From the IMG/VR virus record IMGVR_UViG_3300037104_000911, positions 2,818-66,817 of that record: DNA of 64,000 bases. The stretch is one strand, 5' to 3'. Every line of letters begins with the position of its first letter. The stretch's first letter is position 1. This stretch comes from a virus. The translations under genes and the position numbers were made by a program. The notes below the pieces were generated by a model. The model was not told the origin of the DNA, searched no databases, and was given only the letters and a program-made list of their open reading frames with translations. Below are positions 1 to 64,000 of the stretch, piece by piece.

Positions 1-39
1 CACTCCTTATTATTTATTTGTTCTAGAAATATTTTGATT

Positions 40-819
40 TTATGATGGAATATCATCGTATGTTATTACAACTTTTAAATCAGAATCCAATCTAATATTT
101 GTAATTCTATATCCACTTGTTCCAGGAGGAGAAATACTTGTTATTAAATTTGAAGTATCTGCTGAATATCCACTATAACCTGAAACACCATCAAGTCCAG
201 AATAACCTGAAATACCATCAAGACCGCTATATCCAGAAACACCATCATAACCACCAAATCCAGAGTACCCACTTATTCCTAATCCACTATATCCAGAGTA
301 CCCACTTATTCCTAATCCAGAATATCCACTATATCCTGAAGTTCCTGTAGATGATCCTAAACCTATTGTACCTACATAAATATAACAACTTAATTTTGGA
401 GGCATATTTGGAGGAACAGTTCCATAAAAGCTTAAAACACCAGATTCAGTATCTAAAATCCAGTCTCCTTGCCCAAAAGGAATTGTAGCTCCAGTACTAT
501 CTTTCAAAAGATAATTAAAAGAACCATCACCATAATTAAATGGAATAGTATTAATTATATCAGGATGATAAAAGGCATTTGTTGTTCCTGGTACTGCTAT
601 AAGAACTTTATCAACCCATCGTTTTACTACTCCACTAATTTCTCCATCATTTAAAACAGGAGCAGTAGTGGGAATAGCATCTACCCATATTTGATTGGAT
701 AGTACCGATGGTAGACCTTTTTTTGGCTCTTCAAAAAAGTCACGAAGAGTAGTAGTTTCACCCACTCCCATAGCTTTCTTAAAAAGCTTTGATGATTTTT
801 GGTCTGTTGTTAATGCCAT
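40..819 (-). CDS. Virion/tail-associated protein with short Gly-X-Ser repeat
   Basis: 259 aa ORF with GYSG/GISG repeats like the neighbouring 1694 aa protein; co-oriented in a structural block. Confidence 0.55.
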   Translation of the reverse strand: MALTTDQKSSKLFKKAMGVGETTTLRDFFEEPKKGLPSVLSNQIWVDAIPTTAPVLNDGEISGVVKRWVDKVLIAVPGTTNAFYHPDIINTIPFNYGDGSFNYLLKDSTGATIPFGQGDWILDTESGVLSFYGTVPPNMPPKLSCYIYVGTIGLGSSTGTSGYSGYSGLGISGYSGYSGLGISGYSGFGGYDGVSGYSGLDGISGYSGLDGVSGYSGYSADTSNLITSISPPGTSGYRITNIRLDSDLKVVITYDDIPS

Positions 820-835
820 GTATAATTACCCACCC

Positions 836-3800
836 TTACGAAACAGTAATTGAACCAAAAGTTTTAGTATCTGCAGAAGGTAAACCAATTCTAACGTAGA
901 CTTGACCTGTTCTAACGGAAGAACCAAATGTAACCTTATGAGATGTTGATGTTGAGTTTCCAACAACACAAGCTGGATCACCATTATTAACTGGATCACC
1001 AACACCAGGATAAGCTGCATTTGCATCTATCCATCCAGTAACCCCTTCAACCTTAACATAAATTCTTAAATTACTTACAATTACACTTGAACCAAATCCA
1101 GAAGAATTATTAAATACAATAGTTATAGAAGAAGCATTTGTTATACTTAAAGGATTAAATGTTACATAACGCCAATCAGTTCCCATTCCTGTAGAATAAT
1201 CTGGACCTGCTGTAGGAAGATTATTGGTATAATTTCCTGTAGGTCTTCTATACAATCCATTGAGAAGTTGTAATTCTTCAACATAAGTAGTCTTTAAACT
1301 TATAGTGGAATCATATGCGCTTGTATAACCCAATGCTGGAAATTGTCCAGATCCTGAAGTTTTTCTAGTAGATTCATTGCTAACTGTATCTACTCTAATA
1401 GTGGTACTTTGAGCAATATTATAAGAAGTAGTTTTAGAATTATATCCATATAATGTAAATGCTGAAGTTTCAGAATATTTATTAGTAACAACCGTTACAT
1501 TAATATCTATATCAATATTATCATCATCATTGTAAGGTGTAGCTGAAGGAGCAATATCAGGACTATTTGTAATCCCTCCAGTTGAAGTTATACTTGCAAC
1601 TCTTACCTTAGCATAATGAGTATTAACAGCATTAGCTAATCTAAATTGAATTCTAATAGTTTCACCGACTGCCATTGAAACTACACCAGATATATATCTT
1701 GTGATACCCGAACCTGATGATGCTATAGCTGAATTATTGCTAAGAGTTACAACACCAGGATCATCAACATAGAAAGATAAAGAACTATCTCCTGTAATAC
1801 TATGAGATAACATATAAGTATGTAAACCAACAGCAAGATTTACTAATGGTGTAATATTAGCAATTAGTTGTTTCCAAAATCCTTGTTTTCCTGCTTGACC
1901 CACATAAGGATCTGTATCTGCAGTAATATTTAACCAAAGGTATGCGCCTACATCACTTGCAGATGAAATAATTTTACTACCATGTGATACTGTATCAACT
2001 TTAGCTTCTAATGTTCCATTATCTCCATCAAAGAAATTACTACAAGTTCCAACAGGTTTAAGAACATCAGTACATTTATCTTCAGTTTGAGAACCAATAC
2101 TTGATCTATATGCTTGATAAGAGGATAATATCATTGATATTACTGATAAATAAGAAGGTTTAGCAGGAGCTAATTTATTAAGAACAGAATCAATTTCAGA
2201 TAGAGCTTCTTGAACATCATCATCTGTTGAGGATAAAAATACCCAACCTGTTGATGTAGTAATAATATCAGCTGGGTGACCACTTGTTAATAAATCAGGT
2301 AGCTCAGAATGTGTATAAACACCTGCTTCTCCACTAAATCCAGAAATACCAACTCCTGAGAACCCACTTATTCCTATTCCATCTATACCTGAATATCCGC
2401 TTGCTCCTAAAGTTCCACTATAACCAGATATTCCTAGTCCATCAATACCACTATAACCGCTAAATCCAGACTCTCCACCACCTAGTCCATCAAGACCACT
2501 ATATCCAGAAATACCTACTCCATCTATTCCACTGTATCCAGAAATACCTATTTCACCACTATAACCAGATATACCATCAAGACCGCTATATCCTGAAATT
2601 CCTATTTCACCACTGTAACCTGACTCTCCACCACCTACTCCACCATAACCACTTGCTCCTGAATAACCAGATACACCATCAAGACCGCTAGAACCAGAAG
2701 TAATTAGTAAACTCCAATAAGTTTCCCAATTAACTCCTACCCCTGGTTCATTAGTAGATGAAGGAGTATTTTCTAATATACATATATAGACATTACCATT
2801 ATTTGTAACAATATTATTTACATGATAGGCAGGAGATGTTGTTGCTTCATACATTTCCCACTCAACAAGCATTGTATTGCCTGTATAAGCAAGATCATCA
2901 ATTTTATAAAATTTATATGAAGTTGAATTAGCAAAATTTATTGTATTCCACCCAACATCAACAGATAATCCGCTAAATGGTCCTGATAGTTTTGTCCATG
3001 ATCCATTTACACCATTTGTCGAATCATTTGAACCATAGAAATTTCCATCCTTTAATTGGAGTAAATCCCAACCTGCTAAACTATATAATTTTAGTGTAGT
3101 AATTATTTTCTCATTACCCACACCAAAATCAATAGCCATATAAGTAAATTTTGAAGGCTGGTTTCCATCATCAACCAATATTCCATCATCTACATTTTGC
3201 TTTACCCCATAATAATTATTGCTATAATGAGGGTAAGAAATATTAGTAACATTTGGACTACTACTACCTGATGACCAAGATCCTAAATAAATAAGACCAA
3301 TCCCACTATATCCAGAGGTTCCTATTTCACCACTATAACCGCTAAATCCAGACTCTCCACCACCTAGTCCATCAAGACCACTATATCCAGAAATACCTAT
3401 TTCACCACTAAATCCTGATGTACCTATTCCATCTATTCCGCTATAACCTGAAATACCTAATCCATCAAGACCACTATATCCTGATGTTCCTATTCCATCT
3501 ATTCCGCTATAACCACTATAACCAGATTCTCCACCACCTAATCCATCAAGACCGCTATATCCAGAAACACCTACTCCACTATAACCAGAAGGTCCTATTT
3601 CACCACTAAATCCAGATATTCCTAATCCATCAATACCACTATATCCAGATATTCCTAATTCACCACTGAATCCAGAAATACCTATTCCATCTATTCCGCT
3701 ATAACCTGAAATACCTAATCCACTATAACCAGATATTCCACTTACTCCACTTACTCCTGATATTCCAGAATAACCAGAAGCACCAGATAATCCATAAATA

Positions 3801-5920
3801 ACTCCACCAGAAGAAACTGCAACATATCCAGCTGTTGCAGATAACCAAACTATTGTTAAATTATTAGTATCTACAAAGGTTACAACTGGATAATCATAAC
3901 GACCATCAACAGCTACATAGTGACCACTTCCATCATTAATAGCTATTTCTACGTTAACAAATTGATAACCTAAATTATGAGGCACATTCCATGTTATAGC
4001 TGGAGAAGATTGATTAAATACAAATCCACCAGCAATTGCTGTTATTCCACTATAACCAGAAATTCCTGAATATCCACTTACTCCTGAAATTCCAGAATAA
4101 CCTGATATTCCTGAATATCCGCTTACTCCTGAGTAACCAGATATTCCAGAATCTCCAGATATTCCAGAATAACCAGATATTCCACTATATCCACTTATAC
4201 CCGAATATCCGCTTACTGCTAATAAACTCCAGTAGGTTATCCAATTAACTCCAATTCCTGGTTCTGTATCAACTGAAGAAGAATGTCCTAATATACATAA
4301 ATAGGTATTACCATTATGAGTAACTATATCATTGAACCCATAGGAAGCAGGAACAGAAGGAAGATCAAAATATTGAGTAGAGAGATGCACCATATTTGAT
4401 GCTTGTGCTGTTAAGAAAACTGTATAATTAATATTATCATTAGAACCAGAGACAGTAAAATCTTTAATACTTTGAGAATTATATTTACCAACTGTAACAC
4501 TTGCTATAACTCTAGATATACCAAGATCAACTTTCCACCAGTTGGGTAATTGTGATATATAAAACTGCCAATAACTATTTAGATTTGAATCTGAACAATT
4601 TGAAGGATCTCCATTTAAGGTTGCCCCAGCTGTATGAGGCATTGTTTCATTATTCCACTTATTATTTACTGGAGAAGGAGCATCACATACCCAAAGAGTT
4701 GCTTCAGAAACTAAATTACTATCCCAACCAGATATAATATCAAATCGTATATAACGATATTGAGGTAATCCTCCATTTGACCATTCACCCTTATATATTA
4801 ATCCAGCTCCTGAATAACCACTTACACCAGAAATTCCTGAATAACCACTTACACCAGAAATTCCTGAATAACCACTTACACCAGAAATTCCTGAATAACC
4901 AGATGTTCCACTATATCCTGAGTACCCACTGATTCCAGAATAACCTGAAATTCCAGAATATCCACTATCTCCAGAGATTCCAGAAAACCCACTTACACCA
5001 GAAATTCCTGAGTACCCACTTACACCAGAAATTCCACTATATCCCGAAACTCCTGAATCTCCACTTATACCAGAAATCCCACTATAACCAGATATACCAC
5101 TATATCCACTTATACCTGAGTACCCTGATATTCCACTATATCCTGAGTAACCACTGATCCCAGAATAACCAGATATTCCTAAATAACCACTTCTACCACT
5201 ATAACCAGATATACCACTATAACCAGATATACCACTATATCCACTTATACCTGAAACACTACTATAACCACTTATACCTGAAAAACCAGAATATCCTCGT
5301 AATCCTGGTTCATCTGAAAAGTTTATTGGTCTTGAGAAATCTTCTGGAACTGTTTCAAGATTAAATCTTTTAGCATACATTATCTGCATTGTAATGTTTG
5401 CTTCTAATGGTTTTAAAGATTCAACACCACTTGAGAAAATATAAGTTTTAAGAGTCCATACTCCTAAACTATATGTTATTCTTCCATAATATTGATTATC
5501 AAATGAGTCAAATATTGGGTTAAGATCATCAGAATTTCTTAGATCACATCTGTTTTTTGGAGAATCAGTTGGAACTCCCTCATCTGTTCCTGAGGATGAT
5601 ACTGAAATTTCTCCAGTCATATTTGTAGAAATATCATATGATGATACACCCGAAATTCCAGAAATAGGATTTGAAGATTGAACATTTCCGATTAATTTTC
5701 TACCAATAAAATCAGCTGTATTTCCTGAAATTCCACTATATCCAGAAATTCCATCTATTCCTCTTATTCCAGAATAACCTGAAAACCCAGTTACTCCACT
5801 ATATCCACTAGTTCCTGAATCACCACTATGACCATAGGGACCTGAATATCCACTAATACCAGGGATACCACTAGGACCTGAATATCCACTAGTTCCTACA
5901 ATTATAGTTGTTTTTTTCAT
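836..5920 (-). CDS. Tail fibre-like protein with Gly-X-Ser repeats and two discoidin (F5/8)-like domains
   Basis: 1694 aa; long (SGYSGI)n tracts; F5/8-like motifs WWKVDLG..KDFTVSGSND and MAIDFG..FYGSND..W. Confidence 0.7.
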   Translation of the reverse strand: MKKTTIIVGTSGYSGPSGIPGISGYSGPYGHSGDSGTSGYSGVTGFSGYSGIRGIDGISGYSGISGNTADFIGRKLIGNVQSSNPISGISGVSSYDISTNMTGEISVSSSGTDEGVPTDSPKNRCDLRNSDDLNPIFDSFDNQYYGRITYSLGVWTLKTYIFSSGVESLKPLEANITMQIMYAKRFNLETVPEDFSRPINFSDEPGLRGYSGFSGISGYSSVSGISGYSGISGYSGISGYSGRSGYLGISGYSGISGYSGYSGISGYSGISGYSGISGYSGISGISGDSGVSGYSGISGVSGYSGISGVSGFSGISGDSGYSGISGYSGISGYSGYSGTSGYSGISGVSGYSGISGVSGYSGISGVSGYSGAGLIYKGEWSNGGLPQYRYIRFDIISGWDSNLVSEATLWVCDAPSPVNNKWNNETMPHTAGATLNGDPSNCSDSNLNSYWQFYISQLPNWWKVDLGISRVIASVTVGKYNSQSIKDFTVSGSNDNINYTVFLTAQASNMVHLSTQYFDLPSVPASYGFNDIVTHNGNTYLCILGHSSSVDTEPGIGVNWITYWSLLAVSGYSGISGYSGISGYSGISGDSGISGYSGVSGYSGISGYSGISGVSGYSGISGYSGITAIAGGFVFNQSSPAITWNVPHNLGYQFVNVEIAINDGSGHYVAVDGRYDYPVVTFVDTNNLTIVWLSATAGYVAVSSGGVIYGLSGASGYSGISGVSGVSGISGYSGLGISGYSGIDGIGISGFSGELGISGYSGIDGLGISGFSGEIGPSGYSGVGVSGYSGLDGLGGGESGYSGYSGIDGIGTSGYSGLDGLGISGYSGIDGIGTSGFSGEIGISGYSGLDGLGGGESGFSGYSGEIGTSGYSGIGLIYLGSWSSGSSSPNVTNISYPHYSNNYYGVKQNVDDGILVDDGNQPSKFTYMAIDFGVGNEKIITTLKLYSLAGWDLLQLKDGNFYGSNDSTNGVNGSWTKLSGPFSGLSVDVGWNTINFANSTSYKFYKIDDLAYTGNTMLVEWEMYEATTSPAYHVNNIVTNNGNVYICILENTPSSTNEPGVGVNWETYWSLLITSGSSGLDGVSGYSGASGYGGVGGGESGYSGEIGISGYSGLDGISGYSGEIGISGYSGIDGVGISGYSGLDGLGGGESGFSGYSGIDGLGISGYSGTLGASGYSGIDGIGISGFSGVGISGFSGEAGVYTHSELPDLLTSGHPADIITTSTGWVFLSSTDDDVQEALSEIDSVLNKLAPAKPSYLSVISMILSSYQAYRSSIGSQTEDKCTDVLKPVGTCSNFFDGDNGTLEAKVDTVSHGSKIISSASDVGAYLWLNITADTDPYVGQAGKQGFWKQLIANITPLVNLAVGLHTYMLSHSITGDSSLSFYVDDPGVVTLSNNSAIASSGSGITRYISGVVSMAVGETIRIQFRLANAVNTHYAKVRVASITSTGGITNSPDIAPSATPYNDDDNIDIDINVTVVTNKYSETSAFTLYGYNSKTTSYNIAQSTTIRVDTVSNESTRKTSGSGQFPALGYTSAYDSTISLKTTYVEELQLLNGLYRRPTGNYTNNLPTAGPDYSTGMGTDWRYVTFNPLSITNASSITIVFNNSSGFGSSVIVSNLRIYVKVEGVTGWIDANAAYPGVGDPVNNGDPACVVGNSTSTSHKVTFGSSVRTGQVYVRIGLPSADTKTFGSITVS

Positions 5921-5973
5921 TTTTTTATATTTATCCTAAAAATTAAGTTTATTTTTATTATCCTAAAATAAAA

Positions 5974-8304
5974 TTATCCAACAATCACGACTTTAATTGG
6001 AATTAGATTTGAAAGTAACCATAGTTTTATATGCGATGCATCAATAATTTCTACTTCTATATTTGTTGAATCAGACAATACAACCTTTTTTGTAACATTA
6101 TTATAACAAGTTACTACTACATCTTCTGATTTAATATCAGAAATATTAATAGAAGCAAAATATGGTAATGGGGGAGAACTTCCAGAGTTTAAAGGTATAT
6201 ATTGGAAAGTATTATTTGTAGAGTTTATTAAAACAACTAAATTAATTGTATTTGTTGAAACCCAAATTTGAAGGGTAGTAGGATTTAGAAGAATTATTTT
6301 TTCTGGTATAACATGATAATTAGAGTCATAATTATAAAAACACGTAACTAGAGCTGTTGAATCTATAGAACCAATATCAATATTTTTATAATAACTATTT
6401 CCTGAGTGAACCCAGTCTCCTGTATTTATTTTTGTAATAAAATTAGCAACAATTATTAAAATTTTTAATGATAAAATATTTGTTGTCATCCAAATTCTAA
6501 TTGTATGTATTCCTGTAATTTCAATTTCATATGGAATTATTTTTCTATTTGTTGTTTTATCATAACATGTTAAAATTGCTGATGTTGAATCAATAGTTCC
6601 TAAATCTATTTCAGCATAATCCAAATCAACATAGTATAATCCATTTGATAAAACCCAATCAGAAACAGATATATTTTTAATAAGATCTGTATCACTAACT
6701 GTAACTTTTATTACAGAAGTTGAATCAGTATTTATTTGTAAAAATGCTTCGTTGGTATTATATAATAATTCAGAAGTTGGTTCAAATTCTTCATCATTAT
6801 CATAAAAACAATTCATAATTACATTTAAATTAGCAAAATATGAAAGATCAATATCTAACAAACTTCCTTCACCACTAAGAGATAAATCATCATCAGTTAT
6901 AATTTTTGTAACTTTATTGGTAGAACCAGATCCACCAGATCCAACACCAGATGAGTTTGATAATTCTCTCCATACTTCACCATCGAATATTAAAGTTAAA
7001 ATTTGTCCAGGTTTCCCTGTTAAATCATTACCGGAAGATAAATTAATATTAATATTATTTCTAATAGTTGTTACACTATTTATAAAAATAATATATCTAA
7101 TATCATCTTTTAGTCCACCAGAAAAGTTAAAAATTGTTCCACCAGCATTTGAAGTAAACCAAGTTCTATATGGTGCTAAATTTACTGAAGTTGCATAATC
7201 TGCAAACTGTCCAATTGTTCTTGTAGACCCAGAGGTAGATTGAGATAATACATAACCTGTTCCAAAAATATCTGTAGCTACTTGCTTAATATTATTTGTA
7301 TTTACTGGAATTTGTGATATATCTTGTTTAACTCCAGATCCAAGACCACTAACTAATACGACACAGGTTGAAGTTCCTCCTGAAACACAAACTCCAATCA
7401 TTTGAGAATTAGTAGGTTCTACATTTGTTATGGTTCCCTCTTCAGAACCTGATAAATATACTTCATCTCCAACTACTATAGTTTTTCCAGATTCAATATT
7501 TATAGTGCATAAACCACTTATTTCAATTTTATTAGTTGAATATACAAAACATTGAGCATAAGTATTTACAGAAGAAGAAATAGCAGGATGAACCTTTTCA
7601 TCACTTTCAAAATAAGCTAACTGTCCTATAGTACACGGAGAAGTATCATATGTATATTTAAGATCTGTTAATCTTCTAAATTCAGTATCTGTACCATAAT
7701 ATATTTCATTATCATCTAATGTATAAATAATTCTTCCTTTATCTGAAGATTGAAAAATTGGAAGGGTATTTTCTAAACCAATATAAAATTTAGTATATTT
7801 TCTTTCTACTATTGGGTTGTCAGGATCATAATTATAAACTGAATCTACTTCAAAAATTACACCATTGAATGTAACTTTTACAACTTTTAATAATAAAAAG
7901 TCTCCACTAGAAATAAAAGATCTTTGATCTGGTTGATCTGGTTTTAATATTCTAATTGATGCTTGAGGGGCAGGTTTAGACTTAACATAGTTATATTCTA
8001 AAACAATGTAATAATATCCTGCTACATTGAAAGGAGCAACATTATCAACATAAAAATCTGAATTTGACATATCAACTAAAAAATCAGAATCAAATTTTAT
8101 AATAACATCATCTTTATAACATTGACCAGGTCCGACTATAACAGTTGTAGCGCTAGTAGAATCCAAAGTTACATCAATAGCTGAAGGACTATGAAGACAA
8201 TTTTCTCCTTGAGTTACCATTCTGGTTAACTTATTGATAATATTAGAATTATATGAGCTGAATGGATCGACACATCTTTGCTGGGTTGGAATTATATTAG
8301 TCAT
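5974..8304 (-). CDS. Putative baseplate/tail structural protein
   Basis: 776 aa, beta-rich, internal repeats (..VxCYDxxT..IIP..IEI..LxIW); adjacent to fibre gene. Confidence 0.5.
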   Translation of the reverse strand: MTNIIPTQQRCVDPFSSYNSNIINKLTRMVTQGENCLHSPSAIDVTLDSTSATTVIVGPGQCYKDDVIIKFDSDFLVDMSNSDFYVDNVAPFNVAGYYYIVLEYNYVKSKPAPQASIRILKPDQPDQRSFISSGDFLLLKVVKVTFNGVIFEVDSVYNYDPDNPIVERKYTKFYIGLENTLPIFQSSDKGRIIYTLDDNEIYYGTDTEFRRLTDLKYTYDTSPCTIGQLAYFESDEKVHPAISSSVNTYAQCFVYSTNKIEISGLCTINIESGKTIVVGDEVYLSGSEEGTITNVEPTNSQMIGVCVSGGTSTCVVLVSGLGSGVKQDISQIPVNTNNIKQVATDIFGTGYVLSQSTSGSTRTIGQFADYATSVNLAPYRTWFTSNAGGTIFNFSGGLKDDIRYIIFINSVTTIRNNININLSSGNDLTGKPGQILTLIFDGEVWRELSNSSGVGSGGSGSTNKVTKIITDDDLSLSGEGSLLDIDLSYFANLNVIMNCFYDNDEEFEPTSELLYNTNEAFLQINTDSTSVIKVTVSDTDLIKNISVSDWVLSNGLYYVDLDYAEIDLGTIDSTSAILTCYDKTTNRKIIPYEIEITGIHTIRIWMTTNILSLKILIIVANFITKINTGDWVHSGNSYYKNIDIGSIDSTALVTCFYNYDSNYHVIPEKIILLNPTTLQIWVSTNTINLVVLINSTNNTFQYIPLNSGSSPPLPYFASINISDIKSEDVVVTCYNNVTKKVVLSDSTNIEVEIIDASHIKLWLLSNLIPIKVVIVG

Positions 8305-9209
8305 TTTTTAATCTCCTTACAGATTAATTCTATGTCATTTTTTAGTTGATCTAGAGTTGGAATAATATCTTTATTTAAAGTTCCCCTATATCTTATAAAT
8401 TTCCAACCCCATTCTTCAAGTTCTCTTTGTCTTTTTTCATCATATTCAAAATCTTGATGCCAATACGCTCCATCATACTCAATTATAAGTCTAAGTGATG
8501 GAACTACAATATCTAGATTATAATTTAAAAAAGGAATATTTAAACGAGCATCTTGGTATAAACTACTAACCATTTCAAATAATTTTTTTTGAGGTTTTGA
8601 TATATTCTTAATAAAAGAGTTTAAATATGCAGCTCCACCATTTAACATCATTTGTTTATTTGCTTCTCTAGCTTTAGGAACAATTACTTTTTGAAAATAG
8701 TCACTTCTCCAAAAACAATCTGGATTTTTCCATAGTTCTTTCATAATAAGACTTTTTTTAAGCTTATATTCTTCATTAAATGGACCATTAGGATCTTTCC
8801 ATACTTCTTTCATTTTTTCTGCTTTTCTTTTCTGAACTTTTGGTTCATTCATTATATATTTTGGATCTTTCCACTGTTTCTTTTTTGTTTCTGACATTTT
8901 ATTTCTAGCTTCTTTTGAAACTATTCTATTTTTATTACTTTCTATTCTAATTTCTATAATTTCTGGATCAAGATTATAACATTTATGAGAACAATATGTA
9001 AGATATCCTTCTTTTAAATTTACATATGTTGTCATATTTTTACAACCTTCTATTTTACAAATCCCTTCATTTTCAACTTTAATAAACTTATCGTAATAAT
9101 CTTTGGTTCCAGATATAAAATGACTTTTTTTATTACATGGTTGAGCTAAGTGTTGAGCTAAAGCTCTCAAACTTTTAACTTCTTTTCCACATATTTTACA
9201 TTTTTCCAT
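8301..9209 (-). CDS. Homing endonuclease-like protein (Zn finger, helical repeats, DUF559/Vsr-like nuclease)
   Basis: CxxC..H N-terminus; C-terminal YNLDIVV..IIEYDGAYWH..GWKFIR. Confidence 0.75.
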   Translation of the reverse strand: MEKCKICGKEVKSLRALAQHLAQPCNKKSHFISGTKDYYDKFIKVENEGICKIEGCKNMTTYVNLKEGYLTYCSHKCYNLDPEIIEIRIESNKNRIVSKEARNKMSETKKKQWKDPKYIMNEPKVQKRKAEKMKEVWKDPNGPFNEEYKLKKSLIMKELWKNPDCFWRSDYFQKVIVPKAREANKQMMLNGGAAYLNSFIKNISKPQKKLFEMVSSLYQDARLNIPFLNYNLDIVVPSLRLIIEYDGAYWHQDFEYDEKRQRELEEWGWKFIRYRGTLNKDIIPTLDQLKNDIELICKEIKK

Positions 9210-9306
9210 GAGATCCTTGTCTTTCTTTGTGTATTATCTCTACTTTATATTTTTAGTTTGTTCTATAATTCTGAATGAGTTAGAACGAAATTTTTGACGT
9301 AAAAAA

Positions 9307-9336
9307 TGGGAGCATAGAGGAATATCTATGCTCCCG
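9307..9336 (-). terminator. Intrinsic terminator
   Basis: GGGAGCATAGA/TCTATGCTCCC hairpin followed by a T-tract on the minus strand. Confidence 0.75.
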
Positions 9337-9383
9337 TAAGTTTTTCAGTAATTGGGATCATTAAGTATAAAATGAATTAATAT

Positions 9384-10082
9384 TTATAATTTGTTCTTTG
9401 TTTTAGATCTAATCAGTCCATGTTTAATCAATTCAAATTTTAAATCTTCAACAGTAGGCATTTTTGAATCTATATTTATTATTTTCCAACCTTCTTGATT
9501 TAAATTATTAATTCTTACATGATTTGAAACTCCCAACATATTATTATGCCAAAAAGCATTTGGAAACTCAAGAATAACCTTATATTCATGTATTACAATA
9601 TCTGTTATATATTTGAAATCTACTACTCCAGTTTGGGTGAGTTTTTCTATAAAAAAATTATTTCTAACATCTAGAAATTCTGAAACTAAATAGTTTAATA
9701 AAACTAATTTACTTTTTGAAATTAAATTTTTGGGATCATCATATTCTAATTTTTTTATTTGTTTAAGAGAAGAAGGAATATTTATTTTTTTTACAAATGA
9801 TAAGTCCAACTCTTCAAATTTTTTTCTATTGATAATTGGAGTTTTTTCAATTTGTGTTAAAATAGATTCTGGTTCTTCATCTGTAATAACATCTTCCTTC
9901 TTAGTAAATAGTTCTGTTTTTGAATATTTTGTTCTTACTTTTGATTCTTCACTTACTAATTTAGCATTTGGATATTTAGCTCTATAAATTTCAATTGTCA
10001 TATTATGAGCTTTTTGAAGATGTTGCATAGTTACTTTTCCAAACTCTCTTTTACATTCCATACATATTAGTTTTTCAGACAT
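9384..10082 (-). CDS. Zn-finger (MucR-like) plus degenerate DUF559-like nuclease
   Basis: LICMECKREF..HLQKAHNMT..YRAKYP; C-terminal ILEFPNAFWH..GWKII; start moved to ATG 10082. Confidence 0.55.
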   Translation of the reverse strand: MSEKLICMECKREFGKVTMQHLQKAHNMTIEIYRAKYPNAKLVSEESKVRTKYSKTELFTKKEDVITDEEPESILTQIEKTPIINRKKFEELDLSFVKKINIPSSLKQIKKLEYDDPKNLISKSKLVLLNYLVSEFLDVRNNFFIEKLTQTGVVDFKYITDIVIHEYKVILEFPNAFWHNNMLGVSNHVRINNLNQEGWKIINIDSKMPTVEDLKFELIKHGLIRSKTKNKL

Positions 10083-10212
10083 AATCCACCACCCTTTCAT
10101 TATTAGTTGAAAATAATTTTACTATATATATTAATTAGTGAGATAATAAATTTATAATTTGTTCTTTATAAAAATTAAAACTATAAAATCTTTTTTTAAA
10201 AAGGAGAAAAAA

Positions 10213-10440
10213 ATGAGAGAATTTGGAAAAGTTAAAGAATTTTTTGCTTCAATGGTGGAAAAATTTAAGACAAAACGACAAGCTTCTAAGTACTTAAACA
10301 AATATGGAACCGAGTGGAATAAAGAACATGAGATAGATCCTAAAACAGTAGGAAAAAGAGTAGATAAAATAGTTATCAATACTCCAAGATCACATAAAAA
10401 TAAAAACAAGAAAAAACTTCAAAGTAAAAAAAGGAAATAA
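10213..10440 (+). CDS. Hypothetical basic protein
   Basis: AAGGAG SD before ATG 10213. Confidence 0.55.
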   Translation: MREFGKVKEFFASMVEKFKTKRQASKYLNKYGTEWNKEHEIDPKTVGKRVDKIVINTPRSHKNKNKKKLQSKKRK

Positions 10441-10443
10441 AAA

Positions 10444-10923
10444 ATGCAATTTTCTAAGCAGACAAAATCTTTTTCAGGAAAATTAGATTTCCTGAGTAAT
10501 TTTTATTTGATTGATATTTTTTACAATGGAATAAAATATCCATCTGTAGAAAATGCCTATCAAAGTGCAAAATCATTTGATCCTACACACAAATTTAGAG
10601 CAGCAAATTGTTCGCCTGGTGCTTCCAAAAGATTAGGAAAACAATCTAAAATCAGAGAAGATTGGGAAACTGTTAAAGTAGGGATTATGGAAGAACTACT
10701 AAGACAAAAATTCCAAAATAAAAACCTTCAACAAAAACTTCTTGAAGTAAAAGATGATATTGTTGAAGGTAATTATTGGCATGATAACTTTTGGGGAGAT
10801 TGTTATTGTGATAGCTGTAAAAAAATCAAAGGAAAGAATATATTGGGAAATCTTTTAATGAAAATACGAGGAGAACTAACTTCTAAGAAGCTGTTACAGA
10901 TAATAATAGACCAAGTACTTTAA
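10444..10923 (+). CDS. NADAR (YbiA-like) family protein
   Basis: FLSNFY, YPSVENAYQSAK, IVEGNYWHDNFWG, GKNILGNLLMKIR motifs. Confidence 0.9.
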   Translation: MQFSKQTKSFSGKLDFLSNFYLIDIFYNGIKYPSVENAYQSAKSFDPTHKFRAANCSPGASKRLGKQSKIREDWETVKVGIMEELLRQKFQNKNLQQKLLEVKDDIVEGNYWHDNFWGDCYCDSCKKIKGKNILGNLLMKIRGELTSKKLLQIIIDQVL

Positions 10924-10978
10924 GAACAATAGTTGTTTCAGTGAAAAATTATAAAGATATAGTTGAGAGGTGAATTAA

Positions 10979-11977
10979 ATGCTGGCATCAATTCAAAAAG
11001 TTCTGAAGGTTGACCCCATTGAGGGTGCTGATAAAATAGAAAAAATAAAAGTTCTTGGGTGGGAACTTGTAGCGGCAAAAGGAGAATTCAAAGAAGGGGA
11101 TATTTGTGTTTATATTGAAATAGATACAGTAGTTCCTGATAAACCAGCTTTCGAATTTTTAAGAAAACATAATTTTAGAATTAAAACAATTAAACTTAAA
11201 GGTCAAATCTCTCAAGGAATTGCATTACCATTTGATCTGAAATATATTCCTTTTAAAGATTACAAAATAGGAGATGATGTTTCTGAGTTAATTGGAGTTG
11301 AAAAATATGAAAAACCAATTCCTCTTGGTATGGGTGGAAAAATCAGACGAGCAGGATTGCCCTTTGGAATTCCAATTACAGATGAAACTAGGGTTCAATC
11401 AATTCCTGATATTATAAATGAACTGTATGGAGTTGAGGTTTATTTTACAACCAAATGTGATGGAACTTCAGCTACTTATGCAATAAAAAATGAAGATTAT
11501 CATGTATGTTCTAGAAACAATAGTTATTTTAAAGATGAAAAAAATGTTTACTGGAAAATATCTGATAAGTATCAAATTGAAGAGCAGGTTAAATCTTCAA
11601 AGAAAAATATTGCAATAAGAGGAGAAATTTGTGGACCAGGAATTCAAAATAACAAACTCAAATTAAAAGATCATGATTTATTTGTGTTTGATGTTTTAGA
11701 TCTTGATAGTTATGAATATTATAATTATCCCGAGATTCTACAAATTTGTCATCTTATGGGATTAAATATGGTTCCTTTAGATCATATAATAACTGAATTT
11801 AAATATACTTTAGAAGAGTTATTAGTTTTAGCTAAAGGACTATATAAAGGAACTACTAATAGAAGAGAAGGTATTGTTGGTAGACCTGTTTCTAAAAAAA
11901 TGATTTCTGCTTCAAATAAAGGAAGAATGTCATTTAAGGTTCTTAATAATGATTATCTACTAAAAGACGAGGAATAA
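10979..11977 (+). CDS. ATP-dependent RNA ligase, DRB0094/Rnl2-like family
   Basis: N-terminal LASIQKV..PIEGADKIE; motif I TKCDGTS; RGEICGPGIQ; REGIV; SFKVLNNDYLLK. Confidence 0.9.
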   Translation: MLASIQKVLKVDPIEGADKIEKIKVLGWELVAAKGEFKEGDICVYIEIDTVVPDKPAFEFLRKHNFRIKTIKLKGQISQGIALPFDLKYIPFKDYKIGDDVSELIGVEKYEKPIPLGMGGKIRRAGLPFGIPITDETRVQSIPDIINELYGVEVYFTTKCDGTSATYAIKNEDYHVCSRNNSYFKDEKNVYWKISDKYQIEEQVKSSKKNIAIRGEICGPGIQNNKLKLKDHDLFVFDVLDLDSYEYYNYPEILQICHLMGLNMVPLDHIITEFKYTLEELLVLAKGLYKGTTNRREGIVGRPVSKKMISASNKGRMSFKVLNNDYLLKDEE

Positions 11978-11979
11978 AT

Positions 11980-14245
11980 ATGTTTGAAACCACTGGTAAA
12001 TATACAACCGCTAAAATCATGATTGATCAGGTAGATGAAAATTGCATAGGTCAAATCATCCAAATGATCAATCATGAAGCATTTACAAATCCAGTTTCAA
12101 TTATGCCTGATTGTCATTCTGGAAAAGGATCTGTAATTGGATTTACTATGCCAATGGGAAATAAATTAGTGGCCAATGTTGTTGGTGTTGATATTTCCTG
12201 TGGTATGCTTTCTTGTAATGTTGGAAAAATAAATATCAACCATGAAGAACTTGATCAAAAAATTCGTGAAAGAATTCCTTTTGGAATTAATATTAATAAA
12301 AAAGGAAAGATACGATTAGATCAAGAGGTTCAAGAAATATGTAAAAGAGTTAATTGTGAGTTTGAATATGCTGTTAAAAGTTTAGGAACTTTAGGTGGTG
12401 GTAAATTGATTGCCTCCAGACCTTAATCTGAAATTCTCTCTGATTGACTTGGAAGTCCAGTCATGGATGACAGGGCGGAAGCTGTATTTAAAAAGATACT
12501 TGCACCGTGAGAGACTAAGCGAGAGAACACTTTTTTTAATAAAAAGTGATGCGATAGTCCGACCATAGTAGTAATGAGAACAAAATAAAAATACTATGGA
12601 TTAAAAAAGTGAGGTGTATGTTTATTTGTTTGATTTGTTGGACTACATTTTCTACTTCAAGAAAATTAGCTTCTCATGTTAAAAATAATCACAAACTTTC
12701 TATAAGAGAATATAAGGAAAAATTTAATCTTTTATATTATTGTGAAGTTTGCGGAGAAGAAATATCCCACAATAAAACAAATTGTTGTAATCATTGTAGA
12801 GATAGAAATGGAGAAAATAATCCATTTTTTAATAAAACTTTTTCAAAAGACGCACTAGAAAGAATATCATCAAAAAATAGAATAGCAACAACTGAAAAAT
12901 GGAAAAATGAAGAATATAGATCTAATATAATTTCAAAAGTTTCTAAACCAAGACGAGAAGGATTTAAAGAAGAGCAATCTGCTCGAGTTATAAAATGGTA
13001 TAAAGAAAATCCTGATCAAAGAGATATTAGATCTATAGCAATGAAAAATAGTTGGGAAAATGGATTAATAGTAAAAAATGAATATTCTTGTAACTCTAGT
13101 GTGATAGAAAAGAAATTATTTGAACAACTAAAACAAATAAATGAATCTTTTGAAGAAAAAGCTACATTGAAAATTAATAAAAAATGGTTTTTCCCAGACA
13201 TTATTGATAAAGAAAGAAAATTAATAATAGAATATTTTGGAGATTATTTTCACTGCAACCCGAAAATTTATAAAGAAGATTATTACAATGAAAAAGTAAA
13301 TAAAACTGCGAAAGAAATATGGGAAGCAGATAAAATAAGAATCGAAAAATTTCAAAATATTGGATATACTGTTATTGTTGTCTGGGCAGACGATTTTAAA
13401 GAAAATCCCACCATAATTATAAATCAAATCAAGTCACACCTCACTTAACATCGAATCATTTCATCGAAGTAGGTCGTTCACAAAATACAGATGATATTTG
13501 GATTACTGTTCATTCTGGATCTCGAAATCTTGGAAAAAGGGTTTGTGAATATTGGCAGGATAGAGCTTCTATAAAAGAATTTGGCGATCCTAAAGAAATA
13601 ATAAAAGCTATTAAACAAATTCATCCAAAAAAAGAATGGAACATGCGAATCTTGAAATTTAAATCTGAGATGAAAAAAGTTAAAACTTCTGAGCTAGATT
13701 TTCTTGAAGGGAATGATGTAAAAGGTTATATGGATGACATGGAATTTTGTCAATCATATGCTTCAACTAATAGAAGAATCATTATGGAGGAAATTCTTTT
13801 TATTTTAGGAAGTCCATCTATAAAAGATATGATTGAAACAATTCATAACTATATTGATTTGTCAGACAAAATCATAAGAAAAGGTGCTATTAGATCTTAT
13901 ATTGGAGAAAGAATGATTATTCCTTTCAACATGAGGGATGGGATTCTATTATGTGAAGGAAAATCAAATCCAGATTGGAATTTTTCAGCACCTCATGGAG
14001 CAGGAAGAGTTTATTCAAGAAGTAGAGCAAAACAAGAACTTGATTTAGAAAAATTTCAAGAAGATATGAATGGGATATTTTCAACATCTGTTGGTAAAGG
14101 AACAATTGATGAATCTCCAGATGCCTATAAAGATTCAAAAATAATTGAAGAAGCAATTGAACCAACTGCAAAAATATTGGATAAAATAATTCCCATTCAT
14201 AATATGAAAGATGTATCAGACGAAAAACCGTGGAAGAAAAAATAA
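11980..14245 (+). CDS. rtcB: RtcB 3'-phosphate/5'-OH RNA ligase, spliced (exons 11980-12402 and 13454-14245; 404 aa)
   Basis: MPDCHSGKG..IG, VGVDISCGM; joining the exons restores LGTLGGG|NHFIEV; VHSGSRNLG, HNY, SAPHGAGR..SR, IDESPDAYK. Confidence 0.93.
12403..13453 (+). mobile_element. Group I self-splicing intron in rtcB
   Basis: Exon 1 ends in U and intron ends in G; IGS TGATTGCCTCC pairs exon 1 GGTGGT (P1) and exon 2 AATCA (P10); R-like GAGACTAAGCG and S-like GATAGTCC; removal restores frame. Confidence 0.9.
12618..13448 (+). CDS. Intron-encoded homing endonuclease (Zn finger, NUMOD3-like, Vsr/DUF559-like)
   Basis: GAGGTG SD; GENNPFFNKT; FFPDII..LIIEYFGDYFHCNP..GYTVIVVW. Confidence 0.85.
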   Translation: MFICLICWTTFSTSRKLASHVKNNHKLSIREYKEKFNLLYYCEVCGEEISHNKTNCCNHCRDRNGENNPFFNKTFSKDALERISSKNRIATTEKWKNEEYRSNIISKVSKPRREGFKEEQSARVIKWYKENPDQRDIRSIAMKNSWENGLIVKNEYSCNSSVIEKKLFEQLKQINESFEEKATLKINKKWFFPDIIDKERKLIIEYFGDYFHCNPKIYKEDYYNEKVNKTAKEIWEADKIRIEKFQNIGYTVIVVWADDFKENPTIIINQIKSHLT

Positions 14246-14463
14246 ATAAAATGGTTCCATCTAAATTTTAAAATAGAATGACGGGCATTATTCTTAATTT
14301 TATTTTTTAGAAATCATATTGTCATGTTCTTTGACAACCCGAATATTTAAGAAGTTATAATATATAAAATGACTATTTATAGTCTAATAGAAAGTAACCT
14401 TGTAGTAAAAGTAAAAGACATATGATGGAACCATTTTATTTTTAATAAAAAGGAGAGTAAAAA

Positions 14464-14640
14464 ATGACACAAAGAGAAATGTTTGAAAAAACATTTGAAA
14501 GACCAAAAAATTATTTTGCTTTATCATTTAGGGAACAGTGGGAAATTGATAAACAATTAGGAATTCTTGATTGGGACGGTAAAAGTTTATCAAAAGAGGA
14601 TGATGAAAGGTTTTTAAATCATTATAATAAAAAGGTATAA
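14464..14640 (+). CDS. Small hypothetical protein (58 aa)
   Basis: AAGGAG SD; MTQREMFEKTFERPKNYF..LGILDWDG; not in ORF track. Confidence 0.6.
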   Translation: MTQREMFEKTFERPKNYFALSFREQWEIDKQLGILDWDGKSLSKEDDERFLNHYNKKV

Positions 14641-14642
14641 AA

Positions 14643-14813
14643 ATGAAAGCATCTGTTTATATTAAAGATGGAACTAAAGTTGTAAAGGAGTTTTCTGGAA
14701 ATCCTGAATTATTTACTAAGTTAGTTTTTACCAGTGGAATTGAAATTCATACAGTTTATGATATAACTTTTTATCCACCTTATGAAATCTCAAAAATTAT
14801 TATTGAAAAATAA
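14643..14813 (+). CDS. Small hypothetical protein (56 aa)
   Basis: Open frame abutting the previous gene. Confidence 0.5.
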   Translation: MKASVYIKDGTKVVKEFSGNPELFTKLVFTSGIEIHTVYDITFYPPYEISKIIIEK

Positions 14814-14844
14814 ATACATCAAACTTTCAAAAAGGAGTTAACAA

Positions 14845-15177
14845 ATGAGAACTTCAAATTTTCAAAGAGCTGGAAAAAATCCAAAGTCAGTTTCTATAGC
14901 TGGTTTGGGTCCATCTTTTTTTAAAGGTAGAGAATATAGAAAGTTAGCTCCTAAATTTTGGTTTTTTAAAAAATTTAAAAAAGATGGAGATGCAGCTTTT
15001 TATACTATACAATATAAAAAAGAAGTATTAGATACGTTAAATCCTAAAACAGTTTATGATGAATTAGGAGAAGATTCAATTCTTCTTTGCTGGGAAAGAC
15101 CTGGTGAATTTTGTCATAGGCGTTTAGTGGCAGATTGGTTTAAAGAAAAATTAGGAATTGAAGTTAAGGAGTTATAA
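14845..15177 (+). CDS. DUF488 family protein
   Basis: KLAP, LLCWERPGEFCHRRLVADW. Confidence 0.8.
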   Translation: MRTSNFQRAGKNPKSVSIAGLGPSFFKGREYRKLAPKFWFFKKFKKDGDAAFYTIQYKKEVLDTLNPKTVYDELGEDSILLCWERPGEFCHRRLVADWFKEKLGIEVKEL

Positions 15178-15179
15178 AT

Positions 15180-15674
15180 ATGGATGATTTGGAAATTGGA
15201 AGAATCAGATCTTGTGTAGGATGTGGATTTTGTTGTATTAAATCTCCTTGTTCAGCTGGAGCTAGGCTTTATGGTTCAGCTGTAGTTAGATGTGCTTCTC
15301 TTGAATGGAGAGAAACAAGATACTATTGTAAGCTTATGGAACTTCCTGGTTCACAAGGTGAATCTTATAGAGAAGAATTATCTGCTGGAGCAGGTTGTTG
15401 CTCTAATTTAAATAGTTGGAGAACTGATGTTAAAGATAGATTTCCAAAAGATGATACTAATATTTTTTATCTAGATCCCATATTTCAAGAATTTTTAAAT
15501 TGTTTAGGTAGAGAATTTGTTTCATCTGATTCTATCAAGTTATCTTTATATTCAATGACAGATGTATTACAAAAAAAGGGATGGGCAAAAGAAAATGCGG
15601 TAAAAGTTTGTAGTCATATAATGAAACATATAAAACAAAATAGATCAAGATTTATGGAGAGTTTTATGCCATGA
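15180..15674 (+). CDS. Cys-rich (Fe-S/Zn) hypothetical protein
   Basis: CVGCGFCCIKSPC..C..C..GAGCC. Confidence 0.6.
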   Translation: MDDLEIGRIRSCVGCGFCCIKSPCSAGARLYGSAVVRCASLEWRETRYYCKLMELPGSQGESYREELSAGAGCCSNLNSWRTDVKDRFPKDDTNIFYLDPIFQEFLNCLGREFVSSDSIKLSLYSMTDVLQKKGWAKENAVKVCSHIMKHIKQNRSRFMESFMP

Positions 15675-15907
15675 TGATTTTATGTAGACATAAATTAGAT
15701 ATTGTTCAACCAGATGGTTATCAATATTGCAAAAAATGTGGGTTAGCTTTTTTAGCACCAAAAGTAGTTTGCGAACATAAATGGGTTAAAGATTCTAAAA
15801 TTGAGCATGAAACATGGGGTAAAGTTTCAGGAATAACAATAATTTTACAATGTTCAGACTGTGGAGAATTATCAAGTAAACAATTTGGATATACTCCAAA
15901 TTATTAA
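15671..15907 (+). CDS. Zn-ribbon hypothetical protein
   Basis: CxH..CxxC..CxH..CxxC. Confidence 0.55.
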   Translation: MMILCRHKLDIVQPDGYQYCKKCGLAFLAPKVVCEHKWVKDSKIEHETWGKVSGITIILQCSDCGELSSKQFGYTPNY

Positions 15908-15923
15908 GAAAGGAGGATTAAAA

Positions 15924-16235
15924 ATGTTCAAAAAAATTATAGCGATTATGGTGTGTGTTTGTTTTCTTTTTGCAACGATAGGGTGTGGAGGAATTACTAA
16001 AACACCAGTTCAAGGTGAAAAAGCAAAACTTGCACGGGTTACAGAAAAAGGAATTTTTGGTGGAGTCTGTGCTGGATGGGCATATTTTACAGGAACACCA
16101 ACCTGGATGTGGAGAGCAGGATTTGTATTTAGTTGTATCGTTTTCGGAACTGGAATGATTGCTTATTTACTTTTATGGGCATTTATGCCAGCATTTGATA
16201 AAACTCCATATGACTACGATAAAAGAATTGAGTAG
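15924..16235 (+). CDS. pspC: PspC-domain membrane (lipo)protein
   Basis: KLAR..GIFGGVCAGWAYF..R..YLLLWAFMP; signal/lipobox-like N-terminus. Confidence 0.8.
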   Translation: MFKKIIAIMVCVCFLFATIGCGGITKTPVQGEKAKLARVTEKGIFGGVCAGWAYFTGTPTWMWRAGFVFSCIVFGTGMIAYLLLWAFMPAFDKTPYDYDKRIE

Positions 16236-16298
16236 AAAATAGGTTTAGTAACTACATAATTTAAACAATAAACTATTAAAAGAAAGAGGAGGAGAAAA

Positions 16299-17093
16299 AT
16301 GAAAAAAGTTGATTTTTTGATTATTGATGCACAGAATGATTTTTGTGACCCAAAAGGAAATCTTTTCGTTACGGGTGCAGATAAAGATTCTGTGAGGTTG
16401 GCGGATGTTATCAAGAGAATGAAAAAGCAAATCAATGATATTCATGCAACTCTTGATACTCATCATCTCATTGATATTGCTCATCCAATTTTTTGGGTAG
16501 ATAGCAAAGGGAATCATCCCAACCCATTTACTCTCATTTCGGAAGATGATATTTCGAATGGAAAATGGCGAACCACAAACCCTCAGTTTCAAAAAAGAGG
16601 AGTTGAATATGTGCAATATCTGAAAAAGAACAACAGATATATGTTATGTATTTGGCCTCCTCATTGTCTTATTGGAAGTTGGGGGCATAATGTTATAAAA
16701 CCTGTTTATGAGGCATTTAATGAATGGGAAGCTGATTTTGCAATGGTTGATTATGTAACCAAGGGAAGTAACTTCTGGACTGAACATTATTCTGCAGTTC
16801 AAGCAGATGTTCCTGATCCCAAAGATCCAGACACAATGTTAAATACAAGGTTGATTCAAACACTACAACAAGCTGATGTTATTGCTATTTCTGGACAAGC
16901 TTTGAGTCATTGTGTTGCAAATACAATCAAAGACATTGCAAATAATTTTGGCGAAGACAATATTTTGAAGTTTGTCTTGCTGGAAGATACTTGTTCCTCA
17001 GTTCCTGGTTTTGAGCAACTTGGGATTGATTTTGTCAAGGAAATGACAGGACGAGGAATGAAAACCTGCAAAGCAGCAGATTTCAATATTTAA
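16299..17093 (+). CDS. pncA: Nicotinamidase (isochorismatase family)
   Basis: LIIDAQNDFC, TLDTH, WPPHC..GSWG, KG, ALSHCV catalytic motifs. Confidence 0.85.
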   Translation: MKKVDFLIIDAQNDFCDPKGNLFVTGADKDSVRLADVIKRMKKQINDIHATLDTHHLIDIAHPIFWVDSKGNHPNPFTLISEDDISNGKWRTTNPQFQKRGVEYVQYLKKNNRYMLCIWPPHCLIGSWGHNVIKPVYEAFNEWEADFAMVDYVTKGSNFWTEHYSAVQADVPDPKDPDTMLNTRLIQTLQQADVIAISGQALSHCVANTIKDIANNFGEDNILKFVLLEDTCSSVPGFEQLGIDFVKEMTGRGMKTCKAADFNI

Positions 17094-17107
17094 GGAGGAA
17101 TAAAATA

Positions 17108-17857
17108 ATGCCAAAACTTATGACCGATAATATGGATCTTACGAAGCTTCCTGGTGGTGGAGGATTTCAATTTTCTCACATCAGACCAGAAAATCTTGGA
17201 GCAACTGAATATACACTTGTTTCCATTGTTTGTGATATAACAGGAAGTGTTAATGGATTTCAAGATGATCTTCTGAAATGTGTAAAAACTGTTGTTGATG
17301 CGTGTAAAAAAAGTCCGAGAGCTGAAAATCTCTTAATCAGATTTACAATATTCAACAATATTGTTGGAATATCTGAAATTCATGGATTTAAACTTTTATC
17401 TATGATTGATCCAAATGATTATAAACCTTTTAAACCAAATGGTATGACAAATCTTTTCGATGCATCTTATGAATCAATTGGAGCAACCTTAGCTTATTCC
17501 AAAAATCTCATGGATCAAGATTTCAATGTAAATGGAGCAGTATATATTATCACAGATGGTGTAGATAATAATTCACAATTTAATTTTTATTCCATTAAAA
17601 AACAAGTTGAAGATTCAAAAAAATCAGAAATCATAGAATCTTTAATTACGATTTTGATTGGAGTAAATACACAAGATTGTAGTCAATATTTAGCTAATTT
17701 TAAAAACGAAGCTGATTTGACACAGTATGTTGATTCTGGTGATGCAACCCCTCAAAGACTTGCAAAATTGGCTGCATTTGTAAGTAAGTCTATTTCGAGT
17801 CAATCTCAAGCTTTAGGAACAGGCGCTCAGAGCGGACCAATCAGTGCCACATTTTAA
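17108..17857 (+). CDS. vWA domain protein (TerY-like)
   Basis: MIDAS-like DITGS, GMT, IITDGVDN; C-terminal FVSKSISSQS. Confidence 0.8.
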   Translation: MPKLMTDNMDLTKLPGGGGFQFSHIRPENLGATEYTLVSIVCDITGSVNGFQDDLLKCVKTVVDACKKSPRAENLLIRFTIFNNIVGISEIHGFKLLSMIDPNDYKPFKPNGMTNLFDASYESIGATLAYSKNLMDQDFNVNGAVYIITDGVDNNSQFNFYSIKKQVEDSKKSEIIESLITILIGVNTQDCSQYLANFKNEADLTQYVDSGDATPQRLAKLAAFVSKSISSQSQALGTGAQSGPISATF

Positions 17858-17879
17858 AATATAGGTCCTTTATTTTTAT

Positions 17880-17908
17880 CCCCCACTCTTATTTTATGGA
17901 GTGGGGGA
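17880..17908 (+). terminator. Hairpin/terminator
   Basis: CCCCCACTC/GAGTGGGGG stem. Confidence 0.55.
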
Positions 17909-17932
17909 ATTTATATATCAGGAGATTTAAAA

Positions 17933-18166
17933 ATGATTACAGAATATACTGTAGAGAATCTTAGCAAAGAAGATCTAAAAAAACTTTTTAGAAAGCATAA
18001 AATAACTGCTAGAAAGCATGAAGGTGACGATCAATATTCATGGGCAGTTTTTGTCAATAATTCTCCAAAATTTTTAGGACTTTCAAGATCAGAAGTAGAT
18101 TATTATAAAAAACTTGTCCTAAAAATAATTTTACCAAAGGAAAAAACGAATGAATCCAAGAATTAA
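17933..18166 (+). CDS. Hypothetical protein
   Basis: SD plus ORF. Confidence 0.6.
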   Translation: MITEYTVENLSKEDLKKLFRKHKITARKHEGDDQYSWAVFVNNSPKFLGLSRSEVDYYKKLVLKIILPKEKTNESKN

Positions 18167-18362
18167 AAAAATACTAGAAGAGATGGAATACCAAAGATCT
18201 ATTGAAGAAAAAGATGCAAAAGAATATGCCCTCAGGTCATTAACAACAGGAAGTATTAATGATAAAGAACAATATAAATCTAGAGCAATGACTTCATATA
18301 TTAAAGAACAGACATGGACTCATGCACTAAGTATAGTTAAAAACCTTTCAGTAGGAGATTAA
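18150..18362 (+). CDS. Hypothetical protein
   Basis: ORF in operon. Confidence 0.55.
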   Translation: MNPRIKKILEEMEYQRSIEEKDAKEYALRSLTTGSINDKEQYKSRAMTSYIKEQTWTHALSIVKNLSVGD

Positions 18363-18364
18363 AA

Positions 18365-18727
18365 ATGGATCAAATAGAAAAATTAATACATCATAAAAAA
18401 ATATTAAATATTATCATTATAATTTTAATATTTCTTATAATTTTTCAGTTATGGTTTTTATATTATAAAATTTCTCATTATAAAAAAGAATTAATTAATA
18501 TAGGTCAAACTCAACAATATCAAACCTTTTATTCTTCTGGATTACCAGATGGGTGGAGAATTGAACAAAATTCTATTACAAAAGAATGGCGATGGTGCAA
18601 TACTAACGATTATTGCGATAGTTTTGTAGAAAATTCAAAAGAAAAAGCTATAGAAAGCGCTATTAAATTTCAAAAATTTAAATATGATAGAAACGAAGGA
18701 ATATATTCAGATAAAAATTGGAGGTAA
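18365..18727 (+). CDS. Membrane-anchored hypothetical protein
   Basis: N-terminal hydrophobic helix; LPDGWRIEQ..WRW segment. Confidence 0.6.
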   Translation: MDQIEKLIHHKKILNIIIIILIFLIIFQLWFLYYKISHYKKELINIGQTQQYQTFYSSGLPDGWRIEQNSITKEWRWCNTNDYCDSFVENSKEKAIESAIKFQKFKYDRNEGIYSDKNWR

Positions 18728-18729
18728 AA

Positions 18730-19572
18730 ATGATAAGAGTTGACGCATATTTTACAAATGGTAATGTTCATAAAACTTGTCAGGATTATGCACTATACGG
18801 AGAAGACCCATTACCATATGTGATAATATGTGATGGGTGCTCTTCATCAAGATTTACAGATATAGGTGCAAGGTTGATTGCATTATCTGCTAAAAAAGTT
18901 TTATTAAGTTCACTTAAAGATATGGAATTTGAAGATATTACCGATGATTTTTTCTATGACTTCAAAAGTAATATGTTGCACGAAATGTCTGTAGCACTAA
19001 GAGTTTTAGAAATACCAACTGAATGTATGGATTCTACTTTAATAGTTTCATTTATAAAAGATAGAATTATTCATACTATTTGTTATGGAGATGGTCAAAG
19101 ATTAATAATTTTTAAAGATAACAATTATTGGATAAAAACTATTTCTTTCGATGGAAATGCTCCATATTATCTAGCATATCAAATGGGTATAAATTATGAA
19201 AGAAATAGAATCTTTAAAAATTATGCTAAAAGTAAAGATAATTATTTAACAAGATATGTAGAAGTAGATCTATGCGGAAATATAGAAAAAATACCAACAA
19301 AGTTTGATGACTTTATGATAGATCAAATGCCTATAAAAGATATAAAATCTTATCTTGTTATGTCTGATGGAACTGAATCTTTTGTGAATCGAGAAACAGG
19401 TGAAAGAATTCATTATCAACAAATTCTTAATGAATTTTCATCTTTTAAAAATACAAATGGTGAGTTCATAAAAAGAAGAGTTGGTCGAGCAATTGAAGAT
19501 TTAGTAAAAACAAATATATATAATACCGATGATATTTCAGTTGCTGGATTTTATTTTTCAGAAGAGGAATAA
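18730..19572 (+). CDS. PP2C-like protein phosphatase
   Basis: HKTCQDY, ICDGCSSS, STL, YGDG, MSDG, DDISV metal-binding motifs. Confidence 0.85.
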   Translation: MIRVDAYFTNGNVHKTCQDYALYGEDPLPYVIICDGCSSSRFTDIGARLIALSAKKVLLSSLKDMEFEDITDDFFYDFKSNMLHEMSVALRVLEIPTECMDSTLIVSFIKDRIIHTICYGDGQRLIIFKDNNYWIKTISFDGNAPYYLAYQMGINYERNRIFKNYAKSKDNYLTRYVEVDLCGNIEKIPTKFDDFMIDQMPIKDIKSYLVMSDGTESFVNRETGERIHYQQILNEFSSFKNTNGEFIKRRVGRAIEDLVKTNIYNTDDISVAGFYFSEEE

Positions 19573-19575
19573 AAA

Positions 19576-19875
19576 ATGGAATGGAGTGGAAATTCAGAAC
19601 AAAAGCAAAGAGAACGAATTAAAAAAAGGGAAGATATAGAAACAAATTGGAAACCATGGTTTGCTTGGTATCCTGTTAAAGTGGATAAAACAGAAACAGG
19701 AGAAGATATTAAAATGTGGTTTGAGTGGGTTGAAAGAAGAGGTATATGGATTTTACATGATCTTTTTAATTTTCAACCTACATTAAGATTAATGGTTGAG
19801 TCTCGCGGTGGTGAATATAAAACCACAGATTATGATCATGGATATTGGGTTTGGAGGTATAGAAAGAAGGAATAA
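19576..19875 (+). CDS. Trp-rich hypothetical protein
   Basis: WKPWFAWYPVKV..WFEWVERR. Confidence 0.6.
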   Translation: MEWSGNSEQKQRERIKKREDIETNWKPWFAWYPVKVDKTETGEDIKMWFEWVERRGIWILHDLFNFQPTLRLMVESRGGEYKTTDYDHGYWVWRYRKKE

Positions 19876-19877
19876 AA

Positions 19878-20075
19878 ATGGATAAATATTTTTTAAAAGC
19901 AGATTGGGAAAGTTTTTGGACAGAAGTTGCAAAAGAAATATGGGTCAACGCAGAAAGAGAAGCAGGATTTCGAACAAGATTCCCAAGGGATGATCCCGAA
20001 TATTTATCTAAACCCGCTACTGGAGGATTTTCTGGTCACGGAGTTTCTGGAAAAATAGAATATGATAAAACTTGA
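19878..20075 (+). CDS. Hypothetical protein
   Basis: ORF in operon. Confidence 0.55.
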   Translation: MDKYFLKADWESFWTEVAKEIWVNAEREAGFRTRFPRDDPEYLSKPATGGFSGHGVSGKIEYDKT

Positions 20076-20271
20076 AGAAGCGGTAGAAAAAGCTTGTAAA
20101 GAAAAAACATTGCTTGATGCTTTAACATTTATCTGTATTTGGGAATGTGGTAGAGCAATTAATCAAGCACGTTTTAATTATGGTTCAGGAGCAAATGGAG
20201 CAGGTTGGGATACTTGTTTTAAACTTTGCTTAGAATCTGTAATGAATAAATGGAAGGAATTAAACAAATGA
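20062..20271 (+). CDS. Hypothetical protein
   Basis: ORF in operon. Confidence 0.55.
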   Translation: MIKLEEAVEKACKEKTLLDALTFICIWECGRAINQARFNYGSGANGAGWDTCFKLCLESVMNKWKELNK

Positions 20272-21965
20272 AAGTAATAATTCAAGGGAAAAACAAAACT
20301 GTTAATCTTGAACAAAATGACTTCCTTGCAGAAGGTGGAGAAGGTAAGGTTTACGAAAAAGACGGTTTAGTTTATAAGATTTATACAGATAAAACAAAAG
20401 TAATAAAGTATGAAAAAATTCAAGAACTTTCTGTTTTAAATCTTAAAAACGTTGTTCGTCCGTTGGATTTTTTACTAGATTCTAAAAATACTCCAATAGG
20501 ATTTACAATGGAGTCTATAAAAAATACTATTCCAATTTGTAAACTATTTACCAATGAATTCAGGAAGAACAATGGAGTTCAGGATACATCAATTCAAAAA
20601 CTTGTAGATAAAATGCAGGATATTATTTATTTTATCCATGAAAAAAATATTTTATTAGTTGATGGAAATGAAATGAATTATCTTGTAAGCAAGATTGGAT
20701 TTGACAATCCGTTTTTCATTGATGTTGATTCATATCAAACCAAATCCTTTCCTGCAACAGTTATTATGCCAAGCATTAGAGATTGGCAGACAAAAGGATT
20801 TAATAATTTAACTGATTGGTATTCTTTTGCAATTGTATCATGTCAATTGTTTATTGGAATTCACCCATTTAAAGGAAAACATCAAGTCAAAGGATTGGAA
20901 GAAAGAATGAGAAAAAATATTTCCATATTTGATAAAGATGTTCATCTTCCACCTACGGTTAGAGATTTTGGGCATATTCCATCTCAATATATGACGTGGT
21001 ATAAAAAGCTATTTGAAAAAGGTGAAAGAATTCCCCCACCAATGAGTTCAGGTCTTATGAATGTAGTTCCTGTCAAAGTTAAAATTGTTCAATCGACCAA
21101 TAACTTTGAAATTTCTTTTATTAAAGAGTTTCCAGATGAAATTGTTGATATAAAATCAATGTATGGAACTCTTTATGTAAAGACAATAAAAGAAATATTC
21201 ATTGGAAATACAGGTTATAAGATAATAAATCCAAAAACAGATATTATTTTAGCTCAAGGATCCTTAAATCCTATTTTATTTAATACAAGAGATAATAACT
21301 TATATCTTCTTGATTTAGTTAATAAAAAATCTGAAATTTTGTCCATTTCAAATTCAGATAGATTACTTATAAACAATACTTTATATATTGTTAATGAAGG
21401 AAATTTATCAGAATTGAATGTTCATTATTTTAATAAAATTGTTGTTTCTATTAAATCAGTTTGGAAGATAATGCCAAAATCTAGTATACTTTTAGATGGT
21501 TTAGTTTATCAAAATGTATTAGGTAAAGCATTTTTGACAATTCCAGTTCCAGAAGAATCTTTGTCTTTAAGTTCATGTTATGAGTTTAGATTTCCAGAAC
21601 TAGATGGATATAAAATAATTTCTGGAAAACATGAAAGTAAAATTTGTATGATTGTTGGATTTAAAAATGGTAAATATTATAAATTTACTATTAAATTTTC
21701 TGATAATTATTCTACCTATCAAATAATTGAAACCAAAGAAGTTGATTTGGGGAATAACTTAAACTTCACAGTTTTATCTAATGGGATTTGTGTTTCCATA
21801 GATGAAGATGAAGAAGTTAATGTATTTTTTAATTCCTCAAAGTCAAATGTTACAAAGATAAAAGATCCTGATATAGATTCATCCATGACTTTATGTAAAG
21901 ATGGAACTAAAGTTATGTTTTATCGTGGCAGAAGTTTATATTCATTAACAATGAAGAAAAAATAA
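20268..21965 (+). CDS. Ser/Thr protein kinase (TerY-P triad type) with C-terminal beta-rich domain
   Basis: AEGGEGKVY, YKIY, HEKNILLVDGNEMNYLV, IDVDSYQ, TDWYSFAI, GIHPFKG. Confidence 0.85.
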   Translation: MKVIIQGKNKTVNLEQNDFLAEGGEGKVYEKDGLVYKIYTDKTKVIKYEKIQELSVLNLKNVVRPLDFLLDSKNTPIGFTMESIKNTIPICKLFTNEFRKNNGVQDTSIQKLVDKMQDIIYFIHEKNILLVDGNEMNYLVSKIGFDNPFFIDVDSYQTKSFPATVIMPSIRDWQTKGFNNLTDWYSFAIVSCQLFIGIHPFKGKHQVKGLEERMRKNISIFDKDVHLPPTVRDFGHIPSQYMTWYKKLFEKGERIPPPMSSGLMNVVPVKVKIVQSTNNFEISFIKEFPDEIVDIKSMYGTLYVKTIKEIFIGNTGYKIINPKTDIILAQGSLNPILFNTRDNNLYLLDLVNKKSEILSISNSDRLLINNTLYIVNEGNLSELNVHYFNKIVVSIKSVWKIMPKSSILLDGLVYQNVLGKAFLTIPVPEESLSLSSCYEFRFPELDGYKIISGKHESKICMIVGFKNGKYYKFTIKFSDNYSTYQIIETKEVDLGNNLNFTVLSNGICVSIDEDEEVNVFFNSSKSNVTKIKDPDIDSSMTLCKDGTKVMFYRGRSLYSLTMKKK

Positions 21966-21980
21966 GGAGATGAAAAAAGA

Positions 21981-22703
21981 ATGAAAAGATATTTAGTTAC
22001 AATATTATTAATGTGTGTGTTATTAATAAGTTTTGGAATTTCTGATTTACAAGCAAAAGGTGGTGGAGGGGGTGGAGGATTTTCTGGTGGCGGAGGATCC
22101 AGGGGTGGAAGTTCAAGTTTTTCTGGTGGTGGAGGATCAAGATCTTCTGCCTCTAGTTTCTCTGGAAAAACTTCTTCAAGTTCATCAGCTAAATCATCAT
22201 ATGATAGCTCAGCAAGAACTGGAGCTTCTCATGATAGTTCAAAAGCTAAATTTGATTCTTATAAATCAGTCAATAGTTCAGATTATAAGTCCTCAGGTTT
22301 AGCTGCAACAAGAGCCACAAGAGAATCCGCTGTATATACAAATTACAGACCAACAGGTTATTATACACCACGATCAACTGTAGTTATTTATAGAGATAGT
22401 TATAGCAACAATTTTCTCCAAGTTGCTACAATGATGTGGTTATTTAACCATTGGGATACAGTTGATAAATCAAGATTTGAAGAATCAAAACTAAGGGAAC
22501 TTGAAGCAAAAGTAAGAGCAATGGAATTACAAAATATGAAAAAAGATCCAAATTATGTTCAACCTGGAGTTGATCCTGATCTTGTGTATAATGCACCTAA
22601 AGAAAAAGAAAGTTCTTTTGGTTGGGTATGGATATCTCTTGTAATTATTACCCTTGCTCTTTTTGGGACTATGTTGTATTTCTTCTTTAGAAGGAGATAT
22701 TAA
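21981..22703 (+). CDS. Exported Gly/Ser-rich membrane protein
   Basis: Signal peptide, GGGG/SS-rich tract, C-terminal TM helix followed by RRR. Confidence 0.7.
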   Translation: MKRYLVTILLMCVLLISFGISDLQAKGGGGGGGFSGGGGSRGGSSSFSGGGGSRSSASSFSGKTSSSSSAKSSYDSSARTGASHDSSKAKFDSYKSVNSSDYKSSGLAATRATRESAVYTNYRPTGYYTPRSTVVIYRDSYSNNFLQVATMMWLFNHWDTVDKSRFEESKLRELEAKVRAMELQNMKKDPNYVQPGVDPDLVYNAPKEKESSFGWVWISLVIITLALFGTMLYFFFRRRY

Positions 22704-23357
22704 ATGTTTGATTTTAAAAATCCATTTAAAAAGGAAGAAAAAATACCAGAAAAAAGAAAAAAACCGGAAGATTATATTTTTAATCCTTTGGAAGTCTACT
22801 GTGGTGATTTTGTAGAAGTCACCACAGTAGAGGACACATTCACTTGCAATGTATCTGAAATTATTGAACATAGCAGATATGCTGGTGGAAATTTATTTAA
22901 ACATACGGATTATAAACTTGAAGATACTGGTAAAATCTGGGATTTAAGATTAAATTCAAAGATAAATTTTTCAGAAGTAAAAAGTCCTCAAGATTGTGAT
23001 ATGTTATTAATGAAAATATTTTACGAAGGTGAATTTGATGAAGGAATTCAAGATGCCGCAAAATGTAAAGAATTCATTAAGACAAATGAGGATGGATCAC
23101 AAATCATATTTGAAGCTTTGAAGTCTGGAAAAGAAGGATGGAATAGTAGTTTAAAAATAATTAAATCAGATGGATCTGAAGATCGTAGAAACATTAAATA
23201 TTGGGATTTTTTCAGAGAAGCAGATATAAAGTTAAATGAATTATTCTCTGGTCAAGTTTTCTTATTTGTAGAAATTGACCAAAGTGATGGATTCATTACA
23301 ATGTGGGAAGGTCATCAAATTTTAAATAGTGATATAAAAACATATCATAAAAGTTAA
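22704..23357 (+). CDS. Hypothetical protein (DUF4178-like, tentative)
   Basis: Beta-rich with YWDF..LFVEI..W.G end; lies just upstream of pspA. Confidence 0.45.
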   Translation: MFDFKNPFKKEEKIPEKRKKPEDYIFNPLEVYCGDFVEVTTVEDTFTCNVSEIIEHSRYAGGNLFKHTDYKLEDTGKIWDLRLNSKINFSEVKSPQDCDMLLMKIFYEGEFDEGIQDAAKCKEFIKTNEDGSQIIFEALKSGKEGWNSSLKIIKSDGSEDRRNIKYWDFFREADIKLNELFSGQVFLFVEIDQSDGFITMWEGHQILNSDIKTYHKS

Positions 23358-23371
23358 AAAGGAAAATAAAA

Positions 23372-23545
23372 ATGGATGAAATGATTCAGCAAGTAAAAGA
23401 AGTATTTACGACAATTGATAACGATAATGAATTTTTCAACACAGTTGCACGTCTTTGTAGAAAGGCTCGAGAAGCTCTTGAAAAAGAAGGTTTTACTCGA
23501 CAAGAAGCGCTTTCAATAATCTCAAATTATGCTGCAAAAAAATAA
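23372..23545 (+). CDS. Small hypothetical protein (57 aa)
   Basis: Open frame with ..ALEKEGFTRQEALSII; not in ORF track. Confidence 0.6.
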   Translation: MDEMIQQVKEVFTTIDNDNEFFNTVARLCRKAREALEKEGFTRQEALSIISNYAAKK

Positions 23546-23568
23546 TAAAAAAAGGAGAAATTAAAGTT

Positions 23569-24246
23569 ATGAATTTATTTGACAGGTTTTCAAATATCAT
23601 GCGGGCGAATCTAGGAGAAATGTTATCTAAAGCAGAAGATCCCGAAAAAATGATTAAGTTGTATTTGGAAGATGCAAAAAATCAACTTGAAGCATTTTCT
23701 ACAGCTGTTGGTGATGCAATTGCAACAGAAAAATTACTTCAAAAACAATATGATAATTTACTTTCCGAATATAAACATTGGGGAGAAAATGCTACTCTCG
23801 CTGTAAAAGCAAACAGAGATGATCTTGCTACAAAAGCTTTAGAACAAGAAACAAAAATTGAAGATAGAATTGAAAAGCTTAAAGGTCCTCTAGCAGATGC
23901 TCATGCACAGACAGTAAAAATGAAAGAAAACATGAGCATCTTAAAAGACAAGATTGAGGAAACTCAAGCAAACGCTGATGTTCTTATTTCAAGAGCAAAA
24001 GCAGCAAAAACAATGGTAAAATCTGCTGAAGCTTTCTCAAAAATTAGCGGTGGAAGTCCGTTAGATGAAATGGCTTCAATGGAAAAGAAAATTATGTCTC
24101 AAGAAGCACATGCCGAATCATTGGCAGACTTATCAGCTTCAAAAAGAGAAACTTTGGATGATCAATTTCAAGCACTATCATCGGGTGGTGCTGTGGCAGA
24201 TAAACTAGCTGCCCTTAAAGCAAAAGTAGCTCAACCTTCTGCATAA
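23569..24246 (+). CDS. pspA: PspA/IM30 (ESCRT-III-like) protein
   Basis: MNLFDRFSNIMRANL..KAEDPEKM; A..A...DDLA; coiled coil; LAALKAK end. Confidence 0.9.
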   Translation: MNLFDRFSNIMRANLGEMLSKAEDPEKMIKLYLEDAKNQLEAFSTAVGDAIATEKLLQKQYDNLLSEYKHWGENATLAVKANRDDLATKALEQETKIEDRIEKLKGPLADAHAQTVKMKENMSILKDKIEETQANADVLISRAKAAKTMVKSAEAFSKISGGSPLDEMASMEKKIMSQEAHAESLADLSASKRETLDDQFQALSSGGAVADKLAALKAKVAQPSA

Positions 24247-24271
24247 ATAAATTTAAAAGAAAGGGTAAAAA

Positions 24272-25567
24272 ATGACAGAATATAATACTCCAAAAATTAA
24301 CACTAATGCGTTAAGAATTGGTTATTATACTGATAAATATTTTTTAAGAACTCAAGAAATTCTCATGAAAGATAATTATGAGAAGAATGTTCATTATCAA
24401 TATTTTCCACGAAAAGATTGTGTTGTATGTGGAATAAAGCAAGTAATTCAAATTCTACATTCTTGTGTTGGATTCTATGAGGATCGAACTCAAGCATGGG
24501 AACTGTTTTCTAAAATGCAAAAAATTGATCTTTATAATTGTAAAGATTATGAAGTTGAAGATTTCTTAGGTTTAAGAAATGAGTTAAATAAATTATGGAT
24601 CCCAATGTTTTCTGAAATAGAAGTTCACGCTTTACATGAAGGTTCTGAAGTTAAAAGTATGGAACCTGTAATTGGAATCATTGGAAATCCAAAATATTTT
24701 GCTCATTTGGAAACTCCGACTTTGGGAATCCTTGCTCAACAATCAGCAGTCGCAACATCAGTCAGAAGGGCAGTTAACGCATTAGGTCCTGATAGAAACC
24801 TAATGTTTTTTCCAGCAAGATTCAGGCACTATGTATCTCAAGCTCCTGATGGATATGCCTGTTCTATTGGTGGTGTTAATTTAATGTCAACAGATGCCAA
24901 TGGAGAGTATTGGGGATATGATGGGATTGGAACAATTCCTCATTTATTAATTGCTGCTTATAAAGGAAATACTGTTGAAGCAGCTTTAAAATTTGATGAA
25001 ATTATTGATCCTAACATTAATAGAATTGTTCTTGTTGACTGGGACAATGATTGCATCGGAACAAGTTTGAAATGTGTTGCTTCGATGTTAATAAAAGAAA
25101 AATATGGAAATGTTTATAGTTCACACCCATTTTCTGATCTTCTTGTTTGCAAACAATTTTTAAGAGATAACAGACATCATGTTGATGAAGTTATAGGTTC
25201 AGGAAAAGGGAAACTTTTTGGAGTAAGATTTGATACATCTGGATCTTTAATAGATGAATCTCTTCCTAAATCCAAAGAAAACTTTGGTGTCTGTCCTCAG
25301 TTGGTTTTTGAAGCAAGAAAAACATTTGATGATCTTGGTCTTAAAAATTTAAAAATAATTGTTTCTGGTGGATTTGACCAAGAAAAAATTGAATTCTTCA
25401 ACAAATTCAATGCTCCATATGATATGATTGGAATCGGTTCTTCTATTGTAAATAAGTTTACAGTTGATTATACAGCAGATGCAGTCATGTTAAATGGAAA
25501 ACCAAATGCCAAAGTTGGTCGTGAATTGAAAAATTGGAATAGAATGAATATTGTTACATTTGTATAA
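24272..25567 (+). CDS. pncB: Nicotinate phosphoribosyltransferase
   Basis: YTDKYFLRT, LET..LG, FPARF, GTIPH, LVDWDND, GVRFDTSG, IIVSGGF, GIGS, KVGR. Confidence 0.85.
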   Translation: MTEYNTPKINTNALRIGYYTDKYFLRTQEILMKDNYEKNVHYQYFPRKDCVVCGIKQVIQILHSCVGFYEDRTQAWELFSKMQKIDLYNCKDYEVEDFLGLRNELNKLWIPMFSEIEVHALHEGSEVKSMEPVIGIIGNPKYFAHLETPTLGILAQQSAVATSVRRAVNALGPDRNLMFFPARFRHYVSQAPDGYACSIGGVNLMSTDANGEYWGYDGIGTIPHLLIAAYKGNTVEAALKFDEIIDPNINRIVLVDWDNDCIGTSLKCVASMLIKEKYGNVYSSHPFSDLLVCKQFLRDNRHHVDEVIGSGKGKLFGVRFDTSGSLIDESLPKSKENFGVCPQLVFEARKTFDDLGLKNLKIIVSGGFDQEKIEFFNKFNAPYDMIGIGSSIVNKFTVDYTADAVMLNGKPNAKVGRELKNWNRMNIVTFV

Positions 25568-25577
25568 AAGAAAAAAT

Positions 25578-25617
25578 GGAGAAACTTAATGTTTTATTAA
25601 ATTCATTAAGTTTCTCC
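25578..25617 (+). terminator. Hairpin/terminator after pncB
   Basis: GGAGAAACTTAATG/CATTAAGTTTCTCC stem. Confidence 0.6.
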
Positions 25618-25748
25618 AAAATTTAATTTAAAAAAAGTTTACAACTCCTTGATTTATAATGAGAAAATATATTTTAAAAGTTTCTCAATTATGGAATGGT
25701 TCTTGTATATATATAATACAAAGACTAAATAAAAGAGGAGGAACTAAA

Positions 25749-26024
25749 ATGAATAAAAAAATAACAACCTTAATCATGACATTAGCAGTAGTTTTATTGA
25801 CGGCAGGATTTTCAATCGCAGAAGGATCTATGACAACTGGTGGAAATTTTCCATATTTTCATTTAGGATGCCTCATAATTGGAGGTCTTATTATAACTTC
25901 AATACATTCTAAATTTAAAGAAATGAAACTTATTGAAAGTATTGGATCTTTTGCATTATATTTCATCATGGTTACTTTATTTACTGATCCAGTTGTAGAT
26001 ACCATTAAATTATTATTATCATAG
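25749..26024 (+). CDS. Small membrane protein with signal peptide
   Basis: GAGGAGG SD; three hydrophobic segments. Confidence 0.65.
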   Translation: MNKKITTLIMTLAVVLLTAGFSIAEGSMTTGGNFPYFHLGCLIIGGLIITSIHSKFKEMKLIESIGSFALYFIMVTLFTDPVVDTIKLLLS

Positions 26025-26033
26025 GAGAAAATT

Positions 26034-26240
26034 ATGAATAATAGTCTTTCTCTTTTTAATATATGCTCATGGGGATTTACAATAAGTATCTCAAGTATTT
26101 TATTTACCTATATTGGAAGACAGATGGATGTAGCATTTAATACAGAACCTCAATTCATGATTGGATTATTAATATTAGCAGTATCAATGTCTATCATGAG
26201 ATTATACAAAGATGCGATAAGTAAAAAAGATAAAGTATAA
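26034..26240 (+). CDS. AtpZ/AtpI-like small membrane protein
   Basis: G..I..SI...YIGRQMD..FNTEP.FMIGLL pattern. Confidence 0.6.
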   Translation: MNNSLSLFNICSWGFTISISSILFTYIGRQMDVAFNTEPQFMIGLLILAVSMSIMRLYKDAISKKDKV

Positions 26241-26318
26241 AAATTAGTAAAATTTAAATTAAAAATCCATTATATTTTTCATATAATGGATTTTTTGTTT
26301 TATATTAATCTCATTAAT

Positions 26319-26442
26319 AATTGGGGTAGAGATTCTGACGATAAACACCATCATCTTACTCGCACATAGGATGTATAAATGCCAATCGTCTAGCTGCTTT
26401 ATGGTGTGCTGAAGGCTGGTTAATCAGATATCTACCCCAATT
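26319..26442. ncRNA. Structured non-coding element (unknown class)
   Basis: 12-bp closing stem AATTGGGGTAGA/TCTACCCCAATT; internal crossing helices. Confidence 0.5.
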
Positions 26443-26475
26443 CTTATAAAAAATAAAGGAGGAAGAGAATAGTAA

Positions 26476-26682
26476 ATGGAAGAACTTCATATACTTTTAA
26501 TAGTAGTTTCTTTTAGCTTAATGTCATTAATTTATTTTGCAGGAATGAAAAAAATATTTGATGAAATAGTAAAATTACCAAATGTGTTAAAAACAATATT
26601 TTGGTTTACAATAATAGCAATTTCATTTTATTCTTATCTTTCAATTTATGTTTCATATGTTACTAAACTTTTAAAATTATAA
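26476..26682 (+). CDS. Small two-TM membrane protein
   Basis: AAGGAGG SD; two hydrophobic helices. Confidence 0.6.
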   Translation: MEELHILLIVVSFSLMSLIYFAGMKKIFDEIVKLPNVLKTIFWFTIIAISFYSYLSIYVSYVTKLLKL

Positions 26683-26683
26683 A

Positions 26684-27064
26684 ATGAATTGTTTAACTCC
26701 AAAAATAAATATAGCTATTGAAGAAGCGCAAAAAGGAGATCATAAGCAAATGTTAGGTTGTGTTATCTTCAATAAGAAAAAAATAATTTCAAAAGGACAT
26801 AATTCATGCTTAAAATCTGTTAAAAACTTACATCCCAAATATCAAAAATGGCCCGGTTCAGTTCATGCAGAAGTGGATGCAATAATAAAAGCCAAAACAG
26901 ATTTAAAAGGATGTGATATGTTAATTGTAAGAATCAATAAAAATAAACAATTAAGGTTAGCTAAACCGTGCGAGAGCTGTATGAATTATATAAAATATAT
27001 TGGAATTCATAAAATCTATTACACCATTAGTAATTACCCTTATATTCAAGAAGAAAAAATTTAA
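26684..27064 (+). CDS. Zn-dependent cytidine/dCMP-type deaminase
   Basis: VHAEVDAI and KPCESC motifs. Confidence 0.85.
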   Translation: MNCLTPKINIAIEEAQKGDHKQMLGCVIFNKKKIISKGHNSCLKSVKNLHPKYQKWPGSVHAEVDAIIKAKTDLKGCDMLIVRINKNKQLRLAKPCESCMNYIKYIGIHKIYYTISNYPYIQEEKI

Positions 27065-27130
27065 TTTAGTTATAAAAATTATAACTATATATTAATTAAC
27101 AGAATGAGTATTAATATATTCGTTCTCAAA

Positions 27131-27265
27131 GCCCCATACTGGAAGTCTCCTTCACAAATACTTCTTAAATTCAAAAGAAAGATGTTTTCTTTGTAAGGAG
27201 AGCATGACCCCCATCATGTTTCTCCAGTTGGGGTGAGTCATTTTTTATCTAACTAAAATGGGGGA
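27131..27265 (+). ncRNA. Structured non-coding element (unknown class)
   Basis: Three-way junction of helices downstream of a promoter-like motif at 27084. Confidence 0.45.
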
Positions 27266-27379
27266 TAAATTAAAGACTGTTTTTTCAGAAGATTCAGAAG
27301 TTTGAAAATAGTTAAATATAATTAAGAGAAAGGTTATTTTTGTTTGTAGTTTAGTAAAATTCGAAAAGGAGGCGAATTA

Positions 27380-27499
27380 ATGATTTTTGCGGTAAGTAGT
27401 AGAAGTTCTAACAACTTTTGTTTTAGCGCTGGGGGGTGCACTTGGAAAAATCGGAAAAGTTTTTTAGAAAAGATAATTTCAAAAACAAAAGAACATTAA
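27380..27499 (+). CDS. Possible 39 aa peptide
   Basis: Strong AAGGAGG SD; MIFAVSSRSSNNFCFSAGGCTWKNRK.. Confidence 0.35.
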   Translation: MIFAVSSRSSNNFCFSAGGCTWKNRKSFLEKIISKTKEH

Positions 27500-27678
27500 C
27501 ACCTGAATCAATTAAAATGAATCTTCAGAAAAAAATAAGTAATATAATTATAATTACATAAAAAATTTTAATTCGGGGATTAATTTCCCCAAGTTGAAAT
27601 TTTCTTGTCAATTTTTTTTGTTAGTTTTAAAAATTTTTACTATATATATTAATTACTATGAAAAGAATTTTTGTTTTA

Positions 27679-27908
27679 TAAATATGGGTGGCGGAATTAG
27701 ACGCTATGTAGATGATTGGATCTGAACTCCGCCTCTAAGAGGTCTATACCAAAAGTTCATGATTCTAACCGGATCATCACAAAGGTTACAATATTTCCGT
27801 GGAGAGGTTTCTGTAATGATAACTCGGTGAAGCGGGATGAGTGTAAAATAGGTGGAACCAGCGTCAGGTGGCTACCTTACCGTGTAGGGAAACCCTACCC
27901 CATATTTT
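27679..27908 (+). ncRNA. tRNA-shaped ncRNA with a large insert (element 1)
   Basis: AAATATGGG/CCCATATTT closing stem; Leu/Ser-like D arm TGGCGGAATTAGACGC; GTAGGG/CCCTAC arm. Confidence 0.55.
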
Positions 27909-27915
27909 ATATAAT

Positions 27916-28245
27916 AAACTTGATTGTAGCGGTATAGCAAGAATATACCTGCGGAAAAAGTCTCCGTCCGCGACAAATCCAGATTCCTTAATGGGAGTTT
28001 GGTCTACGGGTATGTGGAGCTGCCTGAAATGTAAGAGATAAATAATCTGTTGTCGGTAGTGAAGAGTTGAATGTGAACAACTTTTCATTATACAGGTGGG
28101 TTATGTAATCTTAATGAATGAGCGGATCACACTCTGGGATACTTCGTGGTTATATTGAGGATCCTCAGACTCTTGAGCTACAGGAGGGAGCAAACTATAG
28201 ATAGGTCAGACGGTATCGGTGAAAACCCGATCTACAATCAAGTTT
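27916..28245 (+). ncRNA. tRNA-shaped ncRNA with a large insert (element 2)
   Basis: 14-bp closing stem AAACTTGATTGTAG/CTACAATCAAGTTT; GGTATA/TATACC arm; ATCGG-TGAAAAC-CCGAT T-arm-like. Confidence 0.55.
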
Positions 28246-28291
28246 TTTAAAAAATAATAAAAAAATAAAAATAGATTAAAAGGAGAATAAA

Positions 28292-28438
28292 ATGGTTTTA
28301 ACAATAGAATTTAAAAAAAATACTTTTTCATTTTTTCCATATCGGGTTAGTATCAAATCCAGTCCACTATCATTTCAGTGGTTATGGTGGGTCTTTGATG
28401 TTAGTTTTAATGATTATAGGATTAGAGATAAAATTTAA
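28292..28438 (+). CDS. Small hypothetical protein (48 aa)
   Basis: AAGGAG SD plus open frame. Confidence 0.45.
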   Translation: MVLTIEFKKNTFSFFPYRVSIKSSPLSFQWLWWVFDVSFNDYRIRDKI

Positions 28439-28449
28439 TTCAGATATAT

Positions 28450-28521
28450 GGGTCCGTAGATCAGAGGCAGATTAATCTGCGCATAGTCGATCAGTTAGAG
28501 ATTTATATCCTCTTGGACCCA
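28450..28521 (+). pseudogene. Degenerate tRNA (CAT anticodon)
   Basis: GGGTCCG/TGGACCC acceptor and GATC/GATT D arm; mismatched anticodon and T arms (TTTATAT loop); no CCA. Confidence 0.5.
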
Positions 28522-28543
28522 CTATCTTAAAAAGGAGCTAAAA

Positions 28544-29032
28544 ATGGAAACACGAAATTGGTATAAAGAAATCAGAATGGATCTTTTTGATCTTAAAAGA
28601 GATCCGAGATTTGTTTTCGCTCATTGTATATCAGCAGATGGAAAAATGGGTGCTGGAATTGCTGTACAATTTGTCAATGAATTTAAGTTACTGAGAGATT
28701 TTAGAAATCAGATCAAAATGAAAACATTGAAACCAGGTTTAAAAGTAGGAACTTGTGTAAAAGTTGGTCGGGTCCTAAATCTGATAACCAAAGAAAAATT
28801 CATGCATAAACCAACTTACGATTCTTTAACTGCTTCTCTTGTGCAATGTAGAGAGATTTGTTGGGACAAGAATATCTCATACCTTGCTATACCAAAGATT
28901 GGGTGTGGATTGGACGGACTTGATTGGAAAAAGGTTCGAGAGATAATCTTAACAATTTTTGGAAATTTAGGAGCATTTGAACTTTGGGTTTGTTATCTAG
29001 ACCCAATAACAAAGGGAGTAACAATAAAATGA
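28544..29032 (+). CDS. Macrodomain protein (Poa1p/DarG-like ADP-ribose processing)
   Basis: DLF, AHCISAD.KMGAGIA, NLITK, LAIPKIGCGLDGLDW. Confidence 0.9.
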   Translation: METRNWYKEIRMDLFDLKRDPRFVFAHCISADGKMGAGIAVQFVNEFKLLRDFRNQIKMKTLKPGLKVGTCVKVGRVLNLITKEKFMHKPTYDSLTASLVQCREICWDKNISYLAIPKIGCGLDGLDWKKVREIILTIFGNLGAFELWVCYLDPITKGVTIK

Positions 29033-29196
29033 AATATGATAGAGAAAAAGGAATCCAATCAATCATTGATCTTCAATCGTTTGTTGGTATAGATGAACCA
29101 AGAGAAAAAGCAGAAAAAGCATGGGATAGTTTTAGTGATGCAGCTAAAGAAAGTACTATGGCAGCCCATGAAATTTTCTGTAAGAAGAAAAAATGA
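29029..29196 (+). CDS. Hypothetical protein
   Basis: GGGAG SD, ATG 29029. Confidence 0.55.
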   Translation: MKYDREKGIQSIIDLQSFVGIDEPREKAEKAWDSFSDAAKESTMAAHEIFCKKKK

Positions 29197-29257
29197 TAAA
29201 ATAAGAGTGAACCAAATAACTTAACATCTAACAAAAAAGAAAAAGGGGAAATATCAG

Positions 29258-29557
29258 ATGTTAATTAAATGCAAAGATTGCAGACGTCATATAGAGTGCA
29301 TGGAAGAAAAAGATGGTTTTGGATGTAATGATTATAAAAAATTTACTCCATTTGAATCATCTTTAAATGAAGAGATAGTAGAACATCTTCATGAATTTAT
29401 TCCATGCGCAGAATGTGAGAAAAAAGAAAATTGTGAACAAGGAAATCTTGGGTTCAATGAACCAGGAATGGGATGTAGAGATTATAAGGATTTTGATCCC
29501 ATTGATGTTGATTCATGGATGTTTGATGAAATTAAAGAAATATCTCTAGAAGATTAA
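29258..29557 (+). CDS. Cys-rich protein with internal duplication
   Basis: Two CxxC...C...GCxDYK repeats. Confidence 0.6.
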   Translation: MLIKCKDCRRHIECMEEKDGFGCNDYKKFTPFESSLNEEIVEHLHEFIPCAECEKKENCEQGNLGFNEPGMGCRDYKDFDPIDVDSWMFDEIKEISLED

Positions 29558-29610
29558 TATTAAACTTAAGTAACCTAACATCTAACTAAGAAAAACGGGG
29601 GGAAATTATT

Positions 29611-29926
29611 ATGTTAAAAGAATATAGACCAACATGGTTTTGGTCAATTTGATTTAGAAGCAGGAAATGGAGATTTAAGTGATCTAGAAGGACATACTTA
29701 TAAATGTCTCAAATGTGGGTCAATAAATCAAGTTTATTTAGCTAGATGGTTTAATGATTCTATACAAGGAACATTAACTTGTTTCATATGCGCAGAAACA
29801 GAAGATTCTGCAAAAGGTTTATCATTAAACAATAAGAGAATTGTAGGTCTTATATCTCGGGCCCATTTTGTCCACTCAGCTTTGAATGAACAACCACATA
29901 GAATAAAAAAACATATGAACTTTTGA
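29611..29926 (+). pseudogene. Frameshifted Zn-ribbon gene
   Basis: ATG 29611 frame stops at 29652; the +1 frame continues with CLKC..CFIC to TGA 29926. Confidence 0.5.
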
Positions 29927-29985
29927 AAAATAAGAGTAAACCAAATAACTTAACAACTAACAATGAGAGAAGGGGGAAAATAATT

Positions 29986-30252
29986 ATGGTAAAGAAAAAA
30001 AGAGTATTAGTTAAAAAACAGATGCAGAAAAAGCGGAACTTAAAAACCAAAGGAAAGTGGGGAAACATGATGGTTCATCTTGATGCTGGAAGAAATGCAG
30101 GAGCTCTATTTCAAACTCAATATGGATTAATTTCTGGTACAGAGTGGCTTGAAAAAGAAGCTAAAAGAATTGGAGTTCTACCAGGAAGAATTGTCGAAAT
30201 AAAAGATAATAAGCTCTATGTAAACCGAGTTGCTGTAGCCTCAAAAATTTAA
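29986..30252 (+). CDS. Hypothetical basic protein
   Basis: GGGGG SD, ATG 29986. Confidence 0.55.
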   Translation: MVKKKRVLVKKQMQKKRNLKTKGKWGNMMVHLDAGRNAGALFQTQYGLISGTEWLEKEAKRIGVLPGRIVEIKDNKLYVNRVAVASKI

Positions 30253-30400
30253 ATTTTCTGTCTGTAGTAATAAAAATAACTCCATCTACATTTGGAGTTA
30301 TTTTTTTGGTTAGTTTTATAAGTTTTTACTATATATATTAATTATTAATAAAATAATCATTTCATGATTTTAAACTTACTATTTTAAAAGGAGATAAAAA

Positions 30401-30601
30401 ATGTCTGACAATTTTAAAAAGGGAGATTCAATTGTTTACACAGGAACCGATAAGGGGTTTCATGGAAAACACGGGGTAGTAGAAAGTATTGAGCACGGAG
30501 ATGTTGATGGATTCATCGTAAGATTTGAAGATGAAACCTCTTGTTTCTGCGGTGAAAAAAATATGAAACTATTAGAAAAGAAGGTAGGAAAATTTGGTTA
30601 A
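30401..30601 (+). CDS. Small SH3/KOW-like protein
   Basis: FKKGDSIV..GKHGVVESI..IVRFED. Confidence 0.55.
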   Translation: MSDNFKKGDSIVYTGTDKGFHGKHGVVESIEHGDVDGFIVRFEDETSCFCGEKNMKLLEKKVGKFG

Positions 30602-30718
30602 GTTTTAGAACTTTTTACTATATATTAATTATTAATAAAATAATCATTTCATGATTTCACTTAACATTGGGTGGAAAGAAACAATGAGATGAAAATAATT
30701 TAAGAAAGGAGAAAAGAA

Positions 30719-31216
30719 ATGTCTTTCGAATTACAATTATCAGTGGGAATTGGTCAACATCAAAAACAAATTCAAGAAGATCCGATGACAGAATCTATAT
30801 TTATATGCTCTGAAGCTTTTTTAACAAAATGGGAAGATGCTTCTAATCACCAAAAACTTCTAAGAATGTTTGCTTCCAACGATCAGATGAAAAAATATAG
30901 ATCTATTATGGATCTATTACTTTGCAGAATATTTCCAGAATATCTTAAAACATGTTTTCACTATTATCGTTTTGGTGGGAAACAATTAAGAGATGTAGCA
31001 TCTGAAGAAGAAATAGATTTACTTGATAAAGCAATATTTATTTCTTTAATCTCTGCAAGGGAAGTGGTTAAAAGAAGAATGCCATTTAAAGGAAAAAGAG
31101 CATTTATAGGAGCTTGTCGGGAAGTAATTAGACAAGCTATTCCATATTCTACTGAGATAGCACAAAAACATGCTTCATCAACATTGTTTATATCAAATGA
31201 ATTGACGAAAAAATAA
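30719..31216 (+). CDS. Hypothetical protein
   Basis: AAGGAG SD; 165 aa. Confidence 0.65.
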   Translation: MSFELQLSVGIGQHQKQIQEDPMTESIFICSEAFLTKWEDASNHQKLLRMFASNDQMKKYRSIMDLLLCRIFPEYLKTCFHYYRFGGKQLRDVASEEEIDLLDKAIFISLISAREVVKRRMPFKGKRAFIGACREVIRQAIPYSTEIAQKHASSTLFISNELTKK

Positions 31217-31246
31217 GACTCAGATTTAGGTCTGAGTCTTATTTTT
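31209..31246. terminator. Bidirectional terminator between convergent blocks
   Basis: AAAAATAAGACTCAGA/TCTGAGTCTTATTTTT inverted repeat. Confidence 0.85.
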
Positions 31247-31297
31247 ATTTAAGAGGTTTAAAGTTAAGTTAACACTATACGCGACTGCCGTTAATTC

Positions 31298-32746
31298 TTA
31301 AGCACCAATTGTCATAGAAGCAATACCCGCTGATCTTACAAGAGCTGTAGCATATCTTGAAAGAATGGTCAAGCTGGGTGTATATCCTAGTGGATAAGGA
31401 TGCAAAATAGCAGGAACATAAGGAGCATAGAAATAAACTGATCTAATTTCGTCTGTAGGAACATAAATTACAACCATGGTTCCCTGTAGAACTACAGAAC
31501 TAGTTAGAACCTTCCATTTTCCACCAGCTACTGTTGCAGTACGATAACCAACATCACCATTAACTGAAGAGGTTCCTGTATAAGCGAAACCATTTAGATC
31601 TTCTAGAATAGCTGCATCTAGAGGATTACAGAGAATAGTATTTGCAGAGTCAATATTGGTATCTGTATAAACCTGTGCTGACAACTGATTTAGGACAGGA
31701 ATAATATTTTCATGCCAATATTTATTTCCCCATAGATATGAGGATGGAGCGGTTCTATCAAAGTTACCTTGATGGGTAGCTTTATTTAATCTACTATTAG
31801 CTGTTAACAACGAGGTAACGATTTCTCTATCAATATCTAGAGCAATCTGTTGACCAAGTAGATTAACAATTTCAGCCTGCATGGAAACATCAAATAGAGC
31901 ACGCATATCCTGCTCCATGTTAATGGTCCAATTTGACTGAATCTGACGATCTTTAGCATACAGTCTAATCTTATCAACTGTCATGGTGATTTTTGGGTTG
32001 ATTCTGTTTTCTTCAAGTGAACAAGTTACTGTATACTTAACATCTATAACTTTACCTGTAGCACTAGAAATAGAAAGAGTACCATTCAAATAATCAACCA
32101 TACCAGAAATAACATCTGAATGACCTGTAACAGTTACACCAGAACTAAAATGACCTTCAACAGCTGGAACGATAGAAACATCAGCCCATGTAGTTCCATC
32201 TGTTACTGCGATAATCTGGAAATCTCTCTCAAGATGGGCATTAGTATTATTAGTACCAATTGCTCCAAGTACATCAAAAGCTGTCTGAGGAACAGCTGCC
32301 GTTCCTGCAGTTGTGGTTCCCAAACCAGGACCACCAGAAATATCGGTGCCAATAACAGGTGCCTGATACTGAGTAGCATCATTTGCTGGAGAGAACTTAG
32401 CATTAATGAATGCTTTAACAGTTTCGGGTTTATCCATAGGGGAAACTGTAACAGCTTCTTTTGCTACGAGCTTAGGATAAAAAACTCGGAGAATAGGCAT
32501 AGTTAAGGTTTCATAAGGATTAATCTGAAACATTGAATTTTCAAGCAAACTTACTCTGGTACTTTCACATAGTACCCTAAAAATTTCTTTATCTTTCTTT
32601 GATTCGAGACCTTCTGACAAACTTGTCATATATGTTTCAAATGCTTTATCATCCACTAAAATTGCTTTCATGTTTCCAGGTTTGGATGGGTCGATACCGG
32701 AAACTTTCTTGGTAGCCTTATAGGCCTCCATGAGTAGTTCCTTCAT
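31298..32746 (-). CDS. Major capsid protein (T4 gp23-like, HK97 fold)
   Basis: MPILRVFYPKLVA..VTVSPMDKP; AKDRQIQSNWTINMEQDM..QIALDIDREIV; YFYAPYVP; SRYA. Confidence 0.9.
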   Translation of the reverse strand: MKELLMEAYKATKKVSGIDPSKPGNMKAILVDDKAFETYMTSLSEGLESKKDKEIFRVLCESTRVSLLENSMFQINPYETLTMPILRVFYPKLVAKEAVTVSPMDKPETVKAFINAKFSPANDATQYQAPVIGTDISGGPGLGTTTAGTAAVPQTAFDVLGAIGTNNTNAHLERDFQIIAVTDGTTWADVSIVPAVEGHFSSGVTVTGHSDVISGMVDYLNGTLSISSATGKVIDVKYTVTCSLEENRINPKITMTVDKIRLYAKDRQIQSNWTINMEQDMRALFDVSMQAEIVNLLGQQIALDIDREIVTSLLTANSRLNKATHQGNFDRTAPSSYLWGNKYWHENIIPVLNQLSAQVYTDTNIDSANTILCNPLDAAILEDLNGFAYTGTSSVNGDVGYRTATVAGGKWKVLTSSVVLQGTMVVIYVPTDEIRSVYFYAPYVPAILHPYPLGYTPSLTILSRYATALVRSAGIASMTIGA

Positions 32747-32929
32747 AATTTATTTTCCTCCTAATTAATTTGGTTTTTCAATAACTTAGGGTATTATCCA
32801 TACCCTATTAAAAACTTTTTATTTTCAATTTGTTCTTCACTATTTATGGGATTAGCAATTACTTTTATTTTAAATTCGCTATTATACTCTCTAGTTTCCT
32901 TCTCAAGCCATTTTTTGGATTCTAGTTAG

Positions 32930-33343
32930 TTACTGATTATTTTTTAGCTTTTTATTAAAAACTCTTACTGTTTCACCCAAATAAAAATTTAATTTATCTT
33001 CTGGTAATTCTTCTACTACATTCAAAACAACCAACATCTCTTTTTTAAATTCACCAATTAATAATCCAGAACCTAAAAGCTTCATTATTCTTTCTAATAA
33101 AGTTTTAACTTTTTTCTTTACATTATAATCTTTCATTAAAATTTCTAAGTCTGCTTTTTCTAAATTAACTTTTTTCTTTTTATTTACCAATAACTCATTC
33201 AAAGATTTTATTTCTTTTAATTTTTTTTGATAATCACTATTCATCAATGGAATTAATACATATAAAACTTTATTTGCTAAATCAATTTTTGATTTTTCTA
33301 CTGTTTCTTTAAAATCTGGTATATTTGTTTTTGTTATTTTCAT
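32930..33343 (-). CDS. Coiled-coil head-region protein
   Basis: K/E/L-rich; lies between protease and MCP. Confidence 0.55.
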   Translation of the reverse strand: MKITKTNIPDFKETVEKSKIDLANKVLYVLIPLMNSDYQKKLKEIKSLNELLVNKKKKVNLEKADLEILMKDYNVKKKVKTLLERIMKLLGSGLLIGEFKKEMLVVLNVVEELPEDKLNFYLGETVRVFNKKLKNNQ

Positions 33344-33345
33344 AT

Positions 33346-33648
33346 CTATTCACCATTCAACATTTCTAATAGTTTTTTTCTTATCACTGAATTTTCTTCT
33401 TTTAATGATTTAATCTTTTCTGTTGTATCTTTTTTTATTTCATCTGATTTAAGTAATAAGTTACTTAAATTTAAATCTTTATTTATTAACTCTTTTTCCA
33501 TCTCTTCTATCTTTTTAAGCTTAGGTCCAATAATAGTTTTATCTTCATCCTTTAGTAATCTTGAAACTCTACTTAGAATATTCTCTACAAACATTTCTTT
33601 GTTTTGAATCTCTATATTCTTTACAGAATTCATAGATACTATTTTCAT
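33346..33648 (-). CDS. Coiled-coil head-region protein
   Basis: K/E/L-rich. Confidence 0.55.
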   Translation of the reverse strand: MKIVSMNSVKNIEIQNKEMFVENILSRVSRLLKDEDKTIIGPKLKKIEEMEKELINKDLNLSNLLLKSDEIKKDTTEKIKSLKEENSVIRKKLLEMLNGE

Positions 33649-33691
33649 AATTCGCTATAGTCCTTTTTCAATGTATTTTAAAAATTATAAG

Positions 33692-33994
33692 TTATTTATT
33701 TTTTGGAATTGTTGCTAGTTTTCTTTTTAATTCTTCTTTACATTTTGCAAGACATGCTTGTCTTTCTTCATTATTAATTTTAAAAGTTCCACATCTATCA
33801 GAACATTTATCAAATGCTCCTCTGATTACTCTATAACCAGCCCAACCCAATGGTAACCCTGCAACGAATCCTACTGCAGACATTGTAGTTTTTTTCGTAC
33901 TTTCCTGAATCTCTTTAATTAACATTATTTTCTGCTCTGTAGTTAAATAATCACTCTCATAAATAATTTTTGCTATTTGTAATTTTTCTGACAT
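33692..33994 (-). CDS. Putative internal head protein (Gly-rich helix plus Cys motif family)
   Basis: VGFVAGLPLGWAGYR..KCSDRCG..CLAKC. Confidence 0.55.
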   Translation of the reverse strand: MSEKLQIAKIIYESDYLTTEQKIMLIKEIQESTKKTTMSAVGFVAGLPLGWAGYRVIRGAFDKCSDRCGTFKINNEERQACLAKCKEELKRKLATIPKNK

Positions 33995-34007
33995 AATTAT
34001 ATTCCTC

Positions 34008-34442
34008 CTACTTTAATTTATCCTTTGCTTCTTCAGCTTTTTTCTTTTTAATTATTTCTCTAACTTTTTTTATTTTATCTTTAAGTTCTTTTTCTTTTTT
34101 TTCTAAAGCTTCTTTTTCTTTATAATATACTTCATCACATTTACTTTTATGATATGGATCTTCTTTGTATTTGTCTTTACATTTTTTCCAACTAATATTG
34201 TATTTTTTTCTTTTATCCCTATTTTCATTCCAAAGGGAAAGTAGAGTAACTAAACTAAGACCACCAACAAAACCAACAACTTTCCAATTAACTTCTTGTA
34301 ATGGTGCTTCTGTTAAATTTTTAAGAAAATCACTATGTTTCTTATCTAGCTCACAAATTTTTTTTATAATACGAATTTTTTTATCTTTTGAGATATTTTT
34401 ATATTCCATTATAAATTTTTGAGTAATTAATTTTGTACTCAT
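34008..34442 (-). CDS. Putative internal head protein (same family)
   Basis: LQE then VGFVGGLSL..KKC..C. Confidence 0.5.
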   Translation of the reverse strand: MSTKLITQKFIMEYKNISKDKKIRIIKKICELDKKHSDFLKNLTEAPLQEVNWKVVGFVGGLSLVTLLSLWNENRDKRKKYNISWKKCKDKYKEDPYHKSKCDEVYYKEKEALEKKEKELKDKIKKVREIIKKKKAEEAKDKLK

Positions 34443-34463
34443 ATTAATTTTCTCCTAGTAAAT

Positions 34464-35144
34464 TTAAATCCATCTATCAAAGAAAGTTATTATTTTAGAT
34501 TCTACAAGACGATCAAAGTACTCAGGAAGATAACATTTTCCATCTGGAGTACAAATAGTTCCATTATCATTACATCTAAAACTTTCATGAAGAAATCTTT
34601 TAGATTCAAATCGAACCTCATTCATATCTACAACAGCTGCTCTATGTGAAGGTAAACTAACTAAATCATAACAAATAATATATAATGGAGATTGAACAAC
34701 ATTGGTGTCTCCTTCTTTAGAAAGTTCTGCCATTCCTCTCATGCTCACACCCAAACCAACACCATCTTTCAACAACCCTAAAATTATATATCCATTAGGA
34801 GTAGAGGTAGTTTCAAAATGCCCAATTAGTTCTTTTCCTTTCCACTCGTAATCTGTTATTATATGAGAAACTTCTTTTAAAGAAACAGTAGTTTGTCTTA
34901 CACCATCATGTTGTTCTACTCCGCTGGGGCATGGGTGGTCTGCTTCCCCCATGAATGCTCTATTATTTATTCTTGGTCTACAATTTCTCATAGCTTCATC
35001 TAAAACTTTACCGGGATATAATCTATGATTCTGATTTTCCTCATCTCTTGTTTGACATACCATTCTAAAAAGAGCTTTCTTAGAGTCAGATTTAATTAAT
35101 TCTGCCTCTTGATATACAGCACCTTCAACTATTATTTTGGACAT
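34464..35144 (-). CDS. Prohead core protease (T4 gp21-like)
   Basis: NQNHRLYP, GEADHP, VSHII, TPNG.I, LGVSMRG, YDLVSLPS. Confidence 0.92.
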   Translation of the reverse strand: MSKIIVEGAVYQEAELIKSDSKKALFRMVCQTRDEENQNHRLYPGKVLDEAMRNCRPRINNRAFMGEADHPCPSGVEQHDGVRQTTVSLKEVSHIITDYEWKGKELIGHFETTSTPNGYIILGLLKDGVGLGVSMRGMAELSKEGDTNVVQSPLYIICYDLVSLPSHRAAVVDMNEVRFESKRFLHESFRCNDNGTICTPDGKCYLPEYFDRLVESKIITFFDRWI

Positions 35145-35155
35145 ATTTTTATCTC

Positions 35156-36064
35156 CTAGTGTATACCAAATTCTAAATAAATTTGTTTTATTTCATCTTT
35201 TAATAAAACTTCAGTTATTATTTCAAATTTATAGTTAAATTTTTCTTCATTCACTATAGCTGCCTTAAATTTTTCAATATTTACTTTATCTTTTAATTGG
35301 TCTGATGGTTTTATTTCATATAAACAATTATATTTTTTGTTTTTAAATTTAACTAAAACATCTGGATGATATCTGTGTTTAACACCATCATAATAATATA
35401 AAATCCAAAAATCTGGTCTTTTAAACCATTCAACATTATCATCATTATCTAATTTTCTAAACATTGCAAGTTCAAATGAAGATTGATATACTAAAGTCAT
35501 ATTAGTTTTTATAGAAGTAAATCTTCCAGTTAAATATTTATATTTTCCTCCTGGTTTTCTTTCTGTTAGTCTACCTTCTAATATTGCAATAGATAAAGAT
35601 TTACTTAAAGTATCTCTCATTTCAGTAGCTTTTTCTTTACCCCAATATTCATCCCATGTTTGTCCTTTATGATAACTACCACATTGAGCTCTTAATTCTG
35701 CTGCTTTTTCTTCCCCATGTAACTCAACATAAGATTTGTTTTTTAATTTTTTTCTTCTCTTTTCATTTATTTCATTTGCTGTTTCTTCTCCATACATTTC
35801 AATTAGAGAAATTCCTTTATTATATGGAGAAATTCCTTTATTCCAAGCTTTTTGACCTTTATGACTATCGCTATTTTTCTTTTTAGATTCAGATGAGTGA
35901 TTTCTCCCAAACATTGCATTATTTTCACCAGCTTGTTTAACCTTATTCGTTTCGGAATTTCTTTTTCTTATTTCTGGACATTTATTTGATCTTTCACTAC
36001 AACATCTCTTCCCATTTTTAAAAGTATGTATTGCTTCATTTCCACATCCATAATCACATAACAT
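35156..36064 (-). CDS. Free-standing homing endonuclease (NUMOD3-like plus TnsA-like PD-(D/E)xK)
   Basis: GENNAMFGRNHSSE, AWNKG; YQSSFE..LD..YHPDVLV..EIKP. Confidence 0.75.
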   Translation of the reverse strand: MLCDYGCGNEAIHTFKNGKRCCSERSNKCPEIRKRNSETNKVKQAGENNAMFGRNHSSESKKKNSDSHKGQKAWNKGISPYNKGISLIEMYGEETANEINEKRRKKLKNKSYVELHGEEKAAELRAQCGSYHKGQTWDEYWGKEKATEMRDTLSKSLSIAILEGRLTERKPGGKYKYLTGRFTSIKTNMTLVYQSSFELAMFRKLDNDDNVEWFKRPDFWILYYYDGVKHRYHPDVLVKFKNKKYNCLYEIKPSDQLKDKVNIEKFKAAIVNEEKFNYKFEIITEVLLKDEIKQIYLEFGIH

Positions 36065-36086
36065 ATTTTTATTTAAGTCTCCAATA

Positions 36087-36407
36087 TTATTTCTTTCTAT
36101 TTTTTAAAGTATTTGCTTTAGCTTGATAGAATTGCTCCATACATTTTTTCCTACAAGTTTTTGCTGCTTTTCCAAATCCTAATTTAGCACCAGCTATATG
36201 ATTACAACTATCAATACATTTATTTTTTTTATTTGTTATATTAGTTAAAAAAAGACCTATAACCCCACCAGAATGCCACATTTTAGAAGCAGCAGATTGT
36301 TCTCCTTTTTCTAACTCTCCAATCTCCTTAATCAACTTTAATTTCTGATCTTTAGTCAAATATTTACTTTCATATATAATTTTTGCTATCTGTAATTTTT
36401 CTGATAT
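36087..36407 (-). CDS. Paralogue of 33692-33994; probable non-ATG start
   Basis: In-frame ISEKLQIAKIIYESKYLT upstream of the tracked TTG matches MSEKLQIAKIIYESDYLT. Confidence 0.55.
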   Translation of the reverse strand: MSEKLQIAKIIYESKYLTKDQKLKLIKEIGELEKGEQSAASKMWHSGGVIGLFLTNITNKKNKCIDSCNHIAGAKLGFGKAAKTCRKKCMEQFYQAKANTLKNRKK

Positions 36408-36412
36408 GATAA

Positions 36413-37456
36413 CTACATTCCTCCTTGGGTTAATTTTAACATAACAGATGCAACACCAGGTTTAACTTTTTTATCATCTTTTTCACTTGGAAATTTAGTA
36501 AATAACTTAGATTTATCTATTTGTTTTTGATCTTGTTTTTCTTTTACTTTATAATATCTACTCATAATACTATATGAATATTCTATAAATTTATAGAACA
36601 TAACAATTATATCATCAATTTGATCTTTGAATGAATCTATATTTGAAATTAATGTTTCAAACAGTTCAATTGTTTGACTTACAAAATCTCTTAACTTCAG
36701 TAATAATTCATCAGAACTAAAAGATAGATGTTCTTCTACTGCTAATAATCTAGCATAAATCTTTTTTAATTCAAATATTCTTCCAATCTCTTCTGCTGTT
36801 TTAGGTGGAGGACCTTCCATTCCCATACCCATTCCACCCATAGCATTAGGATCTTGACCAGGTATCATTCCACCAGCTGCATTGGGATCCATTCCTCCCA
36901 TAGCATTAGGATCCATTCCTCCCATATTAACTGCATTTGCAGCTCCTGTATTAGGATCTGGTGTTGTTTCCTCTTCTTCTCCACCAGTTCCTTTTGGATC
37001 TATCATAGCATTAGGATCTTGATCTGGTTGTTGTGCACCTGGATCTTTTGACTTATCATCTTCTTTATCTTCAGATTTTTTATCTTTATCTTTTACTTTT
37101 TTTTGCTCATTAAGTTCTTCTTCATCATCCCAATCATCTTCAAATTCATCCCATTTTTCATCTGTTTCTTCATCTTCATCAAATTCAACTTCTGGTTTTT
37201 CTTTATAATTTTCTTTAGGAGGTAACTCTTCAATAACTTTTCTTTTTTTCTTTTTAGGAATTGATACAGGAGTCTCATCATCTTCACTATACATATCATT
37301 ACTTTTATAACCATATCCACCTTTGGGTAAACCAGCTAATGGAACTTGAGTTTCATATTCCCCACCATAATCTAAATTAGGAACATCCTCAACTTCATCA
37401 ACTGCTTCTTTTATAAGTTGATCAATTTTATTTCCAAGTGGAAAAAGTTTTTTCAT
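36413..37456 (-). CDS. Acidic head assembly/scaffold-like protein with MGGMDPNA repeats
   Basis: Directly after portal; acidic tracts with LxE sites; helical C-terminus. Confidence 0.5.
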   Translation of the reverse strand: MKKLFPLGNKIDQLIKEAVDEVEDVPNLDYGGEYETQVPLAGLPKGGYGYKSNDMYSEDDETPVSIPKKKKRKVIEELPPKENYKEKPEVEFDEDEETDEKWDEFEDDWDDEEELNEQKKVKDKDKKSEDKEDDKSKDPGAQQPDQDPNAMIDPKGTGGEEEETTPDPNTGAANAVNMGGMDPNAMGGMDPNAAGGMIPGQDPNAMGGMGMGMEGPPPKTAEEIGRIFELKKIYARLLAVEEHLSFSSDELLLKLRDFVSQTIELFETLISNIDSFKDQIDDIIVMFYKFIEYSYSIMSRYYKVKEKQDQKQIDKSKLFTKFPSEKDDKKVKPGVASVMLKLTQGGM

Positions 37457-37511
37457 TTATTTATTTAACTCCTATTATTTTTAATCTTATAATTAATTTA
37501 TTATTTGTTCT

Positions 37512-40500
37512 TTAATATGTTCCCATTCCTCCGCCACCTGCAGGAGGTATTTCTCCCATTCCACCCATTCCACCCATTTCTCCACCCTCAACCTCTTTAT
37601 CAACTCCTAACGATTTTTCTATTTTTTCATCTATTTCAAATTTCTTAACTTCATCCCAATCAATACTTGTTAGATATTTCTTTTTAGACCAATCTTTAGG
37701 AACACCAATTCCTTCAAGAGTTTGAACCAGATTTGCTAAATCAGATAAATATTTAGCTTCTCTTTCAAATTGTAATGATTTTGGAGGAGGTAATGCTATA
37801 CTAACATTATCAAGAATAGTTAAAGCTTTTTCAGGATCAACTATCTCATATATTTTTTTAATCAAATCATTTATTTGATGTGTAAAATATTTTTGATTAT
37901 TTACAATAGTTCTAGCATACTGTACATTTTCTTCTGCTAAGGTGCTATTATGAACTATTATTCCAGAACTTAATGAAAAATTATTATATTTTTCAACTGT
38001 AATATCTCCAGTATCTACTGTATAATCTAAAAATTCAACTGAAACTACTTTATGATTTAAATGACTACCCACACAATTCTCTGCATTTATACGAACCCTC
38101 TCATCAGTCTCTTTTGTTAATCCTTTATTCCAAGATCCATGAATCTTATTATATTCACTCAATATTGGACCTGAAATTATTCCACCTTTATGACCACTTT
38201 CTGATAAAACCTTTTTTCTTTCTGGTGTATTATTAAGATCTATGAAACTTTTCTTATAACATTCTTTTTTTCCACATGTGATTATTCCAGATTTTGATCC
38301 CTTTATATAACTATCGGTTCTTATAAAATGTATTTTACAATATGGACATATAAGTTCTAAACTTGGTGGATAATTATGTTTTCTTTTTTCCCACGATTTT
38401 AAACCATCTAATCTTTTTCTTTCTTTTAAACATTCTTTTTTCAAACAAGTTATTTGATTTGTTGCAATATGTCTAATAAAATTATCTTCACATATTATAC
38501 ATTTTTCTTCTATATAATTTTCTAGTTTAACTTTCCCTCTCCCTGTTGATAGAAAATGTTTATTTTCAAGATGAACTCTAACATGTTCTGAATCCGTTAA
38601 ACCTTTTAAATTATCAGGATTATTATTCATTGGATTAAAATCTTCATGATGAACATTTAACTTATCACCATCTGTTACAATTCCCATTTCTTTAGCAATA
38701 ACCCTATGAGCTAATTCCCAGGTATCTGTTCCAGGATGATAAACCATTACATATGGAGTTTTATGAAGAGTTGTCATAGCATTTGTTATTTTTGTATATA
38801 ATGGCATAAGAGAATCATTTTCTTTTAAATCTTTTGCTTCAATAAAAGAACCATCCCTTAACATAAAATTATGATCTGGAGTTACTATTTCAAATTCTCC
38901 ATTATCTAAAGTAACTTTAACAACTCTAGCATTTTTTCTTGTAACTCCTGCCCAAACAATTTTTCCAGGAACTATCTTTCCAGTTTCTATATCATAGGAA
39001 AAAGTATATTTATTTTTTATTTCTCCATTTTCATTGAATTCATTAATCAATTCTTTTAATAAAATTCTTTTACTAGATAATAATTTAATTGATGAATCTA
39101 AGTGTATGCACTTTGCATTCATGTTTTCTTCAATACCTAGGAAACTAGCAGGAACTCCAAGATTTGAAACTAAGGTATCTCTGAGCATTTTTATCTCATC
39201 AACTTTACCTCTTGTTTCAACCATTCCTTCTCCAAATGAAGTAACATCAACATAATTTTTTCCATCTTTAGAAGGTAGATATATATCTTCAAATGTATTT
39301 ATCATACTTGGAATTGTATCTACTGTTCCCAATGTATCAATACTAACTTTTCTTTTTCTAAATTCTTCTTTAATTTTTTCTATAGCTTTTCTAGCATCTC
39401 TTGGTAATCCAACTTCTACTGAAATTTTTCTTTTTTCTGTTGACCTATTTATTCTATAAATAACAAGAGCTGTTTCAAGTGCTATAATTAATTTAGCTGT
39501 AAATACACTAGGATCAAAAATAGATTCCCCATATGGATAAAACTTAGTTGATGGAACCATAAAATGCTGTATTTTAGAAGGGGGAACATATCGTATATTC
39601 ATTGTTTTAGATGGATCAGATTCTCTCATCATTGTATTAATAATATCTTTAAGATCATTTGTATTAACTGTATCTTTATTAAGATTTGGAATTTTTTTAC
39701 TTAAACTCGATAAAATATTCTGACATATTGAATTAACCATCTGATTTTGAATCATTAATGATGGATTAAGAACTGCTTGAGGAAATATTAAATATCCAAA
39801 ACATACTGGAAACATATCACTTTGAAGTTTTACAACTCTTTTTGGTTCATAATATAAAAGATGAACATCTGCTAAATCTATTTTCTTTTCTTTAGATTTC
39901 TTTTTATCATCTTCAAATGAAGAATAATCTAATATTACTTTCATTTTTTGTTTATCTTCACCTTCAGATATAAAAGACTCTAGATTTTTATTGCTATCTG
40001 AATAATAACTTTCTGTTAATATTGCTGATCTACTAGTTAATGCTGTTTTTGCATCTGCAATTTCAGTAAAGAAATCTCCAAATTGTAATGTATTTTTTAC
40101 AATAATATCTAATGCATTTTCTAGTTTTAATTTTTCTATTAATTCTTTACAATTTCTTACATCTGAACTTACATTTTTTTCACCTTCTAAAAATGTAGTT
40201 GGGTTTACTTCCAATGCTGTTTTAGTTATATCATCTGGAGCTAGAATACTATCTGTTAATACTGTTAATGCTCTGTGACAATAATTTATATTATATACGA
40301 TTCCTTCATATGTTTTATATCTCATTAATCTTGTTCCTTGACCTAATGCAGCAGGAGTCAAGGTAGTCGCTTGAGCAAATGATGAAGGAACATCAAGTCC
40401 TGTTTTTGATATTAAATTTTTAACTAATTCGATGTACCCATTTCTTCCTATTTGACTTCTATAAGCAGTAATATCTTTTACTGCTGTATCTAATTTCAAA

Positions 40501-40568
40501 TCAATATCTGAAGTATTCGTTCCAACAATTGTAGTTTTTAATTTATTAAAAACATCTCTTAGTGGCAT
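37512..40568 (-). CDS. Portal protein (T4 gp20-like) containing an intein
   Basis: FYPYGESI, LETALVIYRINRSTEKR, FEDIYLP, LGVPASFLG; about 630 aa after splicing. Confidence 0.9.
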   Translation of the reverse strand: MPLRDVFNKLKTTIVGTNTSDIDLKLDTAVKDITAYRSQIGRNGYIELVKNLISKTGLDVPSSFAQATTLTPAALGQGTRLMRYKTYEGIVYNINYCHRALTVLTDSILAPDDITKTALEVNPTTFLEGEKNVSSDVRNCKELIEKLKLENALDIIVKNTLQFGDFFTEIADAKTALTSRSAILTESYYSDSNKNLESFISEGEDKQKMKVILDYSSFEDDKKKSKEKKIDLADVHLLYYEPKRVVKLQSDMFPVCFGYLIFPQAVLNPSLMIQNQMVNSICQNILSSLSKKIPNLNKDTVNTNDLKDIINTMMRESDPSKTMNIRYVPPSKIQHFMVPSTKFYPYGESIFDPSVFTAKLIIALETALVIYRINRSTEKRKISVEVGLPRDARKAIEKIKEEFRKRKVSIDTLGTVDTIPSMINTFEDIYLPSKDGKNYVDVTSFGEGMVETRGKVDEIKMLRDTLVSNLGVPASFLGIEENMNAKCIHLDSSIKLLSSKRILLKELINEFNENGEIKNKYTFSYDIETGKIVPGKIVWAGVTRKNARVVKVTLDNGEFEIVTPDHNFMLRDGSFIEAKDLKENDSLMPLYTKITNAMTTLHKTPYVMVYHPGTDTWELAHRVIAKEMGIVTDGDKLNVHHEDFNPMNNNPDNLKGLTDSEHVRVHLENKHFLSTGRGKVKLENYIEEKCIICEDNFIRHIATNQITCLKKECLKERKRLDGLKSWEKRKHNYPPSLELICPYCKIHFIRTDSYIKGSKSGIITCGKKECYKKSFIDLNNTPERKKVLSESGHKGGIISGPILSEYNKIHGSWNKGLTKETDERVRINAENCVGSHLNHKVVSVEFLDYTVDTGDITVEKYNNFSLSSGIIVHNSTLAEENVQYARTIVNNQKYFTHQINDLIKKIYEIVDPEKALTILDNVSIALPPPKSLQFEREAKYLSDLANLVQTLEGIGVPKDWSKKKYLTSIDWDEVKKFEIDEKIEKSLGVDKEVEGGEMGGMGGMGEIPPAGGGGMGTY
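37947..39110 (-). mobile_element. Intein (388 aa) with HNH endonuclease
   Basis: Starts CIHLDS; block B VTPDHNF; ends TGDITVEKYNNF..IVHN followed by Ser; internal HR..VHHEDFNPMNNNPDNL..H. Confidence 0.92.
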
Positions 40569-40609
40569 TTATTCTTTCTCCATTTCTTACTCACTAATTA
40601 TACAAAATA

Positions 40610-40642
40610 AGCGCACTAAATACTTTGGATATTTAGTGCGCT
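40610..40642 (-). terminator. Hairpin/terminator
   Basis: AGCGCACTAAATA/TATTTAGTGCGCT. Confidence 0.65.
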
Positions 40643-40657
40643 ATAAAAACTTTTTTA

Positions 40658-41275
40658 TTACTTTAATTCTTTTTTAGCTAATTCTTTATATTTTTTTATA
40701 CAATTTTCTTTATCTAATCCTTGTTTTCCAGCACATTCTCTAGCAGCTTTACTCATATAATTACGATAGAATTTATATCCTGCATAACCCGTAACTCCTG
40801 CTAAAGTTGCACCTATAGCATATTTTCCTTTAGGATATTTAGTATTTAAAGCTTTTAATCTTATTATTTTTTTATTTCCATTAACTTTATCTTTAAGGTT
40901 CTTTATGATTTTTTTGTATTGATTAATAAGATCATTTTTTTTCATACTAAATTCTTGTTTTAAATTATCAATTTGTATTAATTTATTTTTAACTATGCTA
41001 CCACTACTACCACTTTGTTGTCTAACTTTCAGTACATCTTCTCTTGCTTTTTTTATCAATTTATTATATTTTATAGTTAAGTTAGTTAAAGCTTTTTTAA
41101 TTTTTTTTTCCATTTGCTTTTCAACATCTTGATGCATTTGTTCAACAAGAAGTATAAGTTCTTTAGCTTCTTTTATAGTAATAGATTCAGATAAAATTAA
41201 ATATTCTTCGAGATACTCTAATTCTGAGTTTTTATCATACCGTATTTCTTTTAACAAAAATTCATAGAGTATCAT
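40658..41275 (-). CDS. Putative internal head protein
   Basis: Paralogue of 41298-41840; Gly/Ala helix then SKAARECAG..C. Confidence 0.6.
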   Translation of the reverse strand: MILYEFLLKEIRYDKNSELEYLEEYLILSESITIKEAKELILLVEQMHQDVEKQMEKKIKKALTNLTIKYNKLIKKAREDVLKVRQQSGSSGSIVKNKLIQIDNLKQEFSMKKNDLINQYKKIIKNLKDKVNGNKKIIRLKALNTKYPKGKYAIGATLAGVTGYAGYKFYRNYMSKAARECAGKQGLDKENCIKKYKELAKKELK

Positions 41276-41297
41276 AAATTAATTTCCTTGAATCCAA

Positions 41298-41840
41298 TTA
41301 AGCTTTAGCTTTAGCCATCTTCTTATTTTTAAATACTTTGTATGCACCATAACCTGCAGCAGCTGCAGCTGTTCCTGCTAAAGCATATTTTCCACCTTTA
41401 GCAGTCTTAGGATATTTAACTTTTAAAGCTTTTAATCTAATCAATGATTTATTTTTTGCAGCTTTATCACCCACCGACTTTACTAAATTTTCAAATCTTT
41501 TAACAAGTTCAGCTTTTTTCACACTAAAAGCTTGTTTTAAATTATCAAGTTTTACATTTAGATTAGCAATAGTTTTAGTACTTTTTCCTTCTGCTTTAGC
41601 TAAAGCAACTGCTTTTCTAGCTTCTTTAATTTTTGCACTATAACTTGCTGATAATTTAGATAATAGTTTATGAAATCTACCTTCCATTTGTTTTTCAACA
41701 TTTTGATGCATCTGTTCTACAAGAGCTATAAGTTTTTTAGCTTCTTTTAAAGTAATAGATTCAGTTAAAATCAAATATTCCTCAAGATAATCTAGTTCGG
41801 GACCTTCAACTTCTTTTAATAAAATTTCATATAGTAACAT
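41298..41840 (-). CDS. Putative internal head protein (basic)
   Basis: Shares LEEYLIL.ESIT.KEAK..VEQMHQ.VEKQME with its neighbour. Confidence 0.6.
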   Translation of the reverse strand: MLLYEILLKEVEGPELDYLEEYLILTESITLKEAKKLIALVEQMHQNVEKQMEGRFHKLLSKLSASYSAKIKEARKAVALAKAEGKSTKTIANLNVKLDNLKQAFSVKKAELVKRFENLVKSVGDKAAKNKSLIRLKALKVKYPKTAKGGKYALAGTAAAAAGYGAYKVFKNKKMAKAKA

Positions 41841-41898
41841 AATTTAATTCCTCCATTTTATATTTTTATTTTGTTCTATATATTTTTAAGCATTGGTT

Positions 41899-42846
41899 TT
41901 ATATATTTTTAGCTGCCATTTTTTTAGCAATTTTTATTTCTTTTTCTCTTTTTTCAATTTCAACATCTTTTTTATAAACAGTAATATTATCTTTTTGGAT
42001 TTGAATTTGAGTATTGGTTTTTTCTATTCTGTTACTAACTTTATCTTTACAATCTTCTGGATTTTTTTGTGTTGCACATTTAGCTTCCATTTGATTTAAA
42101 ACTTCTAGTTGTTTGTTTAATGATATTAATTTATATTGAGACATACAAAGCTCTCTTGTAGGTCCAGTTTTATATACTCCACATTTTCTGGAAGCTTGAC
42201 TAAATATAGCTAATGCTGTTCTCCAAGTATTTTTAAGTGCAAAATCCATAGCATACCCAGCTGCAATTCCAGTGGCCATTCCAACTGCAGCCGCTGCCAT
42301 TTTTTGCTCAGATATATTAATAGATTCTTCTGCTATTTCTTTTAATTTGTTTTGATTACTTTCAATCCTATTTTTTACTTTATCAATTTCTAGTTGTCCT
42401 TTTTCTCTACAGGAATTTTGATCTGAAGTCTTATTACAATTAACTAACATTTTATTTAATATAACTAATTTTTGTTGTAGTATATTAATTCTTTCTCTAG
42501 CCATACACATCTGTTTACCTGGACCTTTTGAAAAACCACATTTTCTATATGCTTTACTAAAAGCAAAATTTAACCCTTTCCATGCAGCTCCTAAACCAAG
42601 AGTAACAAGTAAAGTCCATCCAAATGTTTGTCCTGCTCCAACTTTTGCATTATGAACTACAAATTTACCAAATTTATCAGTGGTATGACGTAAAACTTTT
42701 CCTTCAGCATCTTTCATTGCTGCACCACGATAAAGATTTTTCAATCCTTTTTTAGCTACATCTCTTACAGGTCCTAACTCATAACTTGCTTCGGATAATG
42801 AATCTGTTTCGCTTAAATAACTAAGGTAATTTTCTAAAAGATTCAT
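41899..42846 (-). CDS. Putative internal head protein with tandem Cys-motif repeat
   Basis: Two copies of Gly-rich helix plus FSxAxRKCG..CM..C....C. Confidence 0.55.
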   Translation of the reverse strand: MNLLENYLSYLSETDSLSEASYELGPVRDVAKKGLKNLYRGAAMKDAEGKVLRHTTDKFGKFVVHNAKVGAGQTFGWTLLVTLGLGAAWKGLNFAFSKAYRKCGFSKGPGKQMCMARERINILQQKLVILNKMLVNCNKTSDQNSCREKGQLEIDKVKNRIESNQNKLKEIAEESINISEQKMAAAAVGMATGIAAGYAMDFALKNTWRTALAIFSQASRKCGVYKTGPTRELCMSQYKLISLNKQLEVLNQMEAKCATQKNPEDCKDKVSNRIEKTNTQIQIQKDNITVYKKDVEIEKREKEIKIAKKMAAKNI

Positions 42847-42859
42847 TTATTTTTGTTTC

Positions 42860-43306
42860 CTATTTTTGATTAATATTCTTCCAAAAATCTTCTTTTGTAT
42901 CTCCACTCATTAATTCATCGGTTGTTGTTTTATATATTTCATCGTTTTCAAATTTAGTATTAAAATATTCCATTACATTAAAAAGAAATGTTTCTTCTGA
43001 TCCATACATATTAATAAAAGATTTTTTCAAACCTGGACCAATCATTTTTAAAACTAAATATCCAAAATCTTTAGACACAGTTTTAAATTGACTTTCATTT
43101 ATTTTCATTGCTTCTAATGAATAAACCATTATTTTTTCTTTATATATTATTTCAAATGCTTTATCCATATGTATTGTTAAAACAATAAAGTAATGTTCAT
43201 AAAACTTAATAAAATCTAAATTTTCATTATTCTTTATTTTTCTATAAAATACATATAATAAACAAAATAAAAAAATAAAAGATAAAATACCATATATATG
43301 TATCAT
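42860..43306 (-). CDS. Membrane-anchored hypothetical protein
   Basis: N-terminal TM helix. Confidence 0.6.
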   Translation of the reverse strand: MIHIYGILSFIFLFCLLYVFYRKIKNNENLDFIKFYEHYFIVLTIHMDKAFEIIYKEKIMVYSLEAMKINESQFKTVSKDFGYLVLKMIGPGLKKSFINMYGSEETFLFNVMEYFNTKFENDEIYKTTTDELMSGDTKEDFWKNINQK

Positions 43307-43545
43307 TATTCACCATCCGTGATTATATCTATGGGAAACTCTTCATCTTTAACTTCTGAAATACTAATGCTTGAAATTTTTGAAGGTTTTAATATTACTG
43401 TACCAGATGATACCTCTAATGTTATAACTTCTTTATATTTCATTATTTCTGAAAATTCTAATATATAATTTGAAAAATCAGAAAAATCTTTATCAAATAA
43501 AATAATTGGTTCTGTATTCTCTTGATATATTACTATTCTCCTCAT
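43306..43545 (-). CDS. Hypothetical protein
   Basis: ORF with GAGGT SD. Confidence 0.55.
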   Translation of the reverse strand: MRRIVIYQENTEPIILFDKDFSDFSNYILEFSEIMKYKEVITLEVSSGTVILKPSKISSISISEVKDEEFPIDIITDGE

Positions 43546-43561
43546 TTCTTAAATCAACCTT

Positions 43562-43900
43562 TCAGCTAGATATAAATTTATCTAACAATGATTTTGACTT
43601 TTCTTCAAGTTCTTCAATTTTAATATCTGTTGTTTTTATTAATTCATCATTTTTTTCTATATTTTCTTTAGTATAATATGGTTTTATAATAGGTTCTGCT
43701 AATTGTGTAATTTCTTCTATTGAATATTTATCTATTCCATCTGTTTTTATTTTCATTTTTATACTTTGAAGTTCTCTTTCAGAAACTTCAGCTTCAAATG
43801 GTGATCTAACAACTTTTCCCTTAACTAAAAAAATCTTATTTGGAGTATATATTCCAACTTTATATTTTTTATTTGCCACTTTATCATCTCCTTTCATCAT
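43562..43900 (-). CDS. Hypothetical protein
   Basis: ORF; true start may be the GTG after AGGAG. Confidence 0.55.
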   Translation of the reverse strand: MMKGDDKVANKKYKVGIYTPNKIFLVKGKVVRSPFEAEVSERELQSIKMKIKTDGIDKYSIEEITQLAEPIIKPYYTKENIEKNDELIKTTDIKIEELEEKSKSLLDKFISS

Positions 43901-43903
43901 AAT

Positions 43904-43936
43904 AAAAAGAGGGAGTTATTACAACTCCCTCTTTTT
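43904..43936 (-). terminator. Intrinsic terminator
   Basis: AAAAAGAGGGAGTT/AACTCCCTCTTTTT. Confidence 0.8.
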
Positions 43937-43956
43937 ATTATCTTTATCTATAAAAA

Positions 43957-45057
43957 TTATAATTTTGCTTTTTTCTGAGCCAAATGTCCAACTGCTCCAC
44001 CAACTACAGCTCCAAGAGGACCACCAACCATTCCACCTGCAGCTGCTCCACCTGCAGCTCCAGCCATTCCTTCTTTTACATCTTCTTCATCTTTATTTAT
44101 TTTTTTTTTTTCGTCTTCTTCATCTTCATCTTCTTTTTCTTTTGGTTCTTTTTCTTCAAGATCATCTTCTTCAACCATAAAGAACTCTTCTAGTTCATCT
44201 GCTTCACCCAGTTTATCTTTTTCATCTTCATCTTTCTCTTCTGCACCTTCAATCTGTTCTTTAAATAGTTTAAAAGCTTCTTCAATTTGATCAGATGCTG
44301 AATTATTTTTAATTCCTAAACCACTAGAATCTTCTTTCTGAACTTTTTTATCTACATCTAACTCTCCTTTTTCCTCTTCTGCTTCACCCTCTTCCTCTTC
44401 TGCTTCACCCTTATCTTTTTCTGCTTCACCCTCTTTCTCTTTTATTTCACCCTCTTTTTCCTCTTTTTCATCTTCTGCTTCTAACATAAGCATTTCAAGT
44501 TCTAAATCTTCTACGATCTTATCAACTTCCTCTTCGGAAGCTAAACCTGTTCCTGCTTCTTTTGTCTCTTCATCTTTTGGGGTTTCAATTTCTTCCATTT
44601 CAGAAATTAGTTTTTCAATTACAGCTTGTTCCATATTTTCAGCTATTCCTTCAAATTCCCCACCTTCTTCCTTTTCAAATTCTTTGGGAACTTTAACTGC
44701 ATCTTTAACTTCCCCACCTTCTTCATCATCTTCTAGCATAAACTCTTCAACGAGTTCATCTTCAAGATCACCCATAGTTTTCTTGACGTCCTCAGCTTCC
44801 TCACCAGTTTCAATTTCATTTTCCTCTGGTTCTTTCTCTTGAACATCCTGTTCTACAAATAATCTAGAATCAGAAGATTTCTCTTTGAAATAATATCTTT
44901 CAAGTACTGAAGAGGCATCTTTATGAGTCTGAAGTTCTCCACCCCCATCATAAGAAATAATTGGGTCAAGCATTGGACCTTTTACATTAAATGCTTTAGT
45001 ATCGTATTCAGAAATTGCTTCTTTTAAAAGCTCAACATAAGATATTTTCTTTTTCAT
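43957..45057 (-). CDS. Highly acidic prohead core/scaffold-like protein with C-terminal glycine zipper
   Basis: E/D-rich with many LxE/VxE sites; ends GMAGAAGGAAAGGMVGGPLGAVVGGAVG. Confidence 0.55.
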   Translation of the reverse strand: MKKKISYVELLKEAISEYDTKAFNVKGPMLDPIISYDGGGELQTHKDASSVLERYYFKEKSSDSRLFVEQDVQEKEPEENEIETGEEAEDVKKTMGDLEDELVEEFMLEDDEEGGEVKDAVKVPKEFEKEEGGEFEGIAENMEQAVIEKLISEMEEIETPKDEETKEAGTGLASEEEVDKIVEDLELEMLMLEAEDEKEEKEGEIKEKEGEAEKDKGEAEEEEGEAEEEKGELDVDKKVQKEDSSGLGIKNNSASDQIEEAFKLFKEQIEGAEEKDEDEKDKLGEADELEEFFMVEEDDLEEKEPKEKEDEDEEDEKKKINKDEEDVKEGMAGAAGGAAAGGMVGGPLGAVVGGAVGHLAQKKAKL

Positions 45058-45145
45058 AATAAATCAATCCTCCTAATATTAATATTGCTTCATTTTCTAT
45101 TTGTTCTTTATTTTTAAGGTGTTAGTCACTAGTTAGTTTCTCGGA

Positions 45146-46705
45146 CTAAAACATAGTTATTTTTTCTTCTGGTTTTATCTTATCTAATGCTTGCATGTCA
45201 TTTACATTTAACCCACTAAAAATTGTGGTATCGCTATCATTTACAATCTCTTCATCGGTTTTAGATTTATTTACTACCATATATCCATTAAGAAATTTAA
45301 ACATTGAAAAATCAACTTTAAAATCTAATGATAAATTAGCTATACCATTTCTATTTTTTCCAATATTCATATGAACTATATCTTGATGTTTATCTTTAGA
45401 CATAATTATGATACAATCTGCATGCTCAACTTTTTTTATACCCTCTGACATCATAGCCATATTTAAATCTTTTGATTCTAAATTTCCTCTATAAACATCT
45501 CTTGTTAGTTGAGAAGCTGTTATTACAGGAATACTATATTGAACCGCTATATCTTTAAGATTAGAGGTTATATGAGATAATTCTAACCTATATTGATCAT
45601 ATGCTATTGTATCTAATTTTAATAAATCTAAATAATCAACATATAAACTTTTAATAGAATTTGGACCATATATAGATTTGACATCATCCATAATCATCAT
45701 TATATCAGTTGGACTTATTGAAAATTTTGGATAATATTTAAATAAAACTGTTGTATTGTCTTTAACTATTTTATTTATAACTTGATTTTTCACATATCCT
45801 GGTGGGTCAGAAACATTTTCAGAATTAATCTCTCTCAAAAATTGAATATCTGTTTTTTCATACATACATTGATACATTCTCATTAAAGATTCATCTACTA
45901 AATTTTCAAGAGTTATAACCAAATGAACTTTTGGTTTTCCATCATCTTCTTGAATCTCATAAGATGTTTTTTTAGTTAATAAATCATTAACTATAAAATT
46001 CAACATCAAAGTAGATTTTCCGCCACCAGAACCTCCAGCAAAGATATATAGTCTTGATTTTTCAAATCCACCTTTAAAAACTTTATAATCTAGAACATCA
46101 TACCCGGTTGCTATGGTATTTCCTTTATCATACTTCTTTTTTATTAATTCAACAACTTTATTATAATCATCATTCATAATATCTAAACTTGATGAAGCTT
46201 CTACTTCTACTGCTCTACTACTTTCCATTAAATCAGAGTACATTGATTTTACAAATTTTTCATAATCCGAAACAATGTTATCAGCAGTATCAAACGATCC
46301 AGCTTTTACAGTTTCTAAAAATTTATTTAACTCTGCATAATTTGATAATAATGATATTAATTTTTTTCTGGTTCTTACTTGAGATATTCCATCATAAATT
46401 ATAGCGTCTTCATAATTTTCATTTATTATAGATGTTAAAAAATCTTCCATGTTTCTGTGTTTTGCACCTGTTAAAATACTATCAACTATTGTTTCCGATA
46501 ATTTATCTTCAAGTTTTAATTTACATATAGATTGTAAGCACTCCAATTTATTTTTTATAGATATAGGAATATTGGTTTTTTCCTTTTTTTCATAAAAAGA
46601 AATTATATTATATATATCTCTAAATAATGCTTTATTTTTTTTAATTAATGTATTCTTATTTAAAGTAAGAATAAAACATGTATTCAAAAATAACTCAGTA
46701 ATCAT
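45146..46705 (-). CDS. Replicative DnaB/gp41-like helicase
   Basis: TGYDVLD, AGGSGGGKS, ITLEN, YVDYLDLL, ITASQLTR, KNRNG. Confidence 0.92.
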   Translation of the reverse strand: MITELFLNTCFILTLNKNTLIKKNKALFRDIYNIISFYEKKEKTNIPISIKNKLECLQSICKLKLEDKLSETIVDSILTGAKHRNMEDFLTSIINENYEDAIIYDGISQVRTRKKLISLLSNYAELNKFLETVKAGSFDTADNIVSDYEKFVKSMYSDLMESSRAVEVEASSSLDIMNDDYNKVVELIKKKYDKGNTIATGYDVLDYKVFKGGFEKSRLYIFAGGSGGGKSTLMLNFIVNDLLTKKTSYEIQEDDGKPKVHLVITLENLVDESLMRMYQCMYEKTDIQFLREINSENVSDPPGYVKNQVINKIVKDNTTVLFKYYPKFSISPTDIMMIMDDVKSIYGPNSIKSLYVDYLDLLKLDTIAYDQYRLELSHITSNLKDIAVQYSIPVITASQLTRDVYRGNLESKDLNMAMMSEGIKKVEHADCIIIMSKDKHQDIVHMNIGKNRNGIANLSLDFKVDFSMFKFLNGYMVVNKSKTDEEIVNDSDTTIFSGLNVNDMQALDKIKPEEKITMF

Positions 46706-46929
46706 ATTTGTTGACCTTTCCTTTTTAACCCAGTTAATAATTTTATTTTATCTGTATTTTTTAAACTAGCAGGTGGATTCCAAATATCAAATTCAACTGG
46801 TCTTTTCACCCCAAAAATATTTTCAATCCAATCTAAGTCTTCTTTTCCACAACAAAAATCGCAATAATTATCACCAAAAGACCATATATCATTTCCTGCT
46901 TTTTCACCATTACACTTTAAACATTTCAT
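46702..46929 (-). CDS. Zn-finger DWI(E/D)NI family protein
   Basis: CxxCxG..CxxCxG..LDWIENIFG; start moved to ATG 46929. Confidence 0.6.
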   Translation of the reverse strand: MKCLKCNGEKAGNDIWSFGDNYCDFCCGKEDLDWIENIFGVKRPVEFDIWNPPASLKNTDKIKLLTGLKRKGQQI

Positions 46930-47306
46930 AACTCCACCCAATTTCCATCACCTGTTGAAATATTTATGTTATTTTTTTGAGTATCATAAAAAAGACTTCC
47001 TGCTGGTTGATTACTATAACCAGAACATCCACTTATTCCACAATATCCTACATAACCTGAGATACCACTATAACCACCAGCACCTCCTTGTGTACTATAA
47101 TAACCAGAAAATCCACTATATCCAGAAAAACCTCCAGATGTGGGAACTATTAAATCAACCCAGTTTATTCTTCCTTTTCCATGACATATACTACAAGGTG
47201 TTTTAATAGGACCATCTGGATTATCATCATCTACTAATATTTTATAACCATCATTACAATGAGGACATTTTAATTTTCCATCTTCTTGTATTGCACCACA
47301 GGTCAT
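46926..47306 (-). CDS. Zn-finger family protein with a tail-fibre-like C-terminus
   Basis: CPHC..CSICHGKGRINWVDLI then SGYSG repeats and GSLFYDT..GNW. Confidence 0.65.
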   Translation of the reverse strand: MTCGAIQEDGKLKCPHCNDGYKILVDDDNPDGPIKTPCSICHGKGRINWVDLIVPTSGGFSGYSGFSGYYSTQGGAGGYSGISGYVGYCGISGCSGYSNQPAGSLFYDTQKNNINISTGDGNWVEL

Positions 47307-47572
47307 AATATTTCACCTTTATACATTCTTAACATTATATCTTTATCTATTTCTAAAGCTATTTCTTTTGCCATTTTTTCTGCAATTTCATTCATAGTTG
47401 ATATTCCAAATGAATTAGATAAATCTAAATCAAAAGAAAATGAATGAAATCCTGGTGTAACCCCAAATATATTTTCAATCCAATCCAAATCTTTTTTTCC
47501 ATGACAAAAATTACACCAAAGAACTGATTCTTCTGGATTTGTAAATTTTCCATTGCAATTTGGACATTTCAT
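47303..47572 (-). CDS. Zn-finger family protein with an MCP-like C-terminus
   Basis: CPNC..CNFCHG..DWIENI then EIALEIDKDI. Confidence 0.65.
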   Translation of the reverse strand: MKCPNCNGKFTNPEESVLWCNFCHGKKDLDWIENIFGVTPGFHSFSFDLDLSNSFGISTMNEIAEKMAKEIALEIDKDIMLRMYKGEIL

Positions 47573-48946
47573 CTAAAACCTCAATAATCTATTATTTGTT
47601 AATTCAACAAATTCATCTTTAGCTAAACTTTTATTTACTATATATTGACAATATTCTTCGTCTAATTTCACCAACATATCTAATGACCTTGAAATTGCTG
47701 TAGTTTTTGATTTTTGTTTTTTTGATTGTCTTCCTGAATTTATGTTCTTTGTTATTCCATTTACATCTTCGGTGAAATCAGCTAACTCTCCACTCATATA
47801 TAACTCATATAAATCATCAACTCTAGATCTAAACATTTTTTCAACATAATCAAATAAACTTATCATATATAACATTGAATAAATTTTATAATCATTATAG
47901 AATGTTCCAGTATCTGAATTATAAATATCTTTAGTTGAAGGTATTTCTTTTAAATTATTTTCTCTAGCAAATTCATTAATTCTTTTTTTATAAACTTCAA
48001 CTACAGTTCCTTCTTCATTAAATCTCATATTTAAACAAATACCTCTTAAATCAGTTTTTCTAACTAAATCTCCATCAATCAATGGAATATATCTTCCCAT
48101 CATAAATCCTTTAAATATAGTTGATGAATCGTATGTTATATATAATTCAAGTCCATGTTCTTTTCTAACTACCTTTTTAAATAACTCATAAAATAAAAGA
48201 TCTCTATGAGTAGCTCCACCCAATATATGAAAGTGTAATTCTTTTCTATTAAATTTTAAAGCTTGATTAATAAGAGGAATTAAAGGAAGGACATAAATGA
48301 TACAAGGAATAGTCATATCAGATCCCATATTTGCAACTATCCCGCCTGTTGCATGATATTTAAAATCATTAAACATATCTTCATGATTTAAAATACTTGT
48401 ATAAATATCCCAAAGTTTTGGAGTTCTAAAATGATGAATATATATGATTTTATCCCTTACTTCCTTTGGCATGGTTCTTGCTTTATTATAAGATTCAAAA
48501 TTCATTCTATGAACATCATAAAAATTATCAAAAACTGTGCATCCTGGTCCAGGTGGAACATCTAAAATAAATGCTCTCTGATATGTATCTTTATAATCAA
48601 CAAGAAATTCATAATAAATTTTCATTAAAACTTCTGTTTCTTTTTTATTAAGCATCCCGATTGAAATTTGAAATGCTCCACTGTCAAGGTAGTAACTAGC
48701 ATTTTCAGAAAATCCATAATCTCTACACTCTGTTAAACATTTAGCTTCAGCTGCTGAGTGCCTACTATAATTTTTTTTGTTTTTGAAATTTTGACCATAT
48801 GAATGGAGAAACTTATCACATTTGTCAGTAAATATTTTTGCTATATCATCTTTTGTAAAATTGTTTTCGAATTCAGCTGCTTTCATGAATCTAAAAATTA
48901 TATTAAAAAGAGTTTCAAATCCAGCCAAAGCATATCCACTTGCCAT
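47573..48946 (-). CDS. TGT/DpdA-like guanine transglycosylase
   Basis: YLDSGAFQ, FILDVP, FHILGG, TYDSST motifs of the TGT barrel; queE nearby. Confidence 0.6.
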   Translation of the reverse strand: MASGYALAGFETLFNIIFRFMKAAEFENNFTKDDIAKIFTDKCDKFLHSYGQNFKNKKNYSRHSAAEAKCLTECRDYGFSENASYYLDSGAFQISIGMLNKKETEVLMKIYYEFLVDYKDTYQRAFILDVPPGPGCTVFDNFYDVHRMNFESYNKARTMPKEVRDKIIYIHHFRTPKLWDIYTSILNHEDMFNDFKYHATGGIVANMGSDMTIPCIIYVLPLIPLINQALKFNRKELHFHILGGATHRDLLFYELFKKVVRKEHGLELYITYDSSTIFKGFMMGRYIPLIDGDLVRKTDLRGICLNMRFNEEGTVVEVYKKRINEFARENNLKEIPSTKDIYNSDTGTFYNDYKIYSMLYMISLFDYVEKMFRSRVDDLYELYMSGELADFTEDVNGITKNINSGRQSKKQKSKTTAISRSLDMLVKLDEEYCQYIVNKSLAKDEFVELTNNRLLRF

Positions 48947-49096
48947 TATTCACCATCCTCTTCTATTAATTTCATAAGTTCTTCTAAAGTTATTGAACAT
49001 TTTGCCCATTTAATATCATTTTCTAATCTAGTTATAATTTCTAAATTTTTCCAATGTCCAATTACCTTTACAATTATAACATTCAAATTCCATCAT
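48946..49096 (-). pseudogene. Truncated Zn-finger paralogue joined to an HNH C-terminal remnant
   Basis: MEFECYNCKG.. stops early; a second frame reads IGHWKNLEII..EN..K..KCSITLEEL. Confidence 0.5.
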
Positions 49097-49316
49097 AATA
49101 ACCACCACATAGATGTGAAATTGGAATTCCTACAGCTTTGGACATATCATTCCATATGATTTCCCAGTGATCTTTATTAGGAATAATATTATCAACCCAA
49201 TCCAATTTTCCTTCACCATTACAAGTATAGCATTTTAATTTGTAAGCTCTCATATTTCTATTTAATTTTACACGCCATCCAGTTCCACCACATTCGTAAC
49301 ATTCAAATTCTACCAT
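49083..49316 (-). CDS. Zn-finger family protein with a portal-like C-terminus
   Basis: CYECGGTG..CYTCNGEGKLDWVDNI then MSKAVGIPISHL. Confidence 0.65.
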   Translation of the reverse strand: MVEFECYECGGTGWRVKLNRNMRAYKLKCYTCNGEGKLDWVDNIIPNKDHWEIIWNDMSKAVGIPISHLCGGYYDGI

Positions 49317-49546
49317 TATTTTTTCTCCTCATTATAATAAGAAGAACAATAACTATCGCCACTTGTTGAATAATGCGCAAAACAATAACTTAAACTTTCA
49401 GGATGAATAATATTATCAATCCAATCTATTTTTCCAGTTCCTTTGCAAACCCAACAAATTTCTGTATAAACTTCATTTATTATAAAATTACCTTCTCCAT
49501 TGCACTCATAACAAACATATTCACCTTTATTCTTCAATAATTCCAT
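49316..49546 (-). CDS. Zn-finger DWIDNI family protein
   Basis: CYECNGEG..CWVCKGTGKIDWIDNI; start uncertain. Confidence 0.6.
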   Translation of the reverse strand: MELLKNKGEYVCYECNGEGNFIINEVYTEICWVCKGTGKIDWIDNIIHPESLSYCFAHYSTSGDSYCSSYYNEEKK

Positions 49547-49799
49547 ATATTTCGCCAAGTTTCAAAACTTTAATTATTTTTCCATTAAGAATAATATCTT
49601 GACCACCAAACTTAGCAAAAGCTACAACATCTCCAACTTTAATTGTTTTAGCATCTTCGCCTACACTAATAACTTTTCCATATTTCTGTGGTTCAATTTC
49701 TACATTTTGCGGAAGAACTAATCCACCTTCAGTTGTATTTTCTTTTGGCATAACTACTTCAACAATAACATGATCATTTATTGCATTAATCTTTTTCAT
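49527..49799 (-). CDS. groES: Co-chaperonin GroES
   Basis: DHVIVE..TEGGLVLP..GKVISVG..IKVGDVVAFAKFGG. Confidence 0.92.
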   Translation of the reverse strand: MKKINAINDHVIVEVVMPKENTTEGGLVLPQNVEIEPQKYGKVISVGEDAKTIKVGDVVAFAKFGGQDIILNGKIIKVLKLGEIYGIIEE

Positions 49800-50049
49800 T
49801 TCTTTCTCCTTTGGTTGTTTTTTGCTTAAAATACTCTTTTCTTTTTTCTCTTTCTAATCTTCTTCTTGCTTCATTTTCTTTTTTTCTTCGAGCAATACTA
49901 GGTTTATCAAATTGAGATTTTCTTTTAAGATCTTTTAAGATTCCACTCTTATTAACTTTCTTTTTGAATCTTTTAATCATCGACTCAATGTCTTCACCAT
50001 CTCTTTTTACAATACATATTCCTACTTCATATACTTTATTGTAATACAC
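49786..50049 (-). CDS. rpsU: Ribosomal protein bS21
   Basis: EDIESMIKRFKKKV..GIL..FDKPSIARRKK. Confidence 0.88.
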   Translation of the reverse strand: MYYNKVYEVGICIVKRDGEDIESMIKRFKKKVNKSGILKDLKRKSQFDKPSIARRKKENEARRRLEREKRKEYFKQKTTKGERNEKD

Positions 50050-50050
50050 T

Positions 50051-50278
50051 TTAATTTGTCACCTCCTTTATTTCTTCAAATGTTATACTTTTTATATCAT
50101 TTAATGATATTTTTTCTTCAATTAAACTATTTACAATTTCATAAAATAACACACTCATAATACTTTCTTCAACATCTGCTCCAAGAACAAGAGAACCATG
50201 AATCATATTTTCTTTATCAAATAATGCTCTTAGTTCTTTTGTTTCACCATTTGTTGTTTCTATTAAAACTTTTTTCAT
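50051..50278 (-). CDS. Hypothetical protein
   Basis: AGGAGG SD plus ORF. Confidence 0.6.
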   Translation of the reverse strand: MKKVLIETTNGETKELRALFDKENMIHGSLVLGADVEESIMSVLFYEIVNSLIEEKISLNDIKSITFEEIKEVTN

Positions 50279-50286
50279 TTTTCCTC

Positions 50287-50982
50287 CTAAATAAAATCAT
50301 AGATCACATGATCTCTTGAACTAAAATTTGCTGAATATTTTTCGCACATATCAAAAACAAATGGAGCATTTTTAATTAATTCATCTTTTGACTTTCCCTG
50401 TGGCATTAACCAAATTCTGTTGGTGTTGAACTTCGTTTCTTTTAAAAAATCTAAAAATTGATGTATCTCTGGTCTATTCTCAGTAACAAGTTTGATTATA
50501 ACTTTATCATTATCTTTAATGTTTTCAATTAAATTTTTATAAAAACTAAAATCTTCATCTGTAAATAGTTTTGGAGATAAAACATAGGTTACGTTTTTAT
50601 TTTTATTTATTCCTTCAATCATTTTTTCAAGATTGCACCCATTTGTTTCAATATTGTAAAGATATGATTTAGTTAAATTGACAATATCTATTGTTGATTG
50701 TAAATTAAATCCAAATCCGGGTTCACCACCGCTGATGAGGCAACCAAGATTATTTTCATCAATCATAAGTTGTATATCTTTAATATTATAATTTGCTTCT
50801 TGCATCACCTGCATTTTAACGATTGTGTCACAAAAACTACATGCTGTTAACCCATTTTTTTCTAAATAACCATGAGCTCTATTACATCTTTTAAATCTTA
50901 GAAGAAGCATTTTCTTTCCAGAATCTACGCTCTCTCCTTGCCATGTGTAATTTATCAATTCCAAAAGTCTTACTGTTTTCAT
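50287..50982 (-). CDS. queE: 7-carboxy-7-deazaguanine synthase (radical SAM)
   Basis: TWQGE, RFKRC-x14-CSFCDT, SGGEP, IETNG, LSPK, LMPQ. Confidence 0.85.
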   Translation of the reverse strand: MKTVRLLELINYTWQGESVDSGKKMLLLRFKRCNRAHGYLEKNGLTACSFCDTIVKMQVMQEANYNIKDIQLMIDENNLGCLISGGEPGFGFNLQSTIDIVNLTKSYLYNIETNGCNLEKMIEGINKNKNVTYVLSPKLFTDEDFSFYKNLIENIKDNDKVIIKLVTENRPEIHQFLDFLKETKFNTNRIWLMPQGKSKDELIKNAPFVFDMCEKYSANFSSRDHVIYDFI

Positions 50983-51025
50983 TTAAAATCCTTTCTATTT
51001 ATATTATGTTCTTTGATTCAAATTT

Positions 51026-51289
51026 TTATACTTGTATTAGTTTAATAATATCTTGTTCAACTTGCTCTTTAGTTGGAAATTTTTGAAAAATATTATACCT
51101 TAAAAATTTCCATCCTTCTCCTTCAATTTTTTCTTGTCTATTTTTGTGATATTCTTTATGTTCTTCAGTATCAAAATGATACCAACCATCAAATTCGATA
51201 GCTATTTTATATTCAACTAATGCTACATCAATTGAATAATTAAAAACTTGATACTGTGAGTCAGCAGAATATAAATTAGTTCTAAAATT
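51026..51289 (-). pseudogene. Start-less DUF559 nuclease domain in the +1 frame at the polymerase stop
   Basis: YSIDVAL..IAIEFDGWYH..RQEKIEGEGWKFLRY; upstream in-frame TAA and no start codon. Confidence 0.65.
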
Positions 51290-54200
51290 TTAATAAACTT
51301 GTCTTAGGGATGAGTGGTTCGAGCATAAGATTATATCTATCAATCCAAGCAAATTTGAGCATATCCTTTTCATTAATAAAATAGTAATCAGGAAGCTCTT
51401 CAATATCATCTGGAAGAGTTATAACATCTAATTTTTTTCCACTTGATAAAAATTCTTTATTGTACTTATCAACAACTTCTTTTGGAGCTTTTTCTAAATC
51501 AATTCCTGAAATCTTAAATAAATATCCTCTACTACCAACAGTAAATGTGTTAAACTCAAGAGTGTTCCATGCAATCATCCCACGAACGCCCTGTGGTTGT
51601 ACCTTATAATCAGTCAATTTTTTACCAAATGATACAGGTCTAGATATTTCTTTTTTCCTTTCTTTTATTATTTTAATAAAATCAGACTCAACACCTTTTA
51701 CAAATTTTAATAAAATAGGAAACCTAACAACTTTCGACTTTAAAATCAAATCTATTAATTCTTGTAATTTTATTTTGGACATTGATGGAAAATCGGATCT
51801 TTTTGTTTCTATCCCCATTCCCTTTATTTCATCAACTTTTTGATTTTCATTAAAAATAATATAATTTACATATCTTTTCTTTGCTAAAAATAATCCTCTT
51901 TTTATCACTAATTCGTTTTTTAATTCTAATCTATTATATTTAGGAAAATTTGAATGTCTAGAAACGATTGACCTTACAATTTCTGTATTTAAGTATGTTT
52001 GAATTTCAATACAATATTTTAGAACATCTTTAACTATTTCATCTTCCGGTTTATCTTTATTTAATAAAGAATCAACTACAACGAAAACACTATCAGTATC
52101 TCCTGTAATGATATATTTTGTTTCTGGATTAAATTCTTCTGAATACATATCATGTTTATTTATTATTTCGGGTCTGATTAGTTTTCCTGTTTTTAAATAA
52201 TCAACATATGCATTAGATTCTACAATATTAGTTTTTAATGCTTCTTGACCACTTAACGTAATTGATCTTGCACAATCAATATTATAAAATCTAAAAGCAT
52301 TGTTCCCGAGCACTCCATAGAGTGAGTTGCTGATTATCTTTTCTGTTTCTTGTCTAATTTTGTATAGTTGCTCTTCATTTTTATTTCCAGCTACTTTAGC
52401 ATCAAACATTTTCTTTTTATATTCTTTTCTTGAAGCTAATCTCATCTCTAATATTTGACTATAAAAAGATAATTCCTTTTCATGGTTCTTAAAAAAGCAA
52501 CCATTTATTGTGCAAATTAAATTATCATCTTTAATCCTTTTTAATAACTGTTCTTTTGTAACCATACATTCTTTTTTTGTATTTAATGGGTCAATGATTA
52601 CTTTCATTTCATTAGGTAAATTATCTTTATTATAAGCAAGATCATATCCTAATGTATAATCATCAAATTTCATAACATATGTATTAACTCCAATATTATA
52701 AGTTAAAATTAAACTGGGATATAGAGATGTAAAGTCAAAATCAACAATATAATCATGAACTCCAGTTACTGGGGGTTTTACATATGCTCCTTCAAATTTA
52801 GAATCTTTTCCTTCTATAAAAGCATTCTTTGAAGAAAAACCTTTTTCTTTTAAATATGAAACAATCAATGAATCTAATTGACCCATAGCACCTTTAGCAC
52901 CTGCAAAATTAGTTTTACAAGTTTCTCTTAATTTATTTTGAAGATCAATATGTTTCATTTTATCATTTAACATTGGAAGTAATCTAACATCTTGCATATT
53001 ATATTTAATTGCTTCGGATGGATTATTTCTAAACATTTCTGAGAAATTAAAACTATCTCCATATTTTCCAACCTTTAATTCTAAATTAGCAATAAAATCT
53101 AATTTATAGCTTTCTTTTTGTCCTTGTGCTGCTGTAAACATTTTATATAAATATAATAAATCTGTAACAACTATTCCTGCAATATTTACAGAATGTCTAT
53201 GATAATCAATTTCAACTTCGCTAAATTTACTAATAATTGATACATTAATTCCTAAATTCTTACAACGATTTACAATATATGGAAGGTCAAATTCATCTGC
53301 AAACCATCCAGTAATTATATCGGGATCAATTTTCCTAATAGATAATAAACAAGCATTTATCATTTCTTTTTCATTTTTAAAAACAAGAACTTCTTCATTT
53401 TTAGCTAAATCTATTTTTTCAACAGGAGTTTCAATATTTAAAAATTTTGGATCAACAACATATGTTTTATGACTTCCATCATACCAAAACCCAATCATTG
53501 CAATTTCATTTTTAGCTTCTTCTGCTGTTGAATATTCTCTAGTTTTTGAATATGTTTCAATATCCAAAAATAAAGGATTTAATTTAATATGAGTATCATC
53601 TACTGTTTTTTTTAAATAATAATCCTGACAATGTTTAACCGTAATTTTAATATCACCTTCATATGTAATCTTAGAATCTAATGTTGTTTTTTGTCTGTAT
53701 GGTAACTTAACTTGAGTTAACTTATCATATTCTAAAATTAATGGAGATGAAGATCCTCTTAAAGTTTGATAACAAACATATGTATCATTCTCTTTATGAT
53801 AAATTTTATTATTATCTTTATCTCTAAAAATATATACTACTTCATTTGACTTATTCAAATATTGAACATCAATTAATCTATAGTCAGATGTATAATATTT
53901 ATCAGGAATTTTATAATAAAAAATTCCTTTCTTTCCTGAGTCATTATCCACTGCTTTATTTTCTGAAAATTTAACACCCATCATTTCAGCAGCTTTTCTA
54001 ATATCGTTTTCAAACTTCGGTTCTTCTTCTCTATTTCTATTAATATAACTTGGATGTAGTGTTAATAATATATCAATACCTTTCCATTTAAAAAGACTTC
54101 CTCTGATTGAAGTTATTCCACTCCCATCAAATACACCAAATGCAACTCCAGCGGAACTTCCCATCAAAACAATTAACTTTGGATTACATTTCTCAATAAT

Positions 54201-54530
54201 ATCAAAACAATTAACCTTGCATCTTTTAATTACTTCCTTTGATGGGTTCCCTGTTTTTCCATCTTTTGTTAATGTTTGACATAGTACTACATTTGTTAAA
54301 AGATAGTTTATATTATCTAAATGATATTTTTTAAAATATTTTCTGAATGTTTGACCTGCTCGGCCTATCAGAGGTACTTCTTTTTCCACTTCATCTTGAC
54401 CTGGATTTTCTGCTACGAATACAATGTCAACATTTTGAAAGTCTTTACAGTTTGTTTCGAGAACACAGGAATTTGCAGAAAACAATTCACACGACATACA
54501 GTCTGCTAATGAAGATTTTATACTAAACAA
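51282..54530 (-). CDS. Family B DNA polymerase with an N-terminal family-4 uracil-DNA glycosylase domain
   Basis: UDG: CxxC, AENPG, NVVLC, HPSY; exonuclease DIET, FDLPY, YNMQD; polymerase DFTSLYPS, KIISNSLYG, GDTDS; TTG start after AAAGGA. Confidence 0.93.
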   Translation of the reverse strand: MFSIKSSLADCMSCELFSANSCVLETNCKDFQNVDIVFVAENPGQDEVEKEVPLIGRAGQTFRKYFKKYHLDNINYLLTNVVLCQTLTKDGKTGNPSKEVIKRCKVNCFDIIEKCNPKLIVLMGSSAGVAFGVFDGSGITSIRGSLFKWKGIDILLTLHPSYINRNREEEPKFENDIRKAAEMMGVKFSENKAVDNDSGKKGIFYYKIPDKYYTSDYRLIDVQYLNKSNEVVYIFRDKDNNKIYHKENDTYVCYQTLRGSSSPLILEYDKLTQVKLPYRQKTTLDSKITYEGDIKITVKHCQDYYLKKTVDDTHIKLNPLFLDIETYSKTREYSTAEEAKNEIAMIGFWYDGSHKTYVVDPKFLNIETPVEKIDLAKNEEVLVFKNEKEMINACLLSIRKIDPDIITGWFADEFDLPYIVNRCKNLGINVSIISKFSEVEIDYHRHSVNIAGIVVTDLLYLYKMFTAAQGQKESYKLDFIANLELKVGKYGDSFNFSEMFRNNPSEAIKYNMQDVRLLPMLNDKMKHIDLQNKLRETCKTNFAGAKGAMGQLDSLIVSYLKEKGFSSKNAFIEGKDSKFEGAYVKPPVTGVHDYIVDFDFTSLYPSLILTYNIGVNTYVMKFDDYTLGYDLAYNKDNLPNEMKVIIDPLNTKKECMVTKEQLLKRIKDDNLICTINGCFFKNHEKELSFYSQILEMRLASRKEYKKKMFDAKVAGNKNEEQLYKIRQETEKIISNSLYGVLGNNAFRFYNIDCARSITLSGQEALKTNIVESNAYVDYLKTGKLIRPEIINKHDMYSEEFNPETKYIITGDTDSVFVVVDSLLNKDKPEDEIVKDVLKYCIEIQTYLNTEIVRSIVSRHSNFPKYNRLELKNELVIKRGLFLAKKRYVNYIIFNENQKVDEIKGMGIETKRSDFPSMSKIKLQELIDLILKSKVVRFPILLKFVKGVESDFIKIIKERKKEISRPVSFGKKLTDYKVQPQGVRGMIAWNTLEFNTFTVGSRGYLFKISGIDLEKAPKEVVDKYNKEFLSSGKKLDVITLPDDIEELPDYYFINEKDMLKFAWIDRYNLMLEPLIPKTSLLKF

Positions 54531-54659
54531 ATTTCAATCCTTTCTTTTTTAATATGTTCTTCATGTTAAAATTTTTTACCCAATTCATTTAAAAACACCA
54601 TATTATATATATTAATTATAAACTAATATAATTTTAATAATTTTAAAAGGAGGTAGCTT

Positions 54660-55247
54660 ATGGTAAATGGCGGTCAGGAAATTTTAAGTCAGTTGTTTAA
54701 TCAAACCAATAATTCTAATCTGGTAGGAAAAGAAACAATGGAAACGGACGATCACTTAAAACAAAATCTAACTCAACCTTCTATTTTTTTGAAATCTTCT
54801 AATTGCCCAGCATGTGGAGGAACTGGAGATTGGAAATCTCAAATTTCAAAAACAATAACTAAAATAATTAAATGTAAACGTTGTGTAAATGGATTTATCC
54901 CTGTTCCTTGTAATAATTGTATTGATGGGTGGTCTGAAATAGGACCATGTAGAACCTGTCATGGAACAGGAATCTATGTATATTATCCTACAGATAGATA
55001 TCCTGAAGGTAAGGTATGTAGATTCTGTTTAGGAACAACAAAAATTATCAGAAAAAAAGTCATAACTATTCCAAAAATTCAGTGCTTAAAATGCAAGGGG
55101 ACTGGAATTTTACAACAGTCAAAGTCATTTAATCCTGTTATAAAAGAAAAAGATATTGCACTTATAAAAATGATAGATAAGATGACTTCAGTACTTTTTG
55201 AATCAAAAAATCCAGATGAAAGTATAGAAGAATCTTTAGTTGCTTAA
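54660..55247 (+). CDS. DnaJ-type CxxCxGxG Zn-finger protein
   Basis: Several CxxCxGxG repeats; AGGAGG SD. Confidence 0.75.
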   Translation: MVNGGQEILSQLFNQTNNSNLVGKETMETDDHLKQNLTQPSIFLKSSNCPACGGTGDWKSQISKTITKIIKCKRCVNGFIPVPCNNCIDGWSEIGPCRTCHGTGIYVYYPTDRYPEGKVCRFCLGTTKIIRKKVITIPKIQCLKCKGTGILQQSKSFNPVIKEKDIALIKMIDKMTSVLFESKNPDESIEESLVA

Positions 55248-55276
55248 TCAAAAAATCAGATGACTGAGAACTTTTA

Positions 55277-55807
55277 TTATTTGCTGATCTCAGTCATCTG
55301 ATAATTACCTTGTAAATATTCTTTTATATTTTCTTTTTCTTTTTTTTGTTTTATTTTCTTAATTTTTTTTGGTTTTTCAGTTTTAACTAAATTCAATGCA
55401 TTATAAATTCCATCTTTTTCTTCTGATTTATCAACTATATCTGATAATAATTTTACTTCATAATTCTTTAAGAATGGTATTTTCTTTCTTAATGCATCAT
55501 ATAACTTTTCGTTTCTTACTCTTGATATAAAAGGAATACTATTCTTTTGAACTTTAAAATCCTTAACACAGTTTTTCAGAAATTTAAACAACTCTTCTTT
55601 TTCTAAATAATAAACACCCATATTATTTAAATGCTCATTTAAAAATGAATTTAGTTTTCCATTTAATATAAACATATTTAATACATAAAATATTGTAATT
55701 GGTGAATTATATTTGAGTAATTCTTTTGGTATCTCAATCTTTTGATCGGGATTGAAAAGCCAAGAATTATACAGTTGGTACGGAGATTGTGTTTTTTCGT
55801 CTGTCAT
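55277..55807 (-). CDS. Hypothetical protein (possibly clamp-loader small subunit-like)
   Basis: Helical, basic protein near the polymerase; family match weak. Confidence 0.35.
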   Translation of the reverse strand: MTDEKTQSPYQLYNSWLFNPDQKIEIPKELLKYNSPITIFYVLNMFILNGKLNSFLNEHLNNMGVYYLEKEELFKFLKNCVKDFKVQKNSIPFISRVRNEKLYDALRKKIPFLKNYEVKLLSDIVDKSEEKDGIYNALNLVKTEKPKKIKKIKQKKEKENIKEYLQGNYQMTEISK

Positions 55808-56742
55808 TTCATTTCCTTAATTAAATTTTCATAAAAATTATTTACTAAATCTTGATTTTTTAATTCAACTGGAGGTAATAACTTACTATTCAATACTAAC
55901 TCTATTTTAGTTTTCAATTCATTATAATCAGAATATAAATAATCTCTTTCTAATAATTCAGGAAAAGCACATTTAGTTGGAGCTAATACTACAGTTCCAT
56001 TCATGATTGCTTCCATTATAGAATAATTGAATGTATCTTCTTTACTACTAATTAAAAGAATTTTTCCTTCACTTAGGAATTTATAATATTGTTCCCATGT
56101 ATTACATTCTTGTCTCACTATTTTTCCAAAATCTTTTTCAACCACATCTTCTATTTCTTTAGTAATTTTCTGATTATTTGGTCTACATACAGAAATAATA
56201 TCATATTTCTTCTCTTCTCTATATATTTGAAAAGGTGGAATTGGTAATCCTATAACTTTAACATTATCCCACCCCAATTTATTTTTATGATATTCGCTTC
56301 CTACAAAAACCTTTTTAAATAACTTTGAGTGACTGGTTTCACATTGAAATTTTGAATATCGAACTGGAGAAAAATAATCATATTTATTTTTTGATGTAGC
56401 ATGACAATATCCATATGCTTCCATAGGTCTATGATATAAAACATTTGAAAGAAAACCTGGGAAAGAAATGTCTAAAGATAATAAAACATCTTTATTTTTA
56501 TCTATTTTTAGGTTTAAAAATTCATCTATTTGATTTAATTCAAATATTATTGCTTCATTTATTGGAGAAAACATTTCAACAGATGTATTAAAATTTTTTC
56601 CGGTAATAATTTTTTCACCTAAAACTACTATTTCATCAAAAAAACTATTTAATTGTTTTTTTATTTCATAAACAAACCACTCTGAATATCTAAGTTTAAC
56701 CGGAAGCATAGGAGATATTATCAATTTTCTCATTTTTCTCAA
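55804..56742 (-). CDS. GT-B (GT4-like) glycosyltransferase
   Basis: SKEDTFNYSIMEAIMNGTVVLAP..FPELL. Confidence 0.75.
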   Translation of the reverse strand: MRKMRKLIISPMLPVKLRYSEWFVYEIKKQLNSFFDEIVVLGEKIITGKNFNTSVEMFSPINEAIIFELNQIDEFLNLKIDKNKDVLLSLDISFPGFLSNVLYHRPMEAYGYCHATSKNKYDYFSPVRYSKFQCETSHSKLFKKVFVGSEYHKNKLGWDNVKVIGLPIPPFQIYREEKKYDIISVCRPNNQKITKEIEDVVEKDFGKIVRQECNTWEQYYKFLSEGKILLISSKEDTFNYSIMEAIMNGTVVLAPTKCAFPELLERDYLYSDYNELKTKIELVLNSKLLPPVELKNQDLVNNFYENLIKEMK

Positions 56743-57562
56743 ACTCCAATATTTTTTCTTTTATTTTTTGTATATCTCTTAATTCATAATCCCATATTAC
56801 TAATGTATCATAACCTTCTTTTTTAAAATGATCTATTCTTATTTTTTCATCTTCTTCTTTATGCCAATGTTTACCAAACAATTCTATTATCTTTTTTTCG
56901 CTTTCATTTATAAAATCAGGATTTTTTCCATTTATCCATAATTTAAAATCCCCAACAAAAATATACTTTTCTGGAATAATTTCATCTAGTATATTTAAAA
57001 TTATTATCTCTTGTTTGTTTGGAATTTGTATTTTATAATTTTTTATCGAGTTTTTAAATTTTTTAAGAAAGTCTTCATCTTTAAATAATTTAATACGAAT
57101 ACATCGCATCTTTTCTTTTGATTCTTTTGTATGTTTTTTTCCATAAAAAGCTGGTTTTCCATTGTTTACTTCATTGACCCATCTTTTTGTTTTTTCACCT
57201 ATTATTTTTTTACTTTTATCTGAATGGGTTTTTCCAAACATTCCATTATTTTCACCAGTTATATTTATATTACCCTTTAATGATTTTCTTATATTTTCAC
57301 AATGTTCAGGAGATTTTTTATTTCCTCTTGAACCTTTACTTATATTTTCACAATGTTCAGGAGATTTTTTCTTTCCTTTTGATGAGTTGCTCATTTTTTC
57401 TCTAGTTTTTTGTGACTTTGGTCTTGGAATTCCTTTATTTGAATTTCCTATTTTTTCTTTAATTATAGGACACATTGAAAGATTTTTTTCACATCGCCAT
57501 CTTCCATTTTTAAATTGATATTTTCCATCTTTTCCACATCCAAAAGAACATTTTTCAACCAT
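56696..57562 (-). CDS. Homing endonuclease (NUMOD3 repeats plus Vsr/DUF559-like)
   Basis: KKSPEHCENI repeats, FGKTHS, NPDFI..IIELFGKHWH..GYDTLVIW. Confidence 0.8.
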   Translation of the reverse strand: MVEKCSFGCGKDGKYQFKNGRWRCEKNLSMCPIIKEKIGNSNKGIPRPKSQKTREKMSNSSKGKKKSPEHCENISKGSRGNKKSPEHCENIRKSLKGNINITGENNGMFGKTHSDKSKKIIGEKTKRWVNEVNNGKPAFYGKKHTKESKEKMRCIRIKLFKDEDFLKKFKNSIKNYKIQIPNKQEIIILNILDEIIPEKYIFVGDFKLWINGKNPDFINESEKKIIELFGKHWHKEEDEKIRIDHFKKEGYDTLVIWDYELRDIQKIKEKILEFEKNEKIDNISYASG

Positions 57563-57633
57563 GATAAACTCCTTTTTATATTTTGTTCTAATAAATTAAT
57601 GAGTTAGTTTTCTTATTAGACATATGGTTGAAT

Positions 57634-58380
57634 TTAACCTTGACATATTTTTAAACCTTTAGAAAAATTTATTATTTTGTTTACTAATAGATCTTCATCT
57701 TTTAATTCAGATTCCCATATAACCAAACAACGATATCCAACATCTTTAAATGTTTTTATTCTTTCATTTTCATGTTCAATATTAGTTTTTGTATCTATTC
57801 CCTTTTCTTTTCTAAATTCTTCTCCATGCCATCTATCACCAAAAAATTCTATAATTGTTTTATCTTTTTCATTAATAAAATCTGGATTTTTTCCATTTAT
57901 TTTAATTCTATTTTCTGGTTTTCCATTTCCAACATATCTATAATTAAGAGATAAATTTTTTAGTAAATCTATTAAATAATACTCCGGTTTATTTGGTTTT
58001 TGTTTATCTAATTTATCTTGAACCTGCAAATCAATTCTTGCATAAACATCCCAAGTCATTCTTCCAATAGTACAAGCAACTTTTAAAGATATTTCTTTAA
58101 GTTCTGGAGTTGAATTAAAAACTTTTTTATTATTTTCATCTCTAGTTACAATAATCCAATGACTTAAACTAGATTTTTTGATTATGCGATCAAGTTCTTT
58201 TCTTACAGCTTCAGGATCTCTATCTATAATTTCCGAAATTTGAATTTTAGTAATATTTTTAAAAGTTTGAAGACAAAATACTGTTCCTTCATATAACAAT
58301 CCTTCCCATGGTGTGTTCTCTGGTTTCACTATTCCCCTTAATGGATTTTTTCCTTTCATTTTAAACATACACCCTTTCAC
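57634..58380 (-). CDS. Vsr/DUF559-like endonuclease
   Basis: NGKNPDFI..IIEFFGDRWH..GYRCLVIWE. Confidence 0.75.
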   Translation of the reverse strand: MKGCMFKMKGKNPLRGIVKPENTPWEGLLYEGTVFCLQTFKNITKIQISEIIDRDPEAVRKELDRIIKKSSLSHWIIVTRDENNKKVFNSTPELKEISLKVACTIGRMTWDVYARIDLQVQDKLDKQKPNKPEYYLIDLLKNLSLNYRYVGNGKPENRIKINGKNPDFINEKDKTIIEFFGDRWHGEEFRKEKGIDTKTNIEHENERIKTFKDVGYRCLVIWESELKDEDLLVNKIINFSKGLKICQG

Positions 58381-58571
58381 TTTATTTCATCTGTTACTTC
58401 ATAGCATTTCTCTTTTTCATTAAACTTTAATCTTTTTAAATAACCATTCCATGATTTTATCACTTTTACTTTTTGATCTTCTGTTTCCATAATTACATCT
58501 ACATCAAAATAAGATTTAACTCCAAAAATGTTTTTAACGAAAAGTGACTCCATAATGATATGTACTCCTAT

Positions 58572-58814
58572 TTAAAATTTTATACCTTTCTTTTTCCAAC
58601 TCCAAAGAGCATAGACATCAAAGAATAAAATATAAATACTTTGAAGAAGTAAATAATAATAATTATTTAAACAAGAAAAAACTATCCAAAAAATTGTAGC
58701 TATAGATAAAAACCACATTCCTAATCTTCTAGGTTCCCATGAGATCAAAGGAATTCCGATTAAAGTTAAAACAGTTCCACAAATTTCAATTGATTTTAGA
58801 AAATCCATTTGCAT
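58572..58814 (-). CDS. Small membrane protein (PnuC-half-like, tentative)
   Basis: Three hydrophobic helices ending YALWSWKK. Confidence 0.45.
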   Translation of the reverse strand: MQMDFLKSIEICGTVLTLIGIPLISWEPRRLGMWFLSIATIFWIVFSCLNNYYYLLLQSIYILFFDVYALWSWKKKGIKF

Positions 58815-59275
58815 CGACCTTCAAAAAGAAAATACTTGTTTTCAAATTTCCATAAATTTTTTTGACTAGGATAAACTTTTTCTAATAAATGTCTTTTATC
58901 TTTGAAATCAGAAACTTTATGAATATATGGAGCATTCATGTTTATGGAATAGAAAATAACATCAACTCCTTTTCTAGCTAACTCTTCTCCCTTTGCACCA
59001 TATAGTCTATGGTCAGGATGTATTTCTGTAGTAGGGTCTGGAAAAAATAAAGTTTGAAGTGGAGTTAATAAATTTGGAGGAACTTCTTTATTGAAAAGTT
59101 GACCTTTTACTGGAACATATTTATTTAAAGTTAAAGCTTCCTTTTTTCTTTCTTCACTCATATCACAAGTATAGATAATTATTGGATTAATTTTCTTTAC
59201 TAACAACTCATATAACCCTATAATTTCATCATCACAATGAGGAGATACAATCACATATTCATTTTTTTCTTTCAT
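58796..59275 (-). CDS. PIG-L/LmbE family deacetylase
   Basis: SPHCDDE and HPDH metal motifs. Confidence 0.8.
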   Translation of the reverse strand: MKEKNEYVIVSPHCDDEIIGLYELLVKKINPIIIYTCDMSEERKKEALTLNKYVPVKGQLFNKEVPPNLLTPLQTLFFPDPTTEIHPDHRLYGAKGEELARKGVDVIFYSINMNAPYIHKVSDFKDKRHLLEKVYPSQKNLWKFENKYFLFEGRCKWIF

Positions 59276-59286
59276 TTTAATCCCTT

Positions 59287-59907
59287 CTATAATATTTCAT
59301 CAACAAGTCCATATTTTAAACAAACATCTGCTTTCCACCACAAATCATGTTTTAAAACTTCATTCAATTTTCTAGTTGGAACTTTTGTATATTTACTATA
59401 AATATCTTTCATAATTCTCATTAATTGTTCAATATTTCTAATATCATCTTTAACTTCATTATATTTTCCTAAAGCACCAGCAGATAGTTGATGAATCATC
59501 ATAAAAGAATTTCTTTTTATATATCTTCTTTTTCCAACAATTGATAGAAAAGTTGCAGCAGATGCACAATTTCCATCAACGATAGTATTGATTGGTGCTC
59601 TACATTTTAAAATTGTATCCATAGCAGATAACGATGAAACTATTTCTCCACCTGAGCTCATAATATATAAATTTATCGGAGAAATAAAAGATTGATTTCT
59701 TTGAATTTGTTCTTGTATATAATTATTTTCTAAAATTTTTATTTCTTTATTTAAATTTAAAATAGATTTTGAAGTAATATCTGAGTAAAAATAAATATTA
59801 CCTCCAGTAACTATAACCGTAGATTCTTCAAGTTCGGGTTCTGGATCATTACATCTGATTACTTCTTGAATAGAAATAGATTCATTTCCCCAAATTCCTT
59901 TTATCAT
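59287..59907 (-). CDS. ClpP-like serine protease
   Basis: INLYIMSSGG, CASAAT, MIHQL, DLWW..A..YGLVDEI. Confidence 0.85.
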   Translation of the reverse strand: MIKGIWGNESISIQEVIRCNDPEPELEESTVIVTGGNIYFYSDITSKSILNLNKEIKILENNYIQEQIQRNQSFISPINLYIMSSGGEIVSSLSAMDTILKCRAPINTIVDGNCASAATFLSIVGKRRYIKRNSFMMIHQLSAGALGKYNEVKDDIRNIEQLMRIMKDIYSKYTKVPTRKLNEVLKHDLWWKADVCLKYGLVDEIL

Positions 59908-59983
59908 TTATAATAATCCTTTCGCCTTTATATTATGTTCTTTATGATATAAAAATTTGCTATGTATTTATTATTGTCGTAAA

Positions 59984-60018
59984 AAATGGGACTAGACTTA
60001 AAAATCTAGTCCCATTTA
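59984..60018 (-). terminator. Intrinsic terminator
   Basis: AAATGGGACTAGA/TCTAGTCCCATTT followed by a T-tract on the minus strand. Confidence 0.7.
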
Positions 60019-60293
60019 CCCATTGCTTTTCTTTTTTTTATCTCAGTTGATATTTGAATTCTTATTTGTGCAACACAAGGATGTGTTATAACTTTAGCTC
60101 TAAAAACTGATCCTGTGGTATAATTTAATATAATTCTTAAATTATCATTTGAAGTTGTAGAAACAGATCCTAAAAATTTTCTTAGTTGACCACAGCACCA
60201 TTCGGGATCAGATTTCCATTTACCCAAAAGTGATCTTCTGACTTCTTGCCACTCTTTATTTTTAACTAAGTTTTTAATATTTTTTTGCGCCAT
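60006..60293 (-). CDS. Hypothetical protein
   Basis: ORF with SD. Confidence 0.6.
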   Translation of the reverse strand: MAQKNIKNLVKNKEWQEVRRSLLGKWKSDPEWCCGQLRKFLGSVSTTSNDNLRIILNYTTGSVFRAKVITHPCVAQIRIQISTEIKKRKAMGKWD

Positions 60294-60306
60294 TTTTATT
60301 CCTTTT

Positions 60307-60495
60307 TCATTTCACAATTAAACAATCCCCATATGAATTATAGGGATCAAAAGCATATTTACAATATTCATTATCATTACATTCACTACATGTGCATTCT
60401 GTTGGTTCAACAGCTAAGTTAATTAATATTAACCTTTCATCATCAGTCATTTCTCTCATGTTTTTAATTGTCCTATTGTATAGTTTTTTCTCCAT
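60307..60495 (-). CDS. Small Cys-rich protein
   Basis: CxxC..C.YAFDPYN..GDCL. Confidence 0.55.
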   Translation of the reverse strand: MEKKLYNRTIKNMREMTDDERLILINLAVEPTECTCSECNDNEYCKYAFDPYNSYGDCLIVK

Positions 60496-60829
60496 TCTCT
60501 AAATATAAATCAAATGGAGATATATAGTATTTTCCAATTAAATAATCTGCATAATTTACAGATCTCTTTTGAAAATACAATTTTACAAAAGATTCATCTA
60601 TACTTCTATATTCAATGTAATAACAATTCTTTAAACTTAATTTATATTTTTTATCTTCTGGAATATAGAAATTATTGAAGATTAAATCCTTTTTATCAAA
60701 TTCAATATAAGGACCTCTTTCTCCAATCACTATTCTTCTATATCCAGTTATTATTTTAAGGTTTGATTTTGTGTATAAATCAATGATATTTGATGTTAAT
60801 GAAATTAATAATCTAGCTTCATAATTCAT
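60473..60829 (-). CDS. Hypothetical protein
   Basis: RIVIGERGPYIEF; start moved to ATG 60829 because the tracked start overlaps tRNA-Pro. Confidence 0.6.
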   Translation of the reverse strand: MNYEARLLISLTSNIIDLYTKSNLKIITGYRRIVIGERGPYIEFDKKDLIFNNFYIPEDKKYKLSLKNCYYIEYRSIDESFVKLYFQKRSVNYADYLIGKYYISPFDLYLENGEKTIQ

Positions 60830-60841
60830 TATTTCACCCAT

Positions 60842-60912
60842 TCTCCCACCAAGGAGTTGAACCTTGTCCACATGCTCCCGAAACATGGATGCCTCCCATA
60901 CACCAGTGAGAG
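60842..60912 (-). tRNA. tRNA-Pro(CGG), CCA not encoded
   Basis: CTCTCAC/GTGGGAG acceptor; CATGT-TTCGGGA-GCATG; CAAGG-TTCAACT-CCTTG; C1-G72 and A73. Confidence 0.8.
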
Positions 60913-60919
60913 TTATTAT

Positions 60920-61738
60920 TTACCATCCTGTATAAGTTCTTCCTTTATAAAAATTTTCTGGAAGTTCTTCATTGTCTTTCCACTTTTTATTTTCTATTCC
61001 ATTTGTAATCCAAATTTTTCCATATTGACTATTTTTAATTCCACAATGTTTTTGACTTTTTAATAAATCTCTTATTTTTCTTTTTTCATCTCTTTTTAGT
61101 TCTCGTTCTTTTTTGAGTTTATCAGATTTTTCATTATTTTTTGATTTTTGAATTCTTTCAAGTCTTTCGTCTTTTGATACTGAATAGACTTCAATTTTAT
61201 CTATTTTGATATCTTGATTATCATAATTTAAATTATCTTTATTTTCTATTAATTCATATATTTTATTCCATTCTAATTCATTTTCTAATAACATTATAAT
61301 TTTTATATTATTACATTTCATTGCAGATTTTACTTTATATAAATCTTTCTTAACAAGATATTCATTTTTTGGATCTAAATATATATCATGATCTATAAGA
61401 TAAAAATCGGGATAATATTTTCTTTTTACTCCATCTTTATCCAAGTAATAAAAGTATGATGGTCTGAACCACCTTATATTATTTTTATCTAATTCTATAG
61501 CAACTATAAATTCATATGATGATTGTAATGTTATTTCATCACCATTTTTCATTTTGTATAAAATATCATTTCTTCTTCTTTTTATATTATTTTCATTACT
61601 ATTATCTACTGCATATTTTATAATCTTTTCTTTAACAGATGGACATTGAGATACATTATCAGAACAACAATATTTTCCATTTTTAAATTTTTTTATAGCT
61701 CCTCTTCCACACATACTACATAAATATTTTTCTATCAC
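60920..61738 (-). CDS. Homing endonuclease-like protein (TnsA-like PD-(D/E)xK)
   Basis: LQSSYE..LD..YYPDFYL..YLDPKN; WITNG; start moved to GTG 61738. Confidence 0.7.
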   Translation of the reverse strand: MIEKYLCSMCGRGAIKKFKNGKYCCSDNVSQCPSVKEKIIKYAVDNSNENNIKRRRNDILYKMKNGDEITLQSSYEFIVAIELDKNNIRWFRPSYFYYLDKDGVKRKYYPDFYLIDHDIYLDPKNEYLVKKDLYKVKSAMKCNNIKIIMLLENELEWNKIYELIENKDNLNYDNQDIKIDKIEVYSVSKDERLERIQKSKNNEKSDKLKKERELKRDEKRKIRDLLKSQKHCGIKNSQYGKIWITNGIENKKWKDNEELPENFYKGRTYTGW

Positions 61739-61761
61739 TTTTATTGATATCTCCCTATTTT

Positions 61762-61837
61762 TGGCTCCATCGTCAAGAGTCGGACTTGAATTCCCTTCAT
61801 TAACAGTGAAGTGCATTTCCAGTTATGCTACGATGGA
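61762..61837 (-). tRNA. tRNA-Asn(GTT)
   Basis: TCCATCG/CGATGGA; CTTCA-CTGTTAA-TGAAG; G73 and CCA; atypical T-loop TCCGACT. Confidence 0.88.
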
Positions 61838-61873
61838 GAATGGAGGTTATTACAATTAACCTTTAGTCCATAT

Positions 61874-62086
61874 TTAACTCTTTGGCACTCTCTTCTTGGT
61901 GGGCATTGCTTTAAACTGTGCCTGAGTTGCAACGCGAATCTCCTGCCAAATCTTTTTACTTACCTGAGCTTCTTTACGAAGTCTTAGGGCAGAAGCTTTC
62001 TTTCCACCTTCAAACTGTTCTGCTTCCGATTTAGCATTTGTTAAACTACCTTCTAACGCTACAAACAAATCTGATAATACTGACAT
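61874..62086 (-). CDS. Hc1/histone H1-like small nucleoid protein
   Basis: EAEQFEGGKKASALRLRK..Q..K....EIR. Confidence 0.7.
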   Translation of the reverse strand: MSVLSDLFVALEGSLTNAKSEAEQFEGGKKASALRLRKEAQVSKKIWQEIRVATQAQFKAMPTKKRVPKS

Positions 62087-62172
62087 ACTTCCTTACTCCT
62101 TTCTAATTTTGGTTTTATTTGAATGTTTGTTCTTCAAACATTGGGAAACGACTCAAATTATATTAATGGAGT

Positions 62173-62248
62173 TGGCGCCCAATAGAGGATTTGAACCTCT
62201 GTCCAGAGTTTTAGGGACTCCTGCTCAACCAGACTGAGCTAATTGGGC
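62173..62248 (-). tRNA. tRNA with CUA anticodon (amber suppressor candidate)
   Basis: GCCCAAT/ATTGGGC; GCTC/GAGC; GGAGT-CCCTAAA-ACTCT; AGAGG-TTCAAAT-CCTCT; G73 and CCA; C at position 33. Confidence 0.8.
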
Positions 62249-62255
62249 ATTTATT

Positions 62256-62564
62256 TTATTCTAGTAATTTCAACCCATTAAAAATTGTATTTTCTTCACT
62301 TAAAAATATACAAATTGCTGTGAGTTCATTATTCATATCTGGTTCTTTGAACTCAAACCATTCAATATTTTTCTTTTCTAATTTAAAACACCACCATCTT
62401 AATTTTTTTAAATCTTCAACTTCCAAATAAATTAAAGTACGATTATTCCAGGTAGTAGCTGAACTTGAATTTAAACAAAATTCAGCTACTACATGTCCTG
62501 CTTGAACAGCTGGAGAGGAATAAACTAAATCTTTACGCACAAGCACGTATAACTTCTGATTCAT
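62256..62564 (-). CDS. PTH2-like peptidyl-tRNA hydrolase
   Basis: KLYVLVRKDL..AVQAGHVVAEF..W.N.TLIYL..FKEPD..LTAI..LKLL. Confidence 0.7.
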   Translation of the reverse strand: MNQKLYVLVRKDLVYSSPAVQAGHVVAEFCLNSSSATTWNNRTLIYLEVEDLKKLRWWCFKLEKKNIEWFEFKEPDMNNELTAICIFLSEENTIFNGLKLLE

Positions 62565-62835
62565 TATATTCCTTTAGAATTTTTTCTTTAATTTGGTCAA
62601 TGTACTTCTGATTTGGAAGGTTGTTTGATGCAGGTATTTCAATTTCTTCTCTCTTTCTACCTCTAATTTCACAGTAAGCAATATGGTGATGTCTATAATG
62701 ATATTTATTTTTGGTTATGTTACTTTCAATATCCCAAAGAGATAAATTTCCTCTTTTTGGGAGTTTCCTTTTACTTTTTAATTCTCTTATTTCTTCTGCT
62801 AATTCCTTTAGATATTTTTTTGTTTCTTTCAACAT
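62533..62835 (-). CDS. Hypothetical protein overlapping the PTH-like gene
   Basis: YRHHHIAYCEIRGRKREEIE; SD lies inside a hairpin. Confidence 0.7.
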   Translation of the reverse strand: MLKETKKYLKELAEEIRELKSKRKLPKRGNLSLWDIESNITKNKYHYRHHHIAYCEIRGRKREEIEIPASNNLPNQKYIDQIKEKILKEYNESEVIRACA

Positions 62836-62842
62836 GACTTTT

Positions 62843-62938
62843 TCCTCCTATTAGTTTTTATGTTAGACTACCTATTTAAAAAACTAATAAGGTGGAGATC
62901 TTGGAATATTAACCTAAGTCATTTTCGTTTCACCTCCT
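62843..62938 (-). promoter_or_regulatory. Leader uORF (ATG-ACT-TAG...RSPP-Y-TAG, 62922-62884) with an SD-sequestering hairpin
   Basis: AGGAGGTG SD 8 nt before ATG; TATTAGTTTTT/AAAAACTAATA stem extends over the downstream AGGAGG. Confidence 0.65.
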
Positions 62939-62962
62939 ATTTTTTATATTTGTTCTTCAATT

Positions 62963-63238
62963 TTACCAATCTAATCCTTCAGCATGTCTAATTAATTTAT
63001 CAATAGTTTGTTGTCTAATAATTTCTTCACTTGTAGATATCCTTTTACCAGTAAAGATTAAACTATATATATAATCTCTAGTTACTAATTGTATTCCATT
63101 TATTTCTTTACCTGTCTTAATCCATTCAATCTTAGGACCATCAAAATTCTCATGTTTTACAAATTTAAGTTTATGAAATTCAATATCCCCATTGTTTACT
63201 TTATCCCATAATTTCTTAGGTAATAGTTTTCCAATCAT
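62963..63238 (-). CDS. Hypothetical protein
   Basis: AAAGGA SD plus ORF. Confidence 0.6.
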   Translation of the reverse strand: MIGKLLPKKLWDKVNNGDIEFHKLKFVKHENFDGPKIEWIKTGKEINGIQLVTRDYIYSLIFTGKRISTSEEIIRQQTIDKLIRHAEGLDW

Positions 63239-63250
63239 TTTTAATCCTTT

Positions 63251-63559
63251 CTAAATATTACTTATATCTATTTTAGAAGTTGTTTTTATAAAGTCTCTTT
63301 GTTGTTTTGTTAACATACAAACACTATCTAAAATACCAAGTTTCTTTTTTACATCTATTACCATTTTCATTCCTGTTTCTTTTTCTAAAATATCGGTTGG
63401 ATTATAAGCAGCTGTCCAAATCCAATCAATTGCATTTTTACTACGTTTTAATATTTTTGATAATTGGTCTCTATTATAAGAAGTTGGTAATTCCCTCAAA
63501 ATTAAAGTCATATCTTCAACTGTCCACCTTTTTCCTGAATTCTCAAATTTTTCTGCCAT
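63251..63559 (-). CDS. Hypothetical HTH/Myb-like protein
   Basis: GKRWTVED..LSKILKRSKNAI. Confidence 0.55.
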   Translation of the reverse strand: MAEKFENSGKRWTVEDMTLILRELPTSYNRDQLSKILKRSKNAIDWIWTAAYNPTDILEKETGMKMVIDVKKKLGILDSVCMLTKQQRDFIKTTSKIDISNI

Positions 63560-63581
63560 TTTTTATCTCCTTTCTAAATTT

Positions 63582-63989
63582 TTAAATATGTGGTAAAGTA
63601 TTTACAATATGATAAAATTCAGCAACACATTTTTCATGAACCATTAAATCACCATATGCTGAACTACACCACATCTTATCAACATACCAACAAACCATTA
63701 CTCCCTCTGCACACCCTCTTTTAATTGAATTATAATGGTTAACAATTCCATCACTTAGAAATCCACAATAATTTCTAACATCTTGAATATTACCATTCAA
63801 AAATCCATTTTTTTGAGCTTCTTCTGTTAGTTCATATACAACTGTATCTAAATCATTTAAATTTGCATCACAAATTATTCCGATAAAAAGAGGCCAGCCC
63901 AACATTTGATATTTTCGAACAATTAATGGACTCCAATTTTTATCTAATAATCTGGTTGCTGTTTGACTATCATCTCTTGTAAAACCCAT
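63582..63989 (-). CDS. Hypothetical protein
   Basis: 135 aa ORF at the window edge. Confidence 0.55.
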   Translation of the reverse strand: MGFTRDDSQTATRLLDKNWSPLIVRKYQMLGWPLFIGIICDANLNDLDTVVYELTEEAQKNGFLNGNIQDVRNYCGFLSDGIVNHYNSIKRGCAEGVMVCWYVDKMWCSSAYGDLMVHEKCVAEFYHIVNTLPHI

Positions 63990-64000
63990 GTTAGCATTTT

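What the first reader, a model, noticed from the sequence alone, without database searches (positions are those of the whole stretch)
46702..49558. Zn-finger scaffold array displaying fragments of the phage's own virion proteins (possible decoys)
Seen: five small paralogues, plus a broken sixth, share CxxCxG...CxxCxGxGx(L/I)(D/N)W(I/V)(E/D)xI but have unrelated C-termini. 47303-47572 ends DLSNSFGISTMNEIAEKMAKEIALEIDKDI, which aligns without gaps to this phage's MCP DMRALFDVSMQAEIVNLLGQQIALDIDREI (11/30 identical by my count). 49083-49316 ends DHWEIIWNDMSKAVGIPISHL, matching the pattern of portal DEIKMLRDTLVSNLGVPASFL. 46926-47306 ends in SGYSG repeats like the tail fibre, plus a GSLFYDT..GNW fibre-type motif. 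The other two tails (KRPVEFDI, SYCFAHY) only weakly recall sheath and MCP motifs. Established: defence sensors such as Avs4 (portal) and CapRel (MCP) recognise virion proteins. Inference: a modular mimic system that titrates host sensors, interferes with assembly of competing phages, or regulates the phage's own assembly. It sits outside the structural operon.
Basis: partly seen in the sequence, partly recalled or inferred. Interest (0 to 1): 0.9.

Follow-up and report, generated by a model that had tools for sequence, protein, structure and literature searches.

The report
Zinc-ribbon array displaying virion protein fragments
A large uncultured phage carries a row of small zinc-binding proteins whose variable tails copy short pieces of its own capsid and tail-fibre proteins, part of a big undescribed family that may control or disguise virion assembly.

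Summary
Five minus-strand ORFs (46702-49558), plus a one-knuckle remnant, share one DnaJ-CRD-like zinc ribbon ending (K)LDWIENI.

The zf3 tail is homologous to the phage's own gp23-type capsid protein, residues 271-318. A profile built only from 11 foreign tails finds zf3 (E 2.6e-9) and the MCP (2.3e-8) among 125 window ORFs; the next hit is 0.38. The zf2 tail is collagen-like, as in the tail fibre (0 of 200 shuffles reach its score). The portal (zf4), sheath (zf1) and MCP (zf5) resemblances are no better than shuffles.

The module defines a large family: 5,728 representatives at E<=1e-3. It occurs in tandem arrays of 2-14 in at least two jumbo-phage lineages. Recurrent tail classes map genome-wide onto:
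- two MCP segments;
- the sheath N-terminus;
- the sheath C-terminal domain;
- the shared N-terminus of clustered putative fibre paralogues.

Ten non-MCP control proteins and reversed tails give 0-1 hits.

The function is untested. I favour interface mimics that dock on unassembled virion proteins, as chaperones or regulators (about 0.4). Decoys for host sensors remain possible (about 0.2). Seven paper searches found no description. Three look-ups of this scan's earlier notes found no record of this family on other DNA.

The parts
49316..49546 (-). zf5: Zn-ribbon paralogue (76 aa from ATG 49546; the ORF call starts at TTG 49558). The parent of its tail (HPESLSYCFAHY...) is unknown. Its start overlaps the 3' end of the GroES gene.
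   Evidence: module HMM E=1.9e-13; tail no better than shuffles; no parent in relatives; an RNA-library contig covers 49385-49535
49083..49316 (-). zf4: Zn-ribbon paralogue (77 aa). Its tail belongs to a small recurrent class (..MxKxxG(I/L)PxS(H/Y)LxCxG) with no established parent.
   Evidence: E=2.8e-17; portal link not supported; only weak hits (E 0.0015-0.012) in three adjacent 370-391-aa ORFs of one relative
49031..49129 (-). Remnant of a sixth copy. It keeps the first CxxCxG knuckle only (start resembles zf4), then a stop. It overlaps the 46-aa ORF 48946-49086.
   Evidence: module HMM E=0.18; six-frame reading
47303..47572 (-). zf3: Zn-ribbon paralogue (89 aa) with a class A tail, homologous to the gp23-type MCP segment (strand plus long helix).
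   Evidence: AlphaFold2 gives helix 57-88 with block-mean pLDDT 95-98
46926..47306 (-). zf2: Zn-ribbon paralogue (126 aa). Its tail is collagen-like Gly-X-Y repeats (4 + 8 triplets) followed by a class B motif (GSLFYDT..GNW).
46702..46929 (-). zf1: Zn-ribbon paralogue (75 aa from ATG 46929; the ORF call starts at TTG 46941). Its tail shares IWNP..KIK with one homologue (P0007). The parent is unknown. Its stop overlaps the DnaB start.
   Evidence: (E=1.9e-11)
31793..31936 (-). Parent segment: MCP residues 271-318 (gene 31298-32746, Pfam Gp23 E=1.8e-32), matched by class A tails including zf3.
836..5920 (-). Parent: 1694-aa collagen-repeat tail fibre (Pfam Collagen E=6.8e-47) whose SGYSG-type repeats match the zf2 tail. 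A second collagen-bearing 259-aa ORF lies at 40-819.
45146..50049 (-). Gene block that holds the array: S21-like, GroES, zf5, zf4, remnant/46-aa ORF, DpdA/TGT-like (47573-48946), zf3, zf2, zf1, DnaB helicase. Genes abut or overlap, and no terminator-like site was found.

Best explanation
WHAT IT IS (shown). The locus is a tandem array of five paralogous small proteins plus one remnant. They belong to a large, unnamed phage family. Each has one constant N-terminal zinc ribbon made of two CxxCxG(xG) knuckles, half of a DnaJ cysteine-rich domain, ending in a conserved short helix (K)LDWIENI(V/F)GKK. A variable C-terminal tail follows.

Many tails are homologous copies of short pieces of the phage's own polymerising virion proteins:
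- In this window: the MCP strand-plus-long-helix segment (zf3) and collagen-like fibre repeats (zf2).
- Elsewhere in the family: the conserved N-terminal MCP segment, the first ~20 residues of the sheath, the sheath C-terminal domain, and the shared N-terminal domain of fibre-like paralogues.

HOW IT MOST LIKELY WORKS (inferred). The displayed pieces are elements through which these proteins contact neighbouring subunits. Each tail would dock on the complementary surface of the unassembled virion protein, as a microProtein-like interface mimic. The constant zinc ribbon would serve as a common handle, either an oligomerisation surface or a site for a shared partner.

The array is expressed from the replication and early-metabolism gene block, next to a phage GroES. 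It would then hold or cap MCP, sheath and fibre subunits, acting as dedicated assembly chaperones or timers that suppress premature or off-pathway polymerisation.
For: Paralogy.

Family size and arrays:
- 5,728 representatives at E<=1e-3 and 250 at E<=1e-10.
- 16 viral loci, with 2-14 copies in each locus.
- Conserved position PolB-QueE-(S21)-GroES-..-DpdA-[array]-DnaB in 8 relatives. The class A member is the last gene before DnaB in 7 of 8.

MCP homology:
- A foreign-only class A profile hits zf3 at 2.6e-9 and the window MCP at 2.3e-8; the next hit is 0.38.
- In 5 of 5 related genomes (113-277 kb, six frames) the MCP ORF is the top hit, E 1.7e-11 to 5.6e-11. The only other hits are the genomes' own class A genes.
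- The tail of homologue P0062 passes Pfam's Gp23 gathering score: 38.1 bits against 24.4, profile positions 149-195. By tblastn it hits 1,296 phage records. 18 of the 25 listed rows lie under genes annotated as major capsid or head protein; the other 7 are unannotated or 'hypothetical protein'.
- Gp23 is the only Pfam family matched by more than one of 57 tails (5 tails).

Second MCP segment: a class G profile hits the window MCP at residues 78-104, E 8.9e-7, next hit 0.22. In 5 of 5 relatives it hits only the MCP ORF.

Sheath:
- Class C tails hit the 664-aa sheath ORF at E 1e-12 to 2.6e-11. That ORF scores Pfam Phage_sheath_1C 9.7e-9 and PHROG tail sheath 2.3e-57.
- Class S tails hit only the N-terminus of the same ORF, E about 2e-5, in 3 of 5 genomes.

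Fibre-like parents. The zf2 collagen tail.

Specificity control: 176 non-redundant tails were scored against HMMs of 11 proteins of this phage group. The MCP gets 8 hits at E<=0.01. Eight of the ten control proteins get 0, and QueE and g42860 get 1 each from the same tail. Reversed tails get 0.

Overall, 61 of 176 tails fall in classes with a virion parent.

Interface character of the parents:
- The sheath handshake beta-sheet is completed by linkers from adjacent chains (passages of PMC8195476).
- In T4 gp23, residues 66-105 are ordered only through contacts with neighbouring subunits, and the neighbour's I domain sits on the spine-helix/A-domain junction (passages of PMC9546572).

The tails are under purifying selection, with rough omega of 0.20-0.54 in orthologue pairs. 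The zf3 tail is a confident long helix.
Against: - No binding, expression-timing or phenotype data exist. The mechanism is inference from anatomy.
- Three of the five window tails (zf1, zf4, zf5) and 115 of 176 family tails have no identified parent.
- Class A tails diverge widely, while the MCP segment they copy is almost invariant among six relatives. The tails therefore do not visibly track their supposed target.
- The array sits among replication and nucleotide-modification genes and abuts dnaB, not in a morphogenesis module.
- Mimics of assembly interfaces would be expected to poison assembly unless kept sub-stoichiometric or removed.
- The label 'spine helix' for MCP 289-318 rests on alignment to T4 gp23 plus recalled structure knowledge. 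My own MCP model was too poor to check it (mean pLDDT 44).
- That the sheath linkers are the N- and C-terminal arms is recalled, not read.
Confidence: 0.4

Rival explanations
1. Anti-defence decoys. The tails imitate the peptide epitopes of virion proteins that host abortive-infection sensors recognise. Made before the late proteins, they would occupy or desensitise the sensors without activating them.
For: - The displayed proteins include known kinds of trigger. The MCP is sensed by CapRel (title and abstract of PMC9712102 in the search listing), by Lit through the 29-residue Gol region of gp23 bound to EF-Tu (section read in PMC3014915), and by Avs7, Avs8 and Avs10. Other virion parts (portal, tail tube and others) are sensed by further Avs families (abstract of 10.64898/2026.01.04.697583). 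That abstract does not list the sheath or fibres.
- Class G tails copy the conserved N-terminal MCP segment. That segment aligns weakly with the T4 region beginning at mature residue 28, which is full-length residue 93. From memory this is the Gol region.
- The array lies in an early or middle gene block.
- Copy number and content vary between relatives, as in counter-defence islands.
Against: - Avs7 is described as enveloping the whole HK97 fold (3,700 A2 buried). A 16-50-residue fragment is a poor mimic of that.
- A Gol-like peptide would be expected to activate Lit rather than block it.
- Orthologous tails show purifying selection, not diversifying selection, at the coarse level tested (omega 0.20-0.54, with dS often saturated).
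- The class A member is conserved in every relative at a fixed position. That looks like a core function rather than an accessory arms-race gene.
- The fragments chosen are inter-subunit assembly elements.
Confidence: 0.2
2. Weapons against competing phages, or superinfection interference. These would be dominant-negative interface mimics that poison capsid, sheath or fibre assembly of co-infecting relatives or satellites.
For: The anatomy is the same as for the best explanation: interface fragments of polymerising proteins. The phage group is abundant, with many co-occurring relatives: 678 MCP homologues at E<=1e-10, and the 120 listed are 70-100% identical, the 100% row being the window's own MCP.
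Against: The MCP segments copied are nearly invariant across relatives, including the carrier itself. The carrier would therefore be poisoned as well. No immunity logic is visible.
Confidence: 0.12
3. Incorporation tags. The virion-derived tails co-assemble with their parents and so deliver the zinc ribbon, the real effector, into or onto the particle.
For: Several tails are complete docking elements: the sheath C-terminal domain over profile positions 6-104 of 104, the N-terminal domain shared by clustered fibre-like paralogues, and collagen repeats able to join a triple helix.
Against: The MCP-derived tails are single internal segments that cannot form a capsomer position. No role is evident for a 45-residue zinc ribbon at four different virion sites. 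No proteomics are available.
Confidence: 0.1
4. Replication-associated zinc ribbons (helicase-loader or primase-like accessories), whose tails resemble virion proteins only through old domain shuffling with no present functional link.
For: The class A gene overlaps or abuts the dnaB start in 7 of 8 relatives, and zf1 does so in the window. There are weak hits to the primase-helicase zinc ribbon PF08273 (E 0.017 for zf5; 0.043 for P0162).
Against: - At least six independent tail classes map to virion proteins. The ten other proteins of this phage group tested as controls, PolB, DnaB and GroES among them, get 0-1 hits.
- Tails are conserved under purifying selection.
- In the second lineage the arrays lie near RNA polymerase beta-like, RtcB and radical-SAM genes. 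No helicase was seen among the ten neighbours scanned.
Confidence: 0.08

Closest known systems
DnaJ central cysteine-rich domain (PF00684) and DnaJ-like zinc-finger assembly factors such as BSD2 (PF25436)
   Same: CxxCxGxG-type knuckles pair to bind zinc. This is the best-scoring Pfam family for the module (zf4 23.4 bits; P0028 32.6 bits). BSD2_CRD gives weak hits for several homologues. From memory, BSD2 is a small assembly chaperone that holds Rubisco large-subunit intermediates.
   Different: There are only two knuckles (one zinc site), not four. Every window protein scores below the gathering score of 32.7. There is no J domain. The family adds a conserved LDWIENI helix and client-derived tails, neither known in DnaJ or BSD2.
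Anti-TRAP (RtpA; PF15777 / NF058604)
   Same: A small (~50 aa) stand-alone DnaJ-type zinc ribbon that acts purely by protein-protein binding. Weak hits recur across the family.
   Different: All scores are far below the cut-offs (at most 25.8 bits against 32; 20.5 against 65). Anti-TRAP has no variable tail and no LDWIENI motif. Whether this family oligomerises was not tested.
Eukaryotic microProteins (small single-domain proteins that titrate related larger proteins)
   Same: A small protein carries a copy of an interaction element of a larger protein. It is proposed to engage the parent in non-productive or held complexes (abstracts of PMC9638782 and PMC5381583 seen in the search listing).
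   Different: That concept comes from plants and animals and concerns transcription factors. Here the parents are virion subunits, the copies are fused to a constant zinc ribbon, and they come as tandem arrays. Action on the parent is not shown.
Gol peptide / Lit and other MCP-sensing defences (CapRel, Avs7)
   Same: They show that short or whole MCP elements are read by host systems, and that the most conserved gp23 region binds EF-Tu (abstract).
   Different: These are host sensors and their triggers, not phage-encoded mimics. No phage decoy made of a virion fragment was found in my searches.
Dedicated T4 morphogenesis chaperones (gp31 co-chaperonin for gp23; gp57A and gp38 for fibres) - recalled, not tested
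   Same: Phage-encoded, non-structural helpers specific for MCP or fibres. A GroES/gp31-type gene lies directly upstream of the array (Cpn10 E=1.8e-14; conserved in 8 relatives).
   Different: No sequence relationship exists. The known chaperones do not contain fragments of their clients.

Membership tests
DnaJ central cysteine-rich domain (PF00684) | CxxCxGxG zinc knuckles | tested here: met
   There are two knuckles per protein. C3, C6, C20, C23 and G25 are invariant in A1. The consensus over 75 modules is CxxCxGxG...CxxCxGxGKLDW.
DnaJ central cysteine-rich domain (PF00684) | Four knuckles forming two zinc centres, and a score at or above the gathering cut-off (32.7 bits) | tested here: not met
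   Each of the five has only two knuckles. The best window score is 23.4 bits for zf4; the other scoring ones are 18.3 (zf5) and 15.7 (zf3).
DnaJ/Hsp40 co-chaperone | J domain and C-terminal client-binding domains | tested here: not met
   No J-domain or DnaJ_C hit at E<=1. The NCBIfam DnaJ models score 13-15 bits against cut-offs above 300.
Anti-TRAP (PF15777 / NF058604) | Score at or above the curated cut-off (32 bits; 65 bits) | tested here: not met
   Window proteins score 11.8-14.5 bits and 14.2-19.1 bits.
Gp23 major capsid protein (PF07068) | Score at or above the gathering cut-off (24.4 bits) | tested here: not met
   zf3 scores 19.1 bits whole and 20.9 bits for the tail alone. Homologue P0062 does pass, with 38.1 bits. 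The homology is therefore real, but zf3 itself is sub-threshold.
Gp23 major capsid protein (PF07068) | Full HK97-type capsid domain | tested here: not met
   Only profile positions 160-195 of 376 are matched; the range is 148-195 in homologues. It is a fragment, not a capsid protein.
Collagen triple-helix repeat (PF01391) | Runs of Gly-X-Y triplets | tested here: met
   The zf2 tail carries (GXY)4 and (GXY)8 runs. It is flagged by the (G..){5,} test. It aligns with fibre repeats at 62-70% identity over 40-45 residues.
Collagen triple-helix repeat (PF01391) | Pfam score at or above 27.2 bits | tested here: not met
   zf2 has no Collagen hit at E<=1. Homologue P0019 scores 21.3 bits.
microProtein-type interface mimic (concept) | Small protein carrying a copy of an interaction element of a larger protein of the same genome | tested here: met
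   for zf3 and the MCP; for homologues and the sheath
microProtein-type interface mimic (concept) | Binds and titrates the parent protein | not testable with these tools
   This needs pull-downs or assembly assays.
Phage anti-defence decoy | Blocks a host sensor of the mimicked protein | not testable with these tools
   This needs co-expression with defence systems.

The most novel reading that the evidence does not exclude
The arrays are a modular, programmable counter-defence. A constant zinc-ribbon handle presents interchangeable 'self-peptides' cut from the most conserved assembly interfaces of MCP, sheath and fibres. These blind host sensors, or host factors such as EF-Tu, that read those peptides on unassembled virion proteins. 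Phages would then carry a cassette library of molecular disguises for their own core proteome.
Probability: 0.2. Interest if true: 0.95.

Novelty: categorically new. Interest (0 to 1): 0.85.

Why it matters
If the tails act on their parents, this would be the first family of phage proteins built as 'constant handle plus fragment of a virion subunit'. It would point to a general, modular way to hold, time or mask the assembly of capsids, sheaths and fibres.

The family is large (thousands of 50%-identity clusters) and array-forming. It has no curated Pfam or NCBIfam family of its own; its only PHROG matches are DnaJ-type zinc-ribbon families, most of unknown function and two labelled Q-like anti-termination protein. 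It therefore touches a sizeable piece of viral dark matter.

It also gives a directly testable handle on two open questions:
- How do jumbo phages prevent off-pathway polymerisation of very abundant subunits?
- Do phages counter the recently described host sensing of the core virion proteome?

In practice, the tails are natural peptide ligands for MCP, sheath and fibre interfaces.

Tried and rejected
COMPLEX PREDICTION. zf3 (alignment A8) with the MCP (A9) gave 'no answer', score 0.00. I do not count it either way.

STRUCTURE.
- Foldseek of the zf3 model against the PDB found nothing.
- VIA-align wide gave only generic single helices, Z at most 3.1.
- The AlphaFold2 model of the MCP was too poor to use (mean pLDDT 44). 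I could not verify the spine-helix assignment or 3D contacts.

PORTAL LINK FOR zf4. Rejected.

PARENTS NOT FOUND.
- The zf1 class (A14) and the zf5 tail gave nothing in five related genomes.
- Class Q (..INPxFKKQLER..) found only its own member.
- A local profile of class Y (NELYGSF) found nothing significant in the window.

PDB SEQUENCE SEARCHES WITH TAIL PROFILES.
- Class S hit methionine aminopeptidases, not sheaths. The sheath assignment rests on the genome-wide hits.
- Class G hit nothing.
- Class C gave only weak hits: at least two sheath proteins (Afp2, E 0.19; phage sheath FI, E 1.1) among 16 rows.
- Class B gave nothing relevant.
- Class B hits to DUF7360 (2 of 10) and DUF2793 (2 of 10) could not be interpreted. 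I did not confirm that this motif is fibre-specific.

RELATIVES AND CONTEXT.
- The search for related loci with the DpdA-like protein found none.
- blastn of the locus against phage records gave no match.
- tblastn of P0011 and P0054 against phage records gave no match. I found no cultured carrier, but short divergent queries are weak.

OTHER CHECKS.
- The ESM Atlas gave no named cluster; its DksA/TraR-like rows have TM below 0.5.
- The promoter and terminator scan was uninformative: 45 sites against 45.7 expected, and 0 terminators.
- RNA-library contigs are short. They come from the same study as a possible source sample and may be DNA carry-over. Uncovered parts say nothing.

LITERATURE. 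No description of the family turned up in four searches aimed at it, out of seven paper searches run:
- 'DnaJ-like zinc finger' + bacteriophage + 'major capsid protein': 0 papers.
- zinc finger / phage / capsid protein fragment / mimic: nothing relevant among the 10 listed.
- CXXCXGXG + phage: 11 papers. In the one I read, the motif is an insertion in a DNA polymerase.
- 'Gol peptide' / 'Lit protease'.
The trigger library of the Avs preprint and the gene tables of huge-phage papers could hold relevant entries that I could not see.

IDEAS REJECTED.
- Recent capture of gene fragments by a mobile element. zf3 has no DNA similarity to the MCP gene, and class A is deeply conserved.
- Chance amphipathic-helix resemblance, rejected.

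Full report
THE LOCUS.

The window is part of a 66.8-kb viral contig with about 27% G+C. The phage has a gp23-type capsid protein. Its closest cultured relatives share only about 26% MCP identity. Uncultured relatives with 69-71% MCP identity reach 277 kb with terminal repeats.

On the minus strand the genes run in this order: S21-like, GroES (Cpn10, E 1.8e-14), zf5, zf4, a 46-aa ORF, a DpdA/TGT-like gene, zf3, zf2, zf1 and DnaB (DnaB_C, E 1.8e-20). They abut or overlap. No terminator-like site lies in 45000-51200.

THE OBSERVATION.

The five small ORFs are paralogues.
- Invariant positions are C3, C6, C20, C23, G25, W31 and I35.
- Pairwise E-values run from 8.7e-12 to 0.066.
- A sixth copy survives as a first knuckle followed by a stop, at 49031-49129.

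The tails differ completely.

zf3.
- The MCP is the best of 120 non-paralogue ORFs, and 0 of 200 shuffles reach its score.
- Pfam Gp23 and PHROG 138 (major head protein) are the top tail hits, at profile positions 160-195.
- The decisive test uses a profile built from 11 homologous tails of other phages. It finds only zf3 (2.6e-9) and the MCP (2.3e-8, residues 271-318) among 125 window ORFs. The next hit is 0.38.

zf2. The tail is a Gly-X-Y repeat region like those of the 1694-aa collagen fibre.
- 0 of 200 shuffles reach its score.
- DNA similarity reaches 81% over 59 nt.
- A motif of a recurrent class follows the repeats.

zf4, zf1 and zf5. The claimed portal, sheath and MCP resemblances are no better than shuffles.
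- The shuffle tests give P of 0.20, 0.41 and 0.41.
- The best zf4-portal alignment falls inside the intein.
- A portal HMM hits 0 of 176 tails.

THE FAMILY.

- A word-indexed search with the five paralogues found 32 proteins at E<=0.01 among 166 candidates. Five of them are the window's own.
- A pattern scan of viral contigs gave 16 loci, with 2-14 copies in each.
- A profile of 75 modules, searched against 1.84 billion representatives, found 5,728 proteins at E<=1e-3 and 250 at E<=1e-10. Of the 148 new proteins among the best 150, 111 carry the LDW motif.

Two phage lineages carry arrays.
- The window's own group has the conserved order PolB-QueE-(S21)-GroES-..-DpdA-[array]-DnaB-..-portal. 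The class A member is the last gene before DnaB in 7 of 8 relatives.
- A second group encodes an RNA polymerase beta-like protein and RtcB.

I found no carrier among cultured phage records. One unannotated 484-kb uncultured phage record matches both module and tail of P0062.

THE TAILS ARE PIECES OF VIRION PROTEINS.

I grouped 176 non-redundant tails of at least 15 aa and mapped each class genome-wide, in six frames, in five related records of 113-277 kb.

- Class A (28 tails). The MCP ORF is the top hit in 5 of 5 records, E 1.7e-11 to 5.6e-11. Nothing else is hit except the resident class A genes. One member passes Pfam's curated Gp23 threshold at 38.1 bits. By tblastn it hits 1,296 phage records; 18 of the 25 listed rows are annotated as capsid or head protein genes.
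- Class G (5 tails). Only the MCP ORF is hit, in 5 of 5 records. In the window the hit is at residues 78-104, E 8.9e-7.
- Class C (3 tails). The hit is the C-terminal domain of a 664-aa ORF, E 1e-12 to 2.6e-11. That ORF is the tail sheath.
- Class S (7 tails). The sole hit is the N-terminus of the same sheath ORF, E about 2e-5, in 3 of 5 records. The sequence there reads MANISPGVYTKIIDLSTYV.
- Class I (4 tails). The hits are the N-termini of clustered paralogues of 132-711 aa.
- Class B (12 tails, including zf2). The hit is an internal motif of those 424-442-aa proteins and of 356-369-aa ORFs. Their only annotation is weak PHROG hits to 'virion structural protein' (2e-5) and 'minor tail protein' (3e-4).
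- Collagen-like tails: 3.

In all, 61 of 176 tails fall in these classes, or 58 of the 129 tails of at least 30 aa. These counts include the sequences used to train the class profiles.

Controls. HMMs of PolB, DnaB, DpdA, QueE, GroES, the portal and four others gave 0-1 hits, against 8 for the MCP. Reversed tails gave none. Among 57 tails scanned against Pfam, Gp23 was the only family hit more than once.

Results against. PDB sequence searches did not recover sheaths for class S (they found MetAP instead) or gp23 for class G. Also, 115 tails remain unexplained.

WHAT THE PIECES HAVE IN COMMON.

- The window MCP aligns with T4 gp23. Residues 254-318 match the region ...SRQLKAAYSIELAQDL...EINREVV. 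Residues 77-104 align weakly with the mature N-terminal region.
- In T4, residues 66-105 become ordered only through neighbour contacts. The neighbour's I domain sits on the spine-helix/A-domain junction (passages of PMC9546572).
- The sheath handshake sheet is completed by linkers from adjacent chains (passages of PMC8195476). That these are the N- and C-terminal arms is my recollection.
- Shared N-terminal domains of fibre paralogues, and collagen repeats, are oligomerisation or docking elements. This is inference.

So the tails look like assembly-interface elements rather than random fragments.

OTHER FINDINGS.

- The zf3 tail folds as a confident long helix: residues 57-88, block-mean pLDDT 95-98.
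- Orthologous tails are under purifying selection, omega 0.20-0.54, with dS often saturated.
- The tails diverge much faster than the near-invariant MCP segment.
- The phage occurs in peat and permafrost metagenomes of several studies.
- Short RNA-library contigs, 100% identical, cover part of zf5, DnaB and the DpdA-like gene. This is weak evidence, because DNA carry-over is possible.

MECHANISM.

What is shown is the architecture and the homology. What is inferred is that each tail docks on the surface that normally receives that element, while the constant ribbon with its conserved LDWIENI helix supplies a common function.

I rank the readings as follows:
- holding, capping or timing of assembly: about 0.4;
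- sensor decoys: about 0.2;
- anti-competitor poisons: about 0.12;
- incorporation tags: about 0.1;
- replication accessories with vestigial tails: about 0.08.

Against decoys for fold-reading sensors, Avs7 buries 3,700 A2 of the whole MCP fold.

For decoys, there is peptide-level sensing of the conserved gp23 Gol region with EF-Tu. That class G corresponds to the Gol region rests plus coordinates I recalled from memory.

COMPARISON AND NOVELTY.

The module is DnaJ-CRD/anti-TRAP-like but fails both families' thresholds and has half the knuckles. The logic resembles eukaryotic microProteins (abstracts only). The four paper searches aimed at the family, out of seven run, the family libraries and the Atlas gave no description of a zinc-ribbon family displaying virion fragments. 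Earlier notes of this scan hold nothing on it. I rate it categorically new in architecture, with the function open.

Noticed in passing
window 37512-40568 (-): The portal (Portal_T4, E 9.6e-20) is interrupted by an intein carrying an HNH nuclease (Intein_splicing 1.5e-14; HNH_3 2e-5). The best zf4-portal alignment falls in this intein.
   Followed up: partly
window 51282-54530 (-): A family B DNA polymerase carries an N-terminal uracil-DNA glycosylase superfamily domain (UDG, E 3.4e-18, residues 33-175).
   Followed up: no
window 49786-50049 (-) and 49527-49799 (-): A phage ribosomal protein S21-like gene (phrog_21469, E 4.2e-7) lies directly upstream of a GroES/Cpn10 gene. The pair is conserved in several relatives.
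   Followed up: partly
window 54660-55247 (+); L013:186-815 (-): A 195-aa protein carries at least four CxxCxG knuckles (DnaJ_CXXCXGXG, E 1.6e-6, below cut-off). Similar multi-knuckle proteins of 197-286 aa lie near the arrays in relatives. Only the L013 copy was matched to it by BLAST. It is a possible partner of the single-ribbon family.
   Followed up: no
window 47573-48946 (-) and 50287-50982 (-): A DpdA/TGT-like gene (phrog_887, E 4.9e-6) splits the array, and a QueE-like radical SAM gene (phrog_2076, E 6.9e-23) lies nearby. This suggests 7-deazaguanine DNA modification.
   Followed up: no
window 48946-49086 (-): A 46-aa ORF overlaps the broken sixth copy. It resembles the C-terminal ~40 residues of two PHROG families of unknown function, each about 230-246 aa long (phrog_5104, E 2.2e-4; phrog_23051, E 7.7e-4). 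It is possibly another gene fragment.
   Followed up: no
window 35156-36064 (-): A TnsA-like endonuclease N-terminal domain sits with NUMOD3 motifs among the head genes. It is a likely free-standing homing endonuclease.
   Followed up: no
G008:C1:234421-237344 and G005:C1:102404-106306 (loci L031, L032, L039-L041): A cluster of paralogues of 132-711 aa shares one N-terminal domain of about 60 residues. This is the pattern expected of multiple fibres or spikes with a common anchor. The same domain appears as a tail on zinc-ribbon proteins.
   Followed up: partly
L012:10141-12324 (+): In the second array-bearing phage lineage, an RtcB RNA ligase is interrupted by an HNH-type intein (Intein_splicing, E 3.7e-20).
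   Followed up: no
L010:11859-12473 (+): A class A family member has a long Gly-rich insert (a run of nine glycines, then GYGAGGSGYAG) between the zinc ribbon and the MCP-like helix.
   Followed up: no
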